DNA of 64,000 nt from Bryobacteraceae bacterium (lineage in GTDB: Bacteria; Acidobacteriota; Terriglobia; Bryobacterales; Bryobacteraceae). The position numbers and the translations under genes are program-made. The notes below the pieces were generated by a model. That model searched no databases and was not told where the DNA came from. It saw only the letters and a program-made list of their open reading frames with translations. Within the stretch, counting starts at the first letter, position 1. Each line of letters opens with the position of its first letter. Below are positions 1 to 64,000 of the stretch, in pieces. Location: the NCBI GenBank assembly GCA_965214005.1, contig CBDCAQ010000009.1, forward strand, positions 79,758-143,757, written 5' to 3'.

Positions 1-627
1 GCTCTCACGGGATTTCATCCGATCCTGCCCGCAGTTCTGACAACGTTCACAGACGTAATCGGACCAAGTGGACTGCGCGTAGGACAGTTTGTAGAAAAGC
101 TCGAGGGGTTAGGAGCGAAGCTGTTGGATGAAGTAGATGTGGCCCCTGGAGAGCCCCTGCTCGTGGTCTCTGCTACGGGGCAGACGCAAGCTGCTGTCGA
201 CATCGCGTTGGAGTTCAGCAGACGTTATCCCAAGAACCCCTTAGTCGTCATTGCATCTGAGATACAGGCAAGCACCGCCCCTGCGAAGCACTCATCGGGA
301 AAGACGCTTTACCATGTAGTCCAGGACGCGGAGCAAGGGTTTTTTCTCGATAACGGGATGCCGATGGGAGATGTGACGACCACAGTGTCAGGGCAGACCG
401 GGACCTACAGGGTCGCTCCGTTGTCCTCAATCGGAGCACTTTGTGTCATTCATTGTTTGAACGAACTTACGATTCGTATCCTGGACCAGCGAGGCATCAA
501 GCACCACGTTCTGGCGAACATGCATCTGCAGCAGACCCAGGACAACTACGATGCCTGGCTGATGGACCAACGGGAACGTTATGCAGGGGCGGTGTACAAC
601 CGCAGACTCAGGGGTGTTCGTTCTTGA
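1..627 (+). CDS. SIS-domain (UPF0309-like) sugar isomerase-domain protein, 5' end outside window
   Basis: Frame 1 has no stop from base 1 to the listed Met at 124, so the CDS enters from upstream. GEPLLVVSATGQT, HSSGKTLYH and LDNGMPMGD resemble the SIS/UPF0309 family as I recall it. Confidence 0.65.
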   Translation, partial: ALTGFHPILPAVLTTFTDVIGPSGLRVGQFVEKLEGLGAKLLDEVDVAPGEPLLVVSATGQTQAAVDIALEFSRRYPKNPLVVIASEIQASTAPAKHSSGKTLYHVVQDAEQGFFLDNGMPMGDVTTTVSGQTGTYRVAPLSSIGALCVIHCLNELTIRILDQRGIKHHVLANMHLQQTQDNYDAWLMDQRERYAGAVYNRRLRGVRS

Positions 628-1409
628 AAGCGCGGAGAGTTTTCCTTATTACGGGATCATCCGGGATAGGCGCTGAGACTGCCCGCCAGCTTGCGTCCGA
701 ATGCGTCTGTTTCTATCTGGTCGGGAATAACAGCAGCGATGGCAAGGCTTTGGTGGAGGACTTGCGTTCTAGAGGTTGCAGAGCCACCTTTCTTGCAGGG
801 GATCTCACTACCCCCGCTGTTGCGAGAGTAGCCGCAGAGCAGTGTGTTCATCAATTTGGGCGGATCGATGCTCTGTTTAATGTAGCCGGAATCAGTGGTC
901 GAAAGTTTGGTGATGGCCCTGTACACGAATGTACCGAAGAAGGCTGGGATGTAACACTCCAGACCAATGCCACGACACAGTATCGAATGTCGCGGGAGGT
1001 TGTTCGGGCTATGCTGAAACAACCTATCGGACCTTCCGGTGAGCGCGGCGTGATTTTGAATATGAGCAGTGTGCTGGCAATCGAACCGGATGCCCTGCAC
1101 TTTTCCACAATTGCCTATGCCGCGAGCAAGGGTGCCGTCCTTGCGATGACCCGCTCGATGGCAGCGTGCTACCTCAAAGATCGGATACGCGTAAACGCAA
1201 TTGCGCCAGGACTAGTTAGAACCGCAATGAGCGCAAGAGCTTCCGCAGACCCAGTGATTCTGGAGTACATGAAAATCCGTCAGCCACTCATCGAGGATCT
1301 AATTCCAGTAGAAGACGTTGCCAAGACGTGTGCGCACTTGTTGACCGATGCCTCGCGGTCGATCACTGGGCAGGTGGTAAGTGTAGATGCAGGCTGGGGA
1401 CTTGTTTAA
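624..1409 (+). CDS. short-chain dehydrogenase/reductase (SDR) family oxidoreductase
   Basis: Has the TGSSGIGAE cofactor motif, the YAASK catalytic Tyr-xxx-Lys and NAIAPG. TTG at 624 overlaps the upstream stop (TTGA). The longer 441 start would overlap the SIS CDS. Confidence 0.85.
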   Translation: MKARRVFLITGSSGIGAETARQLASECVCFYLVGNNSSDGKALVEDLRSRGCRATFLAGDLTTPAVARVAAEQCVHQFGRIDALFNVAGISGRKFGDGPVHECTEEGWDVTLQTNATTQYRMSREVVRAMLKQPIGPSGERGVILNMSSVLAIEPDALHFSTIAYAASKGAVLAMTRSMAACYLKDRIRVNAIAPGLVRTAMSARASADPVILEYMKIRQPLIEDLIPVEDVAKTCAHLLTDASRSITGQVVSVDAGWGLV

Positions 1410-1422
1410 GGGGAGATATTGC

Positions 1423-2754
1423 ATGAGCTATGTCTATAGCAAAGAATTGGCAGGAACAAGGAAGTATGATGTCATTGTAGTAGGTTCCGGCTCGGCTGGT
1501 TCCACTGCGGCGATCGCAGCAGGCAGAGCAGGAGCGAAAACGCTGCTCCTGGAAAGGCTGCCGTTCCTAGGTGGCACGAGCACCGCGGTACTCGACACCT
1601 TTTATGGCTTCTATAACCCTGGGAAGGAGAGTCGCAAGGTGGTCGCCGGTATCGCGGACGATGTTATGGCTGGACTGAAGCGTTACAGTTCATGGATTGA
1701 ACGGCCAAATACGCATGGGGCTGGCACTGGTGTTACTTACCATCCGGAGTATCTGAAGGTGGTCTGGGAACAGCTTGTTCAAGAGGCGGGCGTAGATATC
1801 CTTCTCAATGCCTGGGTTCAGGACGTGAAAGTGGTTGGCGACCGGGTTGAAGAACTTATCGTTGCCACAAAGATGGGGCTCTGGCGTTTCTCCGGCACAG
1901 TCATCATTGACGCGAGCGGAGATGCGGACATCTGTCATTTTGCGAAGGTAGGCTATGAACTGGCCGGCGATATGGATCCGGCGCAGACGCTTACGACCAC
2001 CTTCAAGTTGGTCAATGTAGACATGACTTTGCGGAATACAGTGAGTAAAGCTGATTTTCACGCACGTATGGCTGCAGCTGCGGACAGCGGCCTGTACCGA
2101 CTTCCACGAAAGGAGGGCAGCGATCACATCACACCCGTAGACAACATGACGGCCACCATCATGACCAGACTACCCTCCTTCTGCAAGTCTGATAGCGGGA
2201 TTGTGAATGCCACCGACCCGGACCTACTTTCGGCGGCTGAGATTGAAGGTCGCGCCCAGGCTTTGGAGTACATCCGTTTTCTGCGTGATAAGGTTCCCGG
2301 GTATGAAGGAGCGCAACTGTCTACCTTTGGAACGCAGATTGGTGTTCGCGAAACAAGACGGGTCTATGGAGATTATCGCTTGACGCGGCAGGACGTGCTT
2401 ACGGCAAAGCAATTTGACGATCAAATTGGACTTTGTGGTGCGCCCATCGAAGACCACCACGACGGGGCGGATACGACGTGGCAATACCTGCCCGAGGGGA
2501 AGTGTGTAGGCATCCCTTTCAGAACGTTGCTTCCCTGCGACAGTGACAACCTTATTGTTGCAGGCCGCTGCTTTTCTTCGACTCACGATGCTCACGCCAG
2601 CGTACGGTCCATGGCGCAATGCATGTGTATGGGACAGGCGGCCGGCACTGCTGCAGCGATGTCGGTTGCGCAGCATTCCTCGCCCCGGGAGCTTGACAGA
2701 TCCGGTCTGCGGGACAATCTTCGCGCTGGCGGCGCTATTCTGGAGCTCGACTAG
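1423..2754 (+). CDS. FAD-dependent oxidoreductase (FAD_oxidored-like)
   Basis: DVIVVGSGSAGSTAAIAAGRAG is a dinucleotide-binding motif. ATG at 1423 is preceded by AAGGGGAG. Confidence 0.8.
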   Translation: MSYVYSKELAGTRKYDVIVVGSGSAGSTAAIAAGRAGAKTLLLERLPFLGGTSTAVLDTFYGFYNPGKESRKVVAGIADDVMAGLKRYSSWIERPNTHGAGTGVTYHPEYLKVVWEQLVQEAGVDILLNAWVQDVKVVGDRVEELIVATKMGLWRFSGTVIIDASGDADICHFAKVGYELAGDMDPAQTLTTTFKLVNVDMTLRNTVSKADFHARMAAAADSGLYRLPRKEGSDHITPVDNMTATIMTRLPSFCKSDSGIVNATDPDLLSAAEIEGRAQALEYIRFLRDKVPGYEGAQLSTFGTQIGVRETRRVYGDYRLTRQDVLTAKQFDDQIGLCGAPIEDHHDGADTTWQYLPEGKCVGIPFRTLLPCDSDNLIVAGRCFSSTHDAHASVRSMAQCMCMGQAAGTAAAMSVAQHSSPRELDRSGLRDNLRAGGAILELD

Positions 2755-3732
2755 ATGAACAATGATTTTTTCCTTGGGGTGGATTGGGGAGGCACTCGGA
2801 TTAAATTGGGTGTGATCTCGCCGCGCGGGTCGCTTTTGCAACACACTATGCTGAATCCGGAGAACAATGCTCGCGCCGAGGAAATCTACCCAGAGATTGT
2901 CCGTAAGCTTCAACAGTTGATTGATCGCCCTGGCTCGCTGCTGGGCATAGGGCTGGGTTTGACAGGCCCGACCGATCCAGATCGTGGCGTCGTGCTTCTG
3001 CCAGGGAAGGTCAATGGACTGGAAGGCTTTCCGCTGGTGCCTCTGCTCAAGAAGGAGTTCGGAGTTCCGGTGTGGGCCGACAACGATGGTCGCGTTGCGA
3101 TGTATGCGGAAAAATATGCGGGACTTGCGCGGGATCGCCGCTGGGCGGCGACTGTAACAATTGGGACAGGTGTTGGATCAGGCGTGATGCTGGACGGGAG
3201 GATTTTGAGCGATCCCCATCTGCAATTCGGTACACAGATCGGGCACCTGGTCATTGATCAGAGCGACGATCAACTCTGTCTGACTGGAGCGCGCGGAACA
3301 GGTGAAATGCTGTGCTCCGCGACTGCGTTGGTGCTGGCCATAAGAAGCGGCCTTCAACGTGGTATTCCGTCGACCCTTTCAGAGGGATACTGGGCTGATC
3401 CCCACAGCATCCATTTCCAGGCCATTATCGAGCAAGGAGTGGCTCTCGGTGATCGGCTCTGTGTCGACGAACTGAAAAGATGGACTGCACGTCTTGGGTG
3501 GATGCTGGTCAACGTGGTTCACGCCTACTCGCCTGAGGTCATCGTGCTGGCAGGAGGTGCTATGGCGGCAGCACCCTATTTCCTGGAAACATTGCAGTTC
3601 CACGTCTCTCAACATATCTTTCGCTATCCTGCAGGCGATCCAGTGCCGATCGTGATTTCTGAACTTGGGGATCACGTGGGTGTGATCGGGGCCGCGCTGA
3701 TGGTCCAGGAGCGACTTCACGCGTCAGGGTGA
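2755..3732 (+). CDS. ROK-family sugar kinase
   Basis: The ATG directly abuts the upstream stop (TAGATG). It has the GVDWGGT phosphate-1 motif and a DNDGRVAMYAE ROK-like signature. Confidence 0.8.
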   Translation: MNNDFFLGVDWGGTRIKLGVISPRGSLLQHTMLNPENNARAEEIYPEIVRKLQQLIDRPGSLLGIGLGLTGPTDPDRGVVLLPGKVNGLEGFPLVPLLKKEFGVPVWADNDGRVAMYAEKYAGLARDRRWAATVTIGTGVGSGVMLDGRILSDPHLQFGTQIGHLVIDQSDDQLCLTGARGTGEMLCSATALVLAIRSGLQRGIPSTLSEGYWADPHSIHFQAIIEQGVALGDRLCVDELKRWTARLGWMLVNVVHAYSPEVIVLAGGAMAAAPYFLETLQFHVSQHIFRYPAGDPVPIVISELGDHVGVIGAALMVQERLHASG

Positions 3733-3759
3733 ATGCCTGCCACCCTGGCATCACGCAAA

Positions 3760-4761
3760 TCAAATCTTTGCCGCTTCTGCCGCTCCTGCACTGAGCTGGA
3801 CGGACCCGGCAACGAAAGAAAATGCGGCTGCTGGATTCTTTTCAAAGAGACTTTGGATCTGCTCGTCGTGGAAACCTTCTCGTTTCAGTCTGGGGATAAA
3901 GCTGCGCAACAGATAAGCGACGCCGGGCCCCCCTCCGTATGCCTTCCAATAGGATCGACGTGCGTTATCGCCGCCCAGCAGTATGTTGCCGCCACAGCTC
4001 AGATCAAACATCTTACGAATCAGGTCGATGATGGTTGACTCGGGAAAGTACTTCACGCGGCCCGGGCAATCGTACTCTATGAACGCTCCAGTCTGAGCCA
4101 CATCACGATGCACAAACCAATCGGGGTTGCGATCGCCGTGGGAGATGACGACGTGTTCAGGCGCGACTCCGAGAGCGCTGAGCAACTCTACCTGCTCCAT
4201 CATCATGGTTCCCATCTCACTGTGCGTGAGAATGGGAACTCCAGTCTGCTGATGAACCAAGGCCGCAGCTTCAAACGCTTTGACCGTGGCTGGGTGAATC
4301 TTCTGGTAATCGGAGCCTACTTTTACGATCCCTGCACGAGCTGCCGAGCGCCTGACGATTGGACCCTCATTTGCGGACAGCTCCATTCCCACTTGAACTT
4401 CGGACCTCCACAGGTCGGCGATTTGTTCGACGGAGTAGTGGAAGCGCCAATGCGAGTCAAGATAATAGCTTTCCTTGTGGACACCAGACGCGCCGATGAT
4501 GTGCACTCCTGTACTCTGGGCAACCTGAATCAACGTCTCTGGCTCTCGGCCAATACCGCAGGGAGTACAGTCCACTATTGTTGAACCACCTGCGCTTACA
4601 AAGTCGCGAATTTCTTCCACGGCTTTCGACACGTCATTCAGACGGTAGTCAGGGTGCTGCACGGTGATCAGTCCTCCCCCGATTGCCAGGTGTTCATGCG
4701 CGTTAACTACGCCCAGGGTGGCAGAGTCTATGTCACCCAACACCGTTCTAGCGAAGGCCAT
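3760..4761 (-). CDS. phosphotriesterase-related (PTE/amidohydrolase-fold) protein, possibly a lactonase
   Basis: An N-terminal NAHEHL metal-binding motif and TIVDCTPCGIGR are typical of the PTE family. ATG at 4761 follows AAGGAGTGAGGAAA; the GTG at 4770 has no spacing to the RBS. Confidence 0.75.
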   Translation of the reverse strand: MAFARTVLGDIDSATLGVVNAHEHLAIGGGLITVQHPDYRLNDVSKAVEEIRDFVSAGGSTIVDCTPCGIGREPETLIQVAQSTGVHIIGASGVHKESYYLDSHWRFHYSVEQIADLWRSEVQVGMELSANEGPIVRRSAARAGIVKVGSDYQKIHPATVKAFEAAALVHQQTGVPILTHSEMGTMMMEQVELLSALGVAPEHVVISHGDRNPDWFVHRDVAQTGAFIEYDCPGRVKYFPESTIIDLIRKMFDLSCGGNILLGGDNARRSYWKAYGGGPGVAYLLRSFIPRLKREGFHDEQIQSLFEKNPAAAFSFVAGSVQLSAGAAEAAKI

Positions 4762-4783
4762 TTTCCTCACTCCTTTGATTTAG

Positions 4784-4938
4784 TTATGATGTCATATTGT
4801 ATTATCCGCTAGCAAGTGCAACCTGCACTTTGCTACTTTCTTGACAGTTGCGCATTGCACCGATTAGTCTGCCCCCTTGTGGGTACATTATGCGGGGTCG
4901 GTCTATCGCTCTATACACGCAAAGATTATGACGTCATG
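4784..4938. promoter_or_regulatory. divergent promoter region with two copies of a TTATGAYGTCAT palindromic motif
   Basis: TTATGATGTCATA lies at 4784-4796 and TTATGACGTCATG at 4926-4938. The second contains the perfect palindrome ATGACGTCAT. Both sit between the divergent PTE-like and transporter genes. Confidence 0.3.
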
Positions 4939-5053
4939 TTTTGGCGTTGATGAATATGAGCAGGTGGATTCTGCAGGCTCTTGCGGTCGGCGGCGTCAGA
5001 CACCGGTTCTACAAGTCAAGGGCCCAATTGCGACATAACGTTAGGAGAAAGCC

Positions 5054-6043
5054 TTGTTTCAGCCACAAAGTTACGCACTCGCTCTAACCTTGATGATGGT
5101 GAGCATGTTGTGCTGGGGTTCATGGGCGAACACGCTGAAGGCCTGCCCCGGATACCGATTTCAACTCTTTTACTGGGATTACGTCCTGGGGCTGATTGCC
5201 GGTGCTTTGTTATGGGGGCTTACGCTTGGTAACGTGGGAGGAGCAGGCGTGGGTTTTATCTCAGACGTTCTGCACGCAAACCCCTGGGCGATTACTTTCG
5301 CCGCGTTGGGAGGTGTGATCTTCAACGTGGCCAACCTTCTGCTGGTAGGAGCTATTGAGGTGGCCGGGCTTGCCGTGGCGTTTCCCGTGGGCATTGGGCT
5401 GGCGCTGGTCGTGGGAGCCCTGAGCAGCTACATCATTGCTCCGGGAGGCGATCCCCTGCTGCTTTTTGGTGGGATAGCGCTGGTGGTCGCCGCTATTGTC
5501 TGCGATGCGCTGGCGTACCGTTTACGCGAGCAGGATCGCAAGGCGGTGAGCAGCCGCGGCGTGGTCATCAGCCTTCTGGCGGGACTGCTCATGGGGAGCT
5601 TCTATCCGTTTGTATCGCGCGCCATGACAGGGCCCCGTGGACTTGGCCCGTACAGCACAACCCTGTTCTTCTCGCTGGGCGTGGCTCTGTGTGCGCTTCC
5701 TGTCAATTACCTGTTTATGCGGAAGCCGTTGACTGGGGGATCGGCGGTGGAGTTTTCCGGGTACCGCACGGCGATGTTTTCATGGCACGTCTGGGGCATA
5801 GCGGGAGGAGTGATCTGGTGCACAGGAGCGGTGTTCAATTTTGTAGCTTCCCGTGCGAATGTGGTGGGGCCAGCGGTCTCTTACTCGATCGGACAGGGAG
5901 CGACGATGATTTCGGCGGTCTGGGGCGTGTTTATTTGGCGAGAATTTGAGGGGGCACCCGCAAAGGCCCGCAAGTTCCTAGTTTGGATGTTCATTTTGTT
6001 CGTCTGTGGATTGACGTCCATTGCGCTCGCGCCGGTATTCTGA
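5054..6043 (+). CDS. multi-pass membrane sugar transporter (GRP/DMT-like)
   Basis: About 10 hydrophobic segments. The N-terminal LCWGSWANT resembles the glucose/ribose-uptake (GRP) family. The TTG start is preceded by AGGAGA. Confidence 0.6.
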   Translation: MFQPQSYALALTLMMVSMLCWGSWANTLKACPGYRFQLFYWDYVLGLIAGALLWGLTLGNVGGAGVGFISDVLHANPWAITFAALGGVIFNVANLLLVGAIEVAGLAVAFPVGIGLALVVGALSSYIIAPGGDPLLLFGGIALVVAAIVCDALAYRLREQDRKAVSSRGVVISLLAGLLMGSFYPFVSRAMTGPRGLGPYSTTLFFSLGVALCALPVNYLFMRKPLTGGSAVEFSGYRTAMFSWHVWGIAGGVIWCTGAVFNFVASRANVVGPAVSYSIGQGATMISAVWGVFIWREFEGAPAKARKFLVWMFILFVCGLTSIALAPVF

Positions 6044-6066
6044 CGGCGCAAGTTGGAGGAGTAGAG

Positions 6067-7011
6067 ATGCAGTCAAAAAAGAAGCCGGCCATCGTAATAG
6101 GCAGCATCAACATGGACCTAGTGGCCAACTCCCCGTGCCTGCCTACGCCGGGGCAAACGGTTCTCGGCACGAATTTTAGGACTTATCCAGGAGGAAAAGG
6201 AGCGAATCAAGCTGTAGCGATTGCGCGGCTTGGATATCCGGTTTCGATGATAGGGCGGGTTGGAAACGATGCATTTGGCGCGGAGTTGAGAGCCGGTCTG
6301 GCCATGGCCGGTGTCGACGTCAAAGGCGTTCTGAGCACCGAAAGCGCGTCAGGCGTGGCCCTGATTGTTGTCGCAGAGCGCGGTGAAAACAGCATCGTCG
6401 TTGCGCCGGGGGCGAACGCAGCGCTGTCACCAGACGACCTGGATGCGAACCTTACTTTGATTCGCTCCGCCGGGCTTGTGCTCACCCAACTAGAGACTCC
6501 GCTGGAAACCCTGCAGCATCTGGCGCGGTTGTGCAGGCGAGAAGGTTTACCGCTGATACTGGATCCTGCACCGGCGCTTGAGCTGCCGAGCGACGTCATG
6601 CATTCCGTTGCCTGGTTTACTCCAAACGAATCCGAGGCGGCTTTTTACGCGGGTGTGGATCACGGTTCGAACTCCCTGGTATCGTGCGCGCTGCGGAGAA
6701 GGGGGCCAGCCGGAGTCGTGTTGAAGCTGGGGTCGCGCGGCGCATTCCTGGATGACGGAGCTGGGGCGCCGTCTACGGTCAGTGCTTTTGCAGTGAACGT
6801 TGTGGACACCACCGCGGCCGGCGATTGCTTCAATGGAGCCTTCGCTGTGGGTCTACTCGAAGGCAAGACTTCCGCTGAAAGTGCGCGGTTTGCTGCAGCG
6901 GCTGCAGCAATTTCCGTGACCCGCAGCGGAGCGCAGACTTCCATGCCGGATCGCGCGGAAGTCGACGCGCTGCTGAATCGCACAGAATCACCGGAAGTGG
7001 AGAAGAGATGA
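6067..7011 (+). CDS. rbsK: ribokinase / PfkB-family sugar kinase
   Basis: GGKGANQAVAIARLG and DTTAAGDCFNGAF are the two PfkB/ribokinase signatures. ATG at 6067 follows GGAGGAG. Confidence 0.8.
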   Translation: MQSKKKPAIVIGSINMDLVANSPCLPTPGQTVLGTNFRTYPGGKGANQAVAIARLGYPVSMIGRVGNDAFGAELRAGLAMAGVDVKGVLSTESASGVALIVVAERGENSIVVAPGANAALSPDDLDANLTLIRSAGLVLTQLETPLETLQHLARLCRREGLPLILDPAPALELPSDVMHSVAWFTPNESEAAFYAGVDHGSNSLVSCALRRRGPAGVVLKLGSRGAFLDDGAGAPSTVSAFAVNVVDTTAAGDCFNGAFAVGLLEGKTSAESARFAAAAAAISVTRSGAQTSMPDRAEVDALLNRTESPEVEKR

Positions 7012-9182
7012 AGACCCTGTCTGTCTTGAGTGGGATGTTGGCATGGATGTGCGTGAACGTGGGGGTTGCCCAGGATACAAAGTATCCAAGCCGCGACAAC
7101 CTGATCCCAGGCCCGGCCTGCATGGAGTCAGCGGGCCTTCAGATTGGGTACAACGCATGTACACCGGCTGATCTGAAGGAATGGCGCAAAGACATTTTCC
7201 ACTGGCGGGACGAAACCCGCATTCGCGCGGGTTACTCCGATGCGGAGTACCGGCGGCCGGAGCTGGCATGGGCGCAGAGCAGCTACATGCAGCCACAGAT
7301 GATGGCGGAAGACCGCTTCTTTTATGACCCCGCCACCCGCAAGTACACCGTGGATCGATATCTGGACGACATGGACAAGCGCATAGGCGGCATTGATAGT
7401 GTGCTTATCTGGCAAAGCTACCCGAATATCGGCATTGACAGCCGCAGCCAGTACGACCTGCTGCGGTCTATGCCGGGAGGACTGGCCGCACTGAGGTTAG
7501 TTGTAAGCGACTTCCACAAGCGCGGTGTACGCGTGCTGTTTCCCATGATGATGTGGGACCAGGGAACGCACTCCGAAGGCGAAGCAAACTGGGAGTCGAC
7601 CGCGAAGATCATGGCGGAGATTGGGGCCGATGGTGTAAATGGCGACACCATGGACGGCATACCGAAGGCCTTTCGAGATGCATCAGACAGGACGGGCCAT
7701 CCGCTGGTGTTCGAGCCCGAAGGGTACCCGAAAACACCGGAGATGTTCGCGTACAACAACATGAGCTGGGGATATTGGAGATACCCGTTCAACGTGCTGG
7801 TGAGCCAAGGCAAGCTGATTGAGCCGCGGCACATGATCAACGTCTCCGACCGGTGGAACCGCAGCAAGACCGACAACCTGCAGTTTGCCTTCTTCAACGG
7901 CGTTGGCCTGGAAACATGGGAAAACGTCTGGGGTATATGGAACGGCTTTACGCCTCGGGGCGCCGAGACGATTCGAAGAGTGGGGATGGTGGAGCGGGCT
8001 GTGGCTCCGTTCCTGATCAGCCAGGACTGGGAGCCGCTGACGCCCACACTGCAGTTCGGCGTGTTTGCAACGCGCTGGCCGCTGGCCGGCGAGCAGGTGT
8101 ACACGGTCGTGAACCGCAATGAGTACAGCGTGACCGGACCGCAGCTGAAGGTGGCGTATACACCCGGGATGCGCTTCTTTGACCTGTGGCACGGAACGGA
8201 GTTGAAACCGGTTCAACAAGGCGGAGAGGCGATGCTGAGCTTCGACATGGAAGGGCATGGCTTTGGGGCGGTTCTGGTGTCCGCAGAAGCCCCGAACCAG
8301 ATCATGACGGCATTGATGAAGACGAGCAGCCGGTGGTCTGCGGAGCCGCTGAACAGCCTGAGCGACGAGTGGAAGCCGCTGCCTCAGCAAATGATAGCCA
8401 TCGGGAAGACCTCCGTACCCCGGTCCGCACCACAAGGCATGGTGAAGATTCCGGCAGGGGAGTTCCTGTTTCGCGTTGACGGTCTGGAGATAGAGGGGGA
8501 CAACTGGGCGGGGATTGATGTGCAATATCCGTGGGAAGACATTGCGCGGCGCCATCACCTGCATGTTGTCACAACGAAAACCTACTGGATGGACCGCTAT
8601 CCGGTAACCAACGCGGAGTTCAAGAGCTTCATCCTGGCCACGCATTATCATCCGGCCGATGACTTCAACTTCCTGAAGGACTGGAAAGGAACAGACTTCC
8701 CGAAAGGTTGGGAGAACAAGCCGGTGACGTGGGTGTCGCTGGAAGACGCGCGAGCTTACGCGACCTGGGCAGGTAAGCGCCTGCCCCATGAATGGGAGTG
8801 GCAACGCGCCGCGCAAGGAAGCGATGAGCGGGTCTACCCCTGGGGCAATGCATGGAAAGCGTCAGCGGTCCCTACGCCCGTACAGGCCCGCGACCTGACG
8901 GCGCCGGACCAAGTGGACGCACACCCCGAAGGCGCCAGCCCCTTCGGCGTGATGGACATGGTAGGAAACGTCTGGCAGTGGACTGACGAGTTTCAAGACG
9001 AGCACACGCGCGCCGCGATCCTTCGGGGAGGAAGCTACTATCAACCGCAGGGTTCGTCGTGGTACTTCCCCAAAGCATTCAAGAACACTGAGCATGGGAA
9101 GTATCTGTTGATGTCTCCCGCCAAGGACCGCGCGGGTACGGTAGGCTTTCGATGCGTCATGGATGGAGCTGACAAGAATTGA
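7008..9182 (+). CDS. secreted two-domain protein: N-terminal glycosidase-like (TIM-barrel-like) region fused to a C-terminal FGE-sulfatase/SUMF1 fold
   Basis: The start overlaps the rbsK stop (ATGA). Signal peptide is MKTLSVLSGMLAWMCVNVGVAQD. The C-terminal YWMDRYPVTNAEF, PVTWVSLEDARAYATWAGKRLPHEWEWQRAA, RGGSYY and GFRCV are classic FGE-sulfatase motifs. Confidence 0.7.
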   Translation: MKTLSVLSGMLAWMCVNVGVAQDTKYPSRDNLIPGPACMESAGLQIGYNACTPADLKEWRKDIFHWRDETRIRAGYSDAEYRRPELAWAQSSYMQPQMMAEDRFFYDPATRKYTVDRYLDDMDKRIGGIDSVLIWQSYPNIGIDSRSQYDLLRSMPGGLAALRLVVSDFHKRGVRVLFPMMMWDQGTHSEGEANWESTAKIMAEIGADGVNGDTMDGIPKAFRDASDRTGHPLVFEPEGYPKTPEMFAYNNMSWGYWRYPFNVLVSQGKLIEPRHMINVSDRWNRSKTDNLQFAFFNGVGLETWENVWGIWNGFTPRGAETIRRVGMVERAVAPFLISQDWEPLTPTLQFGVFATRWPLAGEQVYTVVNRNEYSVTGPQLKVAYTPGMRFFDLWHGTELKPVQQGGEAMLSFDMEGHGFGAVLVSAEAPNQIMTALMKTSSRWSAEPLNSLSDEWKPLPQQMIAIGKTSVPRSAPQGMVKIPAGEFLFRVDGLEIEGDNWAGIDVQYPWEDIARRHHLHVVTTKTYWMDRYPVTNAEFKSFILATHYHPADDFNFLKDWKGTDFPKGWENKPVTWVSLEDARAYATWAGKRLPHEWEWQRAAQGSDERVYPWGNAWKASAVPTPVQARDLTAPDQVDAHPEGASPFGVMDMVGNVWQWTDEFQDEHTRAAILRGGSYYQPQGSSWYFPKAFKNTEHGKYLLMSPAKDRAGTVGFRCVMDGADKN

Positions 9183-9288
9183 CGTTCAGCAATGCGCGCA
9201 GAAGTGGGGCTTGAGCTGGACCTGCCGCACCTTCCGGCACACATAGGCTGCAGGGAAAGCTGTGCAATGCAAGCGCCGGAAATGAGTG

Positions 9289-10644
9289 TCAATCCTGCTT
9301 CACGTGCACCGCAACAATATGCGCTTGAAGGGAGGTCGCCATCAGCTTGGATGAGCGAAGCAGCACCTCTACGTGATTTGGTAAAGATGTGCTTCCCAGG
9401 CGGTCTGTGATGGCCTTGGCTCCGGAGGCAGACGTGATGAAGTCACTGGCGGCGAGTGTGGCTTGCGAGTCGTTGCCCTCAATAATCAAGACGCGCTTCT
9501 GCTGATCGAAGTTGGGCAGGATGGCAACGACCGCGTATCCGCCACCCTCGGGGTCGTTTGGAGCAATGTGGTACTCGTTGGGTTCGCCGGGCAGGGGCTG
9601 CATGTTGCGGATGTAGGCGACATTACCCGGCGTATCCTGGATAAGGGAGAAGGAGCGGCGATCATGAAACAAGTCGACCCAGGGATTCGAAACGCTGCTG
9701 CCGACGATGATGATGTTTCTTCCCTTGATGGCTTCCGGCGTGAATTCGTGCGCGGATCCAAGAATGAAGTGCTCTGGGTGAGTGCTTAGGCTTAGCATGT
9801 TCTGGGCCGCTTTGAAATCGCTGATGCTCCCGATATTGCGCGAGAATATGACGATGAGCGCCGCCCGCATGTTCACGTCCAGCTTGGGGTCTGACGCGAC
9901 GTTCCGGTATCCGTAGCCGAGGTACTCCGCCAGACCTATAGGAGCGTTTGTCAGACTTTTTGTCAGAGCCAGACTGCTGTCCGCCAGTACCATGTCGACA
10001 TCACTTCCCGGCGCCATAAATGGGGTCCACAGAGCACGCAACGGCGCACTCCGCTGCCAGGGCTCCCGGCTCAACCGAAACAGAATGCAGCCGCCGGCCA
10101 GAAGCATGGATGACAAAACAGTCAGCAAGAGGAGGGTGCGCGGATCTCGAAGCCAGGACCTCGATCCCTTTGGGAATCGAGCAGATTCATAGGTGGCGAG
10201 CGAAGTTTGCAGCACCTCAGGGTGAAGTGCCTCAGCGGTAGCTGCCGCTACGTTGACCTCGCCCGCATTTGTTCCCGTGGGCGGCGAGGGTCGTGGATGG
10301 AAGATGAGTGCGTAGCCTCCGCGCGGCATGTCGCAGATCAGTGTTTCGTCGCGGCCCTGGTCAAGGAAGTAATGCTCCAAGCGCCGGCGAAGGTCGCCTG
10401 CGGAAACACGGACGATGTTGTCTGCGGCTGTGTCATATCCGGGACGCTTATGAAATACCTCGATTCCGATGTCATGTTCCGAGATCGCGGTTCCGGGGTC
10501 TTCGATGCTTCGCGTGGCCGCATATTGCAGAAACGCCCTCAGCCTTGCGGTACGGCTGAACTGCTGGCTGGCGAGAATCCTGGAGACGAGCTGCGATTTG
10601 CTCAGGACAGCCGCTTCATTCTCCAGGTTCGTTGCAAACGTCAC
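9289..10644 (-). CDS. membrane-anchored winged-helix (CadC/OmpR-type) transcriptional regulator with uncharacterised periplasmic domain
   Basis: The N-terminus ends in RVSAGDLRRRLEHYF....GGYALIF (trans_reg_C-like). One TM segment (LLLLTVLSSMLLAGGCILF) is followed by a roughly 250-aa C-terminal domain. The start is uncertain: GTG at 10644 follows GGAGG, and TTG at 10662 is also possible. Confidence 0.55.
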   Translation of the reverse strand: MTFATNLENEAAVLSKSQLVSRILASQQFSRTARLRAFLQYAATRSIEDPGTAISEHDIGIEVFHKRPGYDTAADNIVRVSAGDLRRRLEHYFLDQGRDETLICDMPRGGYALIFHPRPSPPTGTNAGEVNVAAATAEALHPEVLQTSLATYESARFPKGSRSWLRDPRTLLLLTVLSSMLLAGGCILFRLSREPWQRSAPLRALWTPFMAPGSDVDMVLADSSLALTKSLTNAPIGLAEYLGYGYRNVASDPKLDVNMRAALIVIFSRNIGSISDFKAAQNMLSLSTHPEHFILGSAHEFTPEAIKGRNIIIVGSSVSNPWVDLFHDRRSFSLIQDTPGNVAYIRNMQPLPGEPNEYHIAPNDPEGGGYAVVAILPNFDQQKRVLIIEGNDSQATLAASDFITSASGAKAITDRLGSTSLPNHVEVLLRSSKLMATSLQAHIVAVHVKQD

Positions 10645-10850
10645 GTAATTTACCCTCCGCAAATTGTACTTGAATCATTGAAAACGCGCGTAAACACTAC
10701 TGTTTCTCGTGAAATACCGTAAATGTGCTTGCCAGTCCCACAGCCTGCGGTGAAACTTCTCCCGCATCAACGATTTGGTTGGGCTCGCGCTGAACATGCG
10801 CCAGACAGCCCGGCAACAACACTTTTGCACCACCTTTGGAGGATCATAAG

Positions 10851-13800
10851 ATGCGCCTTTTTTTCTGCACATTCACCCGCGGTGTTCGACCCCGTGCTTT
10901 CTCTCTTTACTGTGTCCTGTTGACGTTCTTGTCACTGACGCCCGGGGTTGTTTGGGCACAGGGAACGACCGGCTCCATCTCAGGCACAGTCACTGACACG
11001 ACCGGCGCCGCCATTCGCGGTGCCTCTGTGCAGGTGACTCAAGCGGAGACGAACCAAAGCCGCACCATTGAGTCTTCTCAGTCCGGGTCCTATACGATCC
11101 CACAGCTGGCGCCAGGAACGTACACCGTTGTGATTACGAAAACTGGCTTCGGTTCTTTCCAGCAGACCGGAATCGTTCTCAGCATCGACCAGAAGGTGGA
11201 AGTGAATCCGGCGCTGAAGATCGGCTCTGAGCGGACCACGGTGGACGTATCCGCAACGCAAACCGAGTTGCAGACGGAAGAATCCTCCATCGGCTTGGTG
11301 ATCGATGCAGCAACCATCCAGAACACCCCTTTAAATAGTCACACCAGCGTCATCGGCCTGCTGCAGCTCGCTCCCGGTGTACAAAACCCTGGAGCACAGG
11401 ATCAGGTGCCGAACCGTGGTGTGGCGCCTGCCTTCAGCAGCAGCCAGCGGAACGCCTTTGGCGACGTGAACTTCACACTGGACGGAGTGCGCAACGTTTT
11501 CATTACGCTCCAACGAGCCCTCCCCGAGGTGCCGCCGCTGGACCTGGTGGGTCAGTTCAAAGTGCTGACGAACGGCGCCCCGGCGGAGTTCAACCAGCCG
11601 AATCAGGTCATCGTGGTGAGCGCGAGTGGAACGAATAAGCTTCATGGAGAATTGGTAGAGTACAACCGCGGAAAGGGGACTTCCGCAAAAAACTACAGCT
11701 TTCTGGGAGCGGCAGCGCCTGCACGGCCGGCCTATGAGCGGAACGAGTTCGGCGGGAATCTGACCGGACCCATTCGGCTTCCGGGATACGACGGTCGCAA
11801 CCGGTCCTTCTTCAGCTTTGGGTACGAGCGCTTCATGCTGAATCAGGCGGCAGTGAAGAACACCACCCAGCCCACCGTTGCCATGCGCGCGGGAGATTTC
11901 TCCGCTTTTCTGCCGGCAAATGCAGCCGCAAACAAAGTGAAGCCTGTTCAGTTGGTCGATCCCTACACGGGTCTACCCTTTGTTGGCAATATCATTCCGC
12001 AAGGTCGCTTCAGCAAACCAGACCTTGCGCTCCTGAATTTGCTTTACCCCCTTCCCACAGTGCTTACCGGACCGCAGGTGACGAACACGTTTGAGCAAGT
12101 TCCTTTTACCCAGAACATTTCGCGCTATTTCTTGAGGCTGGACCACGCGATCAATCAGAACAATCAAGTTCATGGAACATTCCTCAAAGCCTTCTATGGC
12201 CCCGTGCCCACGGTGGGCGCAGACAGTCTGCAGGGGGGCGTGGCGCGCGATGGCGAAGTGTCAACCTATGCGATTCTCGGCTTCACGCATATCTTCTCAC
12301 CAACCTTTCTGCTCGATACCAACGTCGATTTCAACCACATCGCAGTCTTTCGCACACCGCAAAACTACACGACTGACTTCAGCACGATAATCCCGCAACT
12401 TGGAGCGCAAGCCATCAATGGCGCTCCACAGATCAACATCTCCAACATACAGAGCGTTTCAGAATCAGGATCGCGTGACCTTGAACAGGATATTCAAGGA
12501 AACATTTCGCTCACGAAGGTTGCGGGACGACACACGATCAAGACTGGGGGATCCTTTGTCTATGACAATCACTTCAACGTGTCAGCCAACGCACCCGCGC
12601 GCGGCGCATATAGTTTCAATGGTCTGTACTCAGGTATACCGTTTGCGGACTTCCTGCTGGGTTATCCCTCAAGCACGCAGCAACCGCTGCCAAGTTCGGT
12701 CCAGTATCGCAATCGGAGCAATGAGATCGGGGTCTATTCGCAGGATGATTACAAAGTGACGTCAAACTTCACCCTGAACTTTGGGTTGCGCTACGACGTC
12801 CAGGTGTTCCTGAACAATCCTTACGGCACGAATTCGACTTGGATCCCAGGCATGAACAAGGTGGTCGCCTTCGCCTCGTCGCTGCCTGCACAAACTATTC
12901 CGGCATACTCACAATACGTCACTCTGGGACCCGCGGCGGGTCTGGGCGACAGTCTCTTCGGCTACCTCGGCCAAGACAAGAACAACGTCGCGCCGCGCTT
13001 CGGATTTGCGTATCAGCCTTTCCACAACACGGTCGTCCGTGGGGCCTTCGGAGTCTATTTCAACCTCCTGCCTGGGTCCTACCAGCAGGGGCCGGCCTTC
13101 ACCAATTTTCCATTTTCGGCCGCTGCATCCTATAACCAACCGGCCGGCCCGACACCCACCTTCACCATGGACGCTCCCTTCTCTCTTACTGGCGCGTTCG
13201 GGGCAAACCCCTCTGTGGTCGCAGTGCATAAGCCCGTTACTCCTTACACCCAACAGTACAACCTTACGGTCGAGCATCAGTTTCCATTGGGGCTCAACCT
13301 GCGTCTCGGATATGTAGGACAGATCGCACGCAAGCAGAACAATTACGGTGGCAATGGTCAGACTGCTCCGGACCTTAATGCCGTTCAACCGGGTCCCGGT
13401 AATGTACAAGCAAATCGGCCCTTTCAACCGTTTTCCGGTATCAGCTACATCATGGACCCGATATTCTTCACGAACGCCAACGCGCTGCAGATCGGCTTAC
13501 ATAAGCAGTTCTCGCATGGCTTCCAGATGAATCTGGAGTATCAATGGTCAAGTGTTCTTGGCGAAGAAAACTTCCAGAATACCTTCACGACAAACGACTC
13601 CTATGGACCGATAGGGGGTGTTACTCCTCAGGTGCTTGCAGTCAGCTATTCCTATGAGCTCCCGTTCGGTAGCGGACACGCCTTTCTGAGCAATACCGGC
13701 AGCATTGGCGATAAGTTCATCAAAGGCTGGCAGATTTCAGGTATCACGAATGCTCAGTCCGGGCAGCCGTTCTCCGTCACGTACAACAACAGCGTCACGG

Positions 13801-14165
13801 GAGGCGTCGGCGGCCGCGCCGACCGCGTCGCGGGTCAGCCGCTGTATCCAGCCAATCGCACGAAGGCGCAATGGTTCAACCCGGCGGCGTTTGCTATCCC
13901 ATCGTCGCCCTTTCAGTACGGTAATTCCAGCTACGATCTGCTGCGTGGACCCAACTACCAGGACTGGGACATGAGCCTGGAGAAGAACACCTACTTCCGG
14001 GAGAAGTATCGTGTGCAGCTCCGTGCCGAGTCTTTCAACGTTTTCAACCATCCCAACTTCGGTACGCCGAGCTCGTCCCTATCCAGCCCGGCTGCTTTGG
14101 CGACCATCACCTCCACGACCGGTTTCAATCGCACAGTGCAGTTCGGCTTCAAGTTCAACTTCTGA
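10851..14165 (+). CDS. TonB-dependent outer-membrane receptor with N-terminal carboxypeptidase-regulatory-like domain
   Basis: A signal peptide is followed by TTGSISGTVTDTTGAAIRGASVQVTQ. The protein is about 1,100 aa and ends in FGFKFNF with a terminal aromatic residue. ATG at 10851 follows GGAGGA. Confidence 0.85.
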   Translation: MRLFFCTFTRGVRPRAFSLYCVLLTFLSLTPGVVWAQGTTGSISGTVTDTTGAAIRGASVQVTQAETNQSRTIESSQSGSYTIPQLAPGTYTVVITKTGFGSFQQTGIVLSIDQKVEVNPALKIGSERTTVDVSATQTELQTEESSIGLVIDAATIQNTPLNSHTSVIGLLQLAPGVQNPGAQDQVPNRGVAPAFSSSQRNAFGDVNFTLDGVRNVFITLQRALPEVPPLDLVGQFKVLTNGAPAEFNQPNQVIVVSASGTNKLHGELVEYNRGKGTSAKNYSFLGAAAPARPAYERNEFGGNLTGPIRLPGYDGRNRSFFSFGYERFMLNQAAVKNTTQPTVAMRAGDFSAFLPANAAANKVKPVQLVDPYTGLPFVGNIIPQGRFSKPDLALLNLLYPLPTVLTGPQVTNTFEQVPFTQNISRYFLRLDHAINQNNQVHGTFLKAFYGPVPTVGADSLQGGVARDGEVSTYAILGFTHIFSPTFLLDTNVDFNHIAVFRTPQNYTTDFSTIIPQLGAQAINGAPQINISNIQSVSESGSRDLEQDIQGNISLTKVAGRHTIKTGGSFVYDNHFNVSANAPARGAYSFNGLYSGIPFADFLLGYPSSTQQPLPSSVQYRNRSNEIGVYSQDDYKVTSNFTLNFGLRYDVQVFLNNPYGTNSTWIPGMNKVVAFASSLPAQTIPAYSQYVTLGPAAGLGDSLFGYLGQDKNNVAPRFGFAYQPFHNTVVRGAFGVYFNLLPGSYQQGPAFTNFPFSAAASYNQPAGPTPTFTMDAPFSLTGAFGANPSVVAVHKPVTPYTQQYNLTVEHQFPLGLNLRLGYVGQIARKQNNYGGNGQTAPDLNAVQPGPGNVQANRPFQPFSGISYIMDPIFFTNANALQIGLHKQFSHGFQMNLEYQWSSVLGEENFQNTFTTNDSYGPIGGVTPQVLAVSYSYELPFGSGHAFLSNTGSIGDKFIKGWQISGITNAQSGQPFSVTYNNSVTGGVGGRADRVAGQPLYPANRTKAQWFNPAAFAIPSSPFQYGNSSYDLLRGPNYQDWDMSLEKNTYFREKYRVQLRAESFNVFNHPNFGTPSSSLSSPAALATITSTTGFNRTVQFGFKFNF

Positions 14166-14185
14166 TGATGCATTCCTGCCGTGAG

Positions 14186-14211
14186 AGAGGACGCGTGTGA
14201 GTGCGTCCTCT
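14186..14211 (+). terminator. hairpin downstream of the TonB receptor gene
   Basis: AGAGGACGC-loop-GCGTCCTCT forms a 9-bp stem. The U-tract is weak (TTCC), so this may be only a partial terminator. Confidence 0.35.
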
Positions 14212-14366
14212 TCCACTGGCTGGGATGACGGGACATGAACAGAACCGAACGCGGAAGTTGATGCTGCACGAGATGTCTTAGCTCGTGCAGCCGTTCCGCT
14301 CATATGAGACACACTTCACGCTTGACGGCTTCTGCCGTCAGTGTAGCCGCCCGGAAAGGGACATGG

Positions 14367-15962
14367 ATGCTCTTCGCAAGGCCATACATCATCTTGGCGC
14401 TGGCTTTTCTCTTCTCGCCCATAGCGCACGCACAAGGCGCATCTGCCAAGGTCGGTCGGCCTAAAATTGAAACTGCAAGACCGCCCGAATTATTATCCAG
14501 GCAGGTATCCCCGTCTTCGCTGACTTCAACCCAGCTTGAGCTTTACACAAGTTCAATGAACCTTGCGGCACAAGCCTTTGATGCCAAGGCAAACCTCATC
14601 AGAAGGCCCGTGCTCAGCCACTCCAATGCGCAGGGCGCGTATATGGTGCGCGAGTCCAGCTGGTATGCTCTTGGTTTGCTGATCCGAGACGGGAAGGGGG
14701 ACCGGGAGCTCGCCGCGAGCGTCCTGCGCACGGTGCTGGCCAACCAATACCGTACTCCTGACCGCAAATGGTACGGCACTTTCAAACGCTCGCCGGAAGA
14801 GCCGACACCCAGAAACGGTGACCTCCCTTTTACAAGCTACGATCCTAACTGGCGCCAATTCCTGGGGACCACTTTCCAGATCATTTTGTCCGAGTATCCG
14901 GATCGCATCCCCAGCGGCCTGAGAGCAGACCTGGAAGAGTCCATCCAACTCGCAGTTCTTGGAGAATTTGAAGACGGTCGACTAAAGGAGAGTTATAGCA
15001 ATATCGCTCTTATGTACGGGGTGCTGTGGGAGCATGCGGCGCTGACCAGCCCACATGCCGATTGGACGGAACGCTCGCGGGCTTGGAATGCTGAGGTTTA
15101 CCGCCTTTTTCGCGAGCACAGCAGCTTTTTTGAATACAACTCGCCAACCTACTACGGCGTGGATCTGTATGCCCTAGGAATGTGGGTAAGATACGGTTCG
15201 ACGTCCGCGACCCGGCAAACGGGCGAAATAATGCAGAAGGCACTCTGGCGCGATATCGCAGACTTTTACAATCCTCTGCTCCGTAACATCAGCGGTCCGT
15301 ACGACCGCAGCTATGGGATGGATATGGAGCAGTATGTGTCGGTGGTTGGTGTCTGGTTGCGCTCCGTTCTGCCTCAGGATCAGGCTCCTTTACCGAAAAG
15401 TGTCACCCTGGGGACGGACCATGTCGCCGACCTATGGTTTGCTCCTTCTATCGCAGTACTAGGCACTGACATCCCACCTGACGCCATGGCTAAGTTCAAG
15501 AAGTTTTCTGGTAATCACCTTGTAACGAAACAGATTGACGCCAGCCGGGTAGCCACCGCCTCGATCTCACGCAGACTGATGTTTGGCGGAGAGGTGACGG
15601 GTGGGACCAAGGACGCCGGTGCAGGCACGCAATTCCATCCTGCTACCGTGCAGTGGAGGACACCTGCGGGTAGTGTGGGATGGATTCAGTTGGAACATGC
15701 TCCCGCACTCGAGGCCCTTGCCGATAAGGGCGGCATTACTGTCACGACCAACGGAAACGTGGATTTTCTGATCGATGCTGACGGTCTCGATCCTGCCGGA
15801 GTGGGTACCAACACATGGACCTTGCCAGGGCTGCGTGTCCGTGTCGCAACCGACGGCACGACAACGACTGAAAGCAAAGTCCTTCCCAACGGTGAAAACG
15901 GAATTGCCGTACACTTCCTCAAAGCCACTCGGATACGCCTCGACCTGGAGGAAACACCATAA
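14367..15962 (+). CDS. secreted hypothetical protein (possible alpha/alpha-toroid-like fold)
   Basis: The signal peptide MLFARPYIILALAFLFSPIAHAQG starts at ATG 14367, after GAAAGGGA. I recognise no family. It lies directly downstream of the TonB receptor. Confidence 0.6.
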   Translation: MLFARPYIILALAFLFSPIAHAQGASAKVGRPKIETARPPELLSRQVSPSSLTSTQLELYTSSMNLAAQAFDAKANLIRRPVLSHSNAQGAYMVRESSWYALGLLIRDGKGDRELAASVLRTVLANQYRTPDRKWYGTFKRSPEEPTPRNGDLPFTSYDPNWRQFLGTTFQIILSEYPDRIPSGLRADLEESIQLAVLGEFEDGRLKESYSNIALMYGVLWEHAALTSPHADWTERSRAWNAEVYRLFREHSSFFEYNSPTYYGVDLYALGMWVRYGSTSATRQTGEIMQKALWRDIADFYNPLLRNISGPYDRSYGMDMEQYVSVVGVWLRSVLPQDQAPLPKSVTLGTDHVADLWFAPSIAVLGTDIPPDAMAKFKKFSGNHLVTKQIDASRVATASISRRLMFGGEVTGGTKDAGAGTQFHPATVQWRTPAGSVGWIQLEHAPALEALADKGGITVTTNGNVDFLIDADGLDPAGVGTNTWTLPGLRVRVATDGTTTTESKVLPNGENGIAVHFLKATRIRLDLEETP

Positions 15963-16313
15963 TGCCAAGGATCTGCTTCTAGAGGACCGGAAGCGACCTC
16001 CTTGACGCCTCTTGCGAATCTTAAATGACTAAAGAAACGGCACTATGATAATCGGCAAAGTAAGTCAGCGGTCGTTCCGTGATCACGAACCTCAAACTTG
16101 CAGGCCGCCGTCCGCAGAGTCCAACTGTTCCAACGGCAATGCGGCGTTCCGCGATCTACCCCGGGAGTGGTCCTCCTGAGAGAAACTCAATGGCCGACTT
16201 TGGCATCGTGCTGGTGGCATAGTTTGAGCAGCCCCGGTGCCCATTCATCATTTGTCTGTCCACCACTTCGCACAAGCCAGCCTCCGTAACTCGACGGAAA
16301 GACCTTCTTCCAA

Positions 16314-17672
16314 TTACTGCCGGATTGCGATCACATCCATAGTGTCCTCAGCTTCCTGTCCGACATGCGTACCCTTCAATAGGATTTCGAAGTAGAGCAG
16401 ATCTTTTCGGCTGAGCAGCTTCGTGATCTCAGGTGCCAGTTTCCCGTGGAGCAAATATTGTGTGGCAGCTTCAGAGACCTGTAGGTCGCTGCCATTTACC
16501 AGCAAAACGTATCCCGTACGTGTCGGGTTCTGCGTAAGAGCGATATCTGCATACCCGACGGCAATCTTCCCTTCGTTCGGGTAGATGACGGGGTACCGTG
16601 AGACTTCCCCCGGCAAAGGATTGCTATTCACAAAGTAGTGAAGGTGATCATTGACCTCGACAAAGCGGAAGTTCATCTTCTCAGTGAAGAGGGACGTCCA
16701 GAGATTACTTCCCTCTCCTCCAATGAGGAGGCTGTTGCCCTGGCTGAAATCTTGAACATGCAGGGTTCGCGCAGAACGGAGCGTCGAGTGAATGCCCTGC
16801 TCTTGCATGGCATCCTTGAAATCGAGACCGATCATTGCCTCATTGAGCGTAGTATTCGGGAAAGCCGCAAGGCCGCTGACTTTCCCGCGCATAACCGGGT
16901 CTGAAATGATTGACAATTGACGTGCTGGATAGTCCGGAGCGGTGTAATCGGATAGTGTTACGGTTGCTCCTGACATCTCCCTGACCATCACCAACGAGAG
17001 ATCTGGCGTCACGATAGTCACATTCCCTTGCGTTGATCCGAGAAAATGCAGAAAAGCGTTTCCGCTTGATGCTTTGAATGATTCTGATCGTCCAGGGCCG
17101 TAATGCCAGCCAAGCAGAAAAGCGGCAGAAACGCTAGCTAAGATCACCGGCAGTATAAGAGACGGGTGAGCGGCACGACGCTTTGCTTGGGGCATTGGCG
17201 GGGCCGACAGTGTGGGTGATGATGCAGTTGGTACATCTACGTGAGGTGAAGGGGTAGCGCGGCCGATGCTTGCCGCTTCATCCAAAGGAGGTACCACTGT
17301 CGATGGCCGGAACACAGGGCTATAACTCCCCTTCTGAATTGTGAGGATAACGGGTTCGTCTTTACCTTCAGTGTTAAAGAATATTTCAAGCTTTCTGCGC
17401 AAATGACTCACCTGTGCGCGCACAATATTATCTCGGGAGGGATCGAAGTCGGCGCGTCTCCCAAGTACGTCGCAGGCGATGTCGTATTCACGCAGCGTGA
17501 CCTCGGGGTGAAGAAGCGCCATCTTTGATATGTGGTGCAGCAGGAGGCGGAGTTGGGTAGCGCGTTCGAATACCTGACTGGCAAGAATGCGTTCTACCAA
17601 TTGCCATCTTGTGTCAGCCTCAAGTTGTATAACGCCCGCTTCATCGATTTGAGTGCGAACTGCCATGATCAT
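16314..17672 (-). CDS. membrane-anchored winged-helix transcriptional regulator, paralog of 9289-10644
   Basis: Same architecture and alignable motifs: LVERILASQVF, RDNIVRAQVSHLRRKLEIFF, GSYSPVF, one TM segment, and a homologous C-terminal domain (NPLPGE, GY..L..). Confidence 0.55.
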   Translation of the reverse strand: MIMAVRTQIDEAGVIQLEADTRWQLVERILASQVFERATQLRLLLHHISKMALLHPEVTLREYDIACDVLGRRADFDPSRDNIVRAQVSHLRRKLEIFFNTEGKDEPVILTIQKGSYSPVFRPSTVVPPLDEAASIGRATPSPHVDVPTASSPTLSAPPMPQAKRRAAHPSLILPVILASVSAAFLLGWHYGPGRSESFKASSGNAFLHFLGSTQGNVTIVTPDLSLVMVREMSGATVTLSDYTAPDYPARQLSIISDPVMRGKVSGLAAFPNTTLNEAMIGLDFKDAMQEQGIHSTLRSARTLHVQDFSQGNSLLIGGEGSNLWTSLFTEKMNFRFVEVNDHLHYFVNSNPLPGEVSRYPVIYPNEGKIAVGYADIALTQNPTRTGYVLLVNGSDLQVSEAATQYLLHGKLAPEITKLLSRKDLLYFEILLKGTHVGQEAEDTMDVIAIRQ

Positions 17673-18063
17673 CTCCCATCATGTAGTGTACTCTCGGCTT
17701 GCCTTATCTTTGTGCAATACGGAGGAAAGAAACGCTCTTCCGGCGGCGCTTAGAAGTTCTTTACGTAAATATACGTCCAGTCACGTTTTCTCTCTTGCGA
17801 GGTGACCCAGCCCTATTTAGGCTTTTTGAAGCGGGTGGTCCTCTAGGCACACACGGGTGTGCTCCCGCCGGCATCTTCCTGATGCTCGTTCCGGCGAACT
17901 GAGCATCGTTCCTAGGGCTTGATTCCATGCCTCATTTGAGGCAGGCATCGGGTTCCCGTTTCGGACCGATTCAACTGTGTGCCGAGCACCAATGCAACAC
18001 GCCGACGAGTGGGCGTTCCGCCACCGAGCTTTGAACCGTGTTCCGAGAAAGGAAGCCTTAGGT

Positions 18064-20226
18064 ATGTCGGCTGGCAGTAAGTACATGTTGAGTAGACGGC
18101 AGATTATACGAAACGGCTTAATGACGAGCGCCTCACTCGTTGAGTTCTGTCGAATGCTTCCTCAAGCGGAAGCGCAGCCGAGCGTGGCAGGAGACCCATC
18201 CTCCTGGACGATTGGAAATCTTGGCAACGGGTTGCAGCGGACGATTACCTTTCATCCGGAAAGAGGGATTCGCACGGAGGCATTGACGGCAGCAGCAACG
18301 GGCAGCACCTTCATCACTCCCAGCAACGTTCGACCCGGGTTCGCTGCTGAGTTCTCATTTCGATGCAACGGGGCAGAATATCGCGGCGACGGGGCGGGCT
18401 TCCGGCTCCTGGGAGCTGAGGAGACTGCAGTCCGCGGCGGGCGCTCGTTGCAGGTGCGCCTTCATCATCCTGCACTGAGCTTGGACGTCGACGTAGCATA
18501 CCGAAGCTTCGATGGCCAACCCGCAATACGCAAACACGTTTCACTCCGCAATCAAGGCACGGGAGACTTGCTGATTACCCATTTGTGTATCGAGGCAGTT
18601 GGGCTCTGGCTTGGACCGGCGAACGAGACTGTCTTGAACACTCAATACGGTAGTATTCCACGAGAGATCTTCTACACAGGCCGGTCCGAAGACGCGGCCA
18701 TTCTGGTCTCAAACAGCCGTACAGGGAACGGCATGGCAGTCATAAGCGAAGTGCCCGGCTATATGAAGCGGACAGAAGTCGCAGGCTGGGACGATCCGAG
18801 TCGCGTGCGAGTGCAAGCGATGTACGACACAGACTTGATGCCCTTTGAACGCACATTGAAGCCGGGGCAGATCTTCCAGAGTGCAGCTGTTTCCCTTGTC
18901 GCATTCAGTGTGGGAAAGGGGTTTAACGATCCTAAATGGGTGCTGCCCTCCTTCGCTGCGAAGGTGCTGGTGAAGAAAATAGACGCGCAGGGTCCACCAT
19001 GGATCTACAACACCTGGGAACCATTTGAACGGACGATCAATGAGAAGACGACACTCGAATCGATCGAAGTGGCCGGTACCATCGGCATGGATGTCTTCAC
19101 CATCGACGACGGCTGGCAGAAGGAATACGGCGACAACGAAGTCAACCGCCAATCATTCCCGCACGGTCTTGAACCGATTATTGAGGCGATTGAGAGAGCC
19201 GGGATGCGGTTAGGATTGTGGATCCCGCTGGCTGCAATTAGCACCACCACCGCCGAGTATCGTAACAATACGACATTTGCCGCTCGGGACCAGCAGGGGC
19301 ATATGAAGATGACCTCGACCATGAGTGGTGATCAAGCTGTAATGTGCCTTGCAAGTGGGTTTCGCGACCTGGCTGCGGCACGCTTAAACGATGTGATCGA
19401 ACGATTCCGCGCAGCTTACTTAAAGCTGGATCTTACGACTATCTTCAACGCCTATGGAGAGTCGCCGGGTTGCGCGGCCGAGGGTCACGACCATGCGACG
19501 TGGGCGGAGTCTTTAAACATGATTTACGAAGGAATTGCTTACGTTGCTGAAAAGGTTTACGCGCGACACCCAGGTGTGCTGCTCGACTTGACGTTTGAGC
19601 TTTGGGGACAGAAGCACGTAATCGATGCCGGCCTTCTCAGGGCTGGGGATCTCGACTGGCTGAGCAATGTGGAGGACAAGTCATCCGATTCTGCAGGGCC
19701 TATCCAAGCCAGACAACTTCTCTACCAGCGAGCAGTTTCAATGCCGGTGGAAAGCATGCTCATCGGGAACATGCACGCGGGTGTGCCGTCAATTGCTGAG
19801 AGCTTCGCAACAGCGATCGGCTCCGCGCCACTTCTGCTAGGTGACCTTCGTAAGCTGAGTAGTACAGACCGTCTGTGGCTAAAGAGTAAGATCGCATGGT
19901 TCAAAGCGTTGCGGCACCGAGTACGGATTAGCGAAAGCTTCTTTCCGCTGGGCAGCTGGAATCAGACGACTGCGGATCGGTGGGACGGATTCGCGCGCTT
20001 GGCAAGAACAGGCGAGGGCATCATCGTCTTGTTTCGCAACCACTCCAAAATCGAGCAAATAGACGTGTGCCTGCAGCTGATCCCGCCTGGCCGTTTCAAA
20101 GCAAGGTCGGTTATTACGGGCGTGGAACTTGGAGTATTCACCACCGCCATGTGGGCGCAGGGTGTTCGGGTTACATTTGCGGGCGAATCGACGGTCGAAG
20201 TGCTTGAAGTATCCGCGCTTCCGTAG
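18064..20226 (+). CDS. GH36-like alpha-galactosidase
   Basis: A Tat-like RRQIIRNGLMTSA signal is present. FTIDDGWQKEYGD and AYLKLDLT match the GH36 DDGW and K-x-D motifs. ATG at 18064 follows AAGGAAG. Confidence 0.7.
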   Translation: MSAGSKYMLSRRQIIRNGLMTSASLVEFCRMLPQAEAQPSVAGDPSSWTIGNLGNGLQRTITFHPERGIRTEALTAAATGSTFITPSNVRPGFAAEFSFRCNGAEYRGDGAGFRLLGAEETAVRGGRSLQVRLHHPALSLDVDVAYRSFDGQPAIRKHVSLRNQGTGDLLITHLCIEAVGLWLGPANETVLNTQYGSIPREIFYTGRSEDAAILVSNSRTGNGMAVISEVPGYMKRTEVAGWDDPSRVRVQAMYDTDLMPFERTLKPGQIFQSAAVSLVAFSVGKGFNDPKWVLPSFAAKVLVKKIDAQGPPWIYNTWEPFERTINEKTTLESIEVAGTIGMDVFTIDDGWQKEYGDNEVNRQSFPHGLEPIIEAIERAGMRLGLWIPLAAISTTTAEYRNNTTFAARDQQGHMKMTSTMSGDQAVMCLASGFRDLAAARLNDVIERFRAAYLKLDLTTIFNAYGESPGCAAEGHDHATWAESLNMIYEGIAYVAEKVYARHPGVLLDLTFELWGQKHVIDAGLLRAGDLDWLSNVEDKSSDSAGPIQARQLLYQRAVSMPVESMLIGNMHAGVPSIAESFATAIGSAPLLLGDLRKLSSTDRLWLKSKIAWFKALRHRVRISESFFPLGSWNQTTADRWDGFARLARTGEGIIVLFRNHSKIEQIDVCLQLIPPGRFKARSVITGVELGVFTTAMWAQGVRVTFAGESTVEVLEVSALP

Positions 20227-20269
20227 GTCGCTTGCCGAACAAAGCTTCTAAAAGTACTGGGAGTACAGG

Positions 20270-21445
20270 ATGAGCAACTTCTCGTGGATTGCACTCTTCG
20301 TCGTACTTGGATTTTATACTGCATCAACCGCCCAGCAAGTTAGTTTGCCCGCACCAACCTCGCCAACCGCGATCGGTGATGCACCGGCAGATCCGGGTCC
20401 ACGGACAACACTACTCCGTGATCCAAGGCCCTACAGTGTGGAGAAAGTTCTGCGGCTGGTGGCTGACCGGGAGCTGCGTCGAACACGCGCCACCCCAAGC
20501 CGGGATTGGACGATGGTACCGCTTTATCTTGGACTACTTGCCGCATCGCGGGTCCTGGGTGTCAGCGCTTATCACGATGAGGTGCTGCAACACGCGGAGA
20601 CTTTCGATTGGAAGCTCGGGTCTCAGCCAGCATTCGCCGACGATCAGGCGATCGGGCAGGTTTATCTGGCGCTCTTTCATGAACGACACGACGAGGTACG
20701 CATCCGCGCGTTGCGCGCGGAGTTCGATAAGCTCATCAGGCTTCCAGATACGGAAGGTGCTCCGGTCTGGTGGTGGTGCGACGCCCTGTTCATGTCGCCT
20801 CCCGCATGGACGGATTTGACCAAGGTCACGGGAGATCCTGGTTACAGGGCCTATGCAATGAGAGAGTGGGCGATCACCAACACGGTTCTTTGGGACGATC
20901 AGGAGAAGCTGTTCTTCCGCGACAACACGTATGTTGACAAGCGCGAGGCGAATGGCTCAAAGATATTCTGGTCGCGCGGCAACGGTTGGGTGGTGGCCGG
21001 TCTCGTTCGCATCTTGGAGACTTTACCGCGTAACGATCCGTCCCGCCCGTTTTACGAAAACAAGTTGAAAGATATGGTCAGGAGAATCGCTTCGCTTCAG
21101 TCTAACGATGGGCTGTGGCGTCCAGGTCTGCTAGATCCCGGTGCCTATCCGCTGCCTGAGACTTCTGGATCTTCGTTCTATTTGTATGCAATCGCGTCGG
21201 GTGTTCGCCAGCATTTACTTTCAAGATCTCTCTACGAACCGGTCCTGCGGAAAGGCTGGGCCGGACTTGTTGGTCAGGTTTATGCGGATGGACGTGTCGG
21301 AGGGGTACAGCCGGTGGGAGCAGCTCCCGGCGCCTACCCGGCGTCTGCGAGCTACAGTTTCGGCTCGGGAGCCTTTTTGCTTGCCGCTGCTGAGATTGCC
21401 CAGCTGCGTCTCAGGCAAGCTCCTGCCAGATCCCACTCCCACTAG
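20270..21445 (+). CDS. GH105/GH88-type unsaturated rhamnogalacturonyl/glucuronyl hydrolase
   Basis: A signal peptide is present. WWCDALFMSPPAW and FWSRGNGWVVAGL are characteristic YteR/GH105 motifs. Confidence 0.8.
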   Translation: MSNFSWIALFVVLGFYTASTAQQVSLPAPTSPTAIGDAPADPGPRTTLLRDPRPYSVEKVLRLVADRELRRTRATPSRDWTMVPLYLGLLAASRVLGVSAYHDEVLQHAETFDWKLGSQPAFADDQAIGQVYLALFHERHDEVRIRALRAEFDKLIRLPDTEGAPVWWWCDALFMSPPAWTDLTKVTGDPGYRAYAMREWAITNTVLWDDQEKLFFRDNTYVDKREANGSKIFWSRGNGWVVAGLVRILETLPRNDPSRPFYENKLKDMVRRIASLQSNDGLWRPGLLDPGAYPLPETSGSSFYLYAIASGVRQHLLSRSLYEPVLRKGWAGLVGQVYADGRVGGVQPVGAAPGAYPASASYSFGSGAFLLAAAEIAQLRLRQAPARSHSH

Positions 21446-21812
21446 CTCCTCTTGCCATGACTACTACGTTAAGTAACGTTCAGGCACAAACGTACACTTG
21501 TGCGTATCGCTACCGCCAGCTTAGCTTCAAACTTGTTGAACGACGCGAAGCCCGGCGGCCGCACACTGGCTCGCATGCATCAGAAATCGTCCGACTCTCG
21601 CTAGGCACCTTCGTCGCGCCTGCGGTGTTTTCGAACCGTGCCGTTCGCGACAGGGCTGTCGAATCTCTTACGACCGCCTGCTAGGGGCGCAGCAGCCTAG
21701 GCGGGCTCGGCTAGGGCCGTTGATCTTTTGATCTACCTTGAGGTTTGACCCGGCCTTCTACAAGCACGCGTTGCCACCCGCAGACGTTCGCAAACGCAGA
21801 TCAGGAGTTTCT

Positions 21813-24032
21813 TTGCGCCACCCGTATTCAACTTCCCTTTCAGGCTGCTTTTCGGTTCTTGCTTTGTCCTTTGCCGGCATCTCCTCGGCTCAGGTGACCC
21901 CGCCTGCTTCACCCTGGATGGATAAAACCCTGCCGCCGGCCAAGCGCGCTGAGCTCGTCCTTAAACAGATGACGCTGCAGGAGAAGACTGGCTTACTTCA
22001 TGGCAATGGAATGATGTACGCTCCACAATGGCAAATGCCTCTGACTCCGCAGAGCAACGGCGGTGCCGGCATGGTAGAGGGGGTGCCGCGTCTAGGCATC
22101 CCGCGACTCTACCTCTCTGACGCCGCCTACGGAGTACGCAGCAGTGCTCAAAACGGCCGCTACTCTACCGCTCTGCCATCCAACCTTGCGTCCGCCGCCG
22201 CCTGGAGCACTGAAGGTGCCTGTGACTACGGCACCTTGATCGGACGGGAGCTCAGAGCCCAGGGCTACAACATGAGCCTTGGTGGGGGAGTCAATCTCAC
22301 TAGAGATCCCAGAAACGGGCGCACCTTCGAGTACCTTGGAGAAGATCCGCTGCTCGCGGGGATACTCGCCGGAAATGTCATGCGTTGCGAGCAGGCCCAA
22401 CATGTTATTGGCCACATCAAGCACTTCGCGCTGAACGACCAGGAGACCGGACGCAACATCGTGGACGTGAAGATAACACAGCGTGCCATGCAAGAAACTG
22501 ACCTACTCGCTTTTCACATCGCACTGGATCTGGCTCACCCCGGGGCAGTTATGTGTTCCTACAACCGTGTCAACGCCGATTACGCTTGTGAAAACGAATA
22601 TCTTCTAAAAGATGTTCTCAAGCGTGACTGGCACTTTCCAGGCTTCGTGATCTCCGACTGGGGCGGTACCCATAGCACTGTTAAGGCAAGCAGAGCGGGG
22701 CTGGATCAGGAGCAGCCAATGGCCGCTTACTTTGGAGAAAAGCTGGAACAGGCAGTGGCAGACGGCCGTGTACCCCTTGCCGAAATTGATGATCACGCGC
22801 GACGCATTCTTTACGCTGAGTTCGCTGCTGGCCTCCTCGATTATCCCTTGCAAAAGAGTGTCGTGGATCCAGAGAAAGGCCTGCTTGTCGCACAATCCCA
22901 GGAAGAGGCGAGTATCGTCTTGCTGCGAAATAGACACGACATTTTGCCGTTGCAGGCACAAAAGATCCGCCGCATCGCCGTGATCGGCGGGCACGCAGAC
23001 GTGGGCATGATTTCAGGGGGAGGATCGGCTCAGGTCGATCCACCCGTTGGCAGCGCAATTTTTCCACCGGGCGAAGGAGACCAAGGATGGCAAGCGCATA
23101 TCTGGTTTCCTACCTCGCCACTGAAAGCCTTGCGGGGGAGGTTTCCCGGAGCCACAATCGACTTTGCCTCAGGCGACGATCGCCCTGCGGCGCGGGCGCT
23201 TGCCAAAGGAGCGGACGTTGTCTTGGTCTTCGCAACGCAGTGGTCTTCAGAAGGGTTGGATCTACCCAGCCTTGCTCTGCCGGACGGCCAGGACCAGTTG
23301 ATTGAAGACGTTGCTTCTGCCAATCCGCGCACCGTGGTGGTATTAGAAAGTGGCTCGGCCGTCACCATGCCGTGGCTGGATCGGGTGGGTGGGGTGGTAG
23401 AGGCCTGGTACGCTGGCAGCAGCGGACACCGGGCGTTGGTCCGTGTGCTTGCAGGAGATGTCAACCCTAGCGGAAAGCTCCCCATGACCTTCCCCCGTAG
23501 TGAAATCGATCTGCCTCGTACCGCCATTTCCGCCCTGCCTGCGGAGGATCAAGGACAAGGAAGCGCGGCTGTCAGTGACGACTCCCACGCCTCCTCGGGC
23601 TACTTCGTCAACTACGACGAAGGCCTGCAGGTCGGGTATAAGTGGTTTGAGGTGAAGCATAAAGAACCCCTTTTCAGCTTCGGGTATGGTCTGAGCTATA
23701 CCACCTTCGCCTACTCCGACCTTCACGTCTCAGGCGATCAGGTAAGTTTTTACCTGCGCAACACCGGTCAGCGTAGCGGAGTCGAAATCGCTCAGATATA
23801 TGCAACACCGCCAAAGGAGGCTGGTGAGCCATTTCACCACTTGGTCGCATGGACGAGGGTGCAGCTCGATCCTGGTCAATCAAAGCGAATCGTCCTCACA
23901 ATAGACCGAAGGGTGCTCTCTACTTTCGAGGCGAAGGGGCAGAACTGGCATGTCGTTCCGGGGCCCTACAAAGTTGAGGTTGGCTCAAGCGTAGCCACAC
24001 TGCCGTTGGCAACAACGACGACTCTGTACTAA
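21813..24032 (+). CDS. GH3 beta-glucosidase-like glycoside hydrolase
   Basis: KHFALNDQETGR, the VISDWGG nucleophile region, and a C-terminal FGYGLSYTTF plus fibronectin-like domain. The probable start is TTG at 21813 after AGGAG; the ORF is open from 21738. Confidence 0.85.
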   Translation: MRHPYSTSLSGCFSVLALSFAGISSAQVTPPASPWMDKTLPPAKRAELVLKQMTLQEKTGLLHGNGMMYAPQWQMPLTPQSNGGAGMVEGVPRLGIPRLYLSDAAYGVRSSAQNGRYSTALPSNLASAAAWSTEGACDYGTLIGRELRAQGYNMSLGGGVNLTRDPRNGRTFEYLGEDPLLAGILAGNVMRCEQAQHVIGHIKHFALNDQETGRNIVDVKITQRAMQETDLLAFHIALDLAHPGAVMCSYNRVNADYACENEYLLKDVLKRDWHFPGFVISDWGGTHSTVKASRAGLDQEQPMAAYFGEKLEQAVADGRVPLAEIDDHARRILYAEFAAGLLDYPLQKSVVDPEKGLLVAQSQEEASIVLLRNRHDILPLQAQKIRRIAVIGGHADVGMISGGGSAQVDPPVGSAIFPPGEGDQGWQAHIWFPTSPLKALRGRFPGATIDFASGDDRPAARALAKGADVVLVFATQWSSEGLDLPSLALPDGQDQLIEDVASANPRTVVVLESGSAVTMPWLDRVGGVVEAWYAGSSGHRALVRVLAGDVNPSGKLPMTFPRSEIDLPRTAISALPAEDQGQGSAAVSDDSHASSGYFVNYDEGLQVGYKWFEVKHKEPLFSFGYGLSYTTFAYSDLHVSGDQVSFYLRNTGQRSGVEIAQIYATPPKEAGEPFHHLVAWTRVQLDPGQSKRIVLTIDRRVLSTFEAKGQNWHVVPGPYKVEVGSSVATLPLATTTTLY

Positions 24033-24405
24033 ACCCCCCAACGGATTTACCTTCAGCCTGCAAAATTTGAGTTTGCAAATGCACGCCGCACCTACCGACT
24101 TGCTTAGAGGAGGCGTTCCCCCGTGCAAGTGTGAGAAAGTGTGCCCTTGATCTTGGCGGACTGCTCAGGCACGCCACCAGAACAACGAGAGGCTCCAAGT
24201 GAATGTATTCGCAGAATGCTTCACGTAAAGATACGTTCTTCAACAATTTCTGACTTGCCCGTGGCACTCACAGTATTGATGAATGGATGGGTACAAATCA
24301 TCGTGGAATAAATGCGCGTGTGATCTCACTCTTGATACCGTACAGTTCGCAACAATTCAGGATTTCACCGCCCCATGCGGGTTTAAGGCTTAATCAAGGA
24401 GCGCC

Positions 24406-26520
24406 ATGCGTCATCTATACAGCGTCAGCAATATCTCTTCCTGTTCTATTGCCCTCGCCATCAGTCTTGTTGCTTCTGGGTGCAGTATGGGCATTCCCGC
24501 GTCTTCTGTGCAGGTGGTGGCGACCGCCCACCAGGCCGGCCGTGCAATGGGTGGGCAACAGCCAGTATCGGGCGCTGTCGTCACGTTATGGAAGGCTGGC
24601 AAGACCACGAGTTACGGCCAGGGCGCGGTGTCGCTCTACAGCACCCAAACTGACGCCGCCGGTAACTTCAACCTGACCGGAGGTTATACGTGTGGTGCCG
24701 GCGACCAGCTCTACATCACGGCATATGGGGGAGATCCAGGCGGGGGCCCGAACTCCGCGAACGGTCTGGCCGCAGCGCTGGGAGATTGCACCGTGGTTCA
24801 GGCTACGCCGTTCATTGTCATCAACGAAGCCACAACAGTCGCGACAATCTTCGCATTGCAGCAGTTTGCAAAGGTGACCTATGGGACATCGGGACTAGCC
24901 ACTGTGATGGCAGGCGGCCTGCCCTTGAACATCGGAGCACCGGCTTCCAACGTCGTTGGCCTGACTAACGCTTTTCTTACGGTTAACAATCTGGCGCCAG
25001 CCACATCGGCACCTACCATTCCACAGAGCTACTCCCGCAGCGCTACCATCAACGGTACATCGACCACAATGGTGGTCACACCGCCTTACGCGAAAATTGC
25101 AACGCTGGCCAACATTCTTGCGTCTTGCGTGAACTCGAATGATGCGGGCAGCGCAAACTCTTCCATCTGTTCGACCCTCTTCACGTCCGTCAAGCCGGCC
25201 AGCCAGGCGAGCTTGCCCGCCGACACAATTCAGGCCGCACTGGATATGGCGATCAACTCCGGCAATGTGGGCTCGGCTTCGGCTCCACCATACTCACTCT
25301 CGTCTTCAAATCCGCCGTTCCAGCCGAGCCTGACCGCTCCGCCGGCAGACTGGCAGCTTGGACTGAGCTTTACCAGTAGCACACTTGTAGATCCGACAGG
25401 TTCTCCAGCATACTTTCTGTACGGACCGTCGGGAGTGCAGGTCGACTCGGCCGGCAATATCTATATTTTGAACTATGCGGGCGCGGGTGGGAGTACCGCT
25501 CCTTATAACAATAGCGTGGTGGAATTTTCCCCGATCGGCACGCCGATAGGCCTGTACCTAAACACGTCCGCGGCAAGCATTCAGTATCCCCGGTCGATGG
25601 TGCTGGACGTGAATAACCATATCTTTGTGGGCGATGCGTACTATACGCAGGTAACGGAGTACGTAAGCAGCAGCACGATCGCCAAGTTTACCGTGCCTGG
25701 GAACCCCGCGCAGCTGATCGGCGACAGCGGCGGCAACATCCTGGCTTCTTCGTCAAACGGGAACGTTTACAAGATAACGCCCGGGGTGACCACCGCGACG
25801 CTAGTGACTACGCTGCCCACGACTACCTCGAGTTTCCTAGCGTTGGATGGCAATCTGAACTTGTGGCTGACGGGAAATGCAACCAGCAGCACGGCCGGTA
25901 ATCAATACGTTGCCTATGTGCCCTGCACGCCCGGCAGCGGTGCTGTCTGCACGGGGACTTCGACCAATACTTATCCCAGCACCCCTACGAAGTTCACCTC
26001 CTTTCCCACTTTGAACGGGAATCCAGGCGTGCCGATCGGCGTTGGAATCGATAGCAACAATAACGCACTGATTGCGCTGACAACTTATGCAGGGACCTTC
26101 GGCTTCGGCTGTGACTTTTCTCTGAATGCCACGTCGGTGGCGACCTCGATTACGCCCGTCTGCTCCGCGAACTTAGCCGGCGGCCTTAACAACCCGCAGG
26201 AGTCCCGGACTGACGGAGCCAACACTCTCTGGTCTACGGATCTGGCAACCTCCACCACTACGTTTGCAGTCTCTGGACTGAATTACTCCGGCGGAAACTT
26301 CACTCCCGTGACGGGAAGCAAGGGCTTGGCAGACGTCACTCTGCAATCTCGCTACATGGAAATCGATCAGAGCGGAAACCTGTGGCTAACCTATCTCAAC
26401 CCGTCGACGAGTGGGACAATCACATATGTCGTGTCCGAGGTTGTGGGTGCGGCAGCCCCCGTCTACGCGCCGCTCGCCAATGCAATCAAGAACGGCAGCC
26501 TGGGTAGAAGCCCTCAATAA
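24406..26520 (+). CDS. lipoprotein with NHL/beta-propeller-like repeats
   Basis: Lipobox LVASGC. Repeated D..GN(I/L)(Y/W) motifs occur (DSAGNIYIL, DSGGNILAS, DGNLNLWLT, DQSGNLWLT). ATG follows AAGGAG. Confidence 0.6.
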   Translation: MRHLYSVSNISSCSIALAISLVASGCSMGIPASSVQVVATAHQAGRAMGGQQPVSGAVVTLWKAGKTTSYGQGAVSLYSTQTDAAGNFNLTGGYTCGAGDQLYITAYGGDPGGGPNSANGLAAALGDCTVVQATPFIVINEATTVATIFALQQFAKVTYGTSGLATVMAGGLPLNIGAPASNVVGLTNAFLTVNNLAPATSAPTIPQSYSRSATINGTSTTMVVTPPYAKIATLANILASCVNSNDAGSANSSICSTLFTSVKPASQASLPADTIQAALDMAINSGNVGSASAPPYSLSSSNPPFQPSLTAPPADWQLGLSFTSSTLVDPTGSPAYFLYGPSGVQVDSAGNIYILNYAGAGGSTAPYNNSVVEFSPIGTPIGLYLNTSAASIQYPRSMVLDVNNHIFVGDAYYTQVTEYVSSSTIAKFTVPGNPAQLIGDSGGNILASSSNGNVYKITPGVTTATLVTTLPTTTSSFLALDGNLNLWLTGNATSSTAGNQYVAYVPCTPGSGAVCTGTSTNTYPSTPTKFTSFPTLNGNPGVPIGVGIDSNNNALIALTTYAGTFGFGCDFSLNATSVATSITPVCSANLAGGLNNPQESRTDGANTLWSTDLATSTTTFAVSGLNYSGGNFTPVTGSKGLADVTLQSRYMEIDQSGNLWLTYLNPSTSGTITYVVSEVVGAAAPVYAPLANAIKNGSLGRSPQ

Positions 26521-26546
26521 CCTCTGTTCAGATTGCTCTTCTGAGC

Positions 26547-26579
26547 GGCTTCGGCGCATTTGTGCCGAAGCCTTTTTTT
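26547..26579 (+). terminator. rho-independent terminator
   Basis: GGCTTCGGC-loop-GCCGAAGCC is followed by TTTTTTT, 27 bp after the stop of the NHL lipoprotein gene. Confidence 0.65.
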
Positions 26580-26876
26580 GCGTGATGGATTTCAATCGAT
26601 ACTTCATCCTAGTGTTTCTAACGGAGCAACAGGCAAGTTGTACTTGTGAAAAGGATTACACGTAAAGCGACGTTCAGAACCAACTTCTAACTTGCCATAG
26701 GTTGTGCAGCACTCCGAGTATGGCGGCGCTGCGATTTAGTGACCTTCCGCGACGTGAACTGAGAGCCTGAGAATCGGTCATGAAACCGACGAAGCACTAA
26801 AGCCTGGGATCAAGAGGGAAAATCCATCGCCGCCGTAGCGCAGTTGAGCGGCCCCTACAACGAATCAAGAGTCAGT

Positions 26877-28428
26877 ATGAAGAAGACACATCTTTTGTTC
26901 GGATCAGCTTTGCTACTCCTCGCATACGCGACCTTCAAACCGGCGGCGACGCAGCAGTGCACCATCTGGGGGGACGCAGCAAACGGAAGAGATTACCACG
27001 GCGGCAAAGCCCAGACGGATGCGTTCCAGACGCTGAACAAGGCTGCAAACATTGCAGCGGCGGGACGTCGTTTGCGCGATCGGCGGAAGCACTCCTTACA
27101 CCAATTCCTACCAGAATACTTCGATTCTCGAGATCACCAGTTCTGGCAAACCCTCTAAGCCAATCACTTTCACCTCTGCACCAGGTTCAACATTGGGTTC
27201 GAGCAACCAGGTAACGCTGCAGATTGCGGATGTGAACCTGAACGGCATCTGGGTACATGCAGGCACGAATAATCCCGGCAAGACCTTGACGGTACCCTCC
27301 TACATCATCGTCCAAGGATTCAATGTGGTGGGCAACGGTGCCAGTTCGAAGTCGGCCTTCGACGCGGCAGGTTGTCAGCCCGGAATCGAGATTACTTCCG
27401 GAACTTCACCGTGTTCCCAGGCTGCGATTGAACATCCGGACTCTTACCCTCAGTACAACTCGACATGCATCCAGGTGGATGGAAGGAGAACGGGTTACAC
27501 GGCGAGCGACGCAAGGCCGACGCATATCTCGGTATTGAGCAACACAGCACAGGAGTGCAGCGCGGCTGGCATCTCCGTCATTGAAATCGACTATGTGAAC
27601 GTTTCCTATAATGGTGTGTGGGATTCCGCTTTTTATACGACGTATGGGTAGAGCGGAATCGACTTTGTGGGGATGTGGGATTCCAATAAGAATGGGGGAA
27701 TGCCGATCGATAACACGTTTGCCGGAAGGTATCGGAATCTGGTGACTCAGAACAAGGTATTCAACACACAGGAGAAAGTCCCGTACAGGGGGTTCAAGCT
27801 GAACAACGCCTATATCATCACGGATGGCGAAGGGATCATCATGGATACGTTCGAGACCTCAAAGGGGGCGCCGGATGGAGCTCCAAACATGGCGGACTAT
27901 GCCGGTTCTACATTGATTGCCGATAACTTGATATGGAACAATGGCAGCTCCGGAATGCAAATTCTAAATTCCAACGACTTTGACATCTTCAACAACTCTC
28001 TTTACGGCAATGCGAACAACAACCTTCCTTCACCAAGCAACCAGTACAAAAATGGGGAGATTCAGATCAAGGGATCTATTACTGGCTTGAACGCTTATAA
28101 CAACATTCTTTAACCTGGAGGATCCGGGCAGTTAACGGCCACCGTAGTGGCCGGCTGCGGCTGCTGGTTCCTTAACAACGACCTGTATAATGAGACTGAC
28201 ACCCTGGTGGACGGCTCGTCGAAACCCAAAAACGACACGTCGAACATCACGACCTCTCCGCAATATGTCAAGGTCAGCACAACCGATAAATGGAGCGTTG
28301 ACCTTCATCTGACGCCAGGAAGCCCCGCCATCAACGCAGGTGAGAATTTTGCAATCCCATCTGTTGCTTATGGCGGCGGCCCAAGAACGGTTGGGTCGAA
28401 GTCTGACATCGGGGCATACGAGCAGTGA
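26877..28428 (+). pseudogene. disrupted right-handed beta-helix (pectate-lyase-fold) lipoprotein/secreted protein gene, paralog of 35992-37386 and 30464-32104
   Basis: Four ORF fragments align colinearly with the intact paralogs. There is a frameshift near 27060 (AFQTLNKAANIAAAG then DVVCAIGGS in another frame), an in-frame TAG at 27649-27651 (YTTYG*SGI versus YGTSAIS in the paralog) and an in-frame TAA at 28111-28113. Confidence 0.7.
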
Positions 28429-28437
28429 CCATACAAA

Positions 28438-28462
28438 GGCCCGGCATCTTTCTCGCCGGGCC
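28438..28462. terminator. bidirectional hairpin terminator between convergent genes
   Basis: GGCCCGGC-ATCTTTCTC-GCCGGGCC forms a perfect 8-bp GC stem, flanked by ATTT on the plus strand and TTTGT on the minus strand. Confidence 0.55.
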
Positions 28463-28507
28463 ATTTGCACAGGCTTCAACGGATGATGTGCGATGTCAAA
28501 GCCGTGT

Positions 28508-30379
28508 TCAGCAAGCTTCGAAAACGACACGAACCTCATTGTCGCCATGAGATGCTTTCACCTCAATGATGAGGTTGTGGACGTCCGGCTGCTGACCCTG
28601 GGGTTGAGGAACACTGGCGCTGATCACCTGAAAGCGCGCTCCGGGCGGGGACTCAATCGTCGCTTTGAGACGTTTGCCATTCTGCTCGAGAATTGCTCCT
28701 CCTTCGACGAGAAGAAAACTTGCCTTGGTGTGCATGTTCCAGCGAAGTTGACGATCGCCCGTTGACCGGATGTGATCCTGGATAGAGCAGCGCACATGCG
28801 GTGTGCGCTGCAGGTGAACGAGACGACGCACGAAGGTAAGATCAGGCTGATACGCCTTTGTGAGGTCAATAGCCGCGGACCCCTGCGCAGGGGCGGAAGC
28901 AAACTCCGTCAAGGGTGCGATGGCATCGAGCGGCTGGTTGTTTGTGCCGTATGTGAGCGTGTTATGCCCTTCCGTACGCAGGCGATAGTAGTCCCAGCGT
29001 TTGGTCGAGTTGAAGTACCCTGGCAAGGCATAGTCATCTGCTCCGAGATCCAGGGCCCAACGCACACCCAGCGCATCGAAGACGAACGAGCCGAGATCGA
29101 GATGAGCGTGCGAGCCGGCGTTATCTCCACCCTTGATGCCAATGAAGAATGCGTCGGGATGGGTCCAGGAAGTCCGGAGGCAGGCCAGATTGATCTTGCG
29201 GTAGCGAACGTCCAGTGGAGGGTACACCGCGGCGGCATACGCGCGGCGCTCTTCCTCAGCTGGTCCCCATAAAAGATGAAAGATTAGCGGCTCAGAGGCT
29301 GCGACCTGCTTGCTCTCACTAACGTTGTATATGGCCTTGTTGAACCGTTTTGCAAGCCAGAACATCTCCGGCGAAAGTTCCAGTTTAGCTGGTCCGTCGG
29401 CATAGTTGAACGACTCTCCGGTCGGCCCAATGAGGGCCATGCGGAAGGTACCGGTATCGGAAAAACCTTCCATTCTGGAGAGTTCCAGGTCAGTACCCAA
29501 GGCGCTTTCCAACCCGGAGATCATCGCGCAGGTGTATCTGGTCGCGTACAGCCAATAATTTGGCCCCTCCGGCCAACCGCCGTCGGGCGCATAGTTTGTA
29601 AGGGCATTGCGAACATTGGCCGTTGTTAATCTCAGCATCTGTTCCGGCTCAGGTGCCAGCCCTCCTGCGTCGTGCATTCCATCATTCAGGATGGCGAGCG
29701 CGCCCATCGTGAGCCCTCCATTGCAAACCTGTCCCCAGTTGTTTGCGTGGGGCAAAGTCCAGAACACCTGCTTTGTATATTGGTCCAGACCGGGCCGCAG
29801 CCCGTAGGCGATGATGCTGTTGCGGACTGTCGCACGGTCTTGCTCGGACAGCACCTCATAGAGCCAGTCGTACCCCAGGGCCGCGGCATTCGTCATTTCT
29901 GCCGTATCCAGAAAATGTTCTGGGTGCCAGCCCGGGAAGGAACATATGGCCATCAGTTCGGCGCGCGCCCGCAGCGCCTTGGCCTTGTCGCCGTCCAGCT
30001 TATAGAGCGCCCCAAGAGTTTCTATACGCAACAATGCAGCACGGCTTTGCGCGAGCAGACGAGGGCCAATCAACTTATATTCCGCTACTGGCTCAGACAT
30101 CATACTGTGCGCTGATATCTGAAGCTTCCTAAACCAATCCTGCAGCACGTCGTCTGTGGCGACCCGTTTGCGGAGCGTGTTCCATTGCTCCTGCCTGAAG
30201 TGCAAACGTGGATGCTCCGCAACCAGGCTGGTGCTTAGCAGCTCATCCACGTGGTTCACATGGGTAGCGTGCAAAACCTGTCCGGGCAGCAGGGCAGCAA
30301 GAGCAGCGACTTTACCACCTTTTTCGAGAAAGTCTCGTCGATTCAGGACGTTGAACATTCCTAGGGCCTGCTTTTTCAT
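28508..30379 (-). CDS. heparinase II/III-like polysaccharide lyase family protein
   Basis: A Tat-like signal (NRRDFLEKGGKVAALAAL) is present. An N-terminal alpha/alpha toroid-like region (FLDTAEMTNAAALGYDW) is followed by GSHAHLDLGSFVFDALG, typical of the Hepar_II_III domain. Confidence 0.7.
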   Translation of the reverse strand: MKKQALGMFNVLNRRDFLEKGGKVAALAALLPGQVLHATHVNHVDELLSTSLVAEHPRLHFRQEQWNTLRKRVATDDVLQDWFRKLQISAHSMMSEPVAEYKLIGPRLLAQSRAALLRIETLGALYKLDGDKAKALRARAELMAICSFPGWHPEHFLDTAEMTNAAALGYDWLYEVLSEQDRATVRNSIIAYGLRPGLDQYTKQVFWTLPHANNWGQVCNGGLTMGALAILNDGMHDAGGLAPEPEQMLRLTTANVRNALTNYAPDGGWPEGPNYWLYATRYTCAMISGLESALGTDLELSRMEGFSDTGTFRMALIGPTGESFNYADGPAKLELSPEMFWLAKRFNKAIYNVSESKQVAASEPLIFHLLWGPAEEERRAYAAAVYPPLDVRYRKINLACLRTSWTHPDAFFIGIKGGDNAGSHAHLDLGSFVFDALGVRWALDLGADDYALPGYFNSTKRWDYYRLRTEGHNTLTYGTNNQPLDAIAPLTEFASAPAQGSAAIDLTKAYQPDLTFVRRLVHLQRTPHVRCSIQDHIRSTGDRQLRWNMHTKASFLLVEGGAILEQNGKRLKATIESPPGARFQVISASVPQPQGQQPDVHNLIIEVKASHGDNEVRVVFEAC

Positions 30380-30463
30380 TCTGTAAGCCTCTACTGAGCT
30401 TAGTTCGCTGCTTTCAAGCCGCACCACGTACAGTCTGTGTCAGCGGGGCTAATCTCGAAGGGA

Positions 30464-32104
30464 TCAGTGGATCAACGCCCCGAGGTCAATGGCCGCATCT
30501 CCTGTGCGGGGGCGCCCAGTGAAATCTTCTCCAAATGCAAATTTGAGATTGCCCGCATGGAGAGCTGGGGAGTCAGCGCTCAAGCGGAAGTCATGCTGCG
30601 TTTCGTCCACGAACTTTGGGTCTGCGATACGATCAGACGCACCCAGAATTTCTGGGCGCCTTCCGCCAAAATAAAGGTTGTAGTCGTACACGACTCCGAC
30701 GGTGTCTTTGAACGCTTCATTGTTTTTGGCGCCTTCGCCGGCCACCGAGATATTATTTTCTACCGCCACATGCGACGCCTGGTGAACCCAGATCTGACCG
30801 TAATTCAGTCCAGGAGTCAGGCTGTTGTGAACCACGGTATTATTTAGCACATCCACATCGTCACTGCTATATACCTGGATGCCGGCCCCGCCATTTTCAT
30901 AGACGATGTTGTCGGCCACAAGCATGCGTCCGCGGAATGGGCCAGTGGCAGGATCGTCCTTGATGCGGTTGCTGTCGATGATGATCCCGTTGCCGTCCGA
31001 CAAGGCCTTGGTATGGTTCCATTTCACCTCAGTCCGATTTCGGTAGACCAGATTCCTGAGGATAATAATCTTGTAGTCGTGTATCTCATCTGTATTGAGG
31101 GATCCGAGGACGCTGATGCCGCTCGTCGCATACATGGCGCGGTACGAGGTATCGTGGATGACGTTCTCTTTGAAAAGAATGTAGTCCGCATCCATAGCTG
31201 AAACCCCGCCACCCTGCACGTCGTACACAGTGTTCTTGACGATTTCGATGTGGCGGGGCGCAAGGCGGAGGCTCGGACGAAGCTTCTGGTTGACTGCGCG
31301 GATGCTGATGCCGTTGGTCTGATACGCGCTGGTCTCTGGGCCGTAGCTTTCAAATTGGCTGCCCTGAATAAAGCGATCCGCCACCTTTTCCGCATCGGGC
31401 TGGGACACGTTGCGAGCATTGCCTGCGATCTCAAGGCCTTCAACGCGAATGTAGGACGCTGTAATCAGCACATGGTTCCAAGCCTTGACGGCGTGCAGTA
31501 CAGGGCGCTCACCGGGGTAGGCCTTGTAGGTGATCATCGCGCCTGGCAGGCCGGATCGCGAGATCGTCACAACACCTTCATTCGAAGTATCCAGGTAAGT
31601 GCCGCTTCGAATGAAGACGATGTCGCCTGGGCACGTCACGTTCTCAGCCGCTTGAATTGAGGCAAAGGGTTTGGCCTTGGTTCCGGGATTTGTATCGATC
31701 CCGGTTCCGGCCTCGACGTAGTACGACTTCCTCGAAACGGGCGGGGTGAGGTTGATCACCACGCGTGTCGGGCCAGGGTTCTGACCGGAGACAGGGTCCA
31801 GCCGAAACTCATCCTGGCCGATGAAGCCTGCTTCCGGAGTGTAGCTCCAGCTTCCCTGCTGGGCCTCGGCAAGCGTCAGTGTTCCATGTTTTGGCCTCAC
31901 TCCGATGGCGTAGGTGGTGGCCAATCCAGAGCCTTCGGTTCGGAAGGCTCTGCCCGTCAGGCGAGTGTCTCGAACTGCATCGTGGTAGTCCGAATGGGGA
32001 TACACAGGCAAAGGGGCGGCCAGATTAGCCTGGCCTAGAGCGGATCGTCCAGAGAGGCTAAGCAGAAAAAACGCGGTGATGCAGCAGGCGGCGATGGAAC
32101 GCAT
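30464..32104 (-). CDS. secreted right-handed beta-helix repeat protein with N-terminal Ig/cadherin-like domain
   Basis: A signal peptide is present, then GTLTL....SWSYTPEAGFIGQDEF, then YYVEAGTGIDTNPGTKAKPFASIQAA and repeated N.V/I.(N/D) beta-helix coils. The C-terminus ends in DFRLSADSPALHAG. Confidence 0.7.
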   Translation of the reverse strand: MRSIAACCITAFFLLSLSGRSALGQANLAAPLPVYPHSDYHDAVRDTRLTGRAFRTEGSGLATTYAIGVRPKHGTLTLAEAQQGSWSYTPEAGFIGQDEFRLDPVSGQNPGPTRVVINLTPPVSRKSYYVEAGTGIDTNPGTKAKPFASIQAAENVTCPGDIVFIRSGTYLDTSNEGVVTISRSGLPGAMITYKAYPGERPVLHAVKAWNHVLITASYIRVEGLEIAGNARNVSQPDAEKVADRFIQGSQFESYGPETSAYQTNGISIRAVNQKLRPSLRLAPRHIEIVKNTVYDVQGGGVSAMDADYILFKENVIHDTSYRAMYATSGISVLGSLNTDEIHDYKIIILRNLVYRNRTEVKWNHTKALSDGNGIIIDSNRIKDDPATGPFRGRMLVADNIVYENGGAGIQVYSSDDVDVLNNTVVHNSLTPGLNYGQIWVHQASHVAVENNISVAGEGAKNNEAFKDTVGVVYDYNLYFGGRRPEILGASDRIADPKFVDETQHDFRLSADSPALHAGNLKFAFGEDFTGRPRTGDAAIDLGALIH

Positions 32105-32163
32105 AATCCCTTTCTCAATGGGTAAAAGGCATGGCGGAGGAACGTAGCGCGTTGGCTAAAGAA

Positions 32164-32204
32164 GCCGGACGCATTGCGCGATGCTGCTGCGCGACGCGTC
32201 CGGC
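32164..32204 (-). other. intercistronic hairpin immediately downstream of the NHL/Ig gene
   Basis: GCCGGACGC...GCGTCCGGC forms a perfect 9-bp stem with a 23-nt GC-rich loop. Its function (attenuator, RNA-processing site or REP-like element) is unknown. Confidence 0.3.
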
Positions 32205-32210
32205 GTCAGC

Positions 32211-35200
32211 CTATTGGGTGATGGTAATGGACACGACACCGCTCTGTTGCTGAACGCTGGTGCTGCTATATGCCATGACGGTTGCGGTGTATTGACCCAC
32301 GGGGGTGGGTGCCAGGGCCGATGAGTTGGAGCCGCAGCCGAGCGTTCCGGAAACAGCCAGGACGAGCAGCAACAGCAGACTGCCTAAACCCCGGGAGAGT
32401 GCCTTGCGCCGGCGTGCCAGCATGCCGGTCAACAGCATCGCCCACAGGATGGTGTTTCCCGTCTTCTGCCAAGGCATTGGCGAGGTGCTGAGCGCGGCGG
32501 ATGCACCCGCAGTTGCAATCGTCACCTGCGACGTTATCACAGCACCGGACGGCGTTACGGATGAGGGTGTGAACGAACAGCTCGCTCCGGCCGGAAGCCC
32601 CGCGCAGGAGAACACTACAGGCTGGTTGAAGCCGCCGTACGGGGTGAGCGTCAACGTAGCGGTACCGGTCTGACCCTGCTTGATGGTCAAGCCTAAGGGC
32701 GACACAGCGAACGTGAAGCCGGGGGGGCCTACCGAGACGGCGATCGCAGGCGACGTAGACTTCGAGAAGTTGACATCTCCAACGTAGATCGCGCTGATGC
32801 TGTACAGCCCGTTGGGCGGAGCAAGGTAGCCAAAGGAGGCGGAGCCGCCGGCTAACTGCACCGTCCCTAGCAGAGAGGTTCCGCTGTAGAACTGCACATT
32901 CCCGGTTGGAGCCGTTGCCGTAGGACTGGAAACGATGGCTGTAAACGCGACGCTGCCAGCGGTAGGAACGCTGTAAGTTGATGCGGTGAGGCTTACAGAC
33001 GGCACGCTTTGCGTAACCGTCAACGTGCCGTTGACGGCGGTGACCGTGTAGTTCGCGAGGGCGGTCCCTGTGACGGAGGGAATAATGAAGTAACTCCCTA
33101 CCGGGCTGGATGCTCCCGCTATGCTGGACCCTCCAACAACGAACTGGTCACCGTTGACAGCACCGCTGACCATGCCCGTAAAGGCAGGGTTGGGGAGACC
33201 AAAGGCACGCGTCGCGTTACTTGCGGTGACGGTCAGCGGCGCTTTGGTGACGACGACCGCAAGGTTCCCAACCGTTCCGTTGACCGTAATGGACAAGGTA
33301 TAGGCGCCTACATTGAGGAGAGGCAATGAAAAGGCTCCCGTCCCTCCGGTTACCGAGACCGATGCCGTCGCCGTCATCGTACCGGTGATGGCGATGGTGT
33401 AGGTTCCATCTACCATGGAGGCGACGGTGTATGAAGGTGTCGTTCCGTAAACGAGCGAAGTGGAGCCGGAGATGGTGGCCAACGGCTGTGCCACGCCCAG
33501 GCCCTGCAGTCCCACGGTCGTCGCGGGACCGTTGGTTGATATGGCAAGGCTGGCGGTTTGCGCACCGCTAGCGGAAGGCTTGAAGACGGCTGTAATGTTG
33601 CAGGTGCTGGCAGGTGCAAGCGTGGCGCCGTCCACGCAGGTGGTCGACTGCTGAACGCTAAAGCCTCCCGTTCCCGCCGGAGCATTGTAGAAGGGAGTGC
33701 CAAGCTGCAACGGGATCGTGCCCGCGTTCGACAGGGTTGCCGTCAAAGGTGAACTCGTCTGACCAGCGATCACTGAACCGAAATTCAGGTTTCCAGAGCT
33801 CCTCGTCATTACGGCTACCCTGCCCGCCGTAACGTCGGTCGCGTAGATATTTCCGGAAGGATCGGCGGCAAGAGCCGAGGGCGTGGCGACAATGGACCCC
33901 AGTGTGGTAGCCTGCGCGACACTCAACACGCCCGCGATAGCGGGCAAGCGCGTAATGGTTTGCTTTCCGCTATCGGCAACAAAGAGAGAGCCGCCCGCAT
34001 CAACCGCCAGACCTGAAGCGTTGGTCAACCCGATGAGCAGAGTGGTCTGGTTGCCAGTGGAAAGCGTCACCTGATAGACGCGATTGCTGCCACTATCGGC
34101 GATAAAGATGTTGCCTCGGTTGTCGGTCGCGAGGGCCGAAGGTGCCGCGAAACCGCTTCCGACTGACGTTATCAAGCCGCCAAGCGCCTGAGCGGCGGAG
34201 GGTGCCAACTGCAGCACGCGGTTGTGCCCGCTATCCGCTACATAGAGATGGCCTGCGGTGTCGAGCGCAAGGCCCGCTGGGCCGCTGAGTCCGGTCAAGA
34301 GCGTGAGCGGAGATCCGTAAGCCGTTCCTGTCAATGGAAACTTCACGACATTATTATTCGTCGCAACGTATAGATTGCCAGCGCCGTCAGCGGCGATAGC
34401 CGACGCAGCAGCCAAGCCCGTCACGACCGGTGCCGCCTGGCCGTTCTTGACGATCGAGCCGGTGCTGCTGTCGAGTACATAGTTATTTCCAGCACCATCC
34501 AGAGCGATGCCTACAGGATTCTTCCACGAGGTGCCGATGCTGGAGTTGGTGCCTGGATCGACATTGCCCAACGGGCCTTGACCGAAGCCAGAAAGGTTCA
34601 CCTGTGCCAGAAGATTGCTGCTGGAATCGTAAGCGGAAAGTGCACCACCCTGCGGCCCTGCGGCGGTGGCCGTGTAGCCCACGGCGACGGTGCAGGACGA
34701 GCCAACGGCATACAGACGGCCCGCAACACATGTGGTTGCCCCCACGGTGAAGCCGGCGCTCGTGCCGCTGGCAAACGGAACGAAACTCCCAAAAGTTGTT
34801 GCTGTGTTGAATAGGAGATTCAGGGTCTGCGCCGCCGCCGAAGCGCCAACGTTGACCGAACCCAGACTGGCGCGATTGACACTAAGGCGGTTGAGCAGCT
34901 GCCCATTGTTGTTGCCCCCATAGTAGATGTTTCCAAGCGAATCCACGCCCACATCATAAGCTGCAGGCACCGCCGCAATGGAGTACTGGTATGCGGAGGA
35001 TAAGGTACCGCCCGCGTTCGGAATCACGACGATCTTGCCGGCGCCGGTATCCGTGATGTAGAGGCTTCCGCCTGCGTCGATCGAAACGCCCGTAGGCCTT
35101 ACGAGGCCGACACCAATGGTGGAAGCCACCGCCGAACCGGCAGGATAAAACTGTACCGTTGCGCTCGTTCCGTCAACATAGTAGATATCGCCGCCTGCGG

Positions 35201-35918
35201 TGACCGCAATTTGGGAGTAGCTTGTAGTCGGAGCGAGATTGTCAACGAGAATCGTCGTGACGCCGGCGGGATTGAACTGAACGATGCGCTTGTGAGCGCC
35301 ACCGGTGATGCCATCGTTCCTGTCTACGATGTACACATTTCCGGCACCGTCCAGCGCAAAGTCGTTCGCCTGAGCGTAGTAACCCAGCGTGGGAGTAGAA
35401 ATCCTATAGTAGCACGGCTTGGTATTCGCCAGAACGGGATTGGTGCACTGCGTTGCGCTCAGCGTCGAAGCGTCAATCCCAGTGGAATACGTCCCATTCA
35501 CAAATGGGATGAACTCCGGCTTGCCGCTGCCATCTGCGACCCAGAGATTATTCTGTGGGTCAACATACACTCCATAGGAGTATCCGGCGACGTTGGACAT
35601 CACCAGCACTGGTGTAGTCGTGCCCACCGGTATCTCAACCAGGAAATTCTTGATGTTAGTCCCTGGTGTGTCAAGATAAAACACATCCCCGCGACTATTA
35701 ACACTTACTCGTCCCAGGGTGCCGCTGGTATCTGTGCTACCAAACGTCGAAGAAACGTGGGCCAAGGTCCCAGATGATGTTGAGAATAGCGCCGCCGGAA
35801 CTTGCGCACCTAAAGGAACCGACAGGGCCGCCGCGGCTCCTGCTAACAAGACCACCTGTAAGCGCCGGAGGCTTCCGCCTGACGCGCACTTACTAACAAT
35901 TTCGATCAGCTTCTTCAT
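32211..35918 (-). CDS. large cell-surface protein: NHL-type beta-propeller repeats, Ig-like/choice-of-anchor-like domains, MBG domain, C-terminal membrane hairpin
   Basis: ATG at 35918 follows GGAG, with signal LLAGAAAALSVPLGAQ. Many D..GN(I/L)Y(I/V) repeats occur. C..G..L..G.SC...V.F.P-type Ig modules are present. NYTVTAVNGTLTVT is MBG-like. The C-terminus has two hydrophobic helices. Confidence 0.75.
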   Translation of the reverse strand: MKKLIEIVSKCASGGSLRRLQVVLLAGAAAALSVPLGAQVPAALFSTSSGTLAHVSSTFGSTDTSGTLGRVSVNSRGDVFYLDTPGTNIKNFLVEIPVGTTTPVLVMSNVAGYSYGVYVDPQNNLWVADGSGKPEFIPFVNGTYSTGIDASTLSATQCTNPVLANTKPCYYRISTPTLGYYAQANDFALDGAGNVYIVDRNDGITGGAHKRIVQFNPAGVTTILVDNLAPTTSYSQIAVTAGGDIYYVDGTSATVQFYPAGSAVASTIGVGLVRPTGVSIDAGGSLYITDTGAGKIVVIPNAGGTLSSAYQYSIAAVPAAYDVGVDSLGNIYYGGNNNGQLLNRLSVNRASLGSVNVGASAAAQTLNLLFNTATTFGSFVPFASGTSAGFTVGATTCVAGRLYAVGSSCTVAVGYTATAAGPQGGALSAYDSSSNLLAQVNLSGFGQGPLGNVDPGTNSSIGTSWKNPVGIALDGAGNNYVLDSSTGSIVKNGQAAPVVTGLAAASAIAADGAGNLYVATNNNVVKFPLTGTAYGSPLTLLTGLSGPAGLALDTAGHLYVADSGHNRVLQLAPSAAQALGGLITSVGSGFAAPSALATDNRGNIFIADSGSNRVYQVTLSTGNQTTLLIGLTNASGLAVDAGGSLFVADSGKQTITRLPAIAGVLSVAQATTLGSIVATPSALAADPSGNIYATDVTAGRVAVMTRSSGNLNFGSVIAGQTSSPLTATLSNAGTIPLQLGTPFYNAPAGTGGFSVQQSTTCVDGATLAPASTCNITAVFKPSASGAQTASLAISTNGPATTVGLQGLGVAQPLATISGSTSLVYGTTPSYTVASMVDGTYTIAITGTMTATASVSVTGGTGAFSLPLLNVGAYTLSITVNGTVGNLAVVVTKAPLTVTASNATRAFGLPNPAFTGMVSGAVNGDQFVVGGSSIAGASSPVGSYFIIPSVTGTALANYTVTAVNGTLTVTQSVPSVSLTASTYSVPTAGSVAFTAIVSSPTATAPTGNVQFYSGTSLLGTVQLAGGSASFGYLAPPNGLYSISAIYVGDVNFSKSTSPAIAVSVGPPGFTFAVSPLGLTIKQGQTGTATLTLTPYGGFNQPVVFSCAGLPAGASCSFTPSSVTPSGAVITSQVTIATAGASAALSTSPMPWQKTGNTILWAMLLTGMLARRRKALSRGLGSLLLLLVLAVSGTLGCGSNSSALAPTPVGQYTATVMAYSSTSVQQQSGVVSITITQ

Positions 35919-35991
35919 GACACACTCCGAACGGACTGCAACAAACTTGTAAACGGCGATCATCCGCCGGCGATTTGAGAAAAGATGACGA

Positions 35992-37386
35992 TTATTGCGA
36001 GTAGGCTCCACGCGTGTACCCTGCCGAGGACGGCCGGGGGGTCCCGTTGATGTCCGTTGTGGGTGCAAGGTACGACGTGCCACTTCCGAGGGCAGGACTG
36101 CCTGGGAGAAGCTTGAGGCTGACGCCCGTAGGAGTGGTTGCGATTGGAGTGGCAAAAAGAGGATTTACGACCAGGTCGTGAGGCCCGGATACAGCACCCG
36201 AGAGCTTTGTGCTTCCCCCGTAGTAGACGTTGTAGTCTATCGTGCAGTGGGTAGTACAGCCATTGCTTACGACGATGGGGTTCTGGCCAACAGAACTGTA
36301 CATCACGTTGTTAATCACATTCACATCGTCGACGAAGTTGATGTTTACCTCTCCACGACCGCTCTCCGCAGGGGAGAGTACATTGCCATAGGTGGAGTTG
36401 TTCACGACGTCGATATGGCTGGAGTGAAAAGCCTCAACCGCCGCACTTCCATCGTTATATATGACATTGTTAGCGATCAGGGTTCTTCCGGTGTAGGCAA
36501 TCTGCGAGTTGCCCGTTCGATTATTCTGGTTCGTATCGATGATGATCGCCTCGCCATCAGTGATAGCAGGGGCAGGCTGATTCTGCTGCCAGGGAACATA
36601 TTCCTGATTGTTGTACAGGAGATTGTTCGTGATGATCATTTTGTATGGAGTGGCAACGTCGGCAGGGTTGGAATCCCAGTCCGTGAGGTTGGAAATTGCA
36701 CTCGTTCCATAAGCCGTATACCAGGATGTGTTATAGATGGTGTTGCCCGAGATGGTGATGTAGTCGGCACTCACAGTTGCGACTCCCGCTCCGCCGCAAT
36801 CATGGATGACGTTGTTCAAAATATTGATGTGGTGCGGACCCGCGGTTGTCACACCGCTCCCACCCACAATTCCTACGCAATTACCATTGAACTCTGGGTA
36901 TTTGGCAGCTTGCGAGGCATACTGCAGTGCCTGCGCGAGAGTGACATTCTGGTTGTTCCCGATGATCGTCAGTCCCTTCAATTCGACATAGGAAGCGGCA
37001 CTGTCGAACTGCACGCCGTTATAGCCGGTAAATGAAATCACGGGCGTCGCCCCCGGATACCCGTTGAACTTGATCCAGTTGTTAGGCGTTCCCGACACAC
37101 TGATCGTCACAACGGGAGAAGATGCAATGCTGTTTGAGTAAGTGCCATTCATGACGAGCACCGTCATGCCTGGTCCTACAACATTGGCGGCGCGCTGCAG
37201 GGTCCGAAACGCGGTTCCCGTGGACAGGCCATCCGAAGTGTCATTGCCGGCTCCACTGACGTAAAAGGTGGTGCCAGCGGTTGCGGGACCCGCTGCCTCC
37301 GGAGTCAGGATGCCGGAGGCACAGCCGCTCAACCCGAGAACACAAAGAGCAGCAATCAGCGCGAGATGGGAAAACTTGAAGTTCAT
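35992..37386 (-). CDS. right-handed beta-helix repeat lipoprotein (pectate-lyase fold)
   Basis: ATG at 37386 follows AAGAGGA. Lipobox LGLSGC. FYVSGAGNDTSDGLSTGTAFRTLQRAA plus repeated NN(V/L)I(Y/H) coils. The C-terminus contains LLPGSPALGSG. Confidence 0.7.
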   Translation of the reverse strand: MNFKFSHLALIAALCVLGLSGCASGILTPEAAGPATAGTTFYVSGAGNDTSDGLSTGTAFRTLQRAANVVGPGMTVLVMNGTYSNSIASSPVVTISVSGTPNNWIKFNGYPGATPVISFTGYNGVQFDSAASYVELKGLTIIGNNQNVTLAQALQYASQAAKYPEFNGNCVGIVGGSGVTTAGPHHINILNNVIHDCGGAGVATVSADYITISGNTIYNTSWYTAYGTSAISNLTDWDSNPADVATPYKMIITNNLLYNNQEYVPWQQNQPAPAITDGEAIIIDTNQNNRTGNSQIAYTGRTLIANNVIYNDGSAAVEAFHSSHIDVVNNSTYGNVLSPAESGRGEVNINFVDDVNVINNVMYSSVGQNPIVVSNGCTTHCTIDYNVYYGGSTKLSGAVSGPHDLVVNPLFATPIATTPTGVSLKLLPGSPALGSGTSYLAPTTDINGTPRPSSAGYTRGAYSQ

Positions 37387-37414
37387 GGTCCTATCCTCTT
37401 GTGTTTCCATTGCC

Positions 37415-40400
37415 TTAGTAGGTGTACTTGATGGAGAGCTCGAGGATGCGCCGTCCGGACTTATACGGTGCGGAGCCAAAGTCGAGGTTTACATTGTTCA
37501 AGCTTCCGAGAGATGCGGCTGATGCGGGACTGCCTACACCTCCCGTCCGCACAAAACTCAACGTGGTCTCCGTCGGGTATGTACTGTTGAAGCTGTTCAC
37601 GGCGTGATTGAGGTAATTGAACGCGGCGAGCCGAAGTTGCAAATCCTGCTTGTCATGCACCTTCACCGTTCGGCTGACCGATAGATCATTTGTCATGTAG
37701 GCGGGTCCGTGTAGGTAGGGAAGCCGATAGCTTCCGTTGGTTCCAAGCGTCAGCGGCGCCGCGAAGCATGTGCCATTGACATACTGGTGAGGCTTCAGAT
37801 TCGAGCTTGGGTCGCAGGTAACCCGCGGCATCAGCATCACGTCGGGAGTTCCCAGAAACGATGTTGGTGACAAGGAAAGCCCGTTAGATGAACCGCCAAA
37901 GCCGAAGCTCGGGCTGCCCGTCGTCACAAGGTCGGATCCACTGAGCAAATTCGTGATCCCAGCCAACTCCCAATCATTGACAACCGCCCCAGTGAAGGCG
38001 TGGAAGTGCCGCCCGGCCTGCAAACTGTAGCGGATATTGAAAATGTGTGTACGGTCGAATGATTCAGGCTGGTAGTTGTCGCGCTGATTGAACGGGTTAG
38101 TCGGGTTTCCGTTGCCGCCATCGCTTCCAAGGATCCCGAGTGCCTTCGAGAACGTGTAATTAGCGCTGAACAGTACATGGCCCGTGCGCCTGGTCCAGGA
38201 AACCTGTAGAGCGTGGTAATTCGCGTAATTCACATGCTGGGCAATCAGTAGGTTCTGGTAGGTGGGGTATTTCCTATACGCGTTGATCTGAGCCGCCTGC
38301 AACCCCGCGACCGCCGTGTAGTCGCCGTAATTGTAGGGACCACGGCTATAGAGTGCGTTCACCGGCAGCGCGTTGATGTCGTCTATATTGACGGAGCCAG
38401 TTCCACCGTTGTTCAGTAGATTGTTGGAGTAGTTGCCGACGTAGGCGATCTCTGTAGTGCTCTTCAGCGGCATTTTCTGCACCACAGACAGATTCCAGGT
38501 ATATACCTGTGGCATCTTATCGTCGCCTTGCGAGTAGCCAAAGAGCTTGCTGGCGCTTACCGTGCCCGAATTGACGGGAGCATTGGTCTGACTAATTGCC
38601 GCAAAGGTCGTGTTTACGGGTGACAGACTCTTCTGACCTTGGGCGGTGGCTACGCCCAGAGACGCATCGTTATAGCTGTCGTGGGCCGTGTAAATGCCAA
38701 ATCCCCCGCGAACAATGGTTTCGCCCTTTTTGTAAGGATCCCACGCGAACCCGACACGAGGCTCTACGAAAGCCCAGCGCGTTGCAGCGCCGGAAAGCGG
38801 AACGGTGGGGTCGATCGCATGCCACAGAAAGCCGGGCAAAGGGGAGCCCGCAGCGTCGCTGTGGTAGGCGCTGTCGCTAAACACCGGCACGCCGATATTG
38901 TGCGCGTCGCTCCATGGGGTGATGTGCTCGAAGCGGATGCCGAAATCGATGGAAAAGTTCTGTTTGATGCGCCAGTGATCCTGCGCATAGCCGGAAATAT
39001 TCCAAAAATAAAGGTTGACGGGGGGATTAATGTTGGTCTGGATGTACTGGGCGAGGTTGCCTTCTGCAAAGTTGGCCAGGTAATTTCCACCGCTGCCGCT
39101 GTTTACCGCACCAGTATCGTGAATGAGGGGACCAACCGGCAAGTTCGAGACGGGGTTAACAGGCTGATAGGTCTCCCCGTAGTAGTAGAGGGCGACGCTC
39201 CCGTTGGTGGGAATATACGATTGCAGGCCGTTGTTGCTGTCCATCTGTCCGTAAAAACCGATGCGAGCGGTGTGCGTTCCCCACTGCTTGGTTAGGTTGT
39301 CGCCGCCCGTGCGTACGAGCTTGTTGGTGAAAATCCCCTTCTCATATGTGTCTTGCCACAGCGCTAGGGGCAGGCCGAGCGCTCCGCCGTAGCCAAGCAA
39401 TTGCGGCACGGTCTGACTGCCGTTATTGTAGGCACCTGCGTACGGAAAGCCGAGCGCAGTTGTATTCAACGCGCTGGGTGTTTTGTTCGTGAACGCCACG
39501 CCCAGGAATGAGATCGCTCCGTAGAACTCATTGGTTAAGGTTGGTGAGATGATGGTGCTTATGTTGAGGGAGCCGAGTTGGGAGTCATGAGTATAATTCT
39601 CTCCTCCTCCGGGAGTATTGACACCGCCCAGCGTTGAACGCGGTGAGTAGTACGGCACCTGGGGGTTCCCCTGCAATCCGCGCTGAGTGTTGTAGACCAG
39701 GAACATATTAGTCTTGCCAATCCCGTAATCGAGCCGTCCGCGAGCCTGCCACAGATCGTTATCGATCAGGTTCGTCGTGATCCAGTTATAGGCGGTCGAC
39801 CCCGTGGGGACATTAGGCAGGGGAAGCAAATTGAGAAGCGCCTTCGATCCCGGATCGAGGGTGATCTGTCCGTTCGTTAGCGGTAAGCCGTCCACCCCGG
39901 TCACGGGCACCGGGCAGAGATGGCTGTAGGCGGAGTCACAGTTGCCTGCCGAGTGGTAGTGATTGCCGAGGTACTGCTGGATCTGTGTGGCGCTGAAGTC
40001 CCCGTTCCTCATGCCGGCGGTTGGGACCAGCGCGGTGAGCAACGCATTGCTGGCACTGCCATAAGCGTAGGAGTTCTTCTGTGCATAGTCTTCCCCGCCT
40101 ACCCAGAAGGTCAATTTCCGATTGCGGTTGAAGCTTGTGCCGGGAATCAGCACTGGGCCGCCAAGCGTTCCCCCGGGATAAATCTGACGATCTGGCGGTT
40201 TGAGCTGATGCGTAAACTTCGCAAACCAGTCTGTGGAGTTAAGCTGCGTCGTACGGGCATAAGTGTAGAGCGAACCGTGGAACGTGTTGCCTCCGGATCT
40301 CCCCACAGCGTTGATGACGATAGGGCCATGTGCGGTATCCGCCGTCATGCTGGAGGTCTGAACCTTCACCTCCGCTACTTGGTCGTAGTTCACCGCCTGG

Positions 40401-41089
40401 ATGGCGGAGCCGAAGTTGCCCGGGTCCGTGATGTCGGCGCCATCGGACAGCAGCGCGACTCCGTTCAAAGGCGTGCCGTTGCCGTGGTAGCTGCCAAGCG
40501 CCCCGCTTACGCTGACTTGCGATGGATCGTAGATAGTATTCGCTACGTTGCCGTTTCCGTTGCCTGGGGTAAAACCCGGGAGCGTCTTCAGGAGCTCCGT
40601 GACATCGCGGCCCTCAATCGCGATGTGCTTGATGTCCTCGGCGGAGATCAGCGCGCTGAGTTCGCCGGAGTCCTGATTAATCCCAGCCTGGTCCGACTCT
40701 ACGGTCACGTTGACGTCAGCTCCTGCCCCGAGCCTTAGGTCGCGCAGAACCCGCTGGTCCTGAGGATCCAGGTGTATGTTCGTCTCCGTCAGCTGATTGA
40801 AACCCGGAGCCGATATCGTTACGTTGTAGTCGCCGCTTGGGACGGCCGAAAACGAGAACACACCCTGCTCGTTGCTTCGTGACGGTCTCGCAGCGCCTGT
40901 GGCCATGTTCGTGATCACAACCTTGGCATGCGGAATCAGCGCTCCCGTGGTATCTACCACCGTGCCGGAGATTGAAGCTGTCGTTACCTGAGCCTGGAGG
41001 GCAGATGGAGCACACAACAGGGTGGCGGAGCCGAGCACAAAGCGAAGACTCGATTTTCGGAACGCTTTTATAAGATTGCCATGGAACAT
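37415..41089 (-). CDS. TonB-dependent outer-membrane receptor with carboxypeptidase-regulatory-like domain
   Basis: ATG at 41089 follows GGAGG. A signal peptide is followed by TTASISGTVVDTTGALIPHAKVVITN. The protein is about 1,220 aa and ends in LSIKYTY. Confidence 0.85.
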   Translation of the reverse strand: MFHGNLIKAFRKSSLRFVLGSATLLCAPSALQAQVTTASISGTVVDTTGALIPHAKVVITNMATGAARPSRSNEQGVFSFSAVPSGDYNVTISAPGFNQLTETNIHLDPQDQRVLRDLRLGAGADVNVTVESDQAGINQDSGELSALISAEDIKHIAIEGRDVTELLKTLPGFTPGNGNGNVANTIYDPSQVSVSGALGSYHGNGTPLNGVALLSDGADITDPGNFGSAIQAVNYDQVAEVKVQTSSMTADTAHGPIVINAVGRSGGNTFHGSLYTYARTTQLNSTDWFAKFTHQLKPPDRQIYPGGTLGGPVLIPGTSFNRNRKLTFWVGGEDYAQKNSYAYGSASNALLTALVPTAGMRNGDFSATQIQQYLGNHYHSAGNCDSAYSHLCPVPVTGVDGLPLTNGQITLDPGSKALLNLLPLPNVPTGSTAYNWITTNLIDNDLWQARGRLDYGIGKTNMFLVYNTQRGLQGNPQVPYYSPRSTLGGVNTPGGGENYTHDSQLGSLNISTIISPTLTNEFYGAISFLGVAFTNKTPSALNTTALGFPYAGAYNNGSQTVPQLLGYGGALGLPLALWQDTYEKGIFTNKLVRTGGDNLTKQWGTHTARIGFYGQMDSNNGLQSYIPTNGSVALYYYGETYQPVNPVSNLPVGPLIHDTGAVNSGSGGNYLANFAEGNLAQYIQTNINPPVNLYFWNISGYAQDHWRIKQNFSIDFGIRFEHITPWSDAHNIGVPVFSDSAYHSDAAGSPLPGFLWHAIDPTVPLSGAATRWAFVEPRVGFAWDPYKKGETIVRGGFGIYTAHDSYNDASLGVATAQGQKSLSPVNTTFAAISQTNAPVNSGTVSASKLFGYSQGDDKMPQVYTWNLSVVQKMPLKSTTEIAYVGNYSNNLLNNGGTGSVNIDDINALPVNALYSRGPYNYGDYTAVAGLQAAQINAYRKYPTYQNLLIAQHVNYANYHALQVSWTRRTGHVLFSANYTFSKALGILGSDGGNGNPTNPFNQRDNYQPESFDRTHIFNIRYSLQAGRHFHAFTGAVVNDWELAGITNLLSGSDLVTTGSPSFGFGGSSNGLSLSPTSFLGTPDVMLMPRVTCDPSSNLKPHQYVNGTCFAAPLTLGTNGSYRLPYLHGPAYMTNDLSVSRTVKVHDKQDLQLRLAAFNYLNHAVNSFNSTYPTETTLSFVRTGGVGSPASAASLGSLNNVNLDFGSAPYKSGRRILELSIKYTY

Positions 41090-41579
41090 TCTGTACAGCC
41101 TCCTGAGGTGACCCCAAAATTCGCGACGCGCAAATGGGTGACCCCACTTCGCACCGGATACTGCCTTGGTGAGATAAGACCTCACAAGTCATAAAGTGTG
41201 GTTGCACGTCGCTTTACGTGAAATCCCCCGTTTCCCGCCATTGCAGCGGGTCCGCTGTGTCAACCGGTCGGAACAGGGACAGGGTAGCGGGAGCATAGCG
41301 AAGGTTGTTCCGAGGCAGAAGAAGAAGGATGCGCGGCGGCGACTCATGAGCTGAACGTCTGCAGCAGATCATGGGCAAAAGAGCTTTGCGCCTCGCGACC
41401 AAATCGCAACCTCGGGGCGAGCGCGCATGGGGATGCGAACAGATGATTCGACTTGCCTGGTGTTGGTCACCCGGCGGAGCAAAGATTTCAGGAGGCGGCT
41501 ACCATTTCTGCTGCACAGCTGGCCATGGGAGCGCAAAACACTCAGGGTCTGTTTTGCTTATCCGGCAGCACGGTGGCGT

Positions 41580-43043
41580 TCACCTGTCCAGCAAGGCAGG
41601 TCTGGAAATAGCGAGGGATGCGACGAGTTCGCCAAACAGACTATTCGCCCAGGCGAACCACTCGCGCGAAAACTTGTCCGGATGATTGCTGTCAAAGCTC
41701 TCATGAATGAAGCCTGTACCGGCGCTCGCCCGGCTGAGCATTGCGATACAGTGGCGAATCTCCATGTCGGACTTGCTGGTAAGTGCAAAGATGATCTGCG
41801 ACATGGGCCAGATTCTGCTCCGGCCTGTATGTGGACTGCCGATGCCCTCGCCGGCCGCCCCTTGGAAGAACCAGGGATTTTCGGAACTCCAAATCAGCTT
41901 GCGCGTGCGGTCATAAATTGCGGAATCGGGAGAGCATCCCAGGTACGGCAGCGATAACAGGCTCGGAGAGTTGGCATCGTCCATCAGTACCCGGCCTCCA
42001 AAGCCGTCGACCTCATAGGCCCACACGGTGCCGGAAGGCGTTTGGACGATCGCGTATCTGCGCAGGGCCGCTTCGACCTCTGAAGCAAGGCTACCTGCCG
42101 ATTCCGCCATAGCGGGATCATGCAGCACCTTGTCGGCCATCTCCGCGAGCTGACGTAATGAAGTTACCGAAAGCAGGTTCGACGGAACCAGGAAGGGGAA
42201 TATGCATGCGTCGTCTGATGGGCGAAAGCCTGATGCGATGAGACCTGACGGGCTTACCGGATTGCCATAGCCATCGTTCGGCAGCAACTCGTTTGTGTAC
42301 AGCGATTCGCGCTGAAAGTGGTACGGTCCCGTTCCATGTTTGCGTTGCTGCGTTCTCATGGTGTCTAGCACCAGGGTCATCGCCATTTTCCACTCTGCTT
42401 GAAAGGGTCGCGTTTCTCCGGTTTGCCGCCAGAAGCCATGCGCGAGACGAATGGGGTAGCAGAGCGAGTCCAGCTCATACTTCCGCTCTCCCACGCCGGG
42501 CAGCATCATGGTCAGGTCTTTCTTCGTCCATGGCAGCGCGGGGGAGGAATCGTCGCGCGTGAAGGCGTTGGCATAAGGATCAATGAGAATGTACCGTGTC
42601 TGCCTGCGGATGACTCCTTCAATCATGTCAAGCAGACGCCGGTCCTTCATCGCGAGTGACAGGTACGGCCAGATCTGCGCGGATGAGTCACGCAGCCACA
42701 TGGCAGGAATGTCGCCGGTCACCACAAAGGTATCGGGAACTCCGTCGACTGTTTGATAATCAACGGTAGTATCAAGCGTGTTTGGATAACAGTTGCGGAA
42801 CAATCGCGCCAGCGCCGGCGTCCTTATGCGGCGGGACACGTCGTTCATAAACTCTTCGATTGCAGGACTGGTGAACTTCCGACTTCCCATTGCCGGTCTT
42901 GCTTCAGGAACCGAATCTTCAAATGTCATCTGGAGGGCACGACTTGCAGCCGAGACATGCAGGAACGATCCCGCACCAGCCAGCGCAGATGAAGTAAGAA
43001 AGCCACGGCGACTCGTTAGTTCCACCGCATCCTTTATTGCCAC
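41580..43043 (-). CDS. GH125-like (DUF1237) exo-alpha-1,6-mannosidase family protein
   Basis: A Tat-like signal (SRRGFLTSSALAGAG) is present. TGDIPAMWLRDSSAQIWPYL is the hallmark GH125 motif. The start overlaps the end of the upstream GH42-like gene by 10 nt. Confidence 0.75.
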   Translation of the reverse strand: MAIKDAVELTSRRGFLTSSALAGAGSFLHVSAASRALQMTFEDSVPEARPAMGSRKFTSPAIEEFMNDVSRRIRTPALARLFRNCYPNTLDTTVDYQTVDGVPDTFVVTGDIPAMWLRDSSAQIWPYLSLAMKDRRLLDMIEGVIRRQTRYILIDPYANAFTRDDSSPALPWTKKDLTMMLPGVGERKYELDSLCYPIRLAHGFWRQTGETRPFQAEWKMAMTLVLDTMRTQQRKHGTGPYHFQRESLYTNELLPNDGYGNPVSPSGLIASGFRPSDDACIFPFLVPSNLLSVTSLRQLAEMADKVLHDPAMAESAGSLASEVEAALRRYAIVQTPSGTVWAYEVDGFGGRVLMDDANSPSLLSLPYLGCSPDSAIYDRTRKLIWSSENPWFFQGAAGEGIGSPHTGRSRIWPMSQIIFALTSKSDMEIRHCIAMLSRASAGTGFIHESFDSNHPDKFSREWFAWANSLFGELVASLAISRPALLDR

Positions 43044-45145
43044 ATCGTCACCGCCGTCCCTCTTGCCTCGAGTTCAAACTCTGCTTCGCTGCCTTTGAGT
43101 TTGGGCCGTGGTCCCCACAAGGATTCCCCAGTAAGGCGGGCCGGGATTCTAATCGCGCACGCGGAGACTTTTGCAGTACCATTGGTGACGACTGTCAGAA
43201 AGTGGCCTTCATGTTGTAGCACACGCAGCATGCAGGGGCGCTGTGCATGGACAAAATGAAACGTCGCAGGGGTGTGCGCTGCAGGAAGGACGGATTGCAG
43301 ATAGTTGGCAAGCGGTCCAGCATTCGTCAGCCACGCACCGAGTCCAATTGGAGATGGAATCCACAAGACCTTTCCTTCTCTGGTGGTGGACCGCATGGTC
43401 GCGATGACTTCCGGCCCTTCTTCAGCGATGGGCACAGCGGAACCCGGGCCGATGGTACTCACCCACAGGCGCGATGGCAGTTTTACTTGGGGTTGGCCCA
43501 GCCCCAGGTAAGGGATCTCCGAAGTCAGGTGCACTTCCTTGAGCGATGCACCCGTAAGTCCCGCCAAAGGAAACCCTGAAAGTGACAGAGCTTCCCCATG
43601 AAGACCGTAAAAGCCGGTCAACCCGGAGACGAGCACGAAATTCCCCTGCTCTACAAATGTGCCCAATCGCTGCAGGTCAACCGTACTCAGTACACGCGCA
43701 TCTGGAACAATAACGACGCGTGGACCTTCTGCGTGGGACGTCCAGTCGTAATCGCTGATGAGCTTTACGTCAGGTGGGCCACCCAGCATGGAAAGCGCCT
43801 CGTAAAATCCGAGCGCCTCTTGAATATGAGCATCCGAGCCGCGCGCCGGATCTTCCAAGCGTCCCAATTCCGCTTCTTGGTGGAAAACAGTTTCGAATTC
43901 CATGGTGTCCAGGCTGAGTAGCAGAGTGACGTTCGACCGAACAGGCTTTGCGTGCGCAAAGAACCCGTCCCGTTGCGAGATTTCCGTGGCGATCTTTGAC
44001 GCCGTCGTTAAGCGCGCGCTCGGTTGCTGTTGAAAGTCGAGCATGGACCACTCCCCTGCCTCTACCCCCTTGCGCCGCGCATTGAGTAGCCAGTAAATAA
44101 CGCGGTCGGCACCGGCGCCGATGCTCGTCCAAGTCCACTGTGCGATGTCGTTGGCTGTCGGCTCCATCGCCTTCACGCCGCTATAAATATTGTTACCGCC
44201 CTGCAGTTCGGTCACCCAGTAGGGTTTGGGCTCAATGCTGCCCCGCACCAGGTCGTTGATAAAGGAGACGCCCAGATCATAGTGATCGCGCTGCAGCAAT
44301 CCAAAGTGCCATGCAGGGTGAATGGAGCAGCCCAGCGTGTCCAGAAAGCTGCGCCAGGCCGGGAGGTCGAATGAGAGATGAGCAAGATTGTTCGCCAGTC
44401 CCGCCGGATTCAAATGTAATGGGTGCACTCGATCGGATCGATGAACTTCATCTGCAATCCATTGAAGTCCCGCCGTCTGGTAGGTGACCCAGAAGCTGCG
44501 CCAATCAAGTTCTGCGTTGGGGTTCCAGCCATGCTCTCCCAGTTTGGGAGGTAGGACAACGCCAAAATTCTCAAACGCGCTACCCCATTCCAGATTCAAC
44601 GCCGTTATTGTTACATATCGAGCGCCCAGCCACTGCCGGAACGCGGCGTTAGCGTCAGGCGTTGGGGACGGCGGCTGTCCTGGCTCATTGACCAACAACC
44701 AGGTATCCAGCGCCTGGCTGCTCTTATACCGGTTGACAACGTTGGCAATATAGGTTGCAGCTGCTCGCTTGTTTACGTCGCTTTGAACAATCCCGGAACC
44801 CTGATTCCCGTCACCGCCACGGAAAGCCGGATAACCGCTGGGAGTGAGCGTCGCCACAATTCGCACATGGTGCTTCTCTGCGGATTGGAAGGCGGCATCA
44901 TACAACGAATAATCCCATCGCTCCGGCGCGGTCTCCAGATAGCTCCACATCAGAAAGACCCGAGCCAAAGGCATGTTCGCCTTTTCCAGCAGCGCAAACC
45001 AGTGATCGATCTCGGCGGGGGTCTGACTCGGCTCAATCCATACCTGCGCTCCGAGCACAGGCCGCTCCTGAGACTTCAAAGGAACCGCTACACACCACAA
45101 CAAGAACAGAGTAAGAAGGCCGTTTCGTGCGCGCGTGTCTATCAT
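43034..45145 (-). CDS. GH42-like beta-galactosidase family protein (family assignment tentative)
   Basis: A signal peptide is present. The N-terminal TIM-barrel region (LLEKANMPLARVFLMWSYLETAPERWDYSLYD, LLVNEPG, WVTELQGG) resembles GH42, followed by a trimerisation-like middle domain. Confidence 0.6.
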   Translation of the reverse strand: MIDTRARNGLLTLFLLWCVAVPLKSQERPVLGAQVWIEPSQTPAEIDHWFALLEKANMPLARVFLMWSYLETAPERWDYSLYDAAFQSAEKHHVRIVATLTPSGYPAFRGGDGNQGSGIVQSDVNKRAAATYIANVVNRYKSSQALDTWLLVNEPGQPPSPTPDANAAFRQWLGARYVTITALNLEWGSAFENFGVVLPPKLGEHGWNPNAELDWRSFWVTYQTAGLQWIADEVHRSDRVHPLHLNPAGLANNLAHLSFDLPAWRSFLDTLGCSIHPAWHFGLLQRDHYDLGVSFINDLVRGSIEPKPYWVTELQGGNNIYSGVKAMEPTANDIAQWTWTSIGAGADRVIYWLLNARRKGVEAGEWSMLDFQQQPSARLTTASKIATEISQRDGFFAHAKPVRSNVTLLLSLDTMEFETVFHQEAELGRLEDPARGSDAHIQEALGFYEALSMLGGPPDVKLISDYDWTSHAEGPRVVIVPDARVLSTVDLQRLGTFVEQGNFVLVSGLTGFYGLHGEALSLSGFPLAGLTGASLKEVHLTSEIPYLGLGQPQVKLPSRLWVSTIGPGSAVPIAEEGPEVIATMRSTTREGKVLWIPSPIGLGAWLTNAGPLANYLQSVLPAAHTPATFHFVHAQRPCMLRVLQHEGHFLTVVTNGTAKVSACAIRIPARLTGESLWGPRPKLKGSEAEFELEARGTAVTMWQ

Positions 45146-45438
45146 CTTATGCCTTGCTCATTCTGGTAAAGCGAGCGGATTAGCTGATCAAAATAAGAGG
45201 CAGCCGGACTGATCGGCGCTCCTGTCAGGACCCAGGCGCGGATCTACAATCTGCATCAGGTAAACATACCGGCTGGAGAAAGCACAAGTAACAAAATGTG
45301 ATTTCACGTGTATTGACGTGGATCACCTTTATTTTCAGACGCATATGACTGCATGGCTGCAAGTAACCGGTGTGTAGGGAATCAGGAAGGGCCCATCCGC
45401 CGGGATCCGGCGTTTCGACTCCAGCTATCAAAGCCTGA

Positions 45439-47577
45439 TCAGTAGGCCGCCTGCAACCGGATGTCTTCAGACGAGGAGCCCACCATTACCTGGAAGGTCC
45501 CGCTAGGCACCTTCCAATCGTGCGCCGCAACGGACCAATAGGAGAACGACCGCCTATTGAGCTCAATGGAAACAAGCTTGGACTCACCCGTCTGCAGCTC
45601 GATCTTCTTGAACCCCTTCAGTTGTCGCTCTGGCTCATCCCCTTCAGCAATGTGCGGAAACCCCAGGTAAAGCTGCACCACCTCCCCACCACTTCGTTTC
45701 CCGGTGTTGCTGACCCGTACTGTGGCCCTTGCCGGACTGGATGAGGTTGCGCGGACTACGTGCAGGTCCGAGTATTCGAATTGCGTGTACGAAAGCCCGA
45801 AGCCGAACGGAAACAGCGGCTTGACGCCGTTCGTTTGGAACCATCGGTATCCAACATTCAGGCCTTCGGTGTAGTAGACCTTGCTACGGTCGCCTGGGTA
45901 CTGCGCCGGATTGCGAGCCACCGTGTCGTTGGCTGAAGCCGGGAAACTGATGGGGAGTTTGCCTGAAGGATTCACATCGCCAAAGAGCACTCGCGCCACC
46001 GCTTGGCCATCTTCTTCGCCCGGATACCACGCTTCCAGGACAGCGTGAACCTGGCCGAGCCACGGCATGATAACTGCGGCGCCGCTCTTGAGAACAACAA
46101 TGGTCTTTGGATTGGCCGCCGACACAGCGCTGACCAGCTTGTTGTCCGAATCAGACAGCTGGATCGAGTGATCGTGATCCTCCCCCTGGTCGTCGCCGAC
46201 CATGACGATGGCGACCTCCCTCCGCTTTGCTGCCAGGACCGCCTCCTCAAGGTTGGACCCATCCAGCAGTTCGCAATCGTAGGCGTTAGAGACATGACCG
46301 GCGATGCCGTCGAATGGCTCGATGCTGTAGAAAGGGATAACGCGCGAACTGCCTCCACCCCCGCTCCGGGCCCGAACGGCGTAAGGTCCGATCACTGCAA
46401 TTGACTTGATCCGCTGGTAATCCAGGGGAAGCAGGCCATCGTCATTTTTCAAAAGCACGATGGACTGTTCGGCGATCTCCCGTGATGCCCTGCCATGGTC
46501 AAAGACCGGGATCGCAGGGGAGGCACCCTGTTTTTTGAACAGCCCGAAGTCGAACATTTTGGCAAACCGGCGAATCAGCGATCGATCGATCATAGCTTCG
46601 GAGATTAGGCCGGATTCGACCGCCTTTTTAAGCCCCGACGAAAAATAGATTCCCGACGGCATTTCCAGGTCGAGCCCCGCCTGCAAGCTGGGCACCGTGC
46701 TGTGAACCGCGCCGAAATCCGACGTCACAAAGCCATCGAACTGCCATTCCTCTCGAAGTAAACCTGTGAGGATGGGAACATTCTCGCAGTTGTACGGCCC
46801 ATTTAGGCGCGGATAGGCGCACATCACAGAAGCTACATGCGCCTCCTTTACCGCGGCCTCAAAGGCTGGCATGTAAATTTCCCGCAGAGACCGCTCCGCA
46901 ATAATCTCGTCGATGTTCATGCGATCAGTCTCTTGCTCATTCGCGAGAAAATGCTTTACGTTTGCCAGAACACCCTCAGACTGAATGCCCTTGATGTTAG
47001 CCACCGCAAGCCTGCCGGTGAGGAAGGGATCTTCGCCGTAAGTTTCAAAGGCGCGGCCGCTTTGCGGGACACGCACTATATTAATGTCCGGTGCCTCGAG
47101 CAGTTCGTTGCCCAGCGACCTCGCCTCAAGTCCCTCGATCTCCCCGAAGCGTCTTGCAAGATCCACGTCCCACGATGCCGCTAGCGCAATGGGGGAAGGC
47201 AGGGCGGTTGCGCGTAGCTGCGGCCCGGCGGCTCCCGGCCCGACACCCGCAGGACCGTTGGTGATGTGAAAAGCTGGGATATGAAGCCGCACAATTCCCG
47301 GGACCACACGATAAGAGTTCTCGTCGTGGATGCCATGCATCTGAGCAATCTTTTCGTCCAAGGTCATTTGCCTAACGATTTCGCGAGCGCGCTGAACCGA
47401 ACCGCTTCCCTGAGCACGTGCAATGACAGGGGCGAGCGCGAAACTTAGACCGATAATCAGGCCCCTTAACCCGCTGCTACCGAGCGCCAGTCGCCGGGAA
47501 CCGCCTTCCTCACCTCCCGTTGCGGACCTACGCTGACGGTAGATCTCCGGCTGATTTTGAATTTGATTTATGGCCAT
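45439..47577 (-). CDS. GH3 beta-glucosidase-like glycoside hydrolase
   Basis: MTLDEKIAQMHG, KHFLANEQETDR, VTSDFGA and a C-terminal FGFGLSYTQF. ATG at 47577 follows GGAGA and precedes a signal peptide. The ORF stays open 205 codons further upstream (see findings). Confidence 0.85.
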   Translation of the reverse strand: MAINQIQNQPEIYRQRRSATGGEEGGSRRLALGSSGLRGLIIGLSFALAPVIARAQGSGSVQRAREIVRQMTLDEKIAQMHGIHDENSYRVVPGIVRLHIPAFHITNGPAGVGPGAAGPQLRATALPSPIALAASWDVDLARRFGEIEGLEARSLGNELLEAPDINIVRVPQSGRAFETYGEDPFLTGRLAVANIKGIQSEGVLANVKHFLANEQETDRMNIDEIIAERSLREIYMPAFEAAVKEAHVASVMCAYPRLNGPYNCENVPILTGLLREEWQFDGFVTSDFGAVHSTVPSLQAGLDLEMPSGIYFSSGLKKAVESGLISEAMIDRSLIRRFAKMFDFGLFKKQGASPAIPVFDHGRASREIAEQSIVLLKNDDGLLPLDYQRIKSIAVIGPYAVRARSGGGGSSRVIPFYSIEPFDGIAGHVSNAYDCELLDGSNLEEAVLAAKRREVAIVMVGDDQGEDHDHSIQLSDSDNKLVSAVSAANPKTIVVLKSGAAVIMPWLGQVHAVLEAWYPGEEDGQAVARVLFGDVNPSGKLPISFPASANDTVARNPAQYPGDRSKVYYTEGLNVGYRWFQTNGVKPLFPFGFGLSYTQFEYSDLHVVRATSSSPARATVRVSNTGKRSGGEVVQLYLGFPHIAEGDEPERQLKGFKKIELQTGESKLVSIELNRRSFSYWSVAAHDWKVPSGTFQVMVGSSSEDIRLQAAY

Positions 47578-48318
47578 ATAGTTTTGTCTCCAGTGCTGGC
47601 TGAACGGTACAGGATCGAATGAGTCAGAGTTTTTTATGATCGACTCGAGTACACCGACCTTCGCCCAAGTCCAATTGTGGTATTCAGACGTATGCCTACA
47701 CAACGGTAGATCGAACCGTATGCGGTTCTGCACACGGATGATTGCTGGTACCTGATCGCGCTGCTGCGACCGGCAAGCAGTCCGCACCTTTCGCTTGGAT
47801 CGTGTGACCCTGCTCAAGCTCTCGCACGTTACCTTTATACGTCCGGAGAGCTTCGATGGGCGGCAATACCTGGAAGAACATCTGCCGTTTGTACAGTCCG
47901 CACACCAGATAATCTCTGGATCTATATGCCGATCGAAGAAGCGACACTCTCCTTCGTGTTGTGGCGAGTCGCAATGGAGGAAGAAGAGAGTGCAATCCGC
48001 ATACGATGCGGGCGTGGCAATCTGGAGTTCTTCGCCGCCAAGCTCCTTGGTACGGGACACCGGATTGTCGTTTATCAATCTGGGGAGTTGCAGGGAGGTT
48101 TCGGACTCTGGTTCCGAGGGCAATGCAGGCTGCAGGCGAACCACCTGAAGGATGTTCCTGCCTGGACATGCGGGAAGCGATTCTACTTTCACGTCGGCTT
48201 CTCGTTAGTATCTCAATCCAGCCGTGGTGGTGCCGGGTAGGAGCCGCAAATCAATACGGTGCGCTTCCTAGTACTTAAAAAGCGCTTCACAACCGTCGAA
48301 GCTCGACCGTTCTCCCCG

Positions 48319-48954
48319 TTACTTTCTTCCGGACGCAGCTCGGATCCGCAGTGCGGAAGGTGCTAGCTGGCCTTGCTTCCGTGCGGTTTGTAAGGCATGG
48401 CCGAGCCATGCAAGATCGTCCAACATGACAGTGAGGTTTACCTGTAAGGCATGGTTTACCGGTTGACCAGCCTCATCAAATGCACCTGTCACAAACGGAA
48501 CTAGGGTCGGCGTTCTCACAGGGATTGCCTCTGTCTCCACCATGATCTGGGTCAGGTGTTCAACGGCTCTGGCGCCAGCGGTGGGGCCTAGGCTGTACGC
48601 TACGAACGCGACGGCCTTCTGCCGGAACTGGAAGGAGAAGAAAACCGAGTCAATCGCATTCTTCAGCACTGCCGGGATGCTCCGGTTGTACTCCGGCGTG
48701 ACAACGATGTATGCGTCGGCTTCTTTGATCTTGTCATTCCATCGCTTTACGAGCGGGTCTGAGTAGGTCGGGTTCGTGAAGTCCCCGACCGTTTCAATGG
48801 TTTCCTGAAACATCGGCAGCGGCCAGTCGCGCAAATCCAGCGTTTCTACCTCGAAAGCACCGTGCGCGATCAACGCAGGGACGCACCAACGGCAAACAAG
48901 TGCCGCATTCCTTCCCTCTCGGGTACTGGCAATGATGATCTGCAGCTTTAGCAT
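48319..48954 (-). CDS. NADPH-dependent FMN reductase family protein
   Basis: LQIIIASTREGRN and YIVVTPEYNRSIPAVLKNAID are typical NADPH-dependent FMN reductase motifs. ATG at 48954 follows AAGGAG. Confidence 0.8.
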   Translation of the reverse strand: MLKLQIIIASTREGRNAALVCRWCVPALIAHGAFEVETLDLRDWPLPMFQETIETVGDFTNPTYSDPLVKRWNDKIKEADAYIVVTPEYNRSIPAVLKNAIDSVFFSFQFRQKAVAFVAYSLGPTAGARAVEHLTQIMVETEAIPVRTPTLVPFVTGAFDEAGQPVNHALQVNLTVMLDDLAWLGHALQTARKQGQLAPSALRIRAASGRK

Positions 48955-49014
48955 GGATGCATGACTCCTTCTTCCTGCGTGCGCACGCCTGACGAAGGGG
49001 TGTCCGGCGCGTGC

Positions 49015-49061
49015 GTGTTGACACATCAACACCGTATACGTGAATTGTTGACGTGTCAACA
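49015..49061. promoter_or_regulatory. two related inverted repeats (candidate MarR operators) in the divergent promoter region
   Basis: GTGTTGA-CACA-TCAACAC lies at 49015-49032 and TGTTGAC-GT-GTCAACA at 49046-49061. They share the TGTTGAC half-site and lie between the FMN reductase and MarR genes. Confidence 0.45.
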
Positions 49062-49084
49062 TCAACCAACTAAGGTGGTCAGAG

Positions 49085-49522
49085 ATGCCCCCTGAGCTTA
49101 CAAAACAGGAACTCGACTCTTGGCTGAGCTTCCGCTACATGGTTGAGGAAACGAGCCTGAGTGTCAGCCGCGCGCTGATGGAAGCGACAGGAATGTCAGG
49201 CGGTCAGTTCGGCGTTTTGTCGATCCTGGCACGGATCCCGCAGAACGCTATGCGTCAACAGGAACTGGCAGACGCAATGCGTTGGGACCGAACTCGCCTG
49301 TCACACGTTCTTACGAGAATGGAGGCTCGCGGCTGGATCAAACGGATGAAGGTTAGAAAAGGGGCGACACTTGTTCTGCTTGCAGACCTTGGCGGGACAG
49401 AGCAGCGAACGGTAGCTCCTGTGCTCGCAGCGATCGTAAAGGAAAGGTTCTTCGATCGCCTGAGTCAGGCGCAGCTCGACACTCTGTTGGAGATTCGCAG
49501 AACCCTTGAAAGGCATGAGTAG
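49085..49522 (+). CDS. MarR-family transcriptional regulator
   Basis: 145 aa with a winged helix (FGVLSILARIP...QQELADAMRWDRTRLSHVLTRMEARGWIKR), divergent from a redox enzyme gene. Confidence 0.85.
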   Translation: MPPELTKQELDSWLSFRYMVEETSLSVSRALMEATGMSGGQFGVLSILARIPQNAMRQQELADAMRWDRTRLSHVLTRMEARGWIKRMKVRKGATLVLLADLGGTEQRTVAPVLAAIVKERFFDRLSQAQLDTLLEIRRTLERHE

Positions 49523-49757
49523 CGGTCCGTCGCGTGCGGAAGCAAGATTACGGGACTTCGTACTGGCGCACACGCGAAGGAAAAAGATCGCCCGCCGGCC
49601 CCTTTCGCTGGTGTCTTCAGGTTGGTACCGAATCTACTAGGCTTTGTGGACGCAATTGACGATGAAACCGCCATCAACGTGATTGGCGTTTCCGCCTGGC
49701 ATGCGTGCGCGTGCAGAAGAGATCGTTTTGGGACTCTCAACGCTTTACGCGGCAAGT

Positions 49758-50195
49758 AAACCAAACCTGCTAGGGAGCTCTGCCCCCACGCGCGAGCAAG
49801 CCGTTGGAAAATGCTTAGTGCATCTCCAGGTATTCGCTTCCTCCGGTCCCTCCGGGACCGCCGTTTCAGGGCACTTTTCCGCACAGCGTTGCACTTGCTA
49901 CCCCTCGCAGGCGTGGGCCTGCTCCAAGGCGTGTCTGAGCGCAGCCACAGCCAAACACTGAGAAGCGAGAAACATCCCATGAACACCACACAGAGCAGCA
50001 ACGCCACCACGAACAACGAAAACCAGCAACATCGCCACCCTTTCCGCACCCCCCCAAACCGCAGACTTCCCGCGAAGTCATCCAGGCCAACGTGCAACTC
50101 CTCATCGAGCAGCTTGAGGCAGGACACAGCGAAGGCCTCACCGCCTACCCCACGCTATGGGCCACTTTCACGACTACAGCTTCGGGAAACGGGAG
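49758..50195 (+). repeat. direct repeat copy A: diverged duplicate of the ardC leader and 5' coding region
   Basis: It aligns base for base with 59456-59875, including a 55-nt identical run (49867-49921 = 59565-59619). Confidence 0.8.
49979..50195 (+). pseudogene. truncated, frameshifted ArdC N-terminal fragment
   Basis: The same ATGAACACCAC start is used as the intact gene. A 22-nt and a 1-nt insertion put the conserved REVIQANVQLLIEQLEAGHSEGLTA segment out of frame. Homology ends after about 60 codons. Confidence 0.65.
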
Positions 50196-50549
50196 ATGAC
50201 CGAGAGCAAAATCAAGTCAGCCTAAAAGCTGCTCCGCCAGCGGTGTAAGCCGCGCGACCTGGCCAGTAATCTCGCGTTGCCGTCCTTACCTCTACCGCTG
50301 GATCCCCTCCTCCAGCCAAGCTCAGCGTGCTTGATTGTCCGTTTTTCTGACAGGACCCACTGTCTCTCTGCGCCCTCTGGTATCTCTCAACTCTCCATGA
50401 CGACCGGCTTGCAGGCGCAGCAGGCGAAAACCTTGGCCCACTTTGTAGCGGCTGGCTAAGAACCTAGCTGAAGAGGATTGAATCACTTAGCGATTTGGCA
50501 GAATGGCGGCGATGGAAATTGAGTGCTATCACCGCCCGACTGCTGCGGC

Positions 50550-53500
50550 CTACCAGCCGATGGTGAAGGTCATGTGCTCGGGCTGCTGCGTTGTGTTGGT
50601 GGTGCTTTGGTTATTGTTGTCGTCGTAGGAGAAGCCGTAGGCCAGCCCGCCGACAGAGTGGTTATGCCAAAATTGCGAGTAGAAGTTAGCCGGTGTGCTG
50701 GCATAGTAGCTCGCAGCGTTGGCCCAGTTTGCCGGCGCGGAGAGTACACCCCGGTTGATCGCCGAACAGATCTGGTTTTCGAGTTGAAGTTGCACAGCAT
50801 TCTCGTCCCCCTGTGCGGCGGAACTGCCCGCCACCCCGCTGGCCATGGTGCCGGCACAGCCTAGAACGTCCTGCGTGGAGGGCTGCTGGACGACGAAGCG
50901 CTCGCCAGCATGGGCCGCCGAGGGATTAGCCTCCTGAAACGTGAGGCTTGCTCCGCTTGCGGTGCCGGTGTAAGTGCGGCCGGACAGGGTAATGGAAAGA
51001 GGCTTCGTCTGGTAGCTTGCCCAGGCCTGTGCGATGGTGGCATCGAAGTAGTTGCCATAGGGAGCACCCGCTGCAAGTCCCATCTTCGCCGGAGAAAAAA
51101 TCCGGAGGTTAGACATAGCTGGCGGCTGGAACTGTAATGGCACTTCCTTTGCAAACTCCTGATCGAGTTGCGCAATCGACTCCGTGATTCCAGTCTGCTT
51201 GTGGAAGCTGCCGGCGTTAGCCCAGACATCGAGCAGGAGCGGCAAGCCGAACTGGTCCACCTGCGTGGTGTTGATGTAGACCGTGTTCGCGTTGGCCGTG
51301 CCTCCGTAGTTGAACTCGTACCAGTCGAAGTGCGTGTTGAAGTTAGGGTCTGAGCCGTTCTGCGGATTGGGTCCCGCATAGCCGTTTATCTTACCGTTCT
51401 TGTCTGCATAAACCTGTACGTAGAGCGGCGCTCCAAGCGAGATGTAGGCTCGCGCGGAGGTAAGCAAGGGCAGCTTGAGCAAAGTACTCTGCGCGAGGGT
51501 GAACGAGTAGTTGCCGTAGCCGGTTCCGTTGGCTGCGGTCAAATGATTCGCTGCGCTCGCATCGTTTAGCGTGAAATCGACAACCGAGCCGGCGGGAGTG
51601 ACATAAGCAAACTGTCCGTTGGCCGGGTCCATGCCGATGACCGTGACGTACACCTGGTTGTTGGCCCAGGCCCCGTGAGTGTTGTTGACGAGATCTACCC
51701 CGAGGAAGCCGGGATAAACCGTATAGCTGCCGACGGTGAGAGTGGCGGGCATGGAGGTGACGGTCGCCGTGCCGGCTGCATTGCCGACTGTGACCGTGAA
51801 CTGCGCGCCACTGTCGGCGGCCGTGAGTGTGGAGGTTGTGTAACTCGCAGCGGTTGCACCTGTGATGAGCGCGCCGTTACGAAGCCACTGGTAGGTGAAC
51901 GGTCCGGTGCCACCGGCTACGACGTTGAAGGTCGCCGTCCCGCCGATTGTGGCGCTCTGGCTGGCCGGCGGTTTCGTAATGCTGAGGGTTCCGGAAGGAG
52001 CTGTGGGGTTCGATCCGTAGACCTCTAACTCATAAAGCGAATAGCCGTACTGCGATCCACGGGTCGTACCGTACATGCGCACATAACGTGCGCTGATAGG
52101 GGTGAAGCTCAGGTTCTCCACCCCACCAAAGCCGGCTGACTGCGTAAAGACGGGCGTCCAGCTTTTGCTGTCGCTTGAAGCCTGTATCTGATAGGCCTTG
52201 CCGTAGGCTGCCTCCCAGCGCAGCACGACCTGGTTGATGGTGGTGGTGGTGCCCAGGTCGACGGCAATCCATGAAGGATCGACACCGGCTGCGGAGGCCC
52301 AGCGTGTCGTCTGGTCTCCGTCCACCGCGAAGGCTGCGCCGAGCGATGCTTCATCCTGACTGCTGCTGTCCGTAGCGGGTTTGTGCAAGGCAAGGTTGAG
52401 CGTGGTGGGCGTGGAAGAGGTGACAGTCAAGGCCACCGCCGCGGGTGTGGTGGTGCCGGAAGCGTTGGTCACCTGAACAGCAAAGGTACTGCCGCTATCG
52501 GCGGACTTCAGCGCAGGAGTGGTGTAGGTTGCGGCGGTAGCCCCGGCGATGACCACGCCGTTGCGCAGCCACTGGTAGGTGAACGGGCCGTTGCTGCCCG
52601 CGGTAACCGTAAAGGTTGCCTTAGAGCCCGCAGCGGCGGTCTGGGCTGCGGGTGCCGAAACGATCGCAGGCAGGTTGGCACCAAACGCCTGGAACTCAAA
52701 GAGCGAGTATCCGTACGCTGTCGCTCTCGTAGTTCCCTGCATTCGCAGGAAGCGTGCCGTGACGGGGCTGAAGTTCAGCGTTTCGACGCCACCGGTCCCG
52801 GCCGTTTGCGTGTACACAGGCGTCCAGTTCTGCGCGTCGTTCGAAGCCAGGATCTGGTAGGCCTTGCCGTAAGCCGACTCCCAGTAAAGCACCACCTTGC
52901 TGACCTGAGTGGAGGAGCCTAGGTCAACCTGGAACCAGGCCGTGTCAGAAAAGGCGGAAGACCAGCGAGTTGTGAGGCTGCCGTCTACAGCGTTGATCGG
53001 CGCCAGCGATGCGTTCTCGTCTCCGCTGCTGGTCGCGGTTTTGTAGAGCGCAAGGTTGGTGGAACCGGCTACAGGACTGGTGACCGTTACCGCCGCTACG
53101 GACGAGGTGACAGAGCCCGCGGCATTGCTGACGACCACGCTGTACTTGCCGCCGTTATCAGCCCCGTACAGCGAGGGTGTGGTGTAGGTGGCGGCGTTAG
53201 CATTCGCCACGCTGGCACCATTCAGAAGCCACTGGTAGGTAAAGGGCGCGACACCTCCTGCAACGACCGTGAACTGTGCCTGGGCGCCTGCCGTAACGGT
53301 CTGCGCGACGGGTTGGGTCACGATCGTCGGCAGGGCCGACGCATACACCTCGAACTCCCACAGTGAGTAGCCGTAGATGCTCGAGCGTGCCTGCCCGTTC
53401 AACCGCACATACCTTGCGTTGACGGCGTTGAAGGTGATGTTTTCCGTTCCACCAAGTCCGTTGGCCTGCTGGTAAACCGGCGTAAATTTGACCCCGTCGG

Positions 53501-56500
53501 GCGAAGTAAGGATTTGATATTTTGTTCCGTAAGCCCGCTCCCAGCGCAGTACCACCTGCCCAATCGCCTGCACGGAACCGAGATCAACCTGCAGCCATTC
53601 GGCATCGGCAAACGCAGAAGACCAACGTGAGGTCAGATCGCCGTCAAAGGCCGCGGACGGCGGAAGCACGTTGCTGTTCTCATCGCCGCTGCTGCTTGCA
53701 ACCTTCTTGAAAGCAAGGTTTGCGCCTGCAGGGATAGGACCGTTGCAGAAGCCCGGGATAGCGGCGTCCGTTGCGCCTGCGCTGCAGGAGCTGGGCTGCG
53801 TGGGCGCGACCGGCGCGGCGGTCACCGTCAACAACGCATGGGTGCTTGTCACCGTCGCCGTGGAGTTGCTGACGACCACGCTGAAGACCGCATTATTATC
53901 CGCTGAGGACAACGTCGTCGTAACGTAGGTTGAGGCCGTTGCGGACGCGATGGCCGCACCATTACGCAGCCATTGATAGGTTGGTGCGGGTGAGCCGGTG
54001 GCCGTGACGGCGAAGGCGGCCGTTTGTCCAACGGCCACGGTCGTGGGTTGTGGTTGAGCACTGATGACAGGTGCCTGCGAGACGAAATTTCCCGATGTAC
54101 AGAGGACTGCGCCGGGCCAGTTTTTGGTGACCTTATAGCTCGCGGTCCCGTCGAAGTTGACCAGCGCCGTCTCGGAAGCATCCTGCGGGTCCACCGTGGA
54201 CGTCCAAGTGTTCCACGTGCCGGGGAACGCGCAGGAAGCGTTGTTGCTGCCACTGATACCTAGCGCTTCAGACTGCGTGGGTACCCGCATGTTGATGCTC
54301 TTGCAGTAGTTCACCGCGTCTACGCCGGTGAACTGCGAGCCCGCTGCGCTGTCGGTCTGGATGGTCCGCGTCCAAGTGAGTCCGATAAGGTTATCGAGCA
54401 CCAGGGCGGCGTTGTGGGCATTGACCGTGTAGCGCTCGTTCGAGCCGCCGCATTGAGCCACGTCATACACCTGGAACTCAAGCAGGGAGTAGCCATACTG
54501 CGTTGCGCGCTGCAGGCCCAGCATGCGTACGTAACGCGCCTGCACGGTAGGAAAGTTAAGGGTCTCCACGCCGCCAGAGCTGAGAATCACCTTGGTCGCA
54601 TCCTGCCAGGCAGGGTTGGTCGCAGGGTCCTGATTGGTGTACTGGATCTTGTACTGTGCGGCGTAGGCGTTCTCCCAGTTCAAGATGACGGTGTTGAAGC
54701 CCTGAACGCTGCCGAGATCAACCTGCAGCCACGAGGGATCGACTCCCGCGACGACGGTTGCGGGCGGCTGGCCGGCAGAAGCAGAGGCCCAGCGGCTGTT
54801 GACGTTGCCGTCGACTGCGTTCTCCGCACCGAGGCAGTTGACGCCGCTGAGCGGAGGAGTGGTGGTCTGATCCGTGCAGGCGTTTTGCGTGCTGCTGGCG
54901 GTGGCTACACGGTTGAGCGCGAGGTTGATGCCGGGGGGCGCAAGCGTGAGCTGCGCCGCGGCACTGGTGACCGCCGTGTTGGCCGCATTGTTGACCGTGA
55001 GCGTATAGGAGCCGACCGTGGAAGCACTCATCGCGGGAACGTTGTAGGTGATGATGTTCGCGGTCTGCGTGTTGCTGACGAGGATGGAGCTGGCGCCTCC
55101 CGCGGGGGTGAAGTTCCACGAGTAGGTGAACGGCGCGGAGCCGGCCACGGTTGCGCTGAGCTGCACCGGCTGATTGACCGGAACGATTCTTCCCTGGGGT
55201 TGTGCGGTAAAGCTGACGGGAATTGGCGCGGTGACCGTAAGTGCGACGGTCGCGGACTGTACCTGGTTGAGTGGGTTCGTCACAACGACATAGACGCTCG
55301 AAGTGCCTGCCGACAGGAGAACCGGTGTGACGTACGTGCTCTGTGCGCCGTTTGCCACGGGAGCGCCGTTGACGAACCATTGATAGCTGAGTTGAGGCGA
55401 ACCACTGGCCGCAATTGTGAACGTCGCTGCCTGACCGACGACAGCGTTCTGTGACTGCGGCTGCAGGGTGATTGCCGCGTTGGCATCAGCGCTGACAGTG
55501 AGCTTTACAGCGTTCGAGGTGACGTTGCCGAAGTTGCTGGAGATGGTGACGCTGACGGTCTTGCCGTTGTCTGCAGCGGTGGTCGCAGCGGTGCTATAGC
55601 TCGTGCCGGTAGCCCCCGAAATCGCCGCCCCATTCACATACCACTGGTAGAGCAGCGTTCCCGAACCACTGGCTGCCACCGTAAAGGTTGCCGGGTAGCC
55701 CGAGGAAACGGAAGTATCGACCGGCGGCACGATGATCGATGGCGCCTGCGACTGCACCGGAGCAGCCGGTGCGACGGACGCAAGCTGGACACTGCCGCTC
55801 ACGAGCCCTGGCGCGGAGGCCGTGACCGTGACGCTGCCCGGAGCGAACGTGCTGCGCAGTGCGATCTTCTGCAGGCCGCCTTCGAAGTTCAACTCGGGAT
55901 CGCCGGGTGAGTGAAAGAAGGCATACGGCACGCCATTGACAACGTTGACGTTCGCCTTTGAGAACGCATCCTGGTAGTACGTGCTGACGGCGGGGTCTGC
56001 GACAAGCTGCTGGGTGCCGCCCATGTAGGTGGCCGGCCCGCTCACGCTGAAGGTGACGTTGTCCGCTGCAGTGGGAACCAGATTCCCTTGCGCGTCCTGC
56101 ACCTGCGCAACGATGAAGGCGGCGTCAGAACCGTTCGAGGTCCATTGAAAGCTGGTGCCGTCCGGCCGTGTCACGTTGGGCACCACGGAAAGCACGATCT
56201 TGTTTTCCGCGCCCGCGGTCGTGCGTGTGTCGGACGCTCCCTGCACCACATTGCCGCTCGCGTCGATACACTCCGCAGTGACGGTGCCCGGTGCCCAGTT
56301 CACCATCCAGTGAACCTGGCCCGGCATGGTGGTCACGTTCTGGTTAATGCTGTTGTTCGTCGCTATGTTCCAGGGATTGGGCGTCTGGTCGGCGAGCGCG
56401 GCGCCGGTCACCGGGTCCTTGGCGACGCCATTGATAAGCAGGCGGACGGCAGGGCAATTGCTGAAGGCGTTTTCCTGCAGCGGCGTGCCCGCAGTGTACT

Positions 56501-58634
56501 GGTACGCGCGATTCCAATGGTGCGCCAGCGCGACCACCGGCTTGATGGAGTACGGCACCCAGTTGGCCTGGTAGATGTAGTAGAGCAGCCGTGGAAAGCG
56601 GTTCTGATCGACCATGCTGTAGCCCAGGCTGCGCACATAGTTCGTCATGCTCGCGTTGTTCTGGTACTCGGCATAGAGAGCGACTTCGCCCGGCGTATCG
56701 GCAAAGTACCACTGAGCCATGCCGAAGGTATTGTTCGCGCGGCCGTCGCGCCAGTCGTTTAGGTAGCCGTTGGCGAACGCGAGTTCGTAGTCCCAGGCAA
56801 GCCCGCGCCCAGTGCCCACGTTATCCCAGTACTCTGCGCCGAAGGCTGGATTGTTTGGGTTCTGCTGCTTGTTGCCAACCTCGCAGCCGGCGCCATCACA
56901 CTCATCGATAAAGGCGTACTGCGGTGAATAGGCGCGAGAGGCCTGCTGCCGCGGGTTGATGTTGTCCCACTGCTGTCCAAGTGCGCCAAGCTGCTGGGCA
57001 AGTGCGAGATTGTTGCCGCCGTTATCCATCTCCCAGTCCAGGATGGACGGATGGCTGCGGTCGCGGATGATCATGTCGCGGTGCAATTCCTGCTTCAACT
57101 GCGCGTCGTCTGCAGATGGATTCGTGAACGCGCCTTCCCCGTCGCCACTTGGCTGGTCGATCATGACGCCGTAAGCATCCGCTGCTGCGACAAACTCCTC
57201 ACTGCTGGTGGAGTGGCCGGGCCGCCAGATGTTGCCGCCGCTCGCGGCAAATTGCGCCAGGTCGCGCCACTGCTGCTCATCCGGGACAGAAGATCCCAGC
57301 GCAGGATAGTCGTATCTACCGGAGCCACCCCATAGGTACTGCGCATGGCCATTGAAGTAGGGGAAGTTCGCGTCCCACGTGATGGTGCGGATGCCCAGCG
57401 GGCTCACGGTTGCATCGACCACGACGCCATTGACGCTGACGATGTGATACACGCGATACATATAAGGCTTGCCGTACACGGAGTTGTTGGGGTACCAGAG
57501 CGTTGGATTCGCGATGGTAATCTTCTGCTCGAACATGGCCGCCGGCGTCGACGGAAAGGTGGCCGCAGTCATTGGAGCGACTGCCTGCATAAGCGGGGGT
57601 GCAGTCAGCACGACGTCGCCCAGGGCATCCACCACCTGCGTTGTCAACGTAACCTGCTGGGTCACCGCGGACTCGTTCAGCACATTGGTTTGTACATCGA
57701 CCACGGCCGAAGCAGCCGTCGCGGTCCCCTGCGCCGCAGGGACCTCGGAGACTGTACCCACATACGTTCCCCAGGTCCTGGTGTTCGAGTACACGTTGAG
57801 TGGAATATGGATCGCATTGGTCAGCACCAGGAAGACGTTGCGAAAGAGCCCCGCCATGGCTTGTCCGAAGCGGAAGGCACCTGAGAAGTTTGGCTGCTCA
57901 AACCAGCTCGAAGCCCTCGAGACATCGACCGCGATTACGTTGTCCGTCACGCCGTCTGCATGGAGATACGGAGTCAGATCGACCACGACCGGAACAAATC
58001 CGACGACATGCGTTGCCTGTGCGTCCGCCGCCACCTGACTGATGCCCTTGAGCAGCGTACCGTTGATGTATACCTGCACGCCGGTGTGCGTGCCTTCGAG
58101 ATTCAACAAGAACTTTTGCGCCGCATATTTGCTGTCGATTTTGAAGTGCAGACGATACCAGTTGTCGTTTCCGGTGAGCGAACCCTGGCCGCCGCCAGAC
58201 GCCTGGTTGATAAACGTGCGCTTGATGTTCGCGTCGTAGGGCAGACCAACCTGCTGCCAGTTCACACTGCTGTCCGAGTTCTCCACAAACCCCGGAGTCG
58301 CATAGCTTGGCGAGGTCTTCGAGTTCTCATACCACCATTGGCTCTGCGGCGCGTTGGAGTCGGTCGCCGCGTTTCCGATCGACTGCGGCACGCCTGCGGA
58401 CAGATTGATCGTCATGCGCTGCGACAATGGCACAGAGACTTCTTTTTGCTGCGCACGCGCAAATGTCAAAGCGCTCAGCAGGAAGACAATCCAGATGATT
58501 CGTCTGAACGTAAGCCTGACACGTAATGAACAAAACTCCGACGGGAGCTCTGGTTTTGCGAGGCGATTGGCGATTGAACAGCTGTGCCATGAGGCGTCTG
58601 ACTTGTCGTTGCATGCGGATGATCCGTCTGGCAT
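50550..58634 (-). CDS. giant secreted multidomain carbohydrate-active protein: GH2-like module, Ig-like x7, F5/8 type C (discoidin/CBM32-like) x4, DUF1566-like, C-terminal GH64-like beta-1,3-glucanase module
   Basis: ATG at 58634 follows AGGAGA; the ORF is open from 58682. A signal-like segment (RRIIWIVFLLSALTFARAQQ) is present. GH2 motifs: NWYRLHF, RDRSHPSILDW, GAEYWD. Repeated units: FTYQWLRNG Ig units and NAVDG...TRWSS...W.QVDLG discoidin units. GH64-like tail: DWYEFNYGG, NTTQVDQFGLP, GGLAYGFSYDD. Confidence 0.8.
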   Translation of the reverse strand: MPDGSSACNDKSDASWHSCSIANRLAKPELPSEFCSLRVRLTFRRIIWIVFLLSALTFARAQQKEVSVPLSQRMTINLSAGVPQSIGNAATDSNAPQSQWWYENSKTSPSYATPGFVENSDSSVNWQQVGLPYDANIKRTFINQASGGGQGSLTGNDNWYRLHFKIDSKYAAQKFLLNLEGTHTGVQVYINGTLLKGISQVAADAQATHVVGFVPVVVDLTPYLHADGVTDNVIAVDVSRASSWFEQPNFSGAFRFGQAMAGLFRNVFLVLTNAIHIPLNVYSNTRTWGTYVGTVSEVPAAQGTATAASAVVDVQTNVLNESAVTQQVTLTTQVVDALGDVVLTAPPLMQAVAPMTAATFPSTPAAMFEQKITIANPTLWYPNNSVYGKPYMYRVYHIVSVNGVVVDATVSPLGIRTITWDANFPYFNGHAQYLWGGSGRYDYPALGSSVPDEQQWRDLAQFAASGGNIWRPGHSTSSEEFVAAADAYGVMIDQPSGDGEGAFTNPSADDAQLKQELHRDMIIRDRSHPSILDWEMDNGGNNLALAQQLGALGQQWDNINPRQQASRAYSPQYAFIDECDGAGCEVGNKQQNPNNPAFGAEYWDNVGTGRGLAWDYELAFANGYLNDWRDGRANNTFGMAQWYFADTPGEVALYAEYQNNASMTNYVRSLGYSMVDQNRFPRLLYYIYQANWVPYSIKPVVALAHHWNRAYQYTAGTPLQENAFSNCPAVRLLINGVAKDPVTGAALADQTPNPWNIATNNSINQNVTTMPGQVHWMVNWAPGTVTAECIDASGNVVQGASDTRTTAGAENKIVLSVVPNVTRPDGTSFQWTSNGSDAAFIVAQVQDAQGNLVPTAADNVTFSVSGPATYMGGTQQLVADPAVSTYYQDAFSKANVNVVNGVPYAFFHSPGDPELNFEGGLQKIALRSTFAPGSVTVTASAPGLVSGSVQLASVAPAAPVQSQAPSIIVPPVDTSVSSGYPATFTVAASGSGTLLYQWYVNGAAISGATGTSYSTAATTAADNGKTVSVTISSNFGNVTSNAVKLTVSADANAAITLQPQSQNAVVGQAATFTIAASGSPQLSYQWFVNGAPVANGAQSTYVTPVLLSAGTSSVYVVVTNPLNQVQSATVALTVTAPIPVSFTAQPQGRIVPVNQPVQLSATVAGSAPFTYSWNFTPAGGASSILVSNTQTANIITYNVPAMSASTVGSYTLTVNNAANTAVTSAAAQLTLAPPGINLALNRVATASSTQNACTDQTTTPPLSGVNCLGAENAVDGNVNSRWASASAGQPPATVVAGVDPSWLQVDLGSVQGFNTVILNWENAYAAQYKIQYTNQDPATNPAWQDATKVILSSGGVETLNFPTVQARYVRMLGLQRATQYGYSLLEFQVYDVAQCGGSNERYTVNAHNAALVLDNLIGLTWTRTIQTDSAAGSQFTGVDAVNYCKSINMRVPTQSEALGISGSNNASCAFPGTWNTWTSTVDPQDASETALVNFDGTASYKVTKNWPGAVLCTSGNFVSQAPVISAQPQPTTVAVGQTAAFAVTATGSPAPTYQWLRNGAAIASATASTYVTTTLSSADNNAVFSVVVSNSTATVTSTHALLTVTAAPVAPTQPSSCSAGATDAAIPGFCNGPIPAGANLAFKKVASSSGDENSNVLPPSAAFDGDLTSRWSSAFADAEWLQVDLGSVQAIGQVVLRWERAYGTKYQILTSPDGVKFTPVYQQANGLGGTENITFNAVNARYVRLNGQARSSIYGYSLWEFEVYASALPTIVTQPVAQTVTAGAQAQFTVVAGGVAPFTYQWLLNGASVANANAATYTTPSLYGADNGGKYSVVVSNAAGSVTSSVAAVTVTSPVAGSTNLALYKTATSSGDENASLAPINAVDGSLTTRWSSAFSDTAWFQVDLGSSTQVSKVVLYWESAYGKAYQILASNDAQNWTPVYTQTAGTGGVETLNFSPVTARFLRMQGTTRATAYGYSLFEFQAFGANLPAIVSAPAAQTAAAGSKATFTVTAGSNGPFTYQWLRNGVVIAGATAATYTTPALKSADSGSTFAVQVTNASGTTTPAAVALTVTSSTPTTLNLALHKPATDSSSQDEASLGAAFAVDGDQTTRWASAAGVDPSWIAVDLGTTTTINQVVLRWEAAYGKAYQIQASSDSKSWTPVFTQSAGFGGVENLSFTPISARYVRMYGTTRGSQYGYSLYELEVYGSNPTAPSGTLSITKPPASQSATIGGTATFNVVAGGTGPFTYQWLRNGALITGATAASYTTSTLTAADSGAQFTVTVGNAAGTATVTSMPATLTVGSYTVYPGFLGVDLVNNTHGAWANNQVYVTVIGMDPANGQFAYVTPAGSVVDFTLNDASAANHLTAANGTGYGNYSFTLAQSTLLKLPLLTSARAYISLGAPLYVQVYADKNGKINGYAGPNPQNGSDPNFNTHFDWYEFNYGGTANANTVYINTTQVDQFGLPLLLDVWANAGSFHKQTGITESIAQLDQEFAKEVPLQFQPPAMSNLRIFSPAKMGLAAGAPYGNYFDATIAQAWASYQTKPLSITLSGRTYTGTASGASLTFQEANPSAAHAGERFVVQQPSTQDVLGCAGTMASGVAGSSAAQGDENAVQLQLENQICSAINRGVLSAPANWANAASYYASTPANFYSQFWHNHSVGGLAYGFSYDDNNNQSTTNTTQQPEHMTFTIGW
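51732..54077 (-). repeat. in-frame tandem coding repeats (Ig-like + discoidin unit, period about 660-740 bp, 3.5 copies)
   Basis: The recurrent DNA block CCACTGGTAGGT(G/A)AA(C/G)GG occurs at about 51888, 52570 and 53230, with a diverged copy near 53969. It encodes the P-F-T-Y-Q-W motif on the minus strand. Confidence 0.7.
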
Positions 58635-59455
58635 AAGTCTCCTGTGAAGAACTCGTCGTAAGCAAAAAGTGTCGGTCTCCAACTGAGTGGAGTGTGTCTA
58701 ATCCGGCGTACGCAGGCATCTGCGCTCCCCCCAATGGCGCTGGGAGCCGGTTCAGCTTCGCGTGGAGTCACTTTGGTCAATTGGCGATCTTCCTGCTCGT
58801 CTCGCAAGTGAAGTGCCAAATGAAACTCGCTCGGCCAAATGTTCCGGATTTGAATAAAGCGCCACGATTGCTGTTTATTGCTGACAGTTTGTGAATCGCC
58901 GAACGCGCCGGCCAGCAAGAGCACTTCGGTGCTTGGCAAGTTTTACTGCAGCAGAGGAAAAAGGTTCGTAGAAGGGCCCAGCAGAGCTCGCATGCTGCGA
59001 GCCAAACGACGCCTCCATAGCGCTTTGCCCGTGGAAGCAATGATTGTTCTTTCGATATTGATCATTCTCTTCGGGCTTTCTCTGGCGTGCATTTGGTGCT
59101 CTGCTCCTTGCGGAGTGCCAGGGCGTGCCTGCTCGATCGGTCTTCTCGCACTTCGGGCCGCCTCCCAAGCCGCTTCGTTTGTCGCGAACTTCAGACTAAC
59201 CATACTAGTGAGAACTAGGTCTCGATATCTTCTGTTCATCTGCACGACGAACATAGCGACCGCACACAAAGCACCTCCGCACATCCTCTTCAAACCCTAG
59301 TCCACCCCAGCTCTGAGGGGGGAATGCTTTCCCCTGTCTTCAGAGTGCGCCGGCACACCACGCTGGCGGACTCTTACGCCACCCCTTCGAGCGGGGATAC
59401 CCCGCAGCGCCCCAAAGCGATCTCTTCTGCACGCGCACGCGCGTGCCAGGCAAGG

Positions 59456-59875
59456 AAACCAAACCTGCTAGGGAGCTCTGCTCCCACGCGCGCGCAAGCC
59501 GATGGAAAAAGCTCCGTGCAGCTCCAAGTATTCGCTTCCTCCGGTCCCTCCGGGACTGCCCTTGCAGGGCACTTTTCCGCACAGCGTTGCACTTGCTACC
59601 CCTCGCAGGCGTGGGCCTGGGCCAAGGCGTGTCTGAGCGCAGCCACAGCCAAACCACTGAAAAGCGAGGAACACCCCATGAACACCACCGAATCCACCAC
59701 CAGCAACATCGCCACCCTTCCCGCCGCCCCCAAGCCTCAGACTTCCCGCGAAGTCATCCAGGCCAACGTGCAGCTTCTCATCGAGCAGCTTGAGGCCGGA
59801 CACAGCGAAGGCCTCACCGCCAACCTCACCGCTATGGGCCGCTTCCACAACTATTCCTTCGGAAACATCCTGGAG
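59456..59875 (+). repeat. direct repeat copy B (intact ardC leader and 5' coding region)
   Basis: See copy A at 49758-50195. Confidence 0.8.
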
Positions 59876-60634
59876 ATTGCACGGCAGCGGCCAGATGCAA
59901 CCCGCGTTGCAGGTCTGTATGCGTGGAACCAGCTAGGCCGCAAGGTTATCAAGGGCCAGAAGGGTATCCGCATCCTCGCCCCGATGATTGGCACCCGCAA
60001 GAAGAAAGACACCGAGGCCAACAAGAGCAAAGACCCCGCAGCCGTCAACAGCCCCGTACTGGTCGGATTTCGCGCCGTCTACGTCTTCGACGTGTCGCAG
60101 ACAGAGGGTGCAGAGCTTCCCGCATTCACCGAGCGCACCAGGGGAGAGGTTGGAGAGTACCGCGAACGCCTCATCGACTTCACCATCGCCCAGGGTATCG
60201 AGCTTGAGTTCAAGGAGAGCATAGCCCCCGCACTTGGCATGAGCTACGGCGGCCGCATCGCCATCCTTCCCGGTCAGGAACCAGCCGAGGAGTTCAGCAC
60301 CCTTGTTCACGAACTCGCACACGAGATGTTGCACAAGGCAGAACGCCGCACCGCCACCACCAAAACCGTACGCGAGACAGAAGCCGAGGCAATCGCCTTT
60401 GTAGTTTCGCAAACCATCGGCCTTGACGCAGGACGCGCGTCAGCCGACTACATCCAGCTTTACCACGGCAACGCCGCACTCCTCACCGAGAGCCTAGAGG
60501 TCATTCAACGCACCGCAGCCCTGATTCTCTCCGCACTGGAAACCAAGGAAGAAGCCGAGCAGCCGGAAACCGCACCCACAACCGAGCAGCACACCACCAA
60601 CGCCACCGACGCCGTACTCGCGGAGGTGGCCTAG
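59678..60634 (+). CDS. ardC: ArdC-like antirestriction protein (N-terminal ssDNA-binding domain + HExxH metalloprotease domain)
   Basis: FHNYSFGNILEIARQRPDATRVAGLYAWNQLGRKVIKGQKGIRILAP (ArdC-N/DUF1738-like) and TLVHELAHEMLH. ATG at 59678 follows GAGGA. Confidence 0.8.
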   Translation: MNTTESTTSNIATLPAAPKPQTSREVIQANVQLLIEQLEAGHSEGLTANLTAMGRFHNYSFGNILEIARQRPDATRVAGLYAWNQLGRKVIKGQKGIRILAPMIGTRKKKDTEANKSKDPAAVNSPVLVGFRAVYVFDVSQTEGAELPAFTERTRGEVGEYRERLIDFTIAQGIELEFKESIAPALGMSYGGRIAILPGQEPAEEFSTLVHELAHEMLHKAERRTATTKTVRETEAEAIAFVVSQTIGLDAGRASADYIQLYHGNAALLTESLEVIQRTAALILSALETKEEAEQPETAPTTEQHTTNATDAVLAEVA

Positions 60635-61050
60635 TGCAAACCATTCTGGACATCCTCAAGAAGGCCGGAGGTTGGCACCCCGGCCTGTACCTCAAAATTG
60701 ACAACGCGCCATTTATGCAGCTTGTCATTGAAGCACTGGACGAGTCAGGCCCAATGGGTCTCCCCGCCCTTTCAGTCGCGCACTACGGCACACAGAACGG
60801 CGACGCGATGCGCGACCCGGAGATGTGTTTCGAGCTTGGCCTGTACGGGGGAGTTCACCTGGTTCCCTTCTACTGGCGCAACGATTACGCCGGAGCCGAG
60901 GAGTGGAGCCGGAACGTGGTCGCAAACCGCTACGTGCACCTGTTTGAACTCCACACCCAGCACCAGCGCTTTGCTGAGACGTGGGACAGGAACCTGCGTC
61001 AGCAGGGCTTTATCGAGGCATTCAACCCGCAGAAGCACGTTCGCGGCTAA
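60634..61050 (+). CDS. hypothetical protein, translationally coupled to ardC
   Basis: The GTG start overlaps the ardC stop (TAGTG). The 138-aa acidic protein has an HYGTQNGDAMRDPEM motif that I associate, from memory only, with small proteins next to ArdC genes on mobile elements. Confidence 0.5.
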   Translation: MQTILDILKKAGGWHPGLYLKIDNAPFMQLVIEALDESGPMGLPALSVAHYGTQNGDAMRDPEMCFELGLYGGVHLVPFYWRNDYAGAEEWSRNVVANRYVHLFELHTQHQRFAETWDRNLRQQGFIEAFNPQKHVRG

Positions 61051-61125
61051 CCCCTTCCCCGGAGCGGAGGCAGGGCAGCGCAGCCGCTTACAACCACCAC
61101 GCCACCAGCACACAGGAGAACCACC

Positions 61126-62814
61126 ATGCAGAACAGCAGCGAATTCCAGTACATCGCCATCGACACCATTCACGAATCAGCCACCAACCCCCGCCGCACG
61201 TTCGACGAGTGCAAGCTCGGCGAACTGGCCGAGAGCATCCGCACCAATGGCCTGATTCAGCCCATCACGGTACGGCCCAACTCGCAAGGCTTCGAGATCG
61301 TCGCAGGAGCCAGGCGCTTTCGTGCCGCTCAGCTTGCCGAACTGTTTTCCCTTCCCGCCCGTATCGTCGACATCAACGACGCCCAGGCGCTTGAGTGGCA
61401 GTTGGTCGAGAACTCGCAGCGGGTGGACGTTCACCCCTACGAAGAGGCCCAGGGCTTCCAGCGGCTGCTGGACATGCCCGGTTACGACGTGGCAACACTG
61501 GTCGAGAAGTCAGGCAAGAGCGCAGCCCACGTTTACGCCCGTCTGTCTCTCCTGCAGCTTGTGCCGTCCATTGCCGAGGCATTCAGCGCCGAGCGCATCA
61601 CCGCCTCCCACGCCAACCTGCTAGCCCGTCTCCCGCAGGAGGCACAGGCTAACGCATACGAGCAGTGCTGGCGCAAGGATTGGCAGGACAAGGAACCGCA
61701 CCTGCTACCCGCCAAGCACCTTTCTGCGTGGATACAAACCAACCTCTACCTTTCCCTTGCCGAAGCCCCGTTCGACAAGGAAGACCCCACGCTAAACCCA
61801 CCCGCCGGAGCTTGCGTTACTTGCCCCCGCCGCAGCGGATTCAATACGTCCCTGTTTGCCGACGTGCAGGGCGACCAGTGCCTGGACGCCCCTTGCTTCC
61901 AAACCAAGGTAAACGCCCACATCGATTGCGAAGTTGCCGCCCGTCCCGAGCTGGTGCAGATCGAGAACGGATACCGTGCCCCGAAAGAACAACGCCCCGG
62001 AGCCGTACGCAGCGGAACCTATCGCGAAATCGACACCACCCACCAGAACCCCGACGCGGAACCCATCGCACCGTGCGAAGCCGCAAAGCCCGCCATCATC
62101 GTCTACGGCAAGCGCGTAGGAACCACCCTCACCGTTTGCACCGACAACAACTGCCCCGTTCACGATCCCCGCGCCGCCGCCAAAGCAGCCGAACACCCCG
62201 CCCCGGTCATGCCGCCAGCACCCCCGGCAGAAACCGAGGAAGAGGCCGAAGCACGGAAGCAGCAGCACGAGGAGCAGCGCAAAGCACACGAAGCCGAGCA
62301 GGAGCGCAGGGCCGAGGAGTTCAAGCAGCAGCAGGAGCAGGAAGAGAAGCGATACGAGGCAGAACAGGCCAAGCGCGAGAAGCAGCGTAAGGCACGGCAG
62401 GACACGTTCGAGCGCATCATCGCCGCAGCCCCGGCCAGCTTCACCGCCGCACAGTTGCGGGTTGTCCTCCGCGCCATCGTCAACCTTGACCCTTACACCT
62501 TCGCCGATGATCTGGCCGAGGATATCGCCGCCGATAACGAGAACGAACAGCGCAGCGCAGAAGAACTGCTGCTGGCCACCATCGACGCCACCGCCGATGA
62601 GAAGCTGACAGCCTTTGCGCTTCGCCTCGCCCTCTCCGGTCACGTTGGCATTCCGCGCGAGAACGAGTTCGATTTCCTCACCGAAGCCGAAGCCGCTTTC
62701 GCCCCACCCCAACCGAAGAAGAAAGCTCCGCCAGCTAAGGAGAAGAAGCCCACGCTGGTCAAAACCTCGCCCGTCAAGAAAGCCAAAGTAGCAAAGAAGC
62801 AGATTGCGGCCTAA
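61126..62814 (+). CDS. ParB/Spo0J-like nuclease-domain protein with Cys cluster and charged coiled-coil
   Basis: The N-terminus has GLIQPITVRP....FEIVAGARRFRAAQLA (ParB N-domain). It also has CVTCPRRSGFN....GDQCLDAPC plus CTDNNCP, and an E/K/Q/R-rich stretch. ATG follows GGAGAA. Confidence 0.8.
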   Translation: MQNSSEFQYIAIDTIHESATNPRRTFDECKLGELAESIRTNGLIQPITVRPNSQGFEIVAGARRFRAAQLAELFSLPARIVDINDAQALEWQLVENSQRVDVHPYEEAQGFQRLLDMPGYDVATLVEKSGKSAAHVYARLSLLQLVPSIAEAFSAERITASHANLLARLPQEAQANAYEQCWRKDWQDKEPHLLPAKHLSAWIQTNLYLSLAEAPFDKEDPTLNPPAGACVTCPRRSGFNTSLFADVQGDQCLDAPCFQTKVNAHIDCEVAARPELVQIENGYRAPKEQRPGAVRSGTYREIDTTHQNPDAEPIAPCEAAKPAIIVYGKRVGTTLTVCTDNNCPVHDPRAAAKAAEHPAPVMPPAPPAETEEEAEARKQQHEEQRKAHEAEQERRAEEFKQQQEQEEKRYEAEQAKREKQRKARQDTFERIIAAAPASFTAAQLRVVLRAIVNLDPYTFADDLAEDIAADNENEQRSAEELLLATIDATADEKLTAFALRLALSGHVGIPRENEFDFLTEAEAAFAPPQPKKKAPPAKEKKPTLVKTSPVKKAKVAKKQIAA

Positions 62815-62871
62815 CACGGCAGGGGGCCACGCGGCCCCCTCGCTTTCAACAACGCAGAGCCAGGTGCAGCC

Positions 62872-63717
62872 ATGGACAAAACAGAACACACTATCCGCCA
62901 GCTACTCGCCGCACTTTCCGCCCAGGGCTACGATATCGGCGTCCTCACTGATGCAGGGATGTATCGCGTCGAAGCCGCGCCAGCTTCCCGCGTCCTGCGC
63001 ATGCTTCCCTTCCTCAAGCATCGCAATGCCCACGGCGCACACATCTACCTACGCCCCACCGGAGAAAGCTGCTACACGCTGCTGGACGATCTCACCGCCG
63101 CAACTCTTGCCCGCCTTACAGTCGAAGGCTACGCCCCCGCCGCCGTAATCGAGACAAGCCCCGGCAGCTTTCAGGCTTGGCTTAGACACCCGCAGCTGTT
63201 CCCCAAAGAGCTTGGCACCCTCGCCGCGAAAACTCTTGCCGAGCAGTTCAGCGCAGATCGCAGCGCCGCCGATTGGCGCAGGTTCGGTCGTGCCCCCGGC
63301 TTCACCAACCGTAAGCCGCAGCACCGCAACCCGCAGGGCTTTTACCCTTTCGCCCATCTTCGCAGTTCTACCGGAACAGTCTTCCCCGAAGCCGACGCCT
63401 TCCGCGCCCGATTGCTCACGATCCAGCAGAAGGCAGAAGCTGAACGCGCTGCCATGCGTCTCAGCTTCGCAGCCCGGCCCTTCAGCCGGTACGCCGCGCC
63501 CGTCACGCTCTCCCGCTTCCGTTCGTCGCCGAACTACCATGGACGGCCAGCCGCCGCAGATATGGCCTTCTGCATCGCCGCCGCCGCTCAAGGTTGGACC
63601 GAGTCCGACATCGCCGCCGCACTCAGCCGCGAATACCTCTCCCGCAATGCCAGCCGCTCCCGTCAAGCCGCCTACATCCGTCGCACACTTTCAAAAGCTC
63701 TTCGTTGGGCATCCTGA
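62872..63717 (+). CDS. RepB-type DNA primase domain protein (RSF1010 RepB'-like)
   Basis: NAHGAHIYLRP, LLDDL, PAAVIETSPGSFQAWL and GRAPGFTNRKP match the RepB_primase family motifs as I recall them. Confidence 0.65.
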   Translation: MDKTEHTIRQLLAALSAQGYDIGVLTDAGMYRVEAAPASRVLRMLPFLKHRNAHGAHIYLRPTGESCYTLLDDLTAATLARLTVEGYAPAAVIETSPGSFQAWLRHPQLFPKELGTLAAKTLAEQFSADRSAADWRRFGRAPGFTNRKPQHRNPQGFYPFAHLRSSTGTVFPEADAFRARLLTIQQKAEAERAAMRLSFAARPFSRYAAPVTLSRFRSSPNYHGRPAAADMAFCIAAAAQGWTESDIAAALSREYLSRNASRSRQAAYIRRTLSKALRWAS

Positions 63718-64000
63718 AAAACGCGCGGGAGAACCCCTTCGGATTCTCCCCAACCCTCTTTCCGCTCTTTTGACACGCTCTACACAGAGCGCGTGCTGAG
63801 GCCGTTCCCTCCTCAGACTCCTGCCTACCTTCCAACAATGCGACCTGTCGAGCCGAGGTACGCCCCCGGACCAAGCAGATTCAGCGGATTTAGGTTCACA
63901 GCAAAGTTCACTTCCAAGTCACGATTTACGATCCAACGCTTCGGTTCGGAGTGCCTATACTAACCACCTTCCGAGCCCCCTTGGAAGCAGGCCGAATAAC

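Follow-up and report, generated by a model that had tools for sequence, protein, structure and literature searches.

A SusD-less, PUL-like envelope gene cluster with a predicted C-terminally anchored NHL/Ig protein in a probable acidobacterium

Introduction

The polysaccharide-utilisation loci (PULs) of Bacteroidota combine a SusC TBDT with SusD, surface glycan-binding proteins, CAZymes of the surface and periplasm, and a dedicated regulator. The "CUT loci" of Xanthomonas and the PUL-like loci of marine Gammaproteobacteria are SusD-less, and unite a TonB receptor with CAZymes, a regulator, and an inner-membrane transporter; to our knowledge, no conserved large surface partner adjoins the receptor in these proteobacterial TBDT-CAZyme clusters.

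Here, we analyze a 64,000-nucleotide stretch of DNA (the window) from a probable acidobacterium, in which an earlier, sequence-only reading had described a five-gene array resembling a PUL. As in the Bacteroidota systems, a TonB importer is followed by envelope proteins that are predicted to be lipid-anchored, an enzyme lipoprotein is possibly at the surface, exo-enzymes are predicted in the periplasm, and a dedicated, membrane-spanning candidate regulator is accompanied by a common promoter element. The cluster differs from these systems in having no SusD, the candidates for its part being a beta-helix lipoprotein and an NHL/Ig protein. Additionally, the lipid anchor of the NHL/Ig protein is predicted to be C-terminal instead of N-terminal, the receptor barrel is of the PF25183 type, and the candidate regulator resembles ToxR and none of the hybrid two-component, SusR, or ECF/anti-sigma systems. 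Relative to the proteobacterial clusters, the distinguishing feature is an NHL/Ig protein with a "lipo-invert" tail, which recurs beside the receptor. We consider it probable (roughly 0.6) that this is a SusD-less, PUL-like envelope "front end" for an acidic, glucuronate-containing heteropolysaccharide.

Results and Discussion

Gene Organization and Conservation

An ORF listing that kept the previously given start codons bore out five minus-strand genes at 28508-41089, separated by gaps of 28, 73, 106, and 84 bp, and the domain calls made earlier for all five were matched by Pfam searches: CarboxypepD_reg, Plug, and OMP_b-brl_4 in gene A, Beta_helix in gene B, NHL, ASH, MBG_2, and Big_3_5 in gene C, Big_9 and Beta_helix/Pel9A-like in gene D, and Hepar_II_III_C in gene E. 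The array and its associated elements are as follows:

37415..41089, (-) strand: gene A, TonB-dependent outer-membrane receptor, 1224 aa, Sec signal peptide (Pfam)
35992..37386, (-) strand: gene B, beta-helix lipoprotein, 464 aa, lipobox LSG-C (Pfam Beta_helix; NCBIfam choice-of-anchor Q)
32211..35918, (-) strand: gene C, NHL/Ig protein, 1235 aa (Pfam and NCBIfam)
32247..32534, (-) strand: C-terminal "lipo-invert" anchoring module of C (NF058595)
32164..32204, (-) strand: stable RNA hairpin just 3' of the gene C stop codon, followed by UUCUUU
30464..32104, (-) strand: gene D, secreted protein with a Big_9 Ig domain and a beta-helix, 546 aa (Pfam)
28508..30379, (-) strand: gene E, predicted PL35 polysaccharide lyase, 623 aa, twin-arginine signal (RRDFL) (PDB matches)
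28438..28462, no strand assigned: G+C-rich hairpin between two convergent gene sets, likely a bidirectional terminator

The receptor matches OMP_b-brl_4 (3e-114, 383.6 bits) and CarboxypepD_reg (1e-20, 73.9 bits), and has a Plug match (2e-4, 22.3 bits) that is slightly below the 23.9 cutoff, so that it carries both the plug and the barrel that characterize the receptor of a SusD-less TBDT-CAZyme cluster. It is 54% identical to the receptor of one related locus (L005) and 38% identical to that of another (L089). The adjacent susC/susD pair of a Bacteroidota-type PUL is absent, as a beta-helix gene follows the receptor. With a TonB-dependent receptor present, and no SusD-family Pfam match among all non-overlapping ORFs of at least 230 aa in the window, the proposal of a PUL-like cluster without SusD is supported.

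Conservation of the gene neighborhood, suggested earlier as a check, was found in part: the order receptor, beta-helix, NHL, beta-helix is retained in L001/L002 and L005, but the position of the lyase is not. There, L001, L002, and L005 have no PL35 gene, and hold either a GT87 glycosyltransferase gene (3' of D in L001 and L002) or unknown genes. This four-gene core was found only in close relatives. Of the 80 metagenomic loci that were fetched, 41 with B-like genes are 9 kb or longer; none of these 41 has the core, and only L111 and L123 share several partner genes. L111 encodes a receptor, two beta-helix proteins, a transporter, PfkB, an FGE-like protein, and GH88, and a fragment of PL35 lies where its contig ends. 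Outside the phylum, just 3 of 80 genomes combine PL35 with the beta-helix family; PL35 is a lineage-specific addition that lies outside the conserved core.

The strong hairpin described at the end of the array is real: it has nine pairs (eight of them G-C), its minus-strand tail is rich in U, and a folding energy of -35.2 kcal/mol (z = -4.3) was obtained for the 81 nt around it. The hairpin that follows gene C (-30.1 kcal/mol, z = -4.4) has counterparts at the same position in L005 (z = -3.5) and, in a weaker form, in L001. The common strand, the close spacing, a regulatory box (described below) upstream of gene A only, and the terminal hairpin would suit one transcription unit, but given this strong, U-tailed hairpin after gene C, a single uninterrupted five-gene transcript is not assured. 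The genes could instead belong to two or more units (receptor-B-C and D-E), PL35 having joined recently, and be neighbors in a CAZyme island instead of one co-transcribed module, an arrangement with which the hairpins after C, the missing PL35 at the syntenic position in L001, L002, and L005, and the fluid gene content around the beta-helix family are all consistent. We regard it as somewhat unlikely: neither a copy of the regulatory box nor a promoter-like site was found in the C-D and D-E gaps, and D follows C in 3 of 3 relatives, with gaps of <100 bp. Moreover, hairpins within operons frequently attenuate or stabilize transcripts, with incomplete termination, and the hairpin at 32164-32204 could attenuate transcription internally, terminate it in part, or stabilize the transcript.

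Convergent with the array is a second NHL and beta-helix pair, previously described as partly decayed (24406-28428). The pair is real, and only its beta-helix member is decayed:

24406..26520, (+) strand: NHL2, intact 704-aa lipoprotein with a weak NHL propeller signal; own box at 24223-24236
26878..28428, (+) strand: third beta-helix paralogue, a pseudogene; own box at 26660-26673

The pseudogene, which is closest to the B type (~30% identity), is disrupted by a single frameshift near 27050 and by two in-frame stop codons, located at 27649-27651 and 28111-28113. NHL2 is 26% identical to C, in the repeats only, and 54% identical to u702 of L005, a gene located in the same operon in that locus; in bH760 of L005, the counterpart of its N-terminal half is joined to a beta-helix. 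The notion of a duplicating module holds in that the two modules are paralogous, but these identities indicate an old and diverged copy, not a recent one.

Beta-Helix Proteins and PL35 Lyase

Genes B and D encode paralogues (32% identity, E = 3e-57), both of which are predicted glycanases. Each has an invariant motif, TDGEAIIID in B (D277...D284) and SDGNGIIID in D (D370...D377), and the orthologues of B that lie 3' of the receptor in L001 and L005 are lipoproteins too. The AF2 model of D (pLDDT 90.7) was matched by Foldseek to PL9, GH136, GH120, epimerases, and PL6, which supports the reading that the two proteins are carbohydrate-enzyme-like. The best of these matches (PL9 pectate/rhamnogalacturonan lyases, GH136 lacto-N-biosidases, and GH120 xylosidase) share a right-handed beta-helix fold and an N-terminal cap motif with B and D, yet only at 11-17% identity and with TM-scores of 0.3-0.57; the alignments that B and D gave in sequence and profile searches of the PDB were restricted to the N-terminal cap.

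In the PL9 enzyme Pel9A, a Ca2+-binding Asp cluster is combined with a Lys catalytic base. An alignment of 42 sequences of the B/D family has three invariant Asp residues (D307, D370, and D377) and no invariant Lys or Arg in the helix, in contrast to PL9-type lyases, which use Lys/Arg. GH136 enzymes have an Asp acid/base and an Asp nucleophile seven residues apart, and depend on a GH136-I helper domain. The invariant D-x6-D matches the spacing of D568/D575, the acid/base-nucleophile pair of the GH136 enzyme ErLnb136, a likeness in sequence spacing alone (PMC7335108). The family, which has no characterized member and distantly resembles PL9, GH136, and GH120, is predicted to consist of hydrolases or lyases. 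In other phyla, its members include CBM fusions, and are located beside sugar ABC-transporter permeases or in EPS clusters.

Its paralogy with D, itself a predicted enzyme, makes the lipoprotein B unlikely to be a binding protein. Of the surface glycan-capture pair proposed earlier, B is therefore better described as an enzyme-like paralogue, while the NHL protein stands as a plausible envelope-anchored partner of the receptor.

For gene E, the "heparinase-like" call can be refined to a predicted uronate lyase of family PL35. It has full-length similarity to characterized enzymes, matching PDB entries 8KHW (E = 1.8e-90, 307.5 bits, residues 56-594), 8KHV (2e-86, 294.2 bits), and 9O3Q, a "PL35 chondroitinase" (7e-61, 209.8 bits); the first two represent the GAG lyases GAGase II/VII, to which homology is full-length at ~1e-90 (PMC12088678, PMC11262172). 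GAGase II has catalytic residues Y246, H401, and N191/N192, and Mn2+ ligands H403, D405, D421, and H457 (PMC12088678). The aligned motifs in E are NNWGQ (from 213), NYWLY (274), SHAHLD (423), ALDLG (442), and GHNTL (471), and conservation extends to the catalytic residues (Asn-Asn, Tyr, and His) as well as to all four ligands of Mn2+ (His/Asp/Asp/His), the roles being those assigned in PMC12088678. In contrast to the GAG lyases, E comes from a probable soil acidobacterium, is predicted to be Tat-exported, and is found in the context of beta-helix enzymes, not of sulfatases or a SusC/D pair. It may act on a uronate polymer of microbial or plant origin, and not on an animal GAG.

NHL/Ig Protein and C-Terminal Anchor

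Protein C is comprised of two NHL propeller regions, ASH/choice-of-anchor-D Ig domains, MBG_2, Big_3_5, and a terminal split Ig domain, and has orthologues with 59% (P0122, on the L002 contig) and 41% (L005) identity. Its tail has the layout of NCBIfam NF058595, a domain for which no paper was found and which is a computational proposal: a helix (1156-1168), a basic cluster (RRRK, 1169-1172), a second helix ending in the lipobox TLG-C1195, and two beta strands that complete the Ig domain. The tail of C scores 35.1 bits (E = 1.4e-8), below the curated 37-bit cutoff, and a shorter piece of it scores 33.7 bits. Among relatives, 22 of 24 match NF058595 at E <=0.001 (best 1.6e-21), and P0161, the one relative scored individually, reaches 43.7 bits, which is above the cutoff. 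The module is present in 79 of 120 homologues; the lipobox Cys is invariant, and is preceded by G, A, or S at -1 and most often by L at -3. In the AF2 model of the C terminus, the strands flanking the helical insert have a pLDDT of 92-98, supporting the split Ig domain, and in Foldseek the whole 175-aa C-terminal piece aligns to single Ig-like domains. It is plausible that C is held on a membrane by this predicted anchor, whose Cys would be the point of lipidation and cleavage.

Tail-bearing NHL/Ig relatives adjoin, or are one gene away from, a same-strand TonB-dependent receptor in 7 of 8 contexts (the window, L001/2, L005, L089, L174, L176, and L177), and the accompanying enzymes differ among these (GH95/GH29/GH39, GH30, Malectin, or beta-helix). 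The eighth, L175, has a tail-bearing member with no receptor nearby, which would be expected if C were a general surface adhesin or an enzyme, co-regulated with the receptor and taking no part in its uptake cycle. NHL propellers include lactonases and lyases, C has weak SGL gluconolactonase, Vgb_lyase, and ScyE matches, and its family is very large in Acidobacteria (232 matches among 8000 candidates scored). These enzyme matches are, however, below or near their thresholds, and the association with a receptor persists despite the differing enzymes. An adhesin or enzyme therefore appears unlikely, and we favor C as a partner of the receptor.

Regulatory Element and Wider Island

Beyond the array, the window encodes a candidate regulator and several glycoside hydrolases:

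41206..41219, (-) strand: operator-like box ACGTAAAGCGACGT, 116 nt upstream of the receptor start codon
16314..17672, (-) strand: candidate regulator, 452 aa, sharing 57% identity with a gene that is divergent from the receptor in both L001 and L002
17977..20226, (+) strand: GH36-like alpha-galactosidase relative (Pfam and PDB search); box at 17763-17776
20270..21445, (+) strand: GH88 unsaturated glucuronyl hydrolase (PF07470)
21738..24032, (+) strand: GH3 (Pfam)
41580..43043, (-) strand: GH125 exo-glycosidase, upstream of the array on the same strand (Pfam)
43034..45145, (-) strand: GH42 exo-glycosidase, likewise upstream, same strand (Pfam)
45439..48192, (-) strand: GH3 exo-glycosidase, likewise upstream, same strand (Pfam)

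The box ACGTAAANNNACGT has four matches in the window (0.01 expected), all of them intergenic and oriented with the downstream gene, and these precede the receptor, NHL2, the pseudogene, and the GH36-like/GH88 genes. A conserved ACTTG(C/T) block, which may serve as a -35 element, comes after the box at the receptor, and the same box is found upstream of the orthologous receptor in L001 and L002 and upstream of a D homologue in L006. Because four units have this box in common, the functional unit is larger than 28508-41089, and we read the array as one arm of a wider PUL-like regulon, with GH88 in the facing arm. The candidate regulator has a ToxR/CadC-like layout, with a winged-helix-like region at the N terminus, a single hydrophobic segment predicted to span the membrane, and a large domain at the C terminus; it has a weak, sub-threshold Trans_reg_C match (residues 64-117, E = 0.04), as does a paralogue beside a second receptor.

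GH88 enzymes act on the unsaturated glucuronyl products of uronate lyases, and the GH88 protein here is a clear family member (PF07470, 2e-67, 228.1 bits, 330/352 positions). Export signals are present in all three of the GH36-like, GH88, and GH3 proteins of 17977-24032, and Sec or Tat signals occur in all GH and PL proteins. In total, PL35, GH88, GH36-like, two GH3, GH42, GH125, and two intact beta-helix proteins are encoded within 32 kb, so that CAZymes cluster with the transporter as in a Bacteroidota-type PUL, and GH125 and GH42 also neighbor the core in L001. A sugar transporter (5054-6043) lies ~22 kb away in the window, and is part of the same gene string as the receptor in L111.

Some features of the wider families would fit turnover of the biofilm matrix, in which exopolysaccharide made by the cell itself is remodeled or recycled, instead of foraging for foreign polysaccharide. 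The Nostoc beta-helix homologues are encoded inside EPS biosynthesis clusters that also contain GT4, a Wzc-like kinase, and a protein of the O-antigen ligase family (Wzy_C), and in L001 and L002 the gene after D encodes a GT87 glycosyltransferase. Among the genes scanned in the window, however, there are no glycosyltransferase, flippase, polymerase, or export genes, and the TonB importer, full set of exported exo-glycosidases, and GH88, with a transporter and sugar kinase nearby, constitute a catabolic signature. We accordingly judge turnover of the cell's own matrix to be quite improbable, and prefer uptake of an external acidic heteropolysaccharide.

Proposed Function

The gene layout, domain identities, export signals, conserved PL35 active site, B/D paralogy, anchor module, common box, and synteny are results of the analyses; the activities, substrate, localization, co-transcription, and pairing of regulator and box are inferred. 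In the uptake model, the membrane-bound, ToxR-like regulator (16314-17672) would activate the four promoters that carry the box. Initial cleavage of the polymer, at the cell envelope, would fall to the beta-helix lipoprotein B, and C, on the membrane via its lipo-invert anchor, would partner the receptor in the role that SusD and surface glycan-binding proteins have in Bacteroidota. Oligosaccharides would then be imported by receptor A and cleaved further in the periplasm by the beta-helix protein D and the Tat-exported PL35 lyase E. The unsaturated uronate would be removed by GH88, and neutral sugars by the GH36-like, GH3, GH42, and GH125 enzymes, with uptake completed by two further products of the island, the sugar transporter and a PfkB kinase.

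Conclusion

A broader hypothesis, which we offer tentatively and hold to be less likely than the uptake model itself, is that in Acidobacteriota, large NHL/Ig proteins with a C-terminal lipid anchor replace SusD and the surface glycan-binding proteins and form a complex with PF25183-type receptors, and that B and D represent a new CAZy family of endo-glycanases. If this is true, signal peptidase II would cleave at the internal lipoprotein signal, and the lipidated fragment of ~40 aa that remains would complete the final Ig domain of C-type proteins by strand complementation. The B/D family would be endo-glycanases that act on acidic exopolysaccharides, and a large, lipid-anchored propeller protein, not SusD, would be the usual partner of the importer in this phylum.

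Organization and Conservation of the Locus

The locus works like a polysaccharide utilization locus, yet it falls outside the SusC/SusD type. Five minus-strand genes lie at 28508-41089, separated by gaps of 28, 73, 106, and 84 bp, and both this layout and the domain descriptions offered by the sequence-only reading were borne out, the former by the ORF map with the start codons already proposed and the latter, for each gene, by Pfam:

37415-41089 (-), gene A, TonB-dependent receptor (CarboxypepD_reg, Plug, and OMP_b-brl_4 at 3e-114)
35992-37386 (-), gene B, Beta_helix protein with lipobox LSG-C
32211-35918 (-), gene C, 1235 aa (NHL repeats, ASH/HYDIN Ig domain, MBG_2, Big_3_5)
30464-32104 (-), gene D, Big_9 Ig domain and Beta_helix/Pel9A-like regions
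28508-30379 (-), gene E, Hepar_II_III_C

Facing them is a plus-strand arm:

17977-24032 (+), GH36-like, GH88, and GH3 genes
24406-26520 (+), NHL2
26878-28428 (+), beta-helix pseudogene

The hairpin reported at 28438-28462 is present between the two convergent gene sets (nine pairs, eight of them G-C; local fold z = -4.3), and the absence of SusD holds, with no homolog found among the window genes scanned. Rfam and tRNA scans of the 64-kb window were both empty, and sites in a sigma-70 promoter scan were rarer than in shuffles, with none inside intergenic gaps.

Gene order proved to be conserved for the core but not for the lyase. The succession of receptor, beta-helix lipoprotein, NHL/Ig protein, and Big_9 beta-helix protein recurs in the related loci L001 and L002, which are near-identical and were taken as one context, and in the more distant L005; the NHL/Ig ortholog is 59% identical to C in the former context and 41% in the latter. 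In all three loci, the position of the PL35 lyase (gene E) is occupied by a GT87 gene or unknown genes. A metagenome scan with protein B alone gave no matches; when it was repeated with an alignment, 80 B-like loci were fetched, and the four-gene core occurred in none of the 41 that span at least 9 kb. Most of the 80 are without the partner genes seen in the window, and the core of four genes is therefore not general. Other combinations of these genes occur: the receptor of L111 is accompanied by two beta-helix genes, GH88, PfkB, and genes for a sugar transporter and an FGE-like protein, and the end of that contig carries a fragment of PL35; orthologs of the candidate regulator and the GH36-like protein occur in L123 with both beta-helix types; and in L003 and L006 the GH36-like gene directly adjoins D homologs.

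The NHL and beta-helix pair had been described as recurring, partly decayed, in the facing arm. The recurrence is real and the pseudogene is broken, but NHL2 itself is an intact lipoprotein. A recent tandem duplication as the origin of this pair was rejected, since identities are only 26-30%. At 13348-17882 in L005, the gene after the NHL2 ortholog (702 aa) encodes a fusion protein of 760 aa, with an NHL2-like N-terminal half (49% over 351 aa) and a beta-helix of the B type as its C-terminal half (45%). The fusion ties the two protein types together functionally.

The NHL/Ig Protein and Its C-Terminal Tail

The tail of C comprises a hydrophobic helix (1156-1168), the residues RRRK, a second helix ending in the lipobox TLG-C1195, and ∼40 residues of beta strand. 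This module was found in orthologs of C and in 79 of 120 homologs; lipobox positions -1 and -3 are canonical across the 79 tails, and the Cys is invariant in a 24-sequence tail alignment. The NCBIfam model NF058595 ("lipo-invert putative C-terminal anchoring domain") is matched by 22 of 24 relatives, whereas the copy in the window, at 35.1 bits, falls short of the 37-bit cutoff. A literature search on "lipo-invert" found no paper. About two thirds of the acidobacterial NHL/Ig proteins sampled (P0121-P0240) carry the tail, and the stretch after the Cys in these homologs measures 20-71 aa, with a median near 40.

AlphaFold places confident strands (pLDDT 92-98) on either side of a lower-confidence two-helix insert, and because Foldseek aligns all 175 residues of the tail to single Ig-like domains, the helical hairpin is predicted to interrupt one Ig fold. 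In two homologs (P0170 and P0238), the hairpin enters the Ig domain one strand further on, and the insert may thus be able to occupy different Ig loops.

Tail-bearing NHL/Ig genes adjoin, or are separated by one gene from, a same-strand receptor of the PF25183 barrel type in seven contexts (the window, L001/2, L005, L089, L174, L176, and L177), the exception being L175, and the accompanying enzymes vary (GH95/GH29/GH39, GH30, Malectin, beta-helix). This recurrent receptor neighborhood is the strongest evidence in support of NHL/Ig proteins as receptor partners, and it supports the earlier idea of C as a surface glycan-capture component.

The Beta-Helix Proteins as Predicted Glycan-Cleaving Enzymes

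B and D are paralogous (32% identity, E = 3e-57), and the pseudogene, which contains one frameshift and two in-frame stops, is a third, older paralog with ∼30% identity to B. A search with the B/D alignment yielded 383 relatives among 8000 candidates scored, none with a functional name; their hosts include Acidobacteria, Streptomyces, Nostoc, Paenibacillus, and Bacteroidota, and some have carbohydrate-binding modules. A scan of reference genome contigs with the family alignment located at least 583 loci; Acidobacteria were not found among the best 80 of these, the contexts there being those of other phyla. Family members in Paenibacillus and Streptomyces adjoin sugar ABC-transporter permeases and regulators.

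The structures closest to the AlphaFold model of D (pLDDT 90.7) are PL9 lyases, GH136 lacto-N-biosidase, GH120 xylosidase, alginate epimerases, and PL6, at 11-17% identity and TM-scores of at most 0.57. Sequence searches with D and family-profile searches of the PDB aligned the N-terminal cap only, and the beta-helix proteins are therefore assigned to no known family; a sequence search with B gave no PDB matches. Invariant Asp residues of the family include a D-x6-D motif (SDGNGIIID in D, TDGEAIIID in B) with the same spacing as the GH136 catalytic pair, D568/D575 (PMC7335108), which serves as a lead. No invariant Lys or Arg was found in the family alignment, and for want of a conserved basic residue B and D may, as a weak indication, be hydrolases.

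From these sequence features and the modeled fold, we conclude that B and D are predicted glycan-cleaving enzymes of an uncharacterized family. Lipoprotein B had been proposed as a glycan-capture component; given this conclusion, a lipid-anchored enzyme is a better reading of B than a binding protein. A role as a SusD analog was likewise rejected, since B is a clear paralog of the enzyme-like D and shares its invariant acidic motif.

Beta-helix genes of this family also sit within exopolysaccharide (EPS) biosynthesis clusters in cyanobacteria, namely Nostoc and relatives (L026, L033, L046, L052, L062, L064, L067, L073, L076, L079, L080, and L084), where genes for GT4 transferases, a Wzc-like kinase, and a Wzy_C protein of the O-antigen ligase family accompany them. 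Such placement is typical of EPS-trimming glycanases.

The PL35 Lyase and the Likely Substrate

The PL35 family was defined from gut and marine settings, and E falls outside both. A PDB search matched E to PL35 structures (8KHW, E = 1.8e-90; 8KHV, 2e-86; also 9O3Q, "PL35 chondroitinase"). The essential residues of GAGase II (Tyr246, His401, and Asn191/192) and its Mn2+ ligands (His403, Asp405, Asp421, and His457) (PMC12088678) are all kept in the alignment with E, within the motifs NNWGQ, NYWLY, SHAHLD, ALDLG, and GHNTL. Given this conservation and a twin-arginine motif (RRDFL), E is probably a periplasmic, active PL35 lyase.

The facing arm encodes a GH88 unsaturated glucuronyl hydrolase (Pfam, 2e-67). 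Products of PL35-type lyases are the substrates of GH88, and the presence of this gene in addition to the lyase points toward a substrate containing glucuronate. From the two enzymes together, the substrate is likely a glucuronate-containing acidic heteropolysaccharide, and the GH36-like, GH42, GH125, and GH3 genes suggest alpha-galactosyl, beta-galactosyl, alpha-1,6-mannosyl, and beta-glucosyl-type residues. An exopolysaccharide of microbial origin is a plausible candidate.

A Shared Operator-Like Box and a Candidate Regulator

An exact 15-mer is common to the upstream regions of the receptor and the pseudogene. Its relaxed form, ACGTAAANNNACGT, has four copies in 64 kb against 0.01 expected, all intergenic and in the same orientation as the downstream gene:

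17763 (+), box before the GH36-like/GH88 arm
24223 (+), box before NHL2
26660 (+), box before the pseudogene
41206-41219 (-), box before the receptor

After the ACGTAAAGnnACGT box comes a conserved ACTTGCC block. Further copies are located upstream of the receptor orthologs of L001 and L002 and of a D homolog in L006; the window scan found none before B, C, D, or E. In L088, an acidobacterial CAZyme locus with GH30, cellulase, and LacI, the same box (ACGTAAAGTGACGT) at 10483-10496 (-) lies upstream of a DUF5107/TPR gene, so that box use extends beyond beta-helix operons.

A 452-aa protein at 16314-17672 (-) shares 57% identity with the protein encoded divergently from the L001 and L002 receptors, and has a weak Trans_reg_C match in its N-terminal region and one hydrophobic (predicted transmembrane) segment. 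We infer that this ToxR-like candidate regulator would act on the four boxes. A 457-aa paralog (28% identity) is divergent from a second receptor in the window.

Directly 3′ of C is a stable hairpin with a U-rich tail, and D and E may therefore be expressed via attenuated read-through; L005 and L001 likewise have hairpins at this position.

The Surrounding CAZyme Island

Sec or Tat signals are present on all glycosidases and on the lyase. The remainder of the island includes:

441-4770, SDR, FAD-dependent oxidoreductase (PF12831), ROK kinase, and phosphotriesterase-family (lactonase-like) protein
5054-9182, sugar transporter, PfkB kinase, and 724-aa FGE-sulfatase-like protein
9289-15962, second receptor unit
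10836-14165, second receptor (CarboxypepD_reg/OMP_b-brl_4)
14304-15962, 552-aa secreted protein after the second receptor, no Pfam match
upstream of the receptor, GH125, GH42, and GH3 (Pfam)
50550-58682 (-), giant ORF of 2710 aa with GH2, Ig, four F5/8 type C (galactose-binding-like) modules, and a C-terminal GH64 beta-1,3-glucanase domain
59324-63717, ArdC-N (anti-restriction), ParB, and RepB-primase genes

The genes at 441-4770 may serve downstream sugar or uronate catabolism. The transporter, PfkB, and FGE-like trio recurs at 11340-15534 in L111, in the gene string that also contains the receptor, GH88, and two beta-helix genes. L003, L006, L087, and L112 likewise have FGE-like proteins of ∼724-aa size near beta-helix genes, and unannotated proteins of ∼530-550 aa, likened to the 552-aa protein by size, are encoded after a receptor or beta-helix gene in L089, L005, L003, and L087. 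The stretch at 59324-63717 looks like the border of a plasmid-like or integrative mobile element beside the CAZyme island; GC skew shifts sharply beyond ∼58 kb.

Significance for Glycan Capture in Acidobacteriota

Acidobacteriota rank with the most abundant bacteria of soil and have many CAZymes and TonB receptors. Placement of the locus in this phylum draws on the names carried by its more distant homologs (Acidobacteriia, Terriglobia, Acidobacteriaceae) and on the type of receptor. To our knowledge, SusD-less polysaccharide capture is essentially undescribed in this phylum. A literature search found nothing on acidobacterial receptor partners or tying NHL proteins to their receptors, and Acidobacteriota go unmentioned in a 2026 review on glycoside transporters of bacteria. 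Nearest in kind are the proteobacterial SusD-less TBDT-CAZyme clusters, in comparison with which the window adds a recurrent, lipo-invert-anchored NHL/Ig partner and an uncharacterized beta-helix enzyme family. The locus provides a testable parts list, comprising a receptor, a lipo-invert NHL/Ig partner, beta-helix enzymes, a PL35 lyase, and a candidate regulator with a defined DNA box. Were these confirmed, they would represent a second architecture of outer-membrane glycan capture, as well as a new mode of protein lipid-anchoring.

Follow-up and report, generated by a model that had tools for sequence, protein, structure and literature searches.

A truncated ardC copy and a Tn3-family relic beside a giant glycosidase gene suggest fusion of sister elements on a predicted conjugative plasmid of an acidobacterium

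Introduction

The leading-region genes of conjugative plasmids lie on one strand and have structured promoters in front of them (Samuel et al., 2024, PMC11541004). The locus described here resembles ArdC and the leading region of the IncW plasmid R388 in encoding an ArdC protein with an ArdcN domain and an HExxH motif. It also resembles leading regions in that ardC clusters on one strand with genes for ParB-like, primase and SSB-like proteins, beside a MOBF (TrwC)/type IV transfer system. Unlike the ArdC and leading-region precedents, the host here is acidobacterial, and the conserved leader in front of ardC consists of a short element of two hairpins that resembles neither Frpo nor ssi and has no recognisable -35/-10 boxes. 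The start of this ardC module is present twice, on either side of a giant glycosidase gene, and the origin of the second copy is the subject of the present analysis.

Results and Discussion

Plasmid Context

The window (the whole 64,000-nt stretch of DNA that was analysed) sits on a 147-kb contig, C9, that closes into a circle within an Acidobacteriaceae (Granulicella-like) genome, the chromosome being a separate 5.77-Mb contig. The QatA profile is matched from positions 4-305 at the 3' end of the contig and from 364-642 at its 5' end, followed by qatBCD, and a qatABCD operon split in this way over the contig ends argues that C9 is a circular, autonomous replicon. In the case of C6, a sister replicon, it is the parB ORF that spans the closure. 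Genes matching TrwC (3e-84), TrwB_AAD_bind (1e-82), TrbI (1e-46) and T2SSE/VirB11 (1e-42), together with a VirB4-like gene, place a relaxase, a coupling protein and type IV ATPases/core on one replicon, and C9 is thus predicted to be a MOBF/MPF-T conjugative plasmid. Three related replicons co-reside in the same genome, giving four related backbones in all. A preliminary description of this DNA had spoken of ICE genes at the locus; a framing as a chromosomal ICE gives way here to a circular 147-kb conjugative plasmid, although relatives of its backbone do occur in chromosomes, for example as four copies in one Granulicella MAG and one in Terriglobus roseus DSM 18391.

The Two Copies of the ardC 5' Region

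The intervals 49751-50188 (copy A) and 59449-59865 (copy B) are direct repeats in the same orientation, on which MAFFT, a repeat finder and blastn (E = 1e-145) all agree (Table 1). Their alignment contains 379 matches, 36 mismatches and 25 gap columns, an identity of 86.1% when gaps are counted and 91.3% when they are not, and the longest stretch free of differences spans 55 nt. The preliminary description, which had judged the same-orientation repeats to be ~80-90% identical with a few indels, was therefore sound on this point, and its intervals were the right ones with each end off by 7-10 nt. It was also correct that copy B runs into an intact ardC, here a 318-aa ORF from ATG 59678 with an N-terminal ArdcN domain, of the ssDNA-binding kind, and the HExxH motif HELAHEMLH, of the kind seen in metalloproteases (Peptidase_M78 scored 18.8 bits against a cut-off of 22), that copy A is frameshifted and truncated after ~60 codons, and that the giant glycosidase gene on the opposite strand is the only substantial gene between the copies. 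Two features were overlooked: a Tn3-family transposon end immediately 3' of copy A (50187-50358) and, to the left of copy A, 45 nt (49688-49732) that are an inverted copy of 59411-59459.

Table 1. Features of the locus, in window coordinates.
Feature	Position	Strand	Evidence or remark
FMN-reductase/MarR divergent gene pair	48319-49065 / 49085-49522	minus / plus	Pfam FMN_red 6e-35, MarR_2 2e-10
Inverted copy of hairpin X segment	49688-49732	-	Repeat finder pair, 91% complementary to 59411-59459; local alignment
Copy A leader, non-coding, relic	49751-49978	+	93% identity to copy B over 206 nt
Copy A ardC 5' pseudogene, ~63 codons, truncated	49979-50188	+	Alignments; at least three frame-breaking indels
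tnpR 3' end relic (HTH_7 region)	50187-50320	+	72-75% identity to tnpR 3' ends of C6 and C12
38-bp Tn3-family terminal inverted repeat	50321-50358	-	Outer end 50358, toward giant gene; unique in window
Giant glycosidase gene, predicted secreted product, ~2,700 aa	50550-58682	-	Pfam GH2 + Ig + 4x F5/8 type C + GH64
SRAP/YedK-like gene remnant, first ~13 codons (MCGRYVRRADEQK)	59227-59267	-	Cut off at 59227; left edge of live backbone
Hairpin X (GCACGCGC-AC-GCGCGTGC) and upstream arm	59411-59448	+	Compensatory stem variants in 9 elements
Copy B, working ardC leader	59449-59677	+	Conserved two-hairpin element, GGAGG ribosome-binding site
ardC, intact, 318 aa	59678-60637	+	ArdcN (PF08401) E 9.7e-9, 35.9 bits vs cut-off 22.6
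Rest of leading-region module: DUF6908, ParB-like protein, RepB-type primase	60634-63717	+	Pfam; order as in pACIX903

The coding part of copy A begins at an ATG (49979) equivalent to the copy B start, and translation from this codon departs from the ArdC frame. The frame is broken by at least three indels, among them one of 22 nt and two of 1 nt, the ardC homology ends at B-codon ~63, an arbitrary point within the coding sequence that lies before most of ArdcN, and Pfam finds no domain. The copy A leader retains the two-hairpin element, in which a GG>CT change breaks two helix 1 pairs, and copy A is alone among 27 leader sequences in having unpaired helix 1 cells. Around copy A there were no sigma-70-like promoters and no convincing terminator.

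Homologues of the copy B ardC occur at 80 loci, and copy B stands at the edge of a leading-region module comprising ardC, DUF6908, parB, the repB primase and an ssb-like gene. The closest relative of copy B, locus L019 from another species, has a leader that is 97-99% identical, the identity of the coding sequence being 88-97%. The two-hairpin element is supported by covariation, no Rfam family matches the leader, and single-sequence folding of the 281-nt leader gave z values of -0.5 (plus strand) and -1.8 (minus strand), neither of them decisive.

Backbone homology to L019, L024 and C1 begins at 59227-59229, within the SRAP/YedK-like remnant, and full SRAP genes are present in C12, C1, L024 and others. 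Across the family, cargo that varies from one member to the next lies upstream of the ardC leader. Two ICEs might have integrated in tandem or successively at one attachment site in a host replicon, the older one then decaying, and such a history would fit the chromosomal location of related backbones, the tyrosine recombinase gene on the C9 backbone (C9:13642-14157) and the sharp left edge that C9 and L019 have in common at 59227-59229 with unrelated flanks. We regard this as unlikely, as C9 is a separate circular replicon, the common edge is a truncation within the SRAP gene and not a recognisable att site, copy A is without the 220-nt terminal segment (59227-59448) expected of the end of a tandem element, and neither att-like repeats nor a tRNA were found here.

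Hairpin X is followed by a conserved motif, GCAAGGAAACCAAACC, which overlaps the first bases of copy B; the matches listed for it comprise a single one on C1, a single one on C6 and both copies on C9. On visual inspection GGCAC...TTGCA was dismissed as a sigma-54 promoter, since its two parts are not correctly spaced. Hairpin X appears to resemble the oriTs of MOBF systems. It is not claimed here as an oriT, the one-strand orientation of the genes arguing for a nic site on the other side of the leading region (for the principle, see Samuel et al., 2024, PMC11541004). The source of the inverted segment beside copy A overlaps the start of the direct repeat by ~11 nt, and the arrangement is therefore an inverted duplication and not a simple inversion; it is absent from the other loci compared. 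In a bolder variant of the landing-pad proposal made below, hairpin X and GCAAGGAAACCAAACC at the repeat edge would form a relaxase/recombinase site, and the inverted duplication would be a strand-transfer accident at that site.

The Tn3-Family Relic and the Giant Glycosidase Gene

The right end of copy A meets the final 172 bp of a Tn3-family transposon at 50187/50188, where the two sequences share a 4-nt AAAC microhomology. The first part of this segment consists of the last ~45 codons of a tnpR gene, decayed by an in-frame TAA and indels, which also match the ends of genes annotated as 'recombinase family protein' in Pseudomonas and Aeromonas plasmids; the tnpR genes of C6 and C12 match Resolvase and HTH_7 in Pfam. 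Along its entire length the 38-bp repeat that follows can be aligned to the paired terminal repeats of two complete copies (C12:108278-112021 and C6:36411-40153), and to those of a Tn3-family transposon annotated in a Pseudomonas plasmid. The complete copies, on the co-resident plasmids C6 and C12, are 3.7 kb long, with paired repeats, DDE_Tnp_Tn3 and a serine resolvase and no passenger genes. On C9 there is a terminal repeat of the family type, and nowhere on the contig is there a partner terminal repeat, a tnpA fragment or any other piece of the transposon. With no transposase, no res/resolvase unit and no second inverted end, the segment is a relic and not an element, unable to move or resolve anything.

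The orientation of the terminal repeat bears directly on the giant gene, which the preliminary description had suggested might be captured cargo. Its outer end points at the gene, so that the gene is target DNA and not a passenger of the transposon. A gene carried in by a Tn3-family transposon, or by a repeat-bounded module inserted upstream of ardC, would be consistent with the 190 bp that separate the Tn3-family end from the giant gene stop codon, with the patchiness of the gene in the genus (2/25 genomes, in a search with the GH64 part of the protein) and with the variability of cargo at this site across the family. A capture event of either kind nevertheless appears highly improbable, since the gene lies outside the transposon, no partner repeat is found on its other side or elsewhere on C9, the complete transposon copies carry no passengers, and copy A stops at an arbitrary coding position and is joined to tnpR by microhomology. 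The repeats do not mobilise the giant gene, and the arrangement is an ordinary recombination scar of plasmid mosaicism. The only foreseeable activity of the repeats is a rare RecA-dependent loss of the 9.7-kb segment via the 55-nt identical run.

The giant protein has a signal-peptide-like N-terminus, and an orthologue of its gene lies in a non-mobile context in a congener. Third-position GC content (GC3) steps at copy A, from 0.62-0.66 on its left to 0.72-0.75 for the giant gene (0.748) and the backbone. The low-GC3 cargo tract on the left of copy A ends with the FMN-reductase/MarR pair (GC3 0.62-0.64), and a homologous pair with 79-84% identity is found on another ardC element (L032). As the congener orthologue has a GC3 of 0.716, the high value of the giant gene is partly intrinsic and the compositional step is weak evidence.

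A misjoin of two related plasmids at their ardC repeats during assembly might be suspected in a genome with four related backbones, in which several transposase genes look frameshifted and may contain consensus errors. Chimeric joins, however, arise where repeats are nearly identical, and the sequence on either side of such a join is of full length, whereas copies A and B are merely 86-91% identical and copy A is truncated, with unique decayed sequence on both sides, and we consider an artefact of this kind extremely unlikely.

Origin of Copy A

Copy A, copy B and L019 form a clade with a support of 100/100, within which copy A branches outside copy B and L019. Of the 51 sites at which copy B and L019 are jointly derived, 7 still have the outgroup state in copy A, where 1.15 would be expected by chance (P ~2e-4), and copy A shares none of the states specific to copy B. 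This placement suggests that copy A derives from a sister element and not from local duplication. A duplication of the ardC 5' region in situ within the plasmid, for example when the giant gene was inserted, with copy A then diverging fast as a pseudogene, would account for the tightness of the three-member clade and for the fact that most differences are A-specific (18 derived vs 7 ancestral), as expected of a decaying copy; moreover, the live leaders are strongly constrained, and relaxed constraint alone would inflate the distance of copy A. The seven retained outgroup states and the lack of any B-only shared state nevertheless speak against it. As L019 comes from another species, a duplication after that split is excluded and an older one would need loss of a copy in L019, and the right end of copy A meets a transposon relic and not a duplication junction. 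Duplication in situ is therefore improbable.

Our data rather point to a history in which two sister elements fused and a single deletion then dropped the redundant backbone, which we consider the probable origin of the arrangement. The sequence shows what each piece is, where the pieces join, that they have decayed, which way the terminal repeat points, where copy A falls in the tree, the plasmid setting and the compositional step at copy A; how the elements fused, in which order and with what loss, we infer from these. Two sister elements would have become one molecule, most likely by one homologous crossover of the Campbell type within the highly conserved ardC leader or close to it, and less likely as a Tn3-type replicative cointegrate. 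One illegitimate deletion at the 4-nt AAAC would then have begun at codon ~63 of the incoming ardC and reached codon ~141 of a Tn3-family resolvase gene that lay 190 bp beyond the 3' end of the giant glycosidase gene, taking out the redundant second backbone together with the tnpA and res of the transposon. The residue would be the present order of MarR, leader A, ardC', tnpR', terminal repeat, giant gene, leader B and ardC, in which copy A and the Tn3 end would both have decayed after the deletion. Copy A would accordingly be a non-functional scar, and copy B the working ardC leader and gene of the plasmid.

A second fusion junction, or any other relic of a second backbone, was not found in C9 60-139 kb; the homologous-crossover version needs no such junction, whereas the Tn3-cointegrate version does. 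The inverted duplication at the left edge of copy A stands outside the fusion model and requires an extra event. A DNA search of 40 relatives (one genome per species) with the copy A region gave no match outside its own genome except for the giant gene 3' end in one congener. A 24-mer specific to copy A and a 38-mer common to A, B and L019 each had zero matches in one metagenome scan, and no intact element of the A lineage was found among 80 related loci or in these two scans. Of the explanations put forward in the preliminary description, two find support in general form, namely that related conjugative elements integrated one after the other and then decayed, and that elements recombined with one another: copy A belongs to a sister lineage and does not come from copy B, and copy A and the Tn3 fragment are both decayed.

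A second, younger direct-repeat pair on C9, consisting of a leader and ssb-like gene, brackets the qatABCD island, which indicates that such events recur on this plasmid. Tentatively, the structured leaders (ardC, ssb-like) could be preferred landing pads for homologous recombination, through which sister plasmids and ICEs of the Acidobacteriaceae swap and stack cargo modules. If so, this would explain why the giant glycosidase gene and qatABCD are each bracketed by direct repeats made up of a leader and a gene start.

Significance and Comparison With Known Systems

The plasmid, self-transmissible by prediction, belongs to a soil acidobacterium and carries a load of more than 60 kb of glycoside hydrolase genes, including that for the 2,700-aa dual-glycosidase. 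The locus indicates that this load was assembled at least partly when related elements fused and one of the two backbones was lost. Such a mechanism belongs to textbook plasmid evolution, and element fusion offers a concrete route for the pooling and spread of polysaccharide-degrading capacity within a phylum in which mobile elements have barely been studied. For annotation, copy A and the adjoining 172 bp call for pseudogene/relic labels, and the contig should be labelled a plasmid.

In its general form the locus resembles the outcome of plasmid cointegration and deletion, with diverged direct backbone repeats around foreign DNA, one of them truncated and the redundant functions lost, and the several related co-resident plasmids are possible partners, as in cointegrate settings. 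Unlike documented cointegrates, the fusion is deduced from a single scar, the partner element was not found and there is an inverted duplication at the left edge. The transposon relic is of the tnpA<-res-tnpR-> type (gamma-delta/Tn1000-like), with the 38-bp terminal repeat directly 3' of the resolvase HTH region, and differs from full Tn3-family transposons in that the last 172 bp alone are present, in decayed form. Plasmid pACIX903 of Granulicella tundricola MP5ACTX9 (NC_015058; 188 kb, conjugative, MOBF, MPF_T) differs, over the stretch compared, in having no duplicated ardC start, giant glycosidase gene or Tn3 relic. It has the same order of ardC, a hypothetical gene, RepB primase and SSB at ~74% DNA identity, and on this complete, circular plasmid metabolic cargo lies upstream of ardC, as is seen here.

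Repeats and the interval between them

Pairwise alignment, a repeat search and blastn (E = 1e-145) all identified copies A and B, the two repeats of the ardC start, as direct repeats in the same orientation. Their global alignment contains 379 matches, 36 mismatches and 25 gap columns (86% identity with gaps, 91% without; longest identical run 55 nt), bearing out the preliminary description of diverged ardC 5' repeats, and conservation is best over the non-coding first ~228 nt (93% over 206 nt). As also described, copy B runs into an intact 318-aa ArdC, with the ArdcN domain and the HELAHEMLH motif, and copy A is frameshifted and truncated at about 60 codons: it shares the ATG (49979), carries one 22-nt and two 1-nt indels, and loses ardC homology after ~63 codons. 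Gene and domain content confirmed that the giant glycosidase gene is the sole substantial gene between them. Misassembly is an unlikely source of this layout, given that the copies are diverged and the junctions unique.

Coordinates of features (plain numbers, window positions; prefixed numbers, contig or locus positions)
Feature	Position	Strand	Description
Copy A	49751-50188		ardC-start repeat
Copy B	59449-59865		ardC-start repeat
Two-hairpin leader element	59567-59680 (copy B); 49869-49981 (copy A); e.g. L019:9890-10003		
Giant gene	50550-58682	minus	domain order GH2, Ig, 4x F5/8 type C, GH64
Giant-gene orthologue, congener	G007:C35:33510-43109 (L101/L102)		~3,200 aa
tnpR 3' remnant	50187-50320		last ~45 codons of serine resolvase gene (alignment)
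Terminal inverted repeat	50321-50358		38 bp, outer end at 50358 (alignment)
Complete Tn3-family elements	C12:108278-112021; C6:36411-40153		3.7 kb
Tn3-family tnpA	C6:36446-39404; C12:109027-111986		two ORFs each (DUF4158 part, DDE part)
Inverted duplication	49688-49732		inverted copy of 59411-59459
Split SRAP/YedK-like genes	C6:73672-73172 + 66425-66198; L024:9570-9212 + 4081-3854; L035:4930-4439 + 3012-2785		
ssb-leader repeats	C9:144592-145536; C9:3818-4766		outside window
qatABCD operon	C9:146002-147105 joined to C9:1-3710		complete, anti-phage; outside window
Cargo	1-49522 (C9:66.5-129 kb)		~60 kb

Replicon context

The source genome comprises 14 contigs, one of them a 5.77-Mb chromosome contig. 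The window corresponds to positions 79758-143757 of contig C9 (147,105 bp), which also encodes VirB4-, TrbI- and VirB11-type proteins, a TrwB-type coupling protein and a TrwC relaxase. C9 appears to be circular, since QatA is split across the contig ends, with its N-terminal half at the 3' end and its C-terminal half at the 5' end, both on one strand, and qatB, qatC and qatD come next; the setting is therefore a plasmid and not a chromosomal island. Contigs C1, C6 and C12 of the same genome share the C9 backbone at 72-82% identity, and C6 closes via its parB ORF. Retrieval by ArdC yielded 80 loci from Acidobacteriaceae, many of them within chromosomes, so the backbone family has plasmid as well as integrated members. 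Strict tandem ICE integration as the source of the repeats is nevertheless weakened by the circularity of C9, by the terminal 220 nt missing from copy A, and by a search for att repeats or a tRNA that found none. The plasmid-borne cargo, which encodes glycoside hydrolases (GH125, GH42, GH3 and others) and TonB-dependent receptors, has no counterpart on the sister plasmids.

Copy B lies at the left edge of a leading-region module (ardC, DUF6908, ParB-like and RepB primase genes, with an SSB-like gene further on). The module's left edge, at 59227, is a SRAP/YedK-like gene cut after codon ~13, which is complete in C12, C1, L024 and others; the truncation is common to C9 and the closest relative, the Granulicella MAG locus L019 (91.8% identical over 4.5 kb). 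In three different elements, multi-kb insertions interrupt this SRAP/YedK-like gene ahead of ardC near codon 165, suggesting a recurrent insertion point.

Origin of copy A

In a tree of eight leader plus 5' sequences, A, B and L019 formed one clade (support 100/100), with A on the long branch; identity is 97% between B and L019, 90.6% between A and B, and 91.3% between A and L019. Among 51 sites jointly derived in B and L019 relative to five outgroups, A has the derived state at 40 and the outgroup state at seven, against 1.15 predicted by chance reversion (P about 2e-4), although three of the seven are adjacent and may represent a single event. This contradicts in-situ duplication of the ardC 5' region. 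Because A keeps outgroup states and shares no B-specific state, its lineage diverged before the B/L019 split, and since L019 is from another species, copy A is no recent local copy of B. Its distance owes partly to decay; helix 1 of the conserved leader structure is broken in A alone among 27 leaders.

GC3 is 0.62-0.66 in genes left of copy A and 0.72-0.75 in the giant gene and backbone. This step is weak evidence, as the congener orthologue of the giant gene, in a non-mobile context, is also GC3-rich (0.716). That orthologue (71% identity in the GH64 part) has BNR/sortilin, methyltransferase and HlyD genes as neighbours, and mobile-element genes are absent from its vicinity.

A Tn3-family relic and an inverted duplication

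At 50187/50188 ardC homology stops and homology to another part of the sister plasmids starts, namely a resolvase remnant and a terminal repeat. The full-length resolvase genes in C6 and C12 match Resolvase and HTH_7 and adjoin DDE_Tnp_Tn3 transposases, and the 38-mer corresponds to the terminal repeats that pair at the ends of the complete elements there; it also matches the ends of a Tn3-family transposon annotated on a Pseudomonas plasmid. The two-ORF tnpA genes of C6 and C12 reflect either real frameshifts or assembly consensus errors. The relic is decayed (in-frame TAA, indels), and a search across C9 for other parts of its transposon found none. The position of the repeat's outer end places the former transposon interior to the left, making the giant gene target DNA. 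Of the three explanations offered in the preliminary description, recombination and decay were right in outline. The third, with the giant gene as captured cargo, finds no support: carriage by the transposon is contradicted by the direction in which the terminal repeat points and by its lacking a partner on C9. The ardC'/tnpR' junction carries AAAC, common to both parents, which we read as the mark of an illegitimate deletion.

Left of copy A, the inverted duplication is centred on a palindrome and copies hairpin X (the hairpin just upstream of copy B) with its upstream arm, plus 11 nt from the start of the repeat; this arrangement was seen at no other locus searched. In the alignment over 59411-59500, hairpin X has a stem of 6-8 bp whose variants across nine elements are compensatory, by eye, and is followed by a near-invariant GCAAGGAAACCAAACC motif, found once per plasmid; a second covarying hairpin (GGGAGC/GCTCCC vs GGGAC/GTCCC, by eye) and an invariant GCGCGCGCAAG come next. 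Together these may form a protein-binding or origin-type site.

Proposed fusion model and comparison with known systems

We propose that two sister elements fused and that one backbone was then deleted. The most economical version would need two events: one homologous crossover within the ardC region, between one parent ordered MarR, leader, ardC, backbone and another ordered Tn3-type element/giant gene, leader, ardC, backbone, and then a single deletion at a microhomology, running from codon ~63 of ardC to codon ~141 of tnpR. These would yield the observed gene order without a second junction, which fits the absence of further backbone relics in a search of the C9 cargo. A Tn3-mediated cointegrate is a possible alternative route to fusion, and would require loss of a second transposon copy.

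C9 carries a second direct-repeat pair, each copy a structured leader plus an ssb-like gene, bracketing the qatABCD island in the same layout (left ~350 nt about 80% identical, right ~570 nt 98-99%). This pair is younger than the ardC pair, and its presence on the same plasmid means that such events recur there. The qat operon lies within the plasmid's leading region, and qatA has an apparent frame break at the contig-end join.

At least 30 elements share the conserved ~95 nt directly ahead of the ardC ribosome-binding site, a stretch that folds as two hairpins showing compensatory changes (99.4% of alignment cells paired; covariation score 0.114 vs 0.038 in shuffles, reached by 0 of 500), and shifted-register controls collapse. 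Leader identity between B and L019 is 97-99%, vs 88-97% for coding sequence. No Rfam family matched it. Structured single-strand promoters have been reported in this position ahead of leading-region genes (PMC11541004), but the ardC leader is unlike them in sequence, size and boxes. It may act as a regulator in the 5'-UTR, or as a new kind of single-strand promoter for the leading region. The closest database records are plasmids of Acidisarcina and Granulicella tundricola (pACIX903; conjugative, MOBF, MPF_T). The repeat structure is a scar left by ordinary mosaicism in an acidobacterial conjugative megaplasmid, a fresh instance of a known phenomenon.

Follow-up and report, generated by a model that had tools for sequence, protein, structure and literature searches.

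Multi-catalytic modular CAZymes such as Caldicellulosiruptor CelA (GH9-CBM3x3-GH48) make a synergistic attack on insoluble composite substrates. Among GH64 enzymes, the laminaripentaose-producing beta-1,3-glucanases LPHase of Streptomyces matensis (PDB 3gd0), PbBgl64A of Paenibacillus barengoltzii (5h9x) and those of entries 5h4e and 9vp9 are 370-450 aa long and carry zero or one CBM. The CBM32 modules DD1 and DD2 (2rv9, 2rva, 4zxe, 4zy9), attached to a GH8 chitosanase/glucanase of Paenibacillus sp. IK-5, are chitosan-specific (PMC5635096). Among GH2 proteins a structure is available for P17_GH2 from an ulvan locus of Formosa agariphila (6hpd), the activity of which is not stated in the papers citing P17_GH2. 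Here we analyse a gene whose product carries modules of GH2, GH64 and CBM32 type in a single chain.

The gene lies in a stretch of 64,000 nucleotides from a Bryobacteraceae bacterium (hereafter the window), where a minus-strand ORF runs unbroken over 50550-58682, with 2,710 codons from a TTG. Residues are numbered throughout from this TTG (58682), as in an earlier sequence-only reading of the same DNA. An in-frame ATG at 58634 (codon 17), with AGGAG 5-9 nt upstream, is the likely translation start judging from the sequence, and the resulting 2,694-aa product is identical (100%) to a public protein, P0001. The sequence-only reading had described a giant (~2,700 aa) secreted protein encoded by far the largest gene here; the single ORF, the ATG with its ribosome-binding site and a predicted signal peptide bear this out, the next-largest ORF in the window coding for 1,314 aa. 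The gene for this giant multimodular protein is real and intact. Promoter and terminator scans of the window gave counts at chance level, and tRNA and Rfam searches of it gave no match. The coding sequence and its modules, from the N terminus, are as follows.

50550-58634, minus strand: CDS for the giant protein (2,694 aa), starting with ATG at 58632-58634 and ending with TAG at 50550-50552
58452-58526, minus strand: Sec-type signal peptide, aa 53-77, from sequence inspection and a conservation boundary
55758-58451, minus strand: GH2 core, aa 78-975, from Pfam, NCBIfam GalA and PDB 6hpd
54936-55745, minus strand: Ig1-Ig3, three Ig-like (I-set/Ig_3) domains, aa 980-1249, from Pfam Ig_3/I-set/BiPBP_C
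54459-54926, minus strand: Disc1, discoidin/CBM32-type, aa 1253-1408, from Pfam F5_F8_type_C
54078-54455, minus strand: Lcl_C/DUF1566-like module, aa 1410-1535, predicted to be C-type-lectin-like; four of its Cys are conserved
51732-54071, minus strand: array of Ig4-Ig7 and Disc2-Disc4, that is, three Ig+discoidin units and a seventh Ig, from Pfam, pairwise identities and internal DNA repeats D2/D6/D7
50553-51728, minus strand: GH64 module, aa 2319-2710, to the last residue, from a full-length Pfam match

By inspection, the signal segment RVRLTFRR-IIWIVFLLSALTF-ARA/QQ (the slash marks the cleavage site) has a basic n-region, a hydrophobic core and an ARA/QQ cleavage motif, and it contains no lipobox Cys. 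Protein conservation with ~100 homologs begins exactly where aa 53-77 stop: the mature N-terminus, QQ[KV]E.S[LV]PLSQR, is kept in homologs and the sequence before it is not. At the DNA level, homology to two related loci (L001 and L002) begins at 58452-58454, the end of the same segment. The signal-like segment formerly placed at aa 52-77 is delimited here to aa 53-77, with an AXA cleavage site and a conservation boundary at its end. In front of it stands an N-terminal extension of 36 aa (58527-58634), unusual in its length and not conserved. The protein showed no signal for secretion across the outer membrane or for anchoring, nor does it have a C-terminal sorting signal, the GH64 domain running to the stop codon. 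We infer that the protein is Sec-exported and non-lipidated, with a mature length of ~2,630 aa.

Between the two catalytic-type regions lie the Ig-like, discoidin and Lcl_C-like modules, which Pfam placed to within a few residues of where the sequence-only reading had mapped them. The repeated array resolves into the following units.

53814-54071, minus strand: Ig4, with a Cys-containing linker between it and Disc2
53337-53720, minus strand: Disc2
53073-53330, minus strand: Ig5
52677-53057, minus strand: Disc3
52413-52670, minus strand: Ig6
52011-52397, minus strand: Disc4, matching PDB 4zy9 at E 2.5e-40
51732-51986, minus strand: Ig7

The HMMs (Ig_3/I-set) recover six Ig stretches and repeat inspection seven; the seven units are 27-56% identical pairwise, and their PDB matches are bacterial or phage Ig-like proteins (9ncf, 9c2d). 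Pfam F5_F8_type_C covers four stretches with 300 bits in total. These four discoidins are 43-57% identical to DD1/DD2 over the whole ~128-aa domain (Disc1 50% to DD1), as close as they are to one another, and match them at E 1e-38 to 2.5e-40, with the next class at only 1e-9. These values place all four in one CBM32 subfamily with the chitosan-specific DD1/DD2; a ligand cannot be read reliably from 50% identity. Unlike DD1/DD2, Disc1 has two insertions, one of them with an extra Cys pair. For the module that follows it, Lcl_C (PF07603) scores 24 bits at aa 1427-1528 when the full chain is scanned and 32 bits when the segment is scanned alone, both short of the cutoff of 34.9; PF07603 is the top family in 27 of 27 family members (best E 7e-9, positions 2-115 of 117). 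An AlphaFold2 (AF2) model of this module has a pLDDT of 70.7, and its top Foldseek matches are all C-type-lectin-like domains, yet with E values of at least 4e-3; they include the Lcl C-terminal domain (8q4e, TM 0.57) and Bd2740 (8oks, TM 0.57-0.63). The module, 63-84% identical in most of 120 homologs and 48-56% in divergent ones, is predicted to be C-type-lectin-like.

The GH64-family module reported at aa ~2318-2710 is upheld by both Pfam and solved structures. Glyco_hydro_64 (PF16483) matches aa 2327-2708 with 260.4 bits (cutoff 27) over profile positions 3-370 of 370, and the PDB matches are 9vp9 (E 5.7e-63), 5h4e (5.2e-61), 5h9x (9.4e-51) and 3gd0 (1.4e-14). Two catalytic residues are predicted.

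51315-51317, minus strand: predicted catalytic Glu2456; its counterparts in the alignments are E120 of the 3gd0 chain and the residue that 5h9y carries as A in place of E
51255-51257, minus strand: predicted catalytic Asp2476, aligned with D136 of the 3gd0 chain

We take this pair to be Glu154/Asp170 of LPHase, as E120 and D136 of 3gd0 have the same 16-residue spacing. By these alignments the C-terminal module is a complete GH64 domain with both putative catalytic carboxylates, a full-length signature that it has in common with 3gd0, 5h9x, 5h4e and 9vp9. Among the homologs the predicted catalytic Glu is present in 111 of 111 and the Asp in 76; the other 35 carry Asn at the base position (Dyella type), so GH64 catalysis may not be essential in every family member.

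The GH2 core divides into five parts.

57825-58169, minus strand: GH2 sugar-binding beta-sandwich (GH2_N), aa 172-286; Pfam 31.3 bits, cutoff 28
57387-57713, minus strand: GH2 Ig-like domain (Glyco_hydro_2), aa 324-432; Pfam 36.8 bits, cutoff 23
about 56500-57326, minus strand: GH2_C TIM barrel, aa 453-662 by Pfam; 23.3 bits, cutoff 21
56244-56471, minus strand: DUF4982, aa 738-813; Pfam 23.6 bits, just under the cutoff of 23.9
55758-56147, minus strand: GH2_C5 and terminal beta-sandwich; GH2_C5 aa 846-891, Pfam 51 bits, cutoff 32

Four Pfam GH2 models thus exceed their cutoffs and the fifth (DUF4982) falls slightly short. The GH2 query segment matches 84 GH2 structures, among them 6hpd with E 9.7e-50 and 172 bits over ~750 residues (positions 60-811 of the 901-aa query), and NCBIfam GalA aligns over aa 131-966 with 216.7 bits, far under its equivalog cutoff of 900. 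The Pfam scans and the 6hpd match (E 1e-49) agree with the earlier placement of a GH2-type region at aa ~130-960. The AlphaFold2 model of the core, built from a 16-sequence alignment, has a mean pLDDT of 50, with the TIM barrel (residues 369-653) below 50. The core has its domain order and an [SA]EY nucleophile motif in common with 6hpd, which also contains WEGGNW, that is, an 'HPS..WE..N' motif with a non-Glu residue at the canonical acid/base position, as here; overall the giant protein is only remotely similar to the 6hpd/GalA clade (172 bits; GalA 217 against a cutoff of 900). Its motifs place the module in a divergent 6HPD/'GalA'-like clade with the signature 'WE..N[GQ]'. The 'beta-galactosidase' names of its relatives are annotation transfers resting on the family name GalA/GalB, which presumably comes from the Xanthomonas galA/galB genes.

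The reading that we favour, with a rough probability of 0.55, is that the giant protein is a two-enzyme, multivalent hydrolase acting outside the cell on the glycans of fungal-type walls. Its CBM32 and lectin-like modules would bind multivalently to an insoluble composite glycan, most plausibly a fungal or lichen cell wall, where beta-1,3-glucan is interwoven with chitin/chitosan and with galactose- and mannose-containing glycans. GH64 would make inverting endo-cuts in the beta-1,3-glucan and release oligosaccharides, and GH2, as a retaining exo-beta-glycosidase in which Glu551 probably acts as acid/base in place of the canonical residue, would trim beta-linked residues from the same substrate. 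The Ig array may serve as a flexible spacer, such that both catalytic heads reach the substrate while the protein stays attached.

The same two-enzyme hydrolase could instead be directed at glycans of plants, mosses or algae (callose and arabinogalactan-type beta-galactans) or at bacterial exopolysaccharide, including the producer's own matrix, a target that we judge rather unlikely. GH2 relatives include beta-galactosidases and beta-glucuronidases that act on glycans of plants or algae, 6hpd comes from an ulvan-utilisation locus, and CBM32 as a class binds many ligands, as its alginate lyase and GH84/GH89 matches illustrate. Moreover, plant- and uronate-type CAZymes (GH88, heparinase II/III-like, GH42, GH125) are numerous in the window, and many carriers of the family come from Sphagnum peat. 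These neighbouring CAZyme genes, however, differ in composition from the giant gene and are not conserved with it elsewhere, and the nearest solved discoidins are the chitosan-specific ones by a wide margin (1e-38 against 1e-9). The bacterial GH64 enzymes characterised so far are known chiefly as glucanases that lyse fungal or yeast walls, which also counts in favour of a fungal-type target.

Two elements of the predicted GH2 active site were aligned.

57018-57035, minus strand: GH2 beta-4 motif W550-E551-M-D-N554-G555, in ungapped alignment to LacZ, 7cwd and 6hpd; Glu551 is at 57030-57032
56832-56834, minus strand: Glu617 in 'FGAEYW', candidate GH2 nucleophile, aligned to the SEY Glu of 6hpd

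In the alignment over the beta-4 motif (HPSILDWEMDNG / HPS..IW S.GNE, against LacZ, 7cwd and 6hpd), the canonical acid/base position (LacZ E461) is occupied by Gly555 in all family members, 'NG' replacing 'NE', and Glu551 lies four residues before it. One explanation is that only GH64 is catalytic: the GH2 would have lost its acid/base and become a carbohydrate-binding or structural head, leaving beta-1,3-glucanase as the sole activity, attached to outsized targeting machinery. Gly555 in every member speaks for this, as do the marginal Pfam score of the GH2_C barrel (23.3 against 21) and the Xanthomonas galA/galB products, for which no beta-galactosidase activity was detectable on X-gal/ONPG (PMC5958218), a failure that is uninformative on other beta-glycosides. 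On the other hand, the W, E, N and G of the motif are invariant in 16 of 16 members and so is Glu617, which is Glu in 68 of 76 aligned relatives, despite overall GH2 core identities of 47-89%. At 74-89% in most homologs the core is the best-conserved part of the protein, and it is also retained in paralogs without GH64. Furthermore, among 98 aligned GH2 relatives, the closest ones sampled from 1.84 billion representative proteins, Glu occurs at the canonical NE position in 25, at i-4 in 72 and at both in 1. Simple decay would not give two such mutually exclusive classes; they fit an acid/base that has moved better than an enzyme that has lost its activity. We therefore consider a GH2 without catalysis unlikely, and Glu551, to judge from sequence, probably supplies the acid/base function in place of the canonical position.

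The sequence-only reading had not recognised this architecture, with its two catalytic-type modules separated by binding domains, as described. In one respect this stands, as no description of a GH2+GH64 fusion and no biochemical characterisation of any family member was found in the searchable literature. The architecture is nevertheless common and catalogued: ~100 of the 120 protein clusters listed (90% identity clusters) and 52 of 83 loci taken from genomes of species representatives have this order, their GH64 likewise reaching the last residue, and a search for the full-length domain order thus returned a common arrangement, with no characterised example. The shared order is signal peptide, GH2, three Ig, discoidin, Lcl_C-like, a variable array and GH64, the middle array varying in length and content. 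Its recurrence with GH64 always C-terminal suggests that the GH2+GH64 pairing is under selection. It is continuous in the complete chromosomes of Dyella caseinilytica (CP064030), Tunturiibacter and Acidobacteriaceae ZG23-2; it is likewise unbroken on pACIX902, a closed plasmid of the cultured type strain Granulicella tundricola MP5ACTX9 (WP_157478238.1). Homologs are annotated as 'beta-1,3-glucanase family protein', the pACIX902 copy included, or as 'discoidin domain-containing protein'. The carriers are Acidobacteriaceae and Dyella/Rhodanobacter, taxa of acidic soil, peat and lichens, and the closest relatives (86%) are Granulicella/Terriglobus MAGs; the Dyella/Rhodanobacter copies apparently go back to one horizontal transfer. 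The giant protein is an ordinary, uncharacterised member of this family and not a new kind of protein.

The gene sits between repeats and beside plasmid-type genes; the sequence-only reading had placed it within a repeat-bracketed segment next to mobile-element genes, and the bracketing is confirmed.

49751-50188, plus strand: left direct-repeat copy, comprising the upstream region and first ~65 codons of an ArdC-like gene
59449-59865, plus strand: right direct-repeat copy, the 5' region of an intact ArdC-like gene
59678-60634, plus strand: ArdC-N-like gene (Pfam), with a probable ATG at 59678
61126-62814, plus strand: ParB gene (Pfam)
62872-63717, plus strand: RepB primase gene (Pfam)

The two ~440-bp repeats flank the giant gene; their identity is 86% across 440 nt when a 22-nt indel is counted and 91-92.5% within ungapped blocks; the ArdC-like fragment in the left copy is truncated and frameshifted, a pseudogene fragment. 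At the nucleotide level the genes at 59678-63717 are 72-74% identical to plasmid sequences from Acidisarcina polymorpha and Granulicella tundricola, and they form a plasmid/ICE-type backbone, beside which the giant gene is carried as cargo. In GC3 the giant gene (0.75) resembles the ArdC/ParB/RepB genes (0.69-0.75) and differs from most of those to the left (0.59-0.70; one gene 0.74). A conserved operon context was considered and rejected: the neighbours differ in three related loci (L001, L002 and L003) and DNA homology ends at the gene ends. With neighbours that are not conserved, there is no operon context pointing to a substrate. The left-hand TBDR-GH125-GH42-GH3 cluster was likewise set aside as a partner, its composition being different and its position not syntenic elsewhere.

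An origin of the ORF as an assembly chimera, or as a GH2/GH64 fusion made by a lost stop codon or a frameshift, might be suspected from the draft-type contig and from the position of the gene between repeats at a junction of differing composition, but is effectively refuted by the continuous copies in the three chromosomes and on closed pACIX902 and by collinear DNA identity of 70-75% to L001 and L002 over the whole span between the mature N-terminus and the stop codon.

It is tempting to extend the favoured reading, a two-enzyme hydrolase of fungal-type walls, one step further. The GH2 may represent a biochemically unexplored clade whose acid/base has moved four residues along beta-4 and which has gained a new specificity; together with GH64 and chitosan-type CBM32 modules it would form a fungal-wall machine, a trait valuable in acidic soils that crossed from Acidobacteriota to Gammaproteobacteria (Dyella/Rhodanobacter) and travels on plasmids. 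We regard this fuller version as possible, though on balance doubtful. If the proposed function holds, the family would be a major tool of acidic-soil and peat Acidobacteriaceae and of Dyella for the breakdown of fungal and lichen necromass, a step of consequence for the turnover of carbon in soil. Two questions could be approached cleanly with this family: what keeps two unrelated catalytic modules ~1,340 residues from each other, and whether a GH2 enzyme is able to function when its acid/base residue is displaced. The 'WE..NG' clade is large, accounting for most of the closest 98 relatives, and assigning its activity would correct many 'beta-galactosidase' annotations. Within the window itself the giant gene is not exceptional, being one more copy of a catalogued multidomain CAZyme.

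Compared with the RefSeq/GenBank family (Dyella, Edaphobacter, Silvibacterium, Tunturiibacter, Granulicella tundricola), the giant protein has the same order, and its closest ~90 homologs are 74-89% identical to it in the GH2 core and 57-82% in GH64. Its middle array consists of Ig+discoidin units, whereas that of Dyella contains malectin/fn3/Ig_7; a divergent upstream gene of ~450 aa, kept in at least 11 acidobacterial loci, is absent beside it, and it adjoins plasmid genes. Its discoidins are attached to GH2/GH64, where DD1/DD2 are attached to GH8, and its GH64, unlike 3gd0, 5h9x, 5h4e and 9vp9, makes up the last 15% of a 2,694-aa chain in which a GH2 is present too. Like CelA, it links two catalytic modules of unrelated families through binding modules, but it pairs GH2 with GH64, puts a far longer spacer between them (~1,340 aa, 12 modules) and is made by diderm soil bacteria.

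The giant gene is one unbroken minus-strand frame from 58682 to 50550, with 2,710 codons counted from the first TTG, and is double the length of the window's next largest ORF. An in-frame ATG (58632-58634) carries an AGGAG box 5-9 nt to its 5' side, and the 2,694-aa product from 58634 has a verbatim copy in public data (P0001). Residues are numbered here from the TTG at 58682, as in the sequence-only reading; ATG numbering is 16 lower. Residues 53-77 form a predicted Sec signal of classical type (RVRLTFRR, IIWIVFLLSALTF, then ARA↓QQ), with no lipobox. Conservation with homologous proteins begins at the predicted mature N-terminus, QQKEVSVPLSQR, as does DNA homology to the two closest loci. The ~36 residues ahead of the signal peptide (58527-58634) are unconserved among homologs, and no alternative standard start codon lies in frame nearer to it, which leaves the long n-region as a small oddity. 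Long N-terminal extensions without conservation also appear in the gene calls of many homologs, and others have short classical signals. The intact ORF, the RBS-type AGGAG, the predicted Sec signal and the identical public protein bear out the proposal of a giant secreted protein of ~2,700 aa encoded by the largest gene in the window.

Module boundaries were set from internal repeats and are listed together with Pfam.

Modules of the giant protein (minus strand; internal repeats/Pfam)
aa 78-975, GH2 core
aa 980-1249, Ig1-3 (Ig-like domains)
aa 1253-1408, Disc1 (discoidin/CBM32 domain)
aa 1410-1535, Lcl_C-like module (DUF1566/PF07603 type)
aa 1538-1623, Ig4
aa 1655-1782, Disc2
aa 1785-1870, Ig5
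aa 1876-2002, Disc3
aa 2005-2090, Ig6
aa 2096-2224, Disc4
aa 2233-2317, Ig7
aa 2319-2710, GH64

Pfam places GH2_N, Glyco_hydro_2, GH2_C (TIM barrel), DUF4982 and GH2_C5 at aa 130-975, Ig_3/I-set repeats and four F5_F8_type_C discoidins in the array, a sub-threshold Lcl_C match at 1427-1528 and full-length Glyco_hydro_64 at 2327-2708 (260 bits). Every domain call made from sequence was thus reproduced, including the Ig and discoidin domains, and the original observation was accurate and its domain interpretation essentially right. Pairwise identity is 27-56% among Ig units and 48-59% among discoidins. The protein is an intact exported chain in which GH64, the GH2 core and twelve binding/spacer modules are conserved as a unit.

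The nearest solved relatives of the discoidins are the CBM32 modules DD1 and DD2 (4zy9, 2rv9, 4zxe, 2rva), with E-values some 30 orders of magnitude better than those of the next discoidin class; their 43-57% identity to Disc1-4 is on a par with that within the four. DD1/DD2 are reportedly chitosan-specific (Shinya et al. 2013, as cited in PMC5635096). The DUF1566/Lcl-C-like segment scores below the Pfam threshold for PF07603 (32 bits against 34.9), yet PF07603 is the top family in 27/27 family members. Four conserved cysteines, identities of 63-84% in most homologs (48-56% in divergent ones) and a moderate AlphaFold model (pLDDT 70.7) support the assignment, as do Foldseek matches, all C-type-lectin-like with weak E-values, to the Legionella Lcl C-terminal domain (8q4e, TM 0.57) and Bdellovibrio Bd2740 (8oks, TM up to 0.63).

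The last ~394 residues match four solved GH64 structures, 9vp9 (5.7e-63), 5h4e (5.2e-61), PbBgl64A 5h9x (9.4e-51) and LPHase 3gd0 (1.4e-14). Glu2456 (FDWYEFNYGG) aligns with the residue distinguishing 5h9x from its E-to-A variant 5h9y, and Glu2456 and Asp2476 (TTQVDQFGLP) align with the Glu/Asp pair of 3gd0, which we take to be Glu154/Asp170, with a 16-residue spacing in both. On every sequence criterion, full-length matches and aligned pair alike, the proposed C-terminal GH64 module belongs to that family; it is catalytically complete by sequence, and activity is predicted.

CBM32 and lectin-like modules would attach multivalently to a composite insoluble glycan, GH64 would endo-cleave beta-1,3-glucan, the GH2 core would trim exo-wise and the Ig domains would serve as a flexible tether. 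We give this overall picture a probability of roughly 0.55. GH64 is a yeast/fungal-wall lytic family, and this, together with the chitosan-type CBM32s and the carriers' ecology, points tentatively, at rather less than even odds, to a fungal or lichen cell wall as substrate; a non-fungal substrate seems unlikely.

The N-terminal GH2 assignment was upheld by Pfam models and 84 solved GH2 chains, the best being 6hpd (Formosa agariphila P17_GH2; 9.7e-50, whole core covered). Alignments to ordinary beta-galactosidases stop at strand beta-4 and resume past the barrel, and the best NCBIfam model, 'GalA', scores 217 bits against an equivalog cutoff of 900, so the core belongs to a divergent GH2 clade. 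The GalA/GalB names likely come from the Xanthomonas campestris GH2-like genes galA and galB, whose beta-galactosidase activity was undetectable (PMC5958218), which counsels caution over a 'beta-galactosidase' label. Glu617 (FGAEYW), the candidate nucleophile, is invariant. At the canonical acid/base position Glu is missing: an ungapped alignment (HPSILDWEMDNG against HPS(V/I)I(I/M)WS(L/I)GNE) places Gly555 at the LacZ Glu461 position, Gly in 16/16 aligned family members. Such a loss might mark a non-catalytic GH2 head. Glu551, four residues upstream (i-4), is however invariant. To separate relocation from decay, aa 401-800 were compared with 1.84 billion representative proteins (2,036 matches at E<=1e-3); in the best 150 of these, phylogenetically related rows, Glu stands solely at i-4 in 72, solely at the canonical position in 25 and at both in 1; no indel separates the two positions. 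Because the two are mutually exclusive, a four-residue shift of the acid/base in a large GH2 clade is favoured over decay on sequence grounds, the AlphaFold model having pLDDT <50 across the barrel; the core retains conserved candidate catalytic glutamates, and a non-catalytic head appears improbable. In that clade, which takes in 6hpd and accounts for 72/98 sampled relatives (among P0121-P0269), 'WE..N[G/Q/Y]' on strand beta-4 (window 57018-57035) replaces 'W[S/G/A]..NE'.

The architecture was not recognised as a described one in the sequence-only reading; it proves not to be rare. About 100 of the 120 best protein clusters share GH2 core, three Ig, discoidin, Lcl_C-like module, variable array and a GH64 that ends at the last residue. 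Across 185,579 species, each represented by one genome, the core turned up at 183 loci; among 83 examined (80 of these plus three others), 52 encode a GH64-type module in the same ORF, 24-82% identical. An assembly artefact is vanishingly improbable. Carriers are Acidobacteriaceae (Granulicella, Terriglobus, Edaphobacter, Tunturiibacter, Terracidiphilus, Silvibacterium, Bryocella) and Rhodanobacteraceae (Dyella, Rhodanobacter). A neighbour-joining tree of the core groups all Rhodanobacteraceae sequences in a single clade within the acidobacterial ones, which, with 75-77% amino-acid identity across phyla, indicates one horizontal transfer. The middle array varies: Ig+discoidin in the window copy, malectin/fn3 in Dyella. 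Asn replaces the catalytic-base Asp (TTQVNQFG) in 35/111 family GH64 modules, all of Dyella type (Dyella/Rhodanobacter-type homologs, P0050-P0096; example L003 17183-18352), with the catalytic Glu retained; after transfer into Gammaproteobacteria this GH64 may be inactive or mechanistically altered.

Granulicella tundricola MP5ACTX9, a cultured type strain convenient for genetics of the family, carries a 2,515-aa homolog labelled 'beta-1,3-glucanase family protein' on plasmid pACIX902 (L084, 300 kb; gene 8932-16479, adjoined by an IS5 transposase at 17809-18756). Paralogs of 1,800-2,200 aa without GH64 (~58-62% core identity) occur in Acidobacteria, Myxococcota and Cellvibrionaceae (loci L050-L083; for example L082 Hyalangium, L083 Cellvibrionaceae, L079 Silvibacterium). 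Some genomes have both types, so the C-terminal module is exchangeable while the core stays constant. The family is catalogued, plasmid-mobile, cross-phylum and very common within two lineages; it appears biochemically uncharacterised, no paper describing or assaying a GH2-GH64 fusion having been found in the literature searched.

Gene neighbours are not conserved across compared loci, and DNA homology stops at the gene's borders. The claimed repeat-bracketed position beside mobile-element genes was confirmed: ~440-bp direct repeats (49751-50188 and 59449-59865) comprise the promoter/upstream region of an ArdC-like gene and its opening ~65 codons, truncated and frameshifted in the left copy. 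A ~45-nt piece abutting the repeats lies in opposite orientation at 49688-49732 and 59411-59459. This arrangement suggests recombination of two related plasmid/ICE backbones, or duplication accompanying gene insertion. On the right-hand side come ArdC-like, ParB and RepB-primase genes that share 72-74% DNA identity with acidobacterial plasmids. GC3 is 0.75 in the giant gene, 0.74-0.75 in ArdC and ParB, 0.69 in RepB and mostly 0.59-0.70 (one at 0.74) in left-hand genes. The best reading of the giant gene is cargo on the margin of a plasmid- or ICE-like segment abutting a CAZyme-rich region. That dense carbohydrate-utilisation region (1-48200) differs from the giant gene in GC3.

Contents of window 1-48200
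two CarboxypepD_reg-type TonB-dependent receptors, two GH3, GH88, GH125, GH42
melibiase-like, heparinase II/III-like, two beta-helix and FGE-sulfatase-like proteins; ROK and PfkB kinases
32211-36155, NHL/Big_3_5/MBG repeat protein, 1,314 aa

Immediately upstream of the giant gene, and divergent to it, >=11 acidobacterial loci encode a conserved single-pass membrane protein of ~450 aa.

Loci with the ~450-aa protein
L002 8120-9475, minus
L084 6886-8259, minus
also L004, L006, L011, L022, L023, L028, L037, L041, L049

Besides an N-terminal cytoplasmic domain bearing F(R/S)NSKRYPxLLRYIV, it comprises a single transmembrane helix and an outer domain of ~240 aa. It gave no Pfam or NCBIfam match and may be a membrane-bound regulator or sensor. 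The window's giant gene has no adjoining copy; a distant paralog (34% identical; 9289-10662, minus) is divergent to a TonB-dependent receptor (10836-14165).

The features most deserving experiment are the putative shift of the GH2 acid/base, the CBM32s of chitosan type and the Asp-to-Asn change in Dyella GH64. With its architecture catalogued and not rare, the window gene is another multimodular CAZyme with two catalytic modules. DD1/DD2 belong to a GH8 chitosanase/glucanase of Paenibacillus sp. IK-5, whereas Disc1-4 sit in a GH2/GH64 protein; 6hpd matches the whole core, and both lack the canonical acid/base Glu, with Trp in 6hpd and Gly here.
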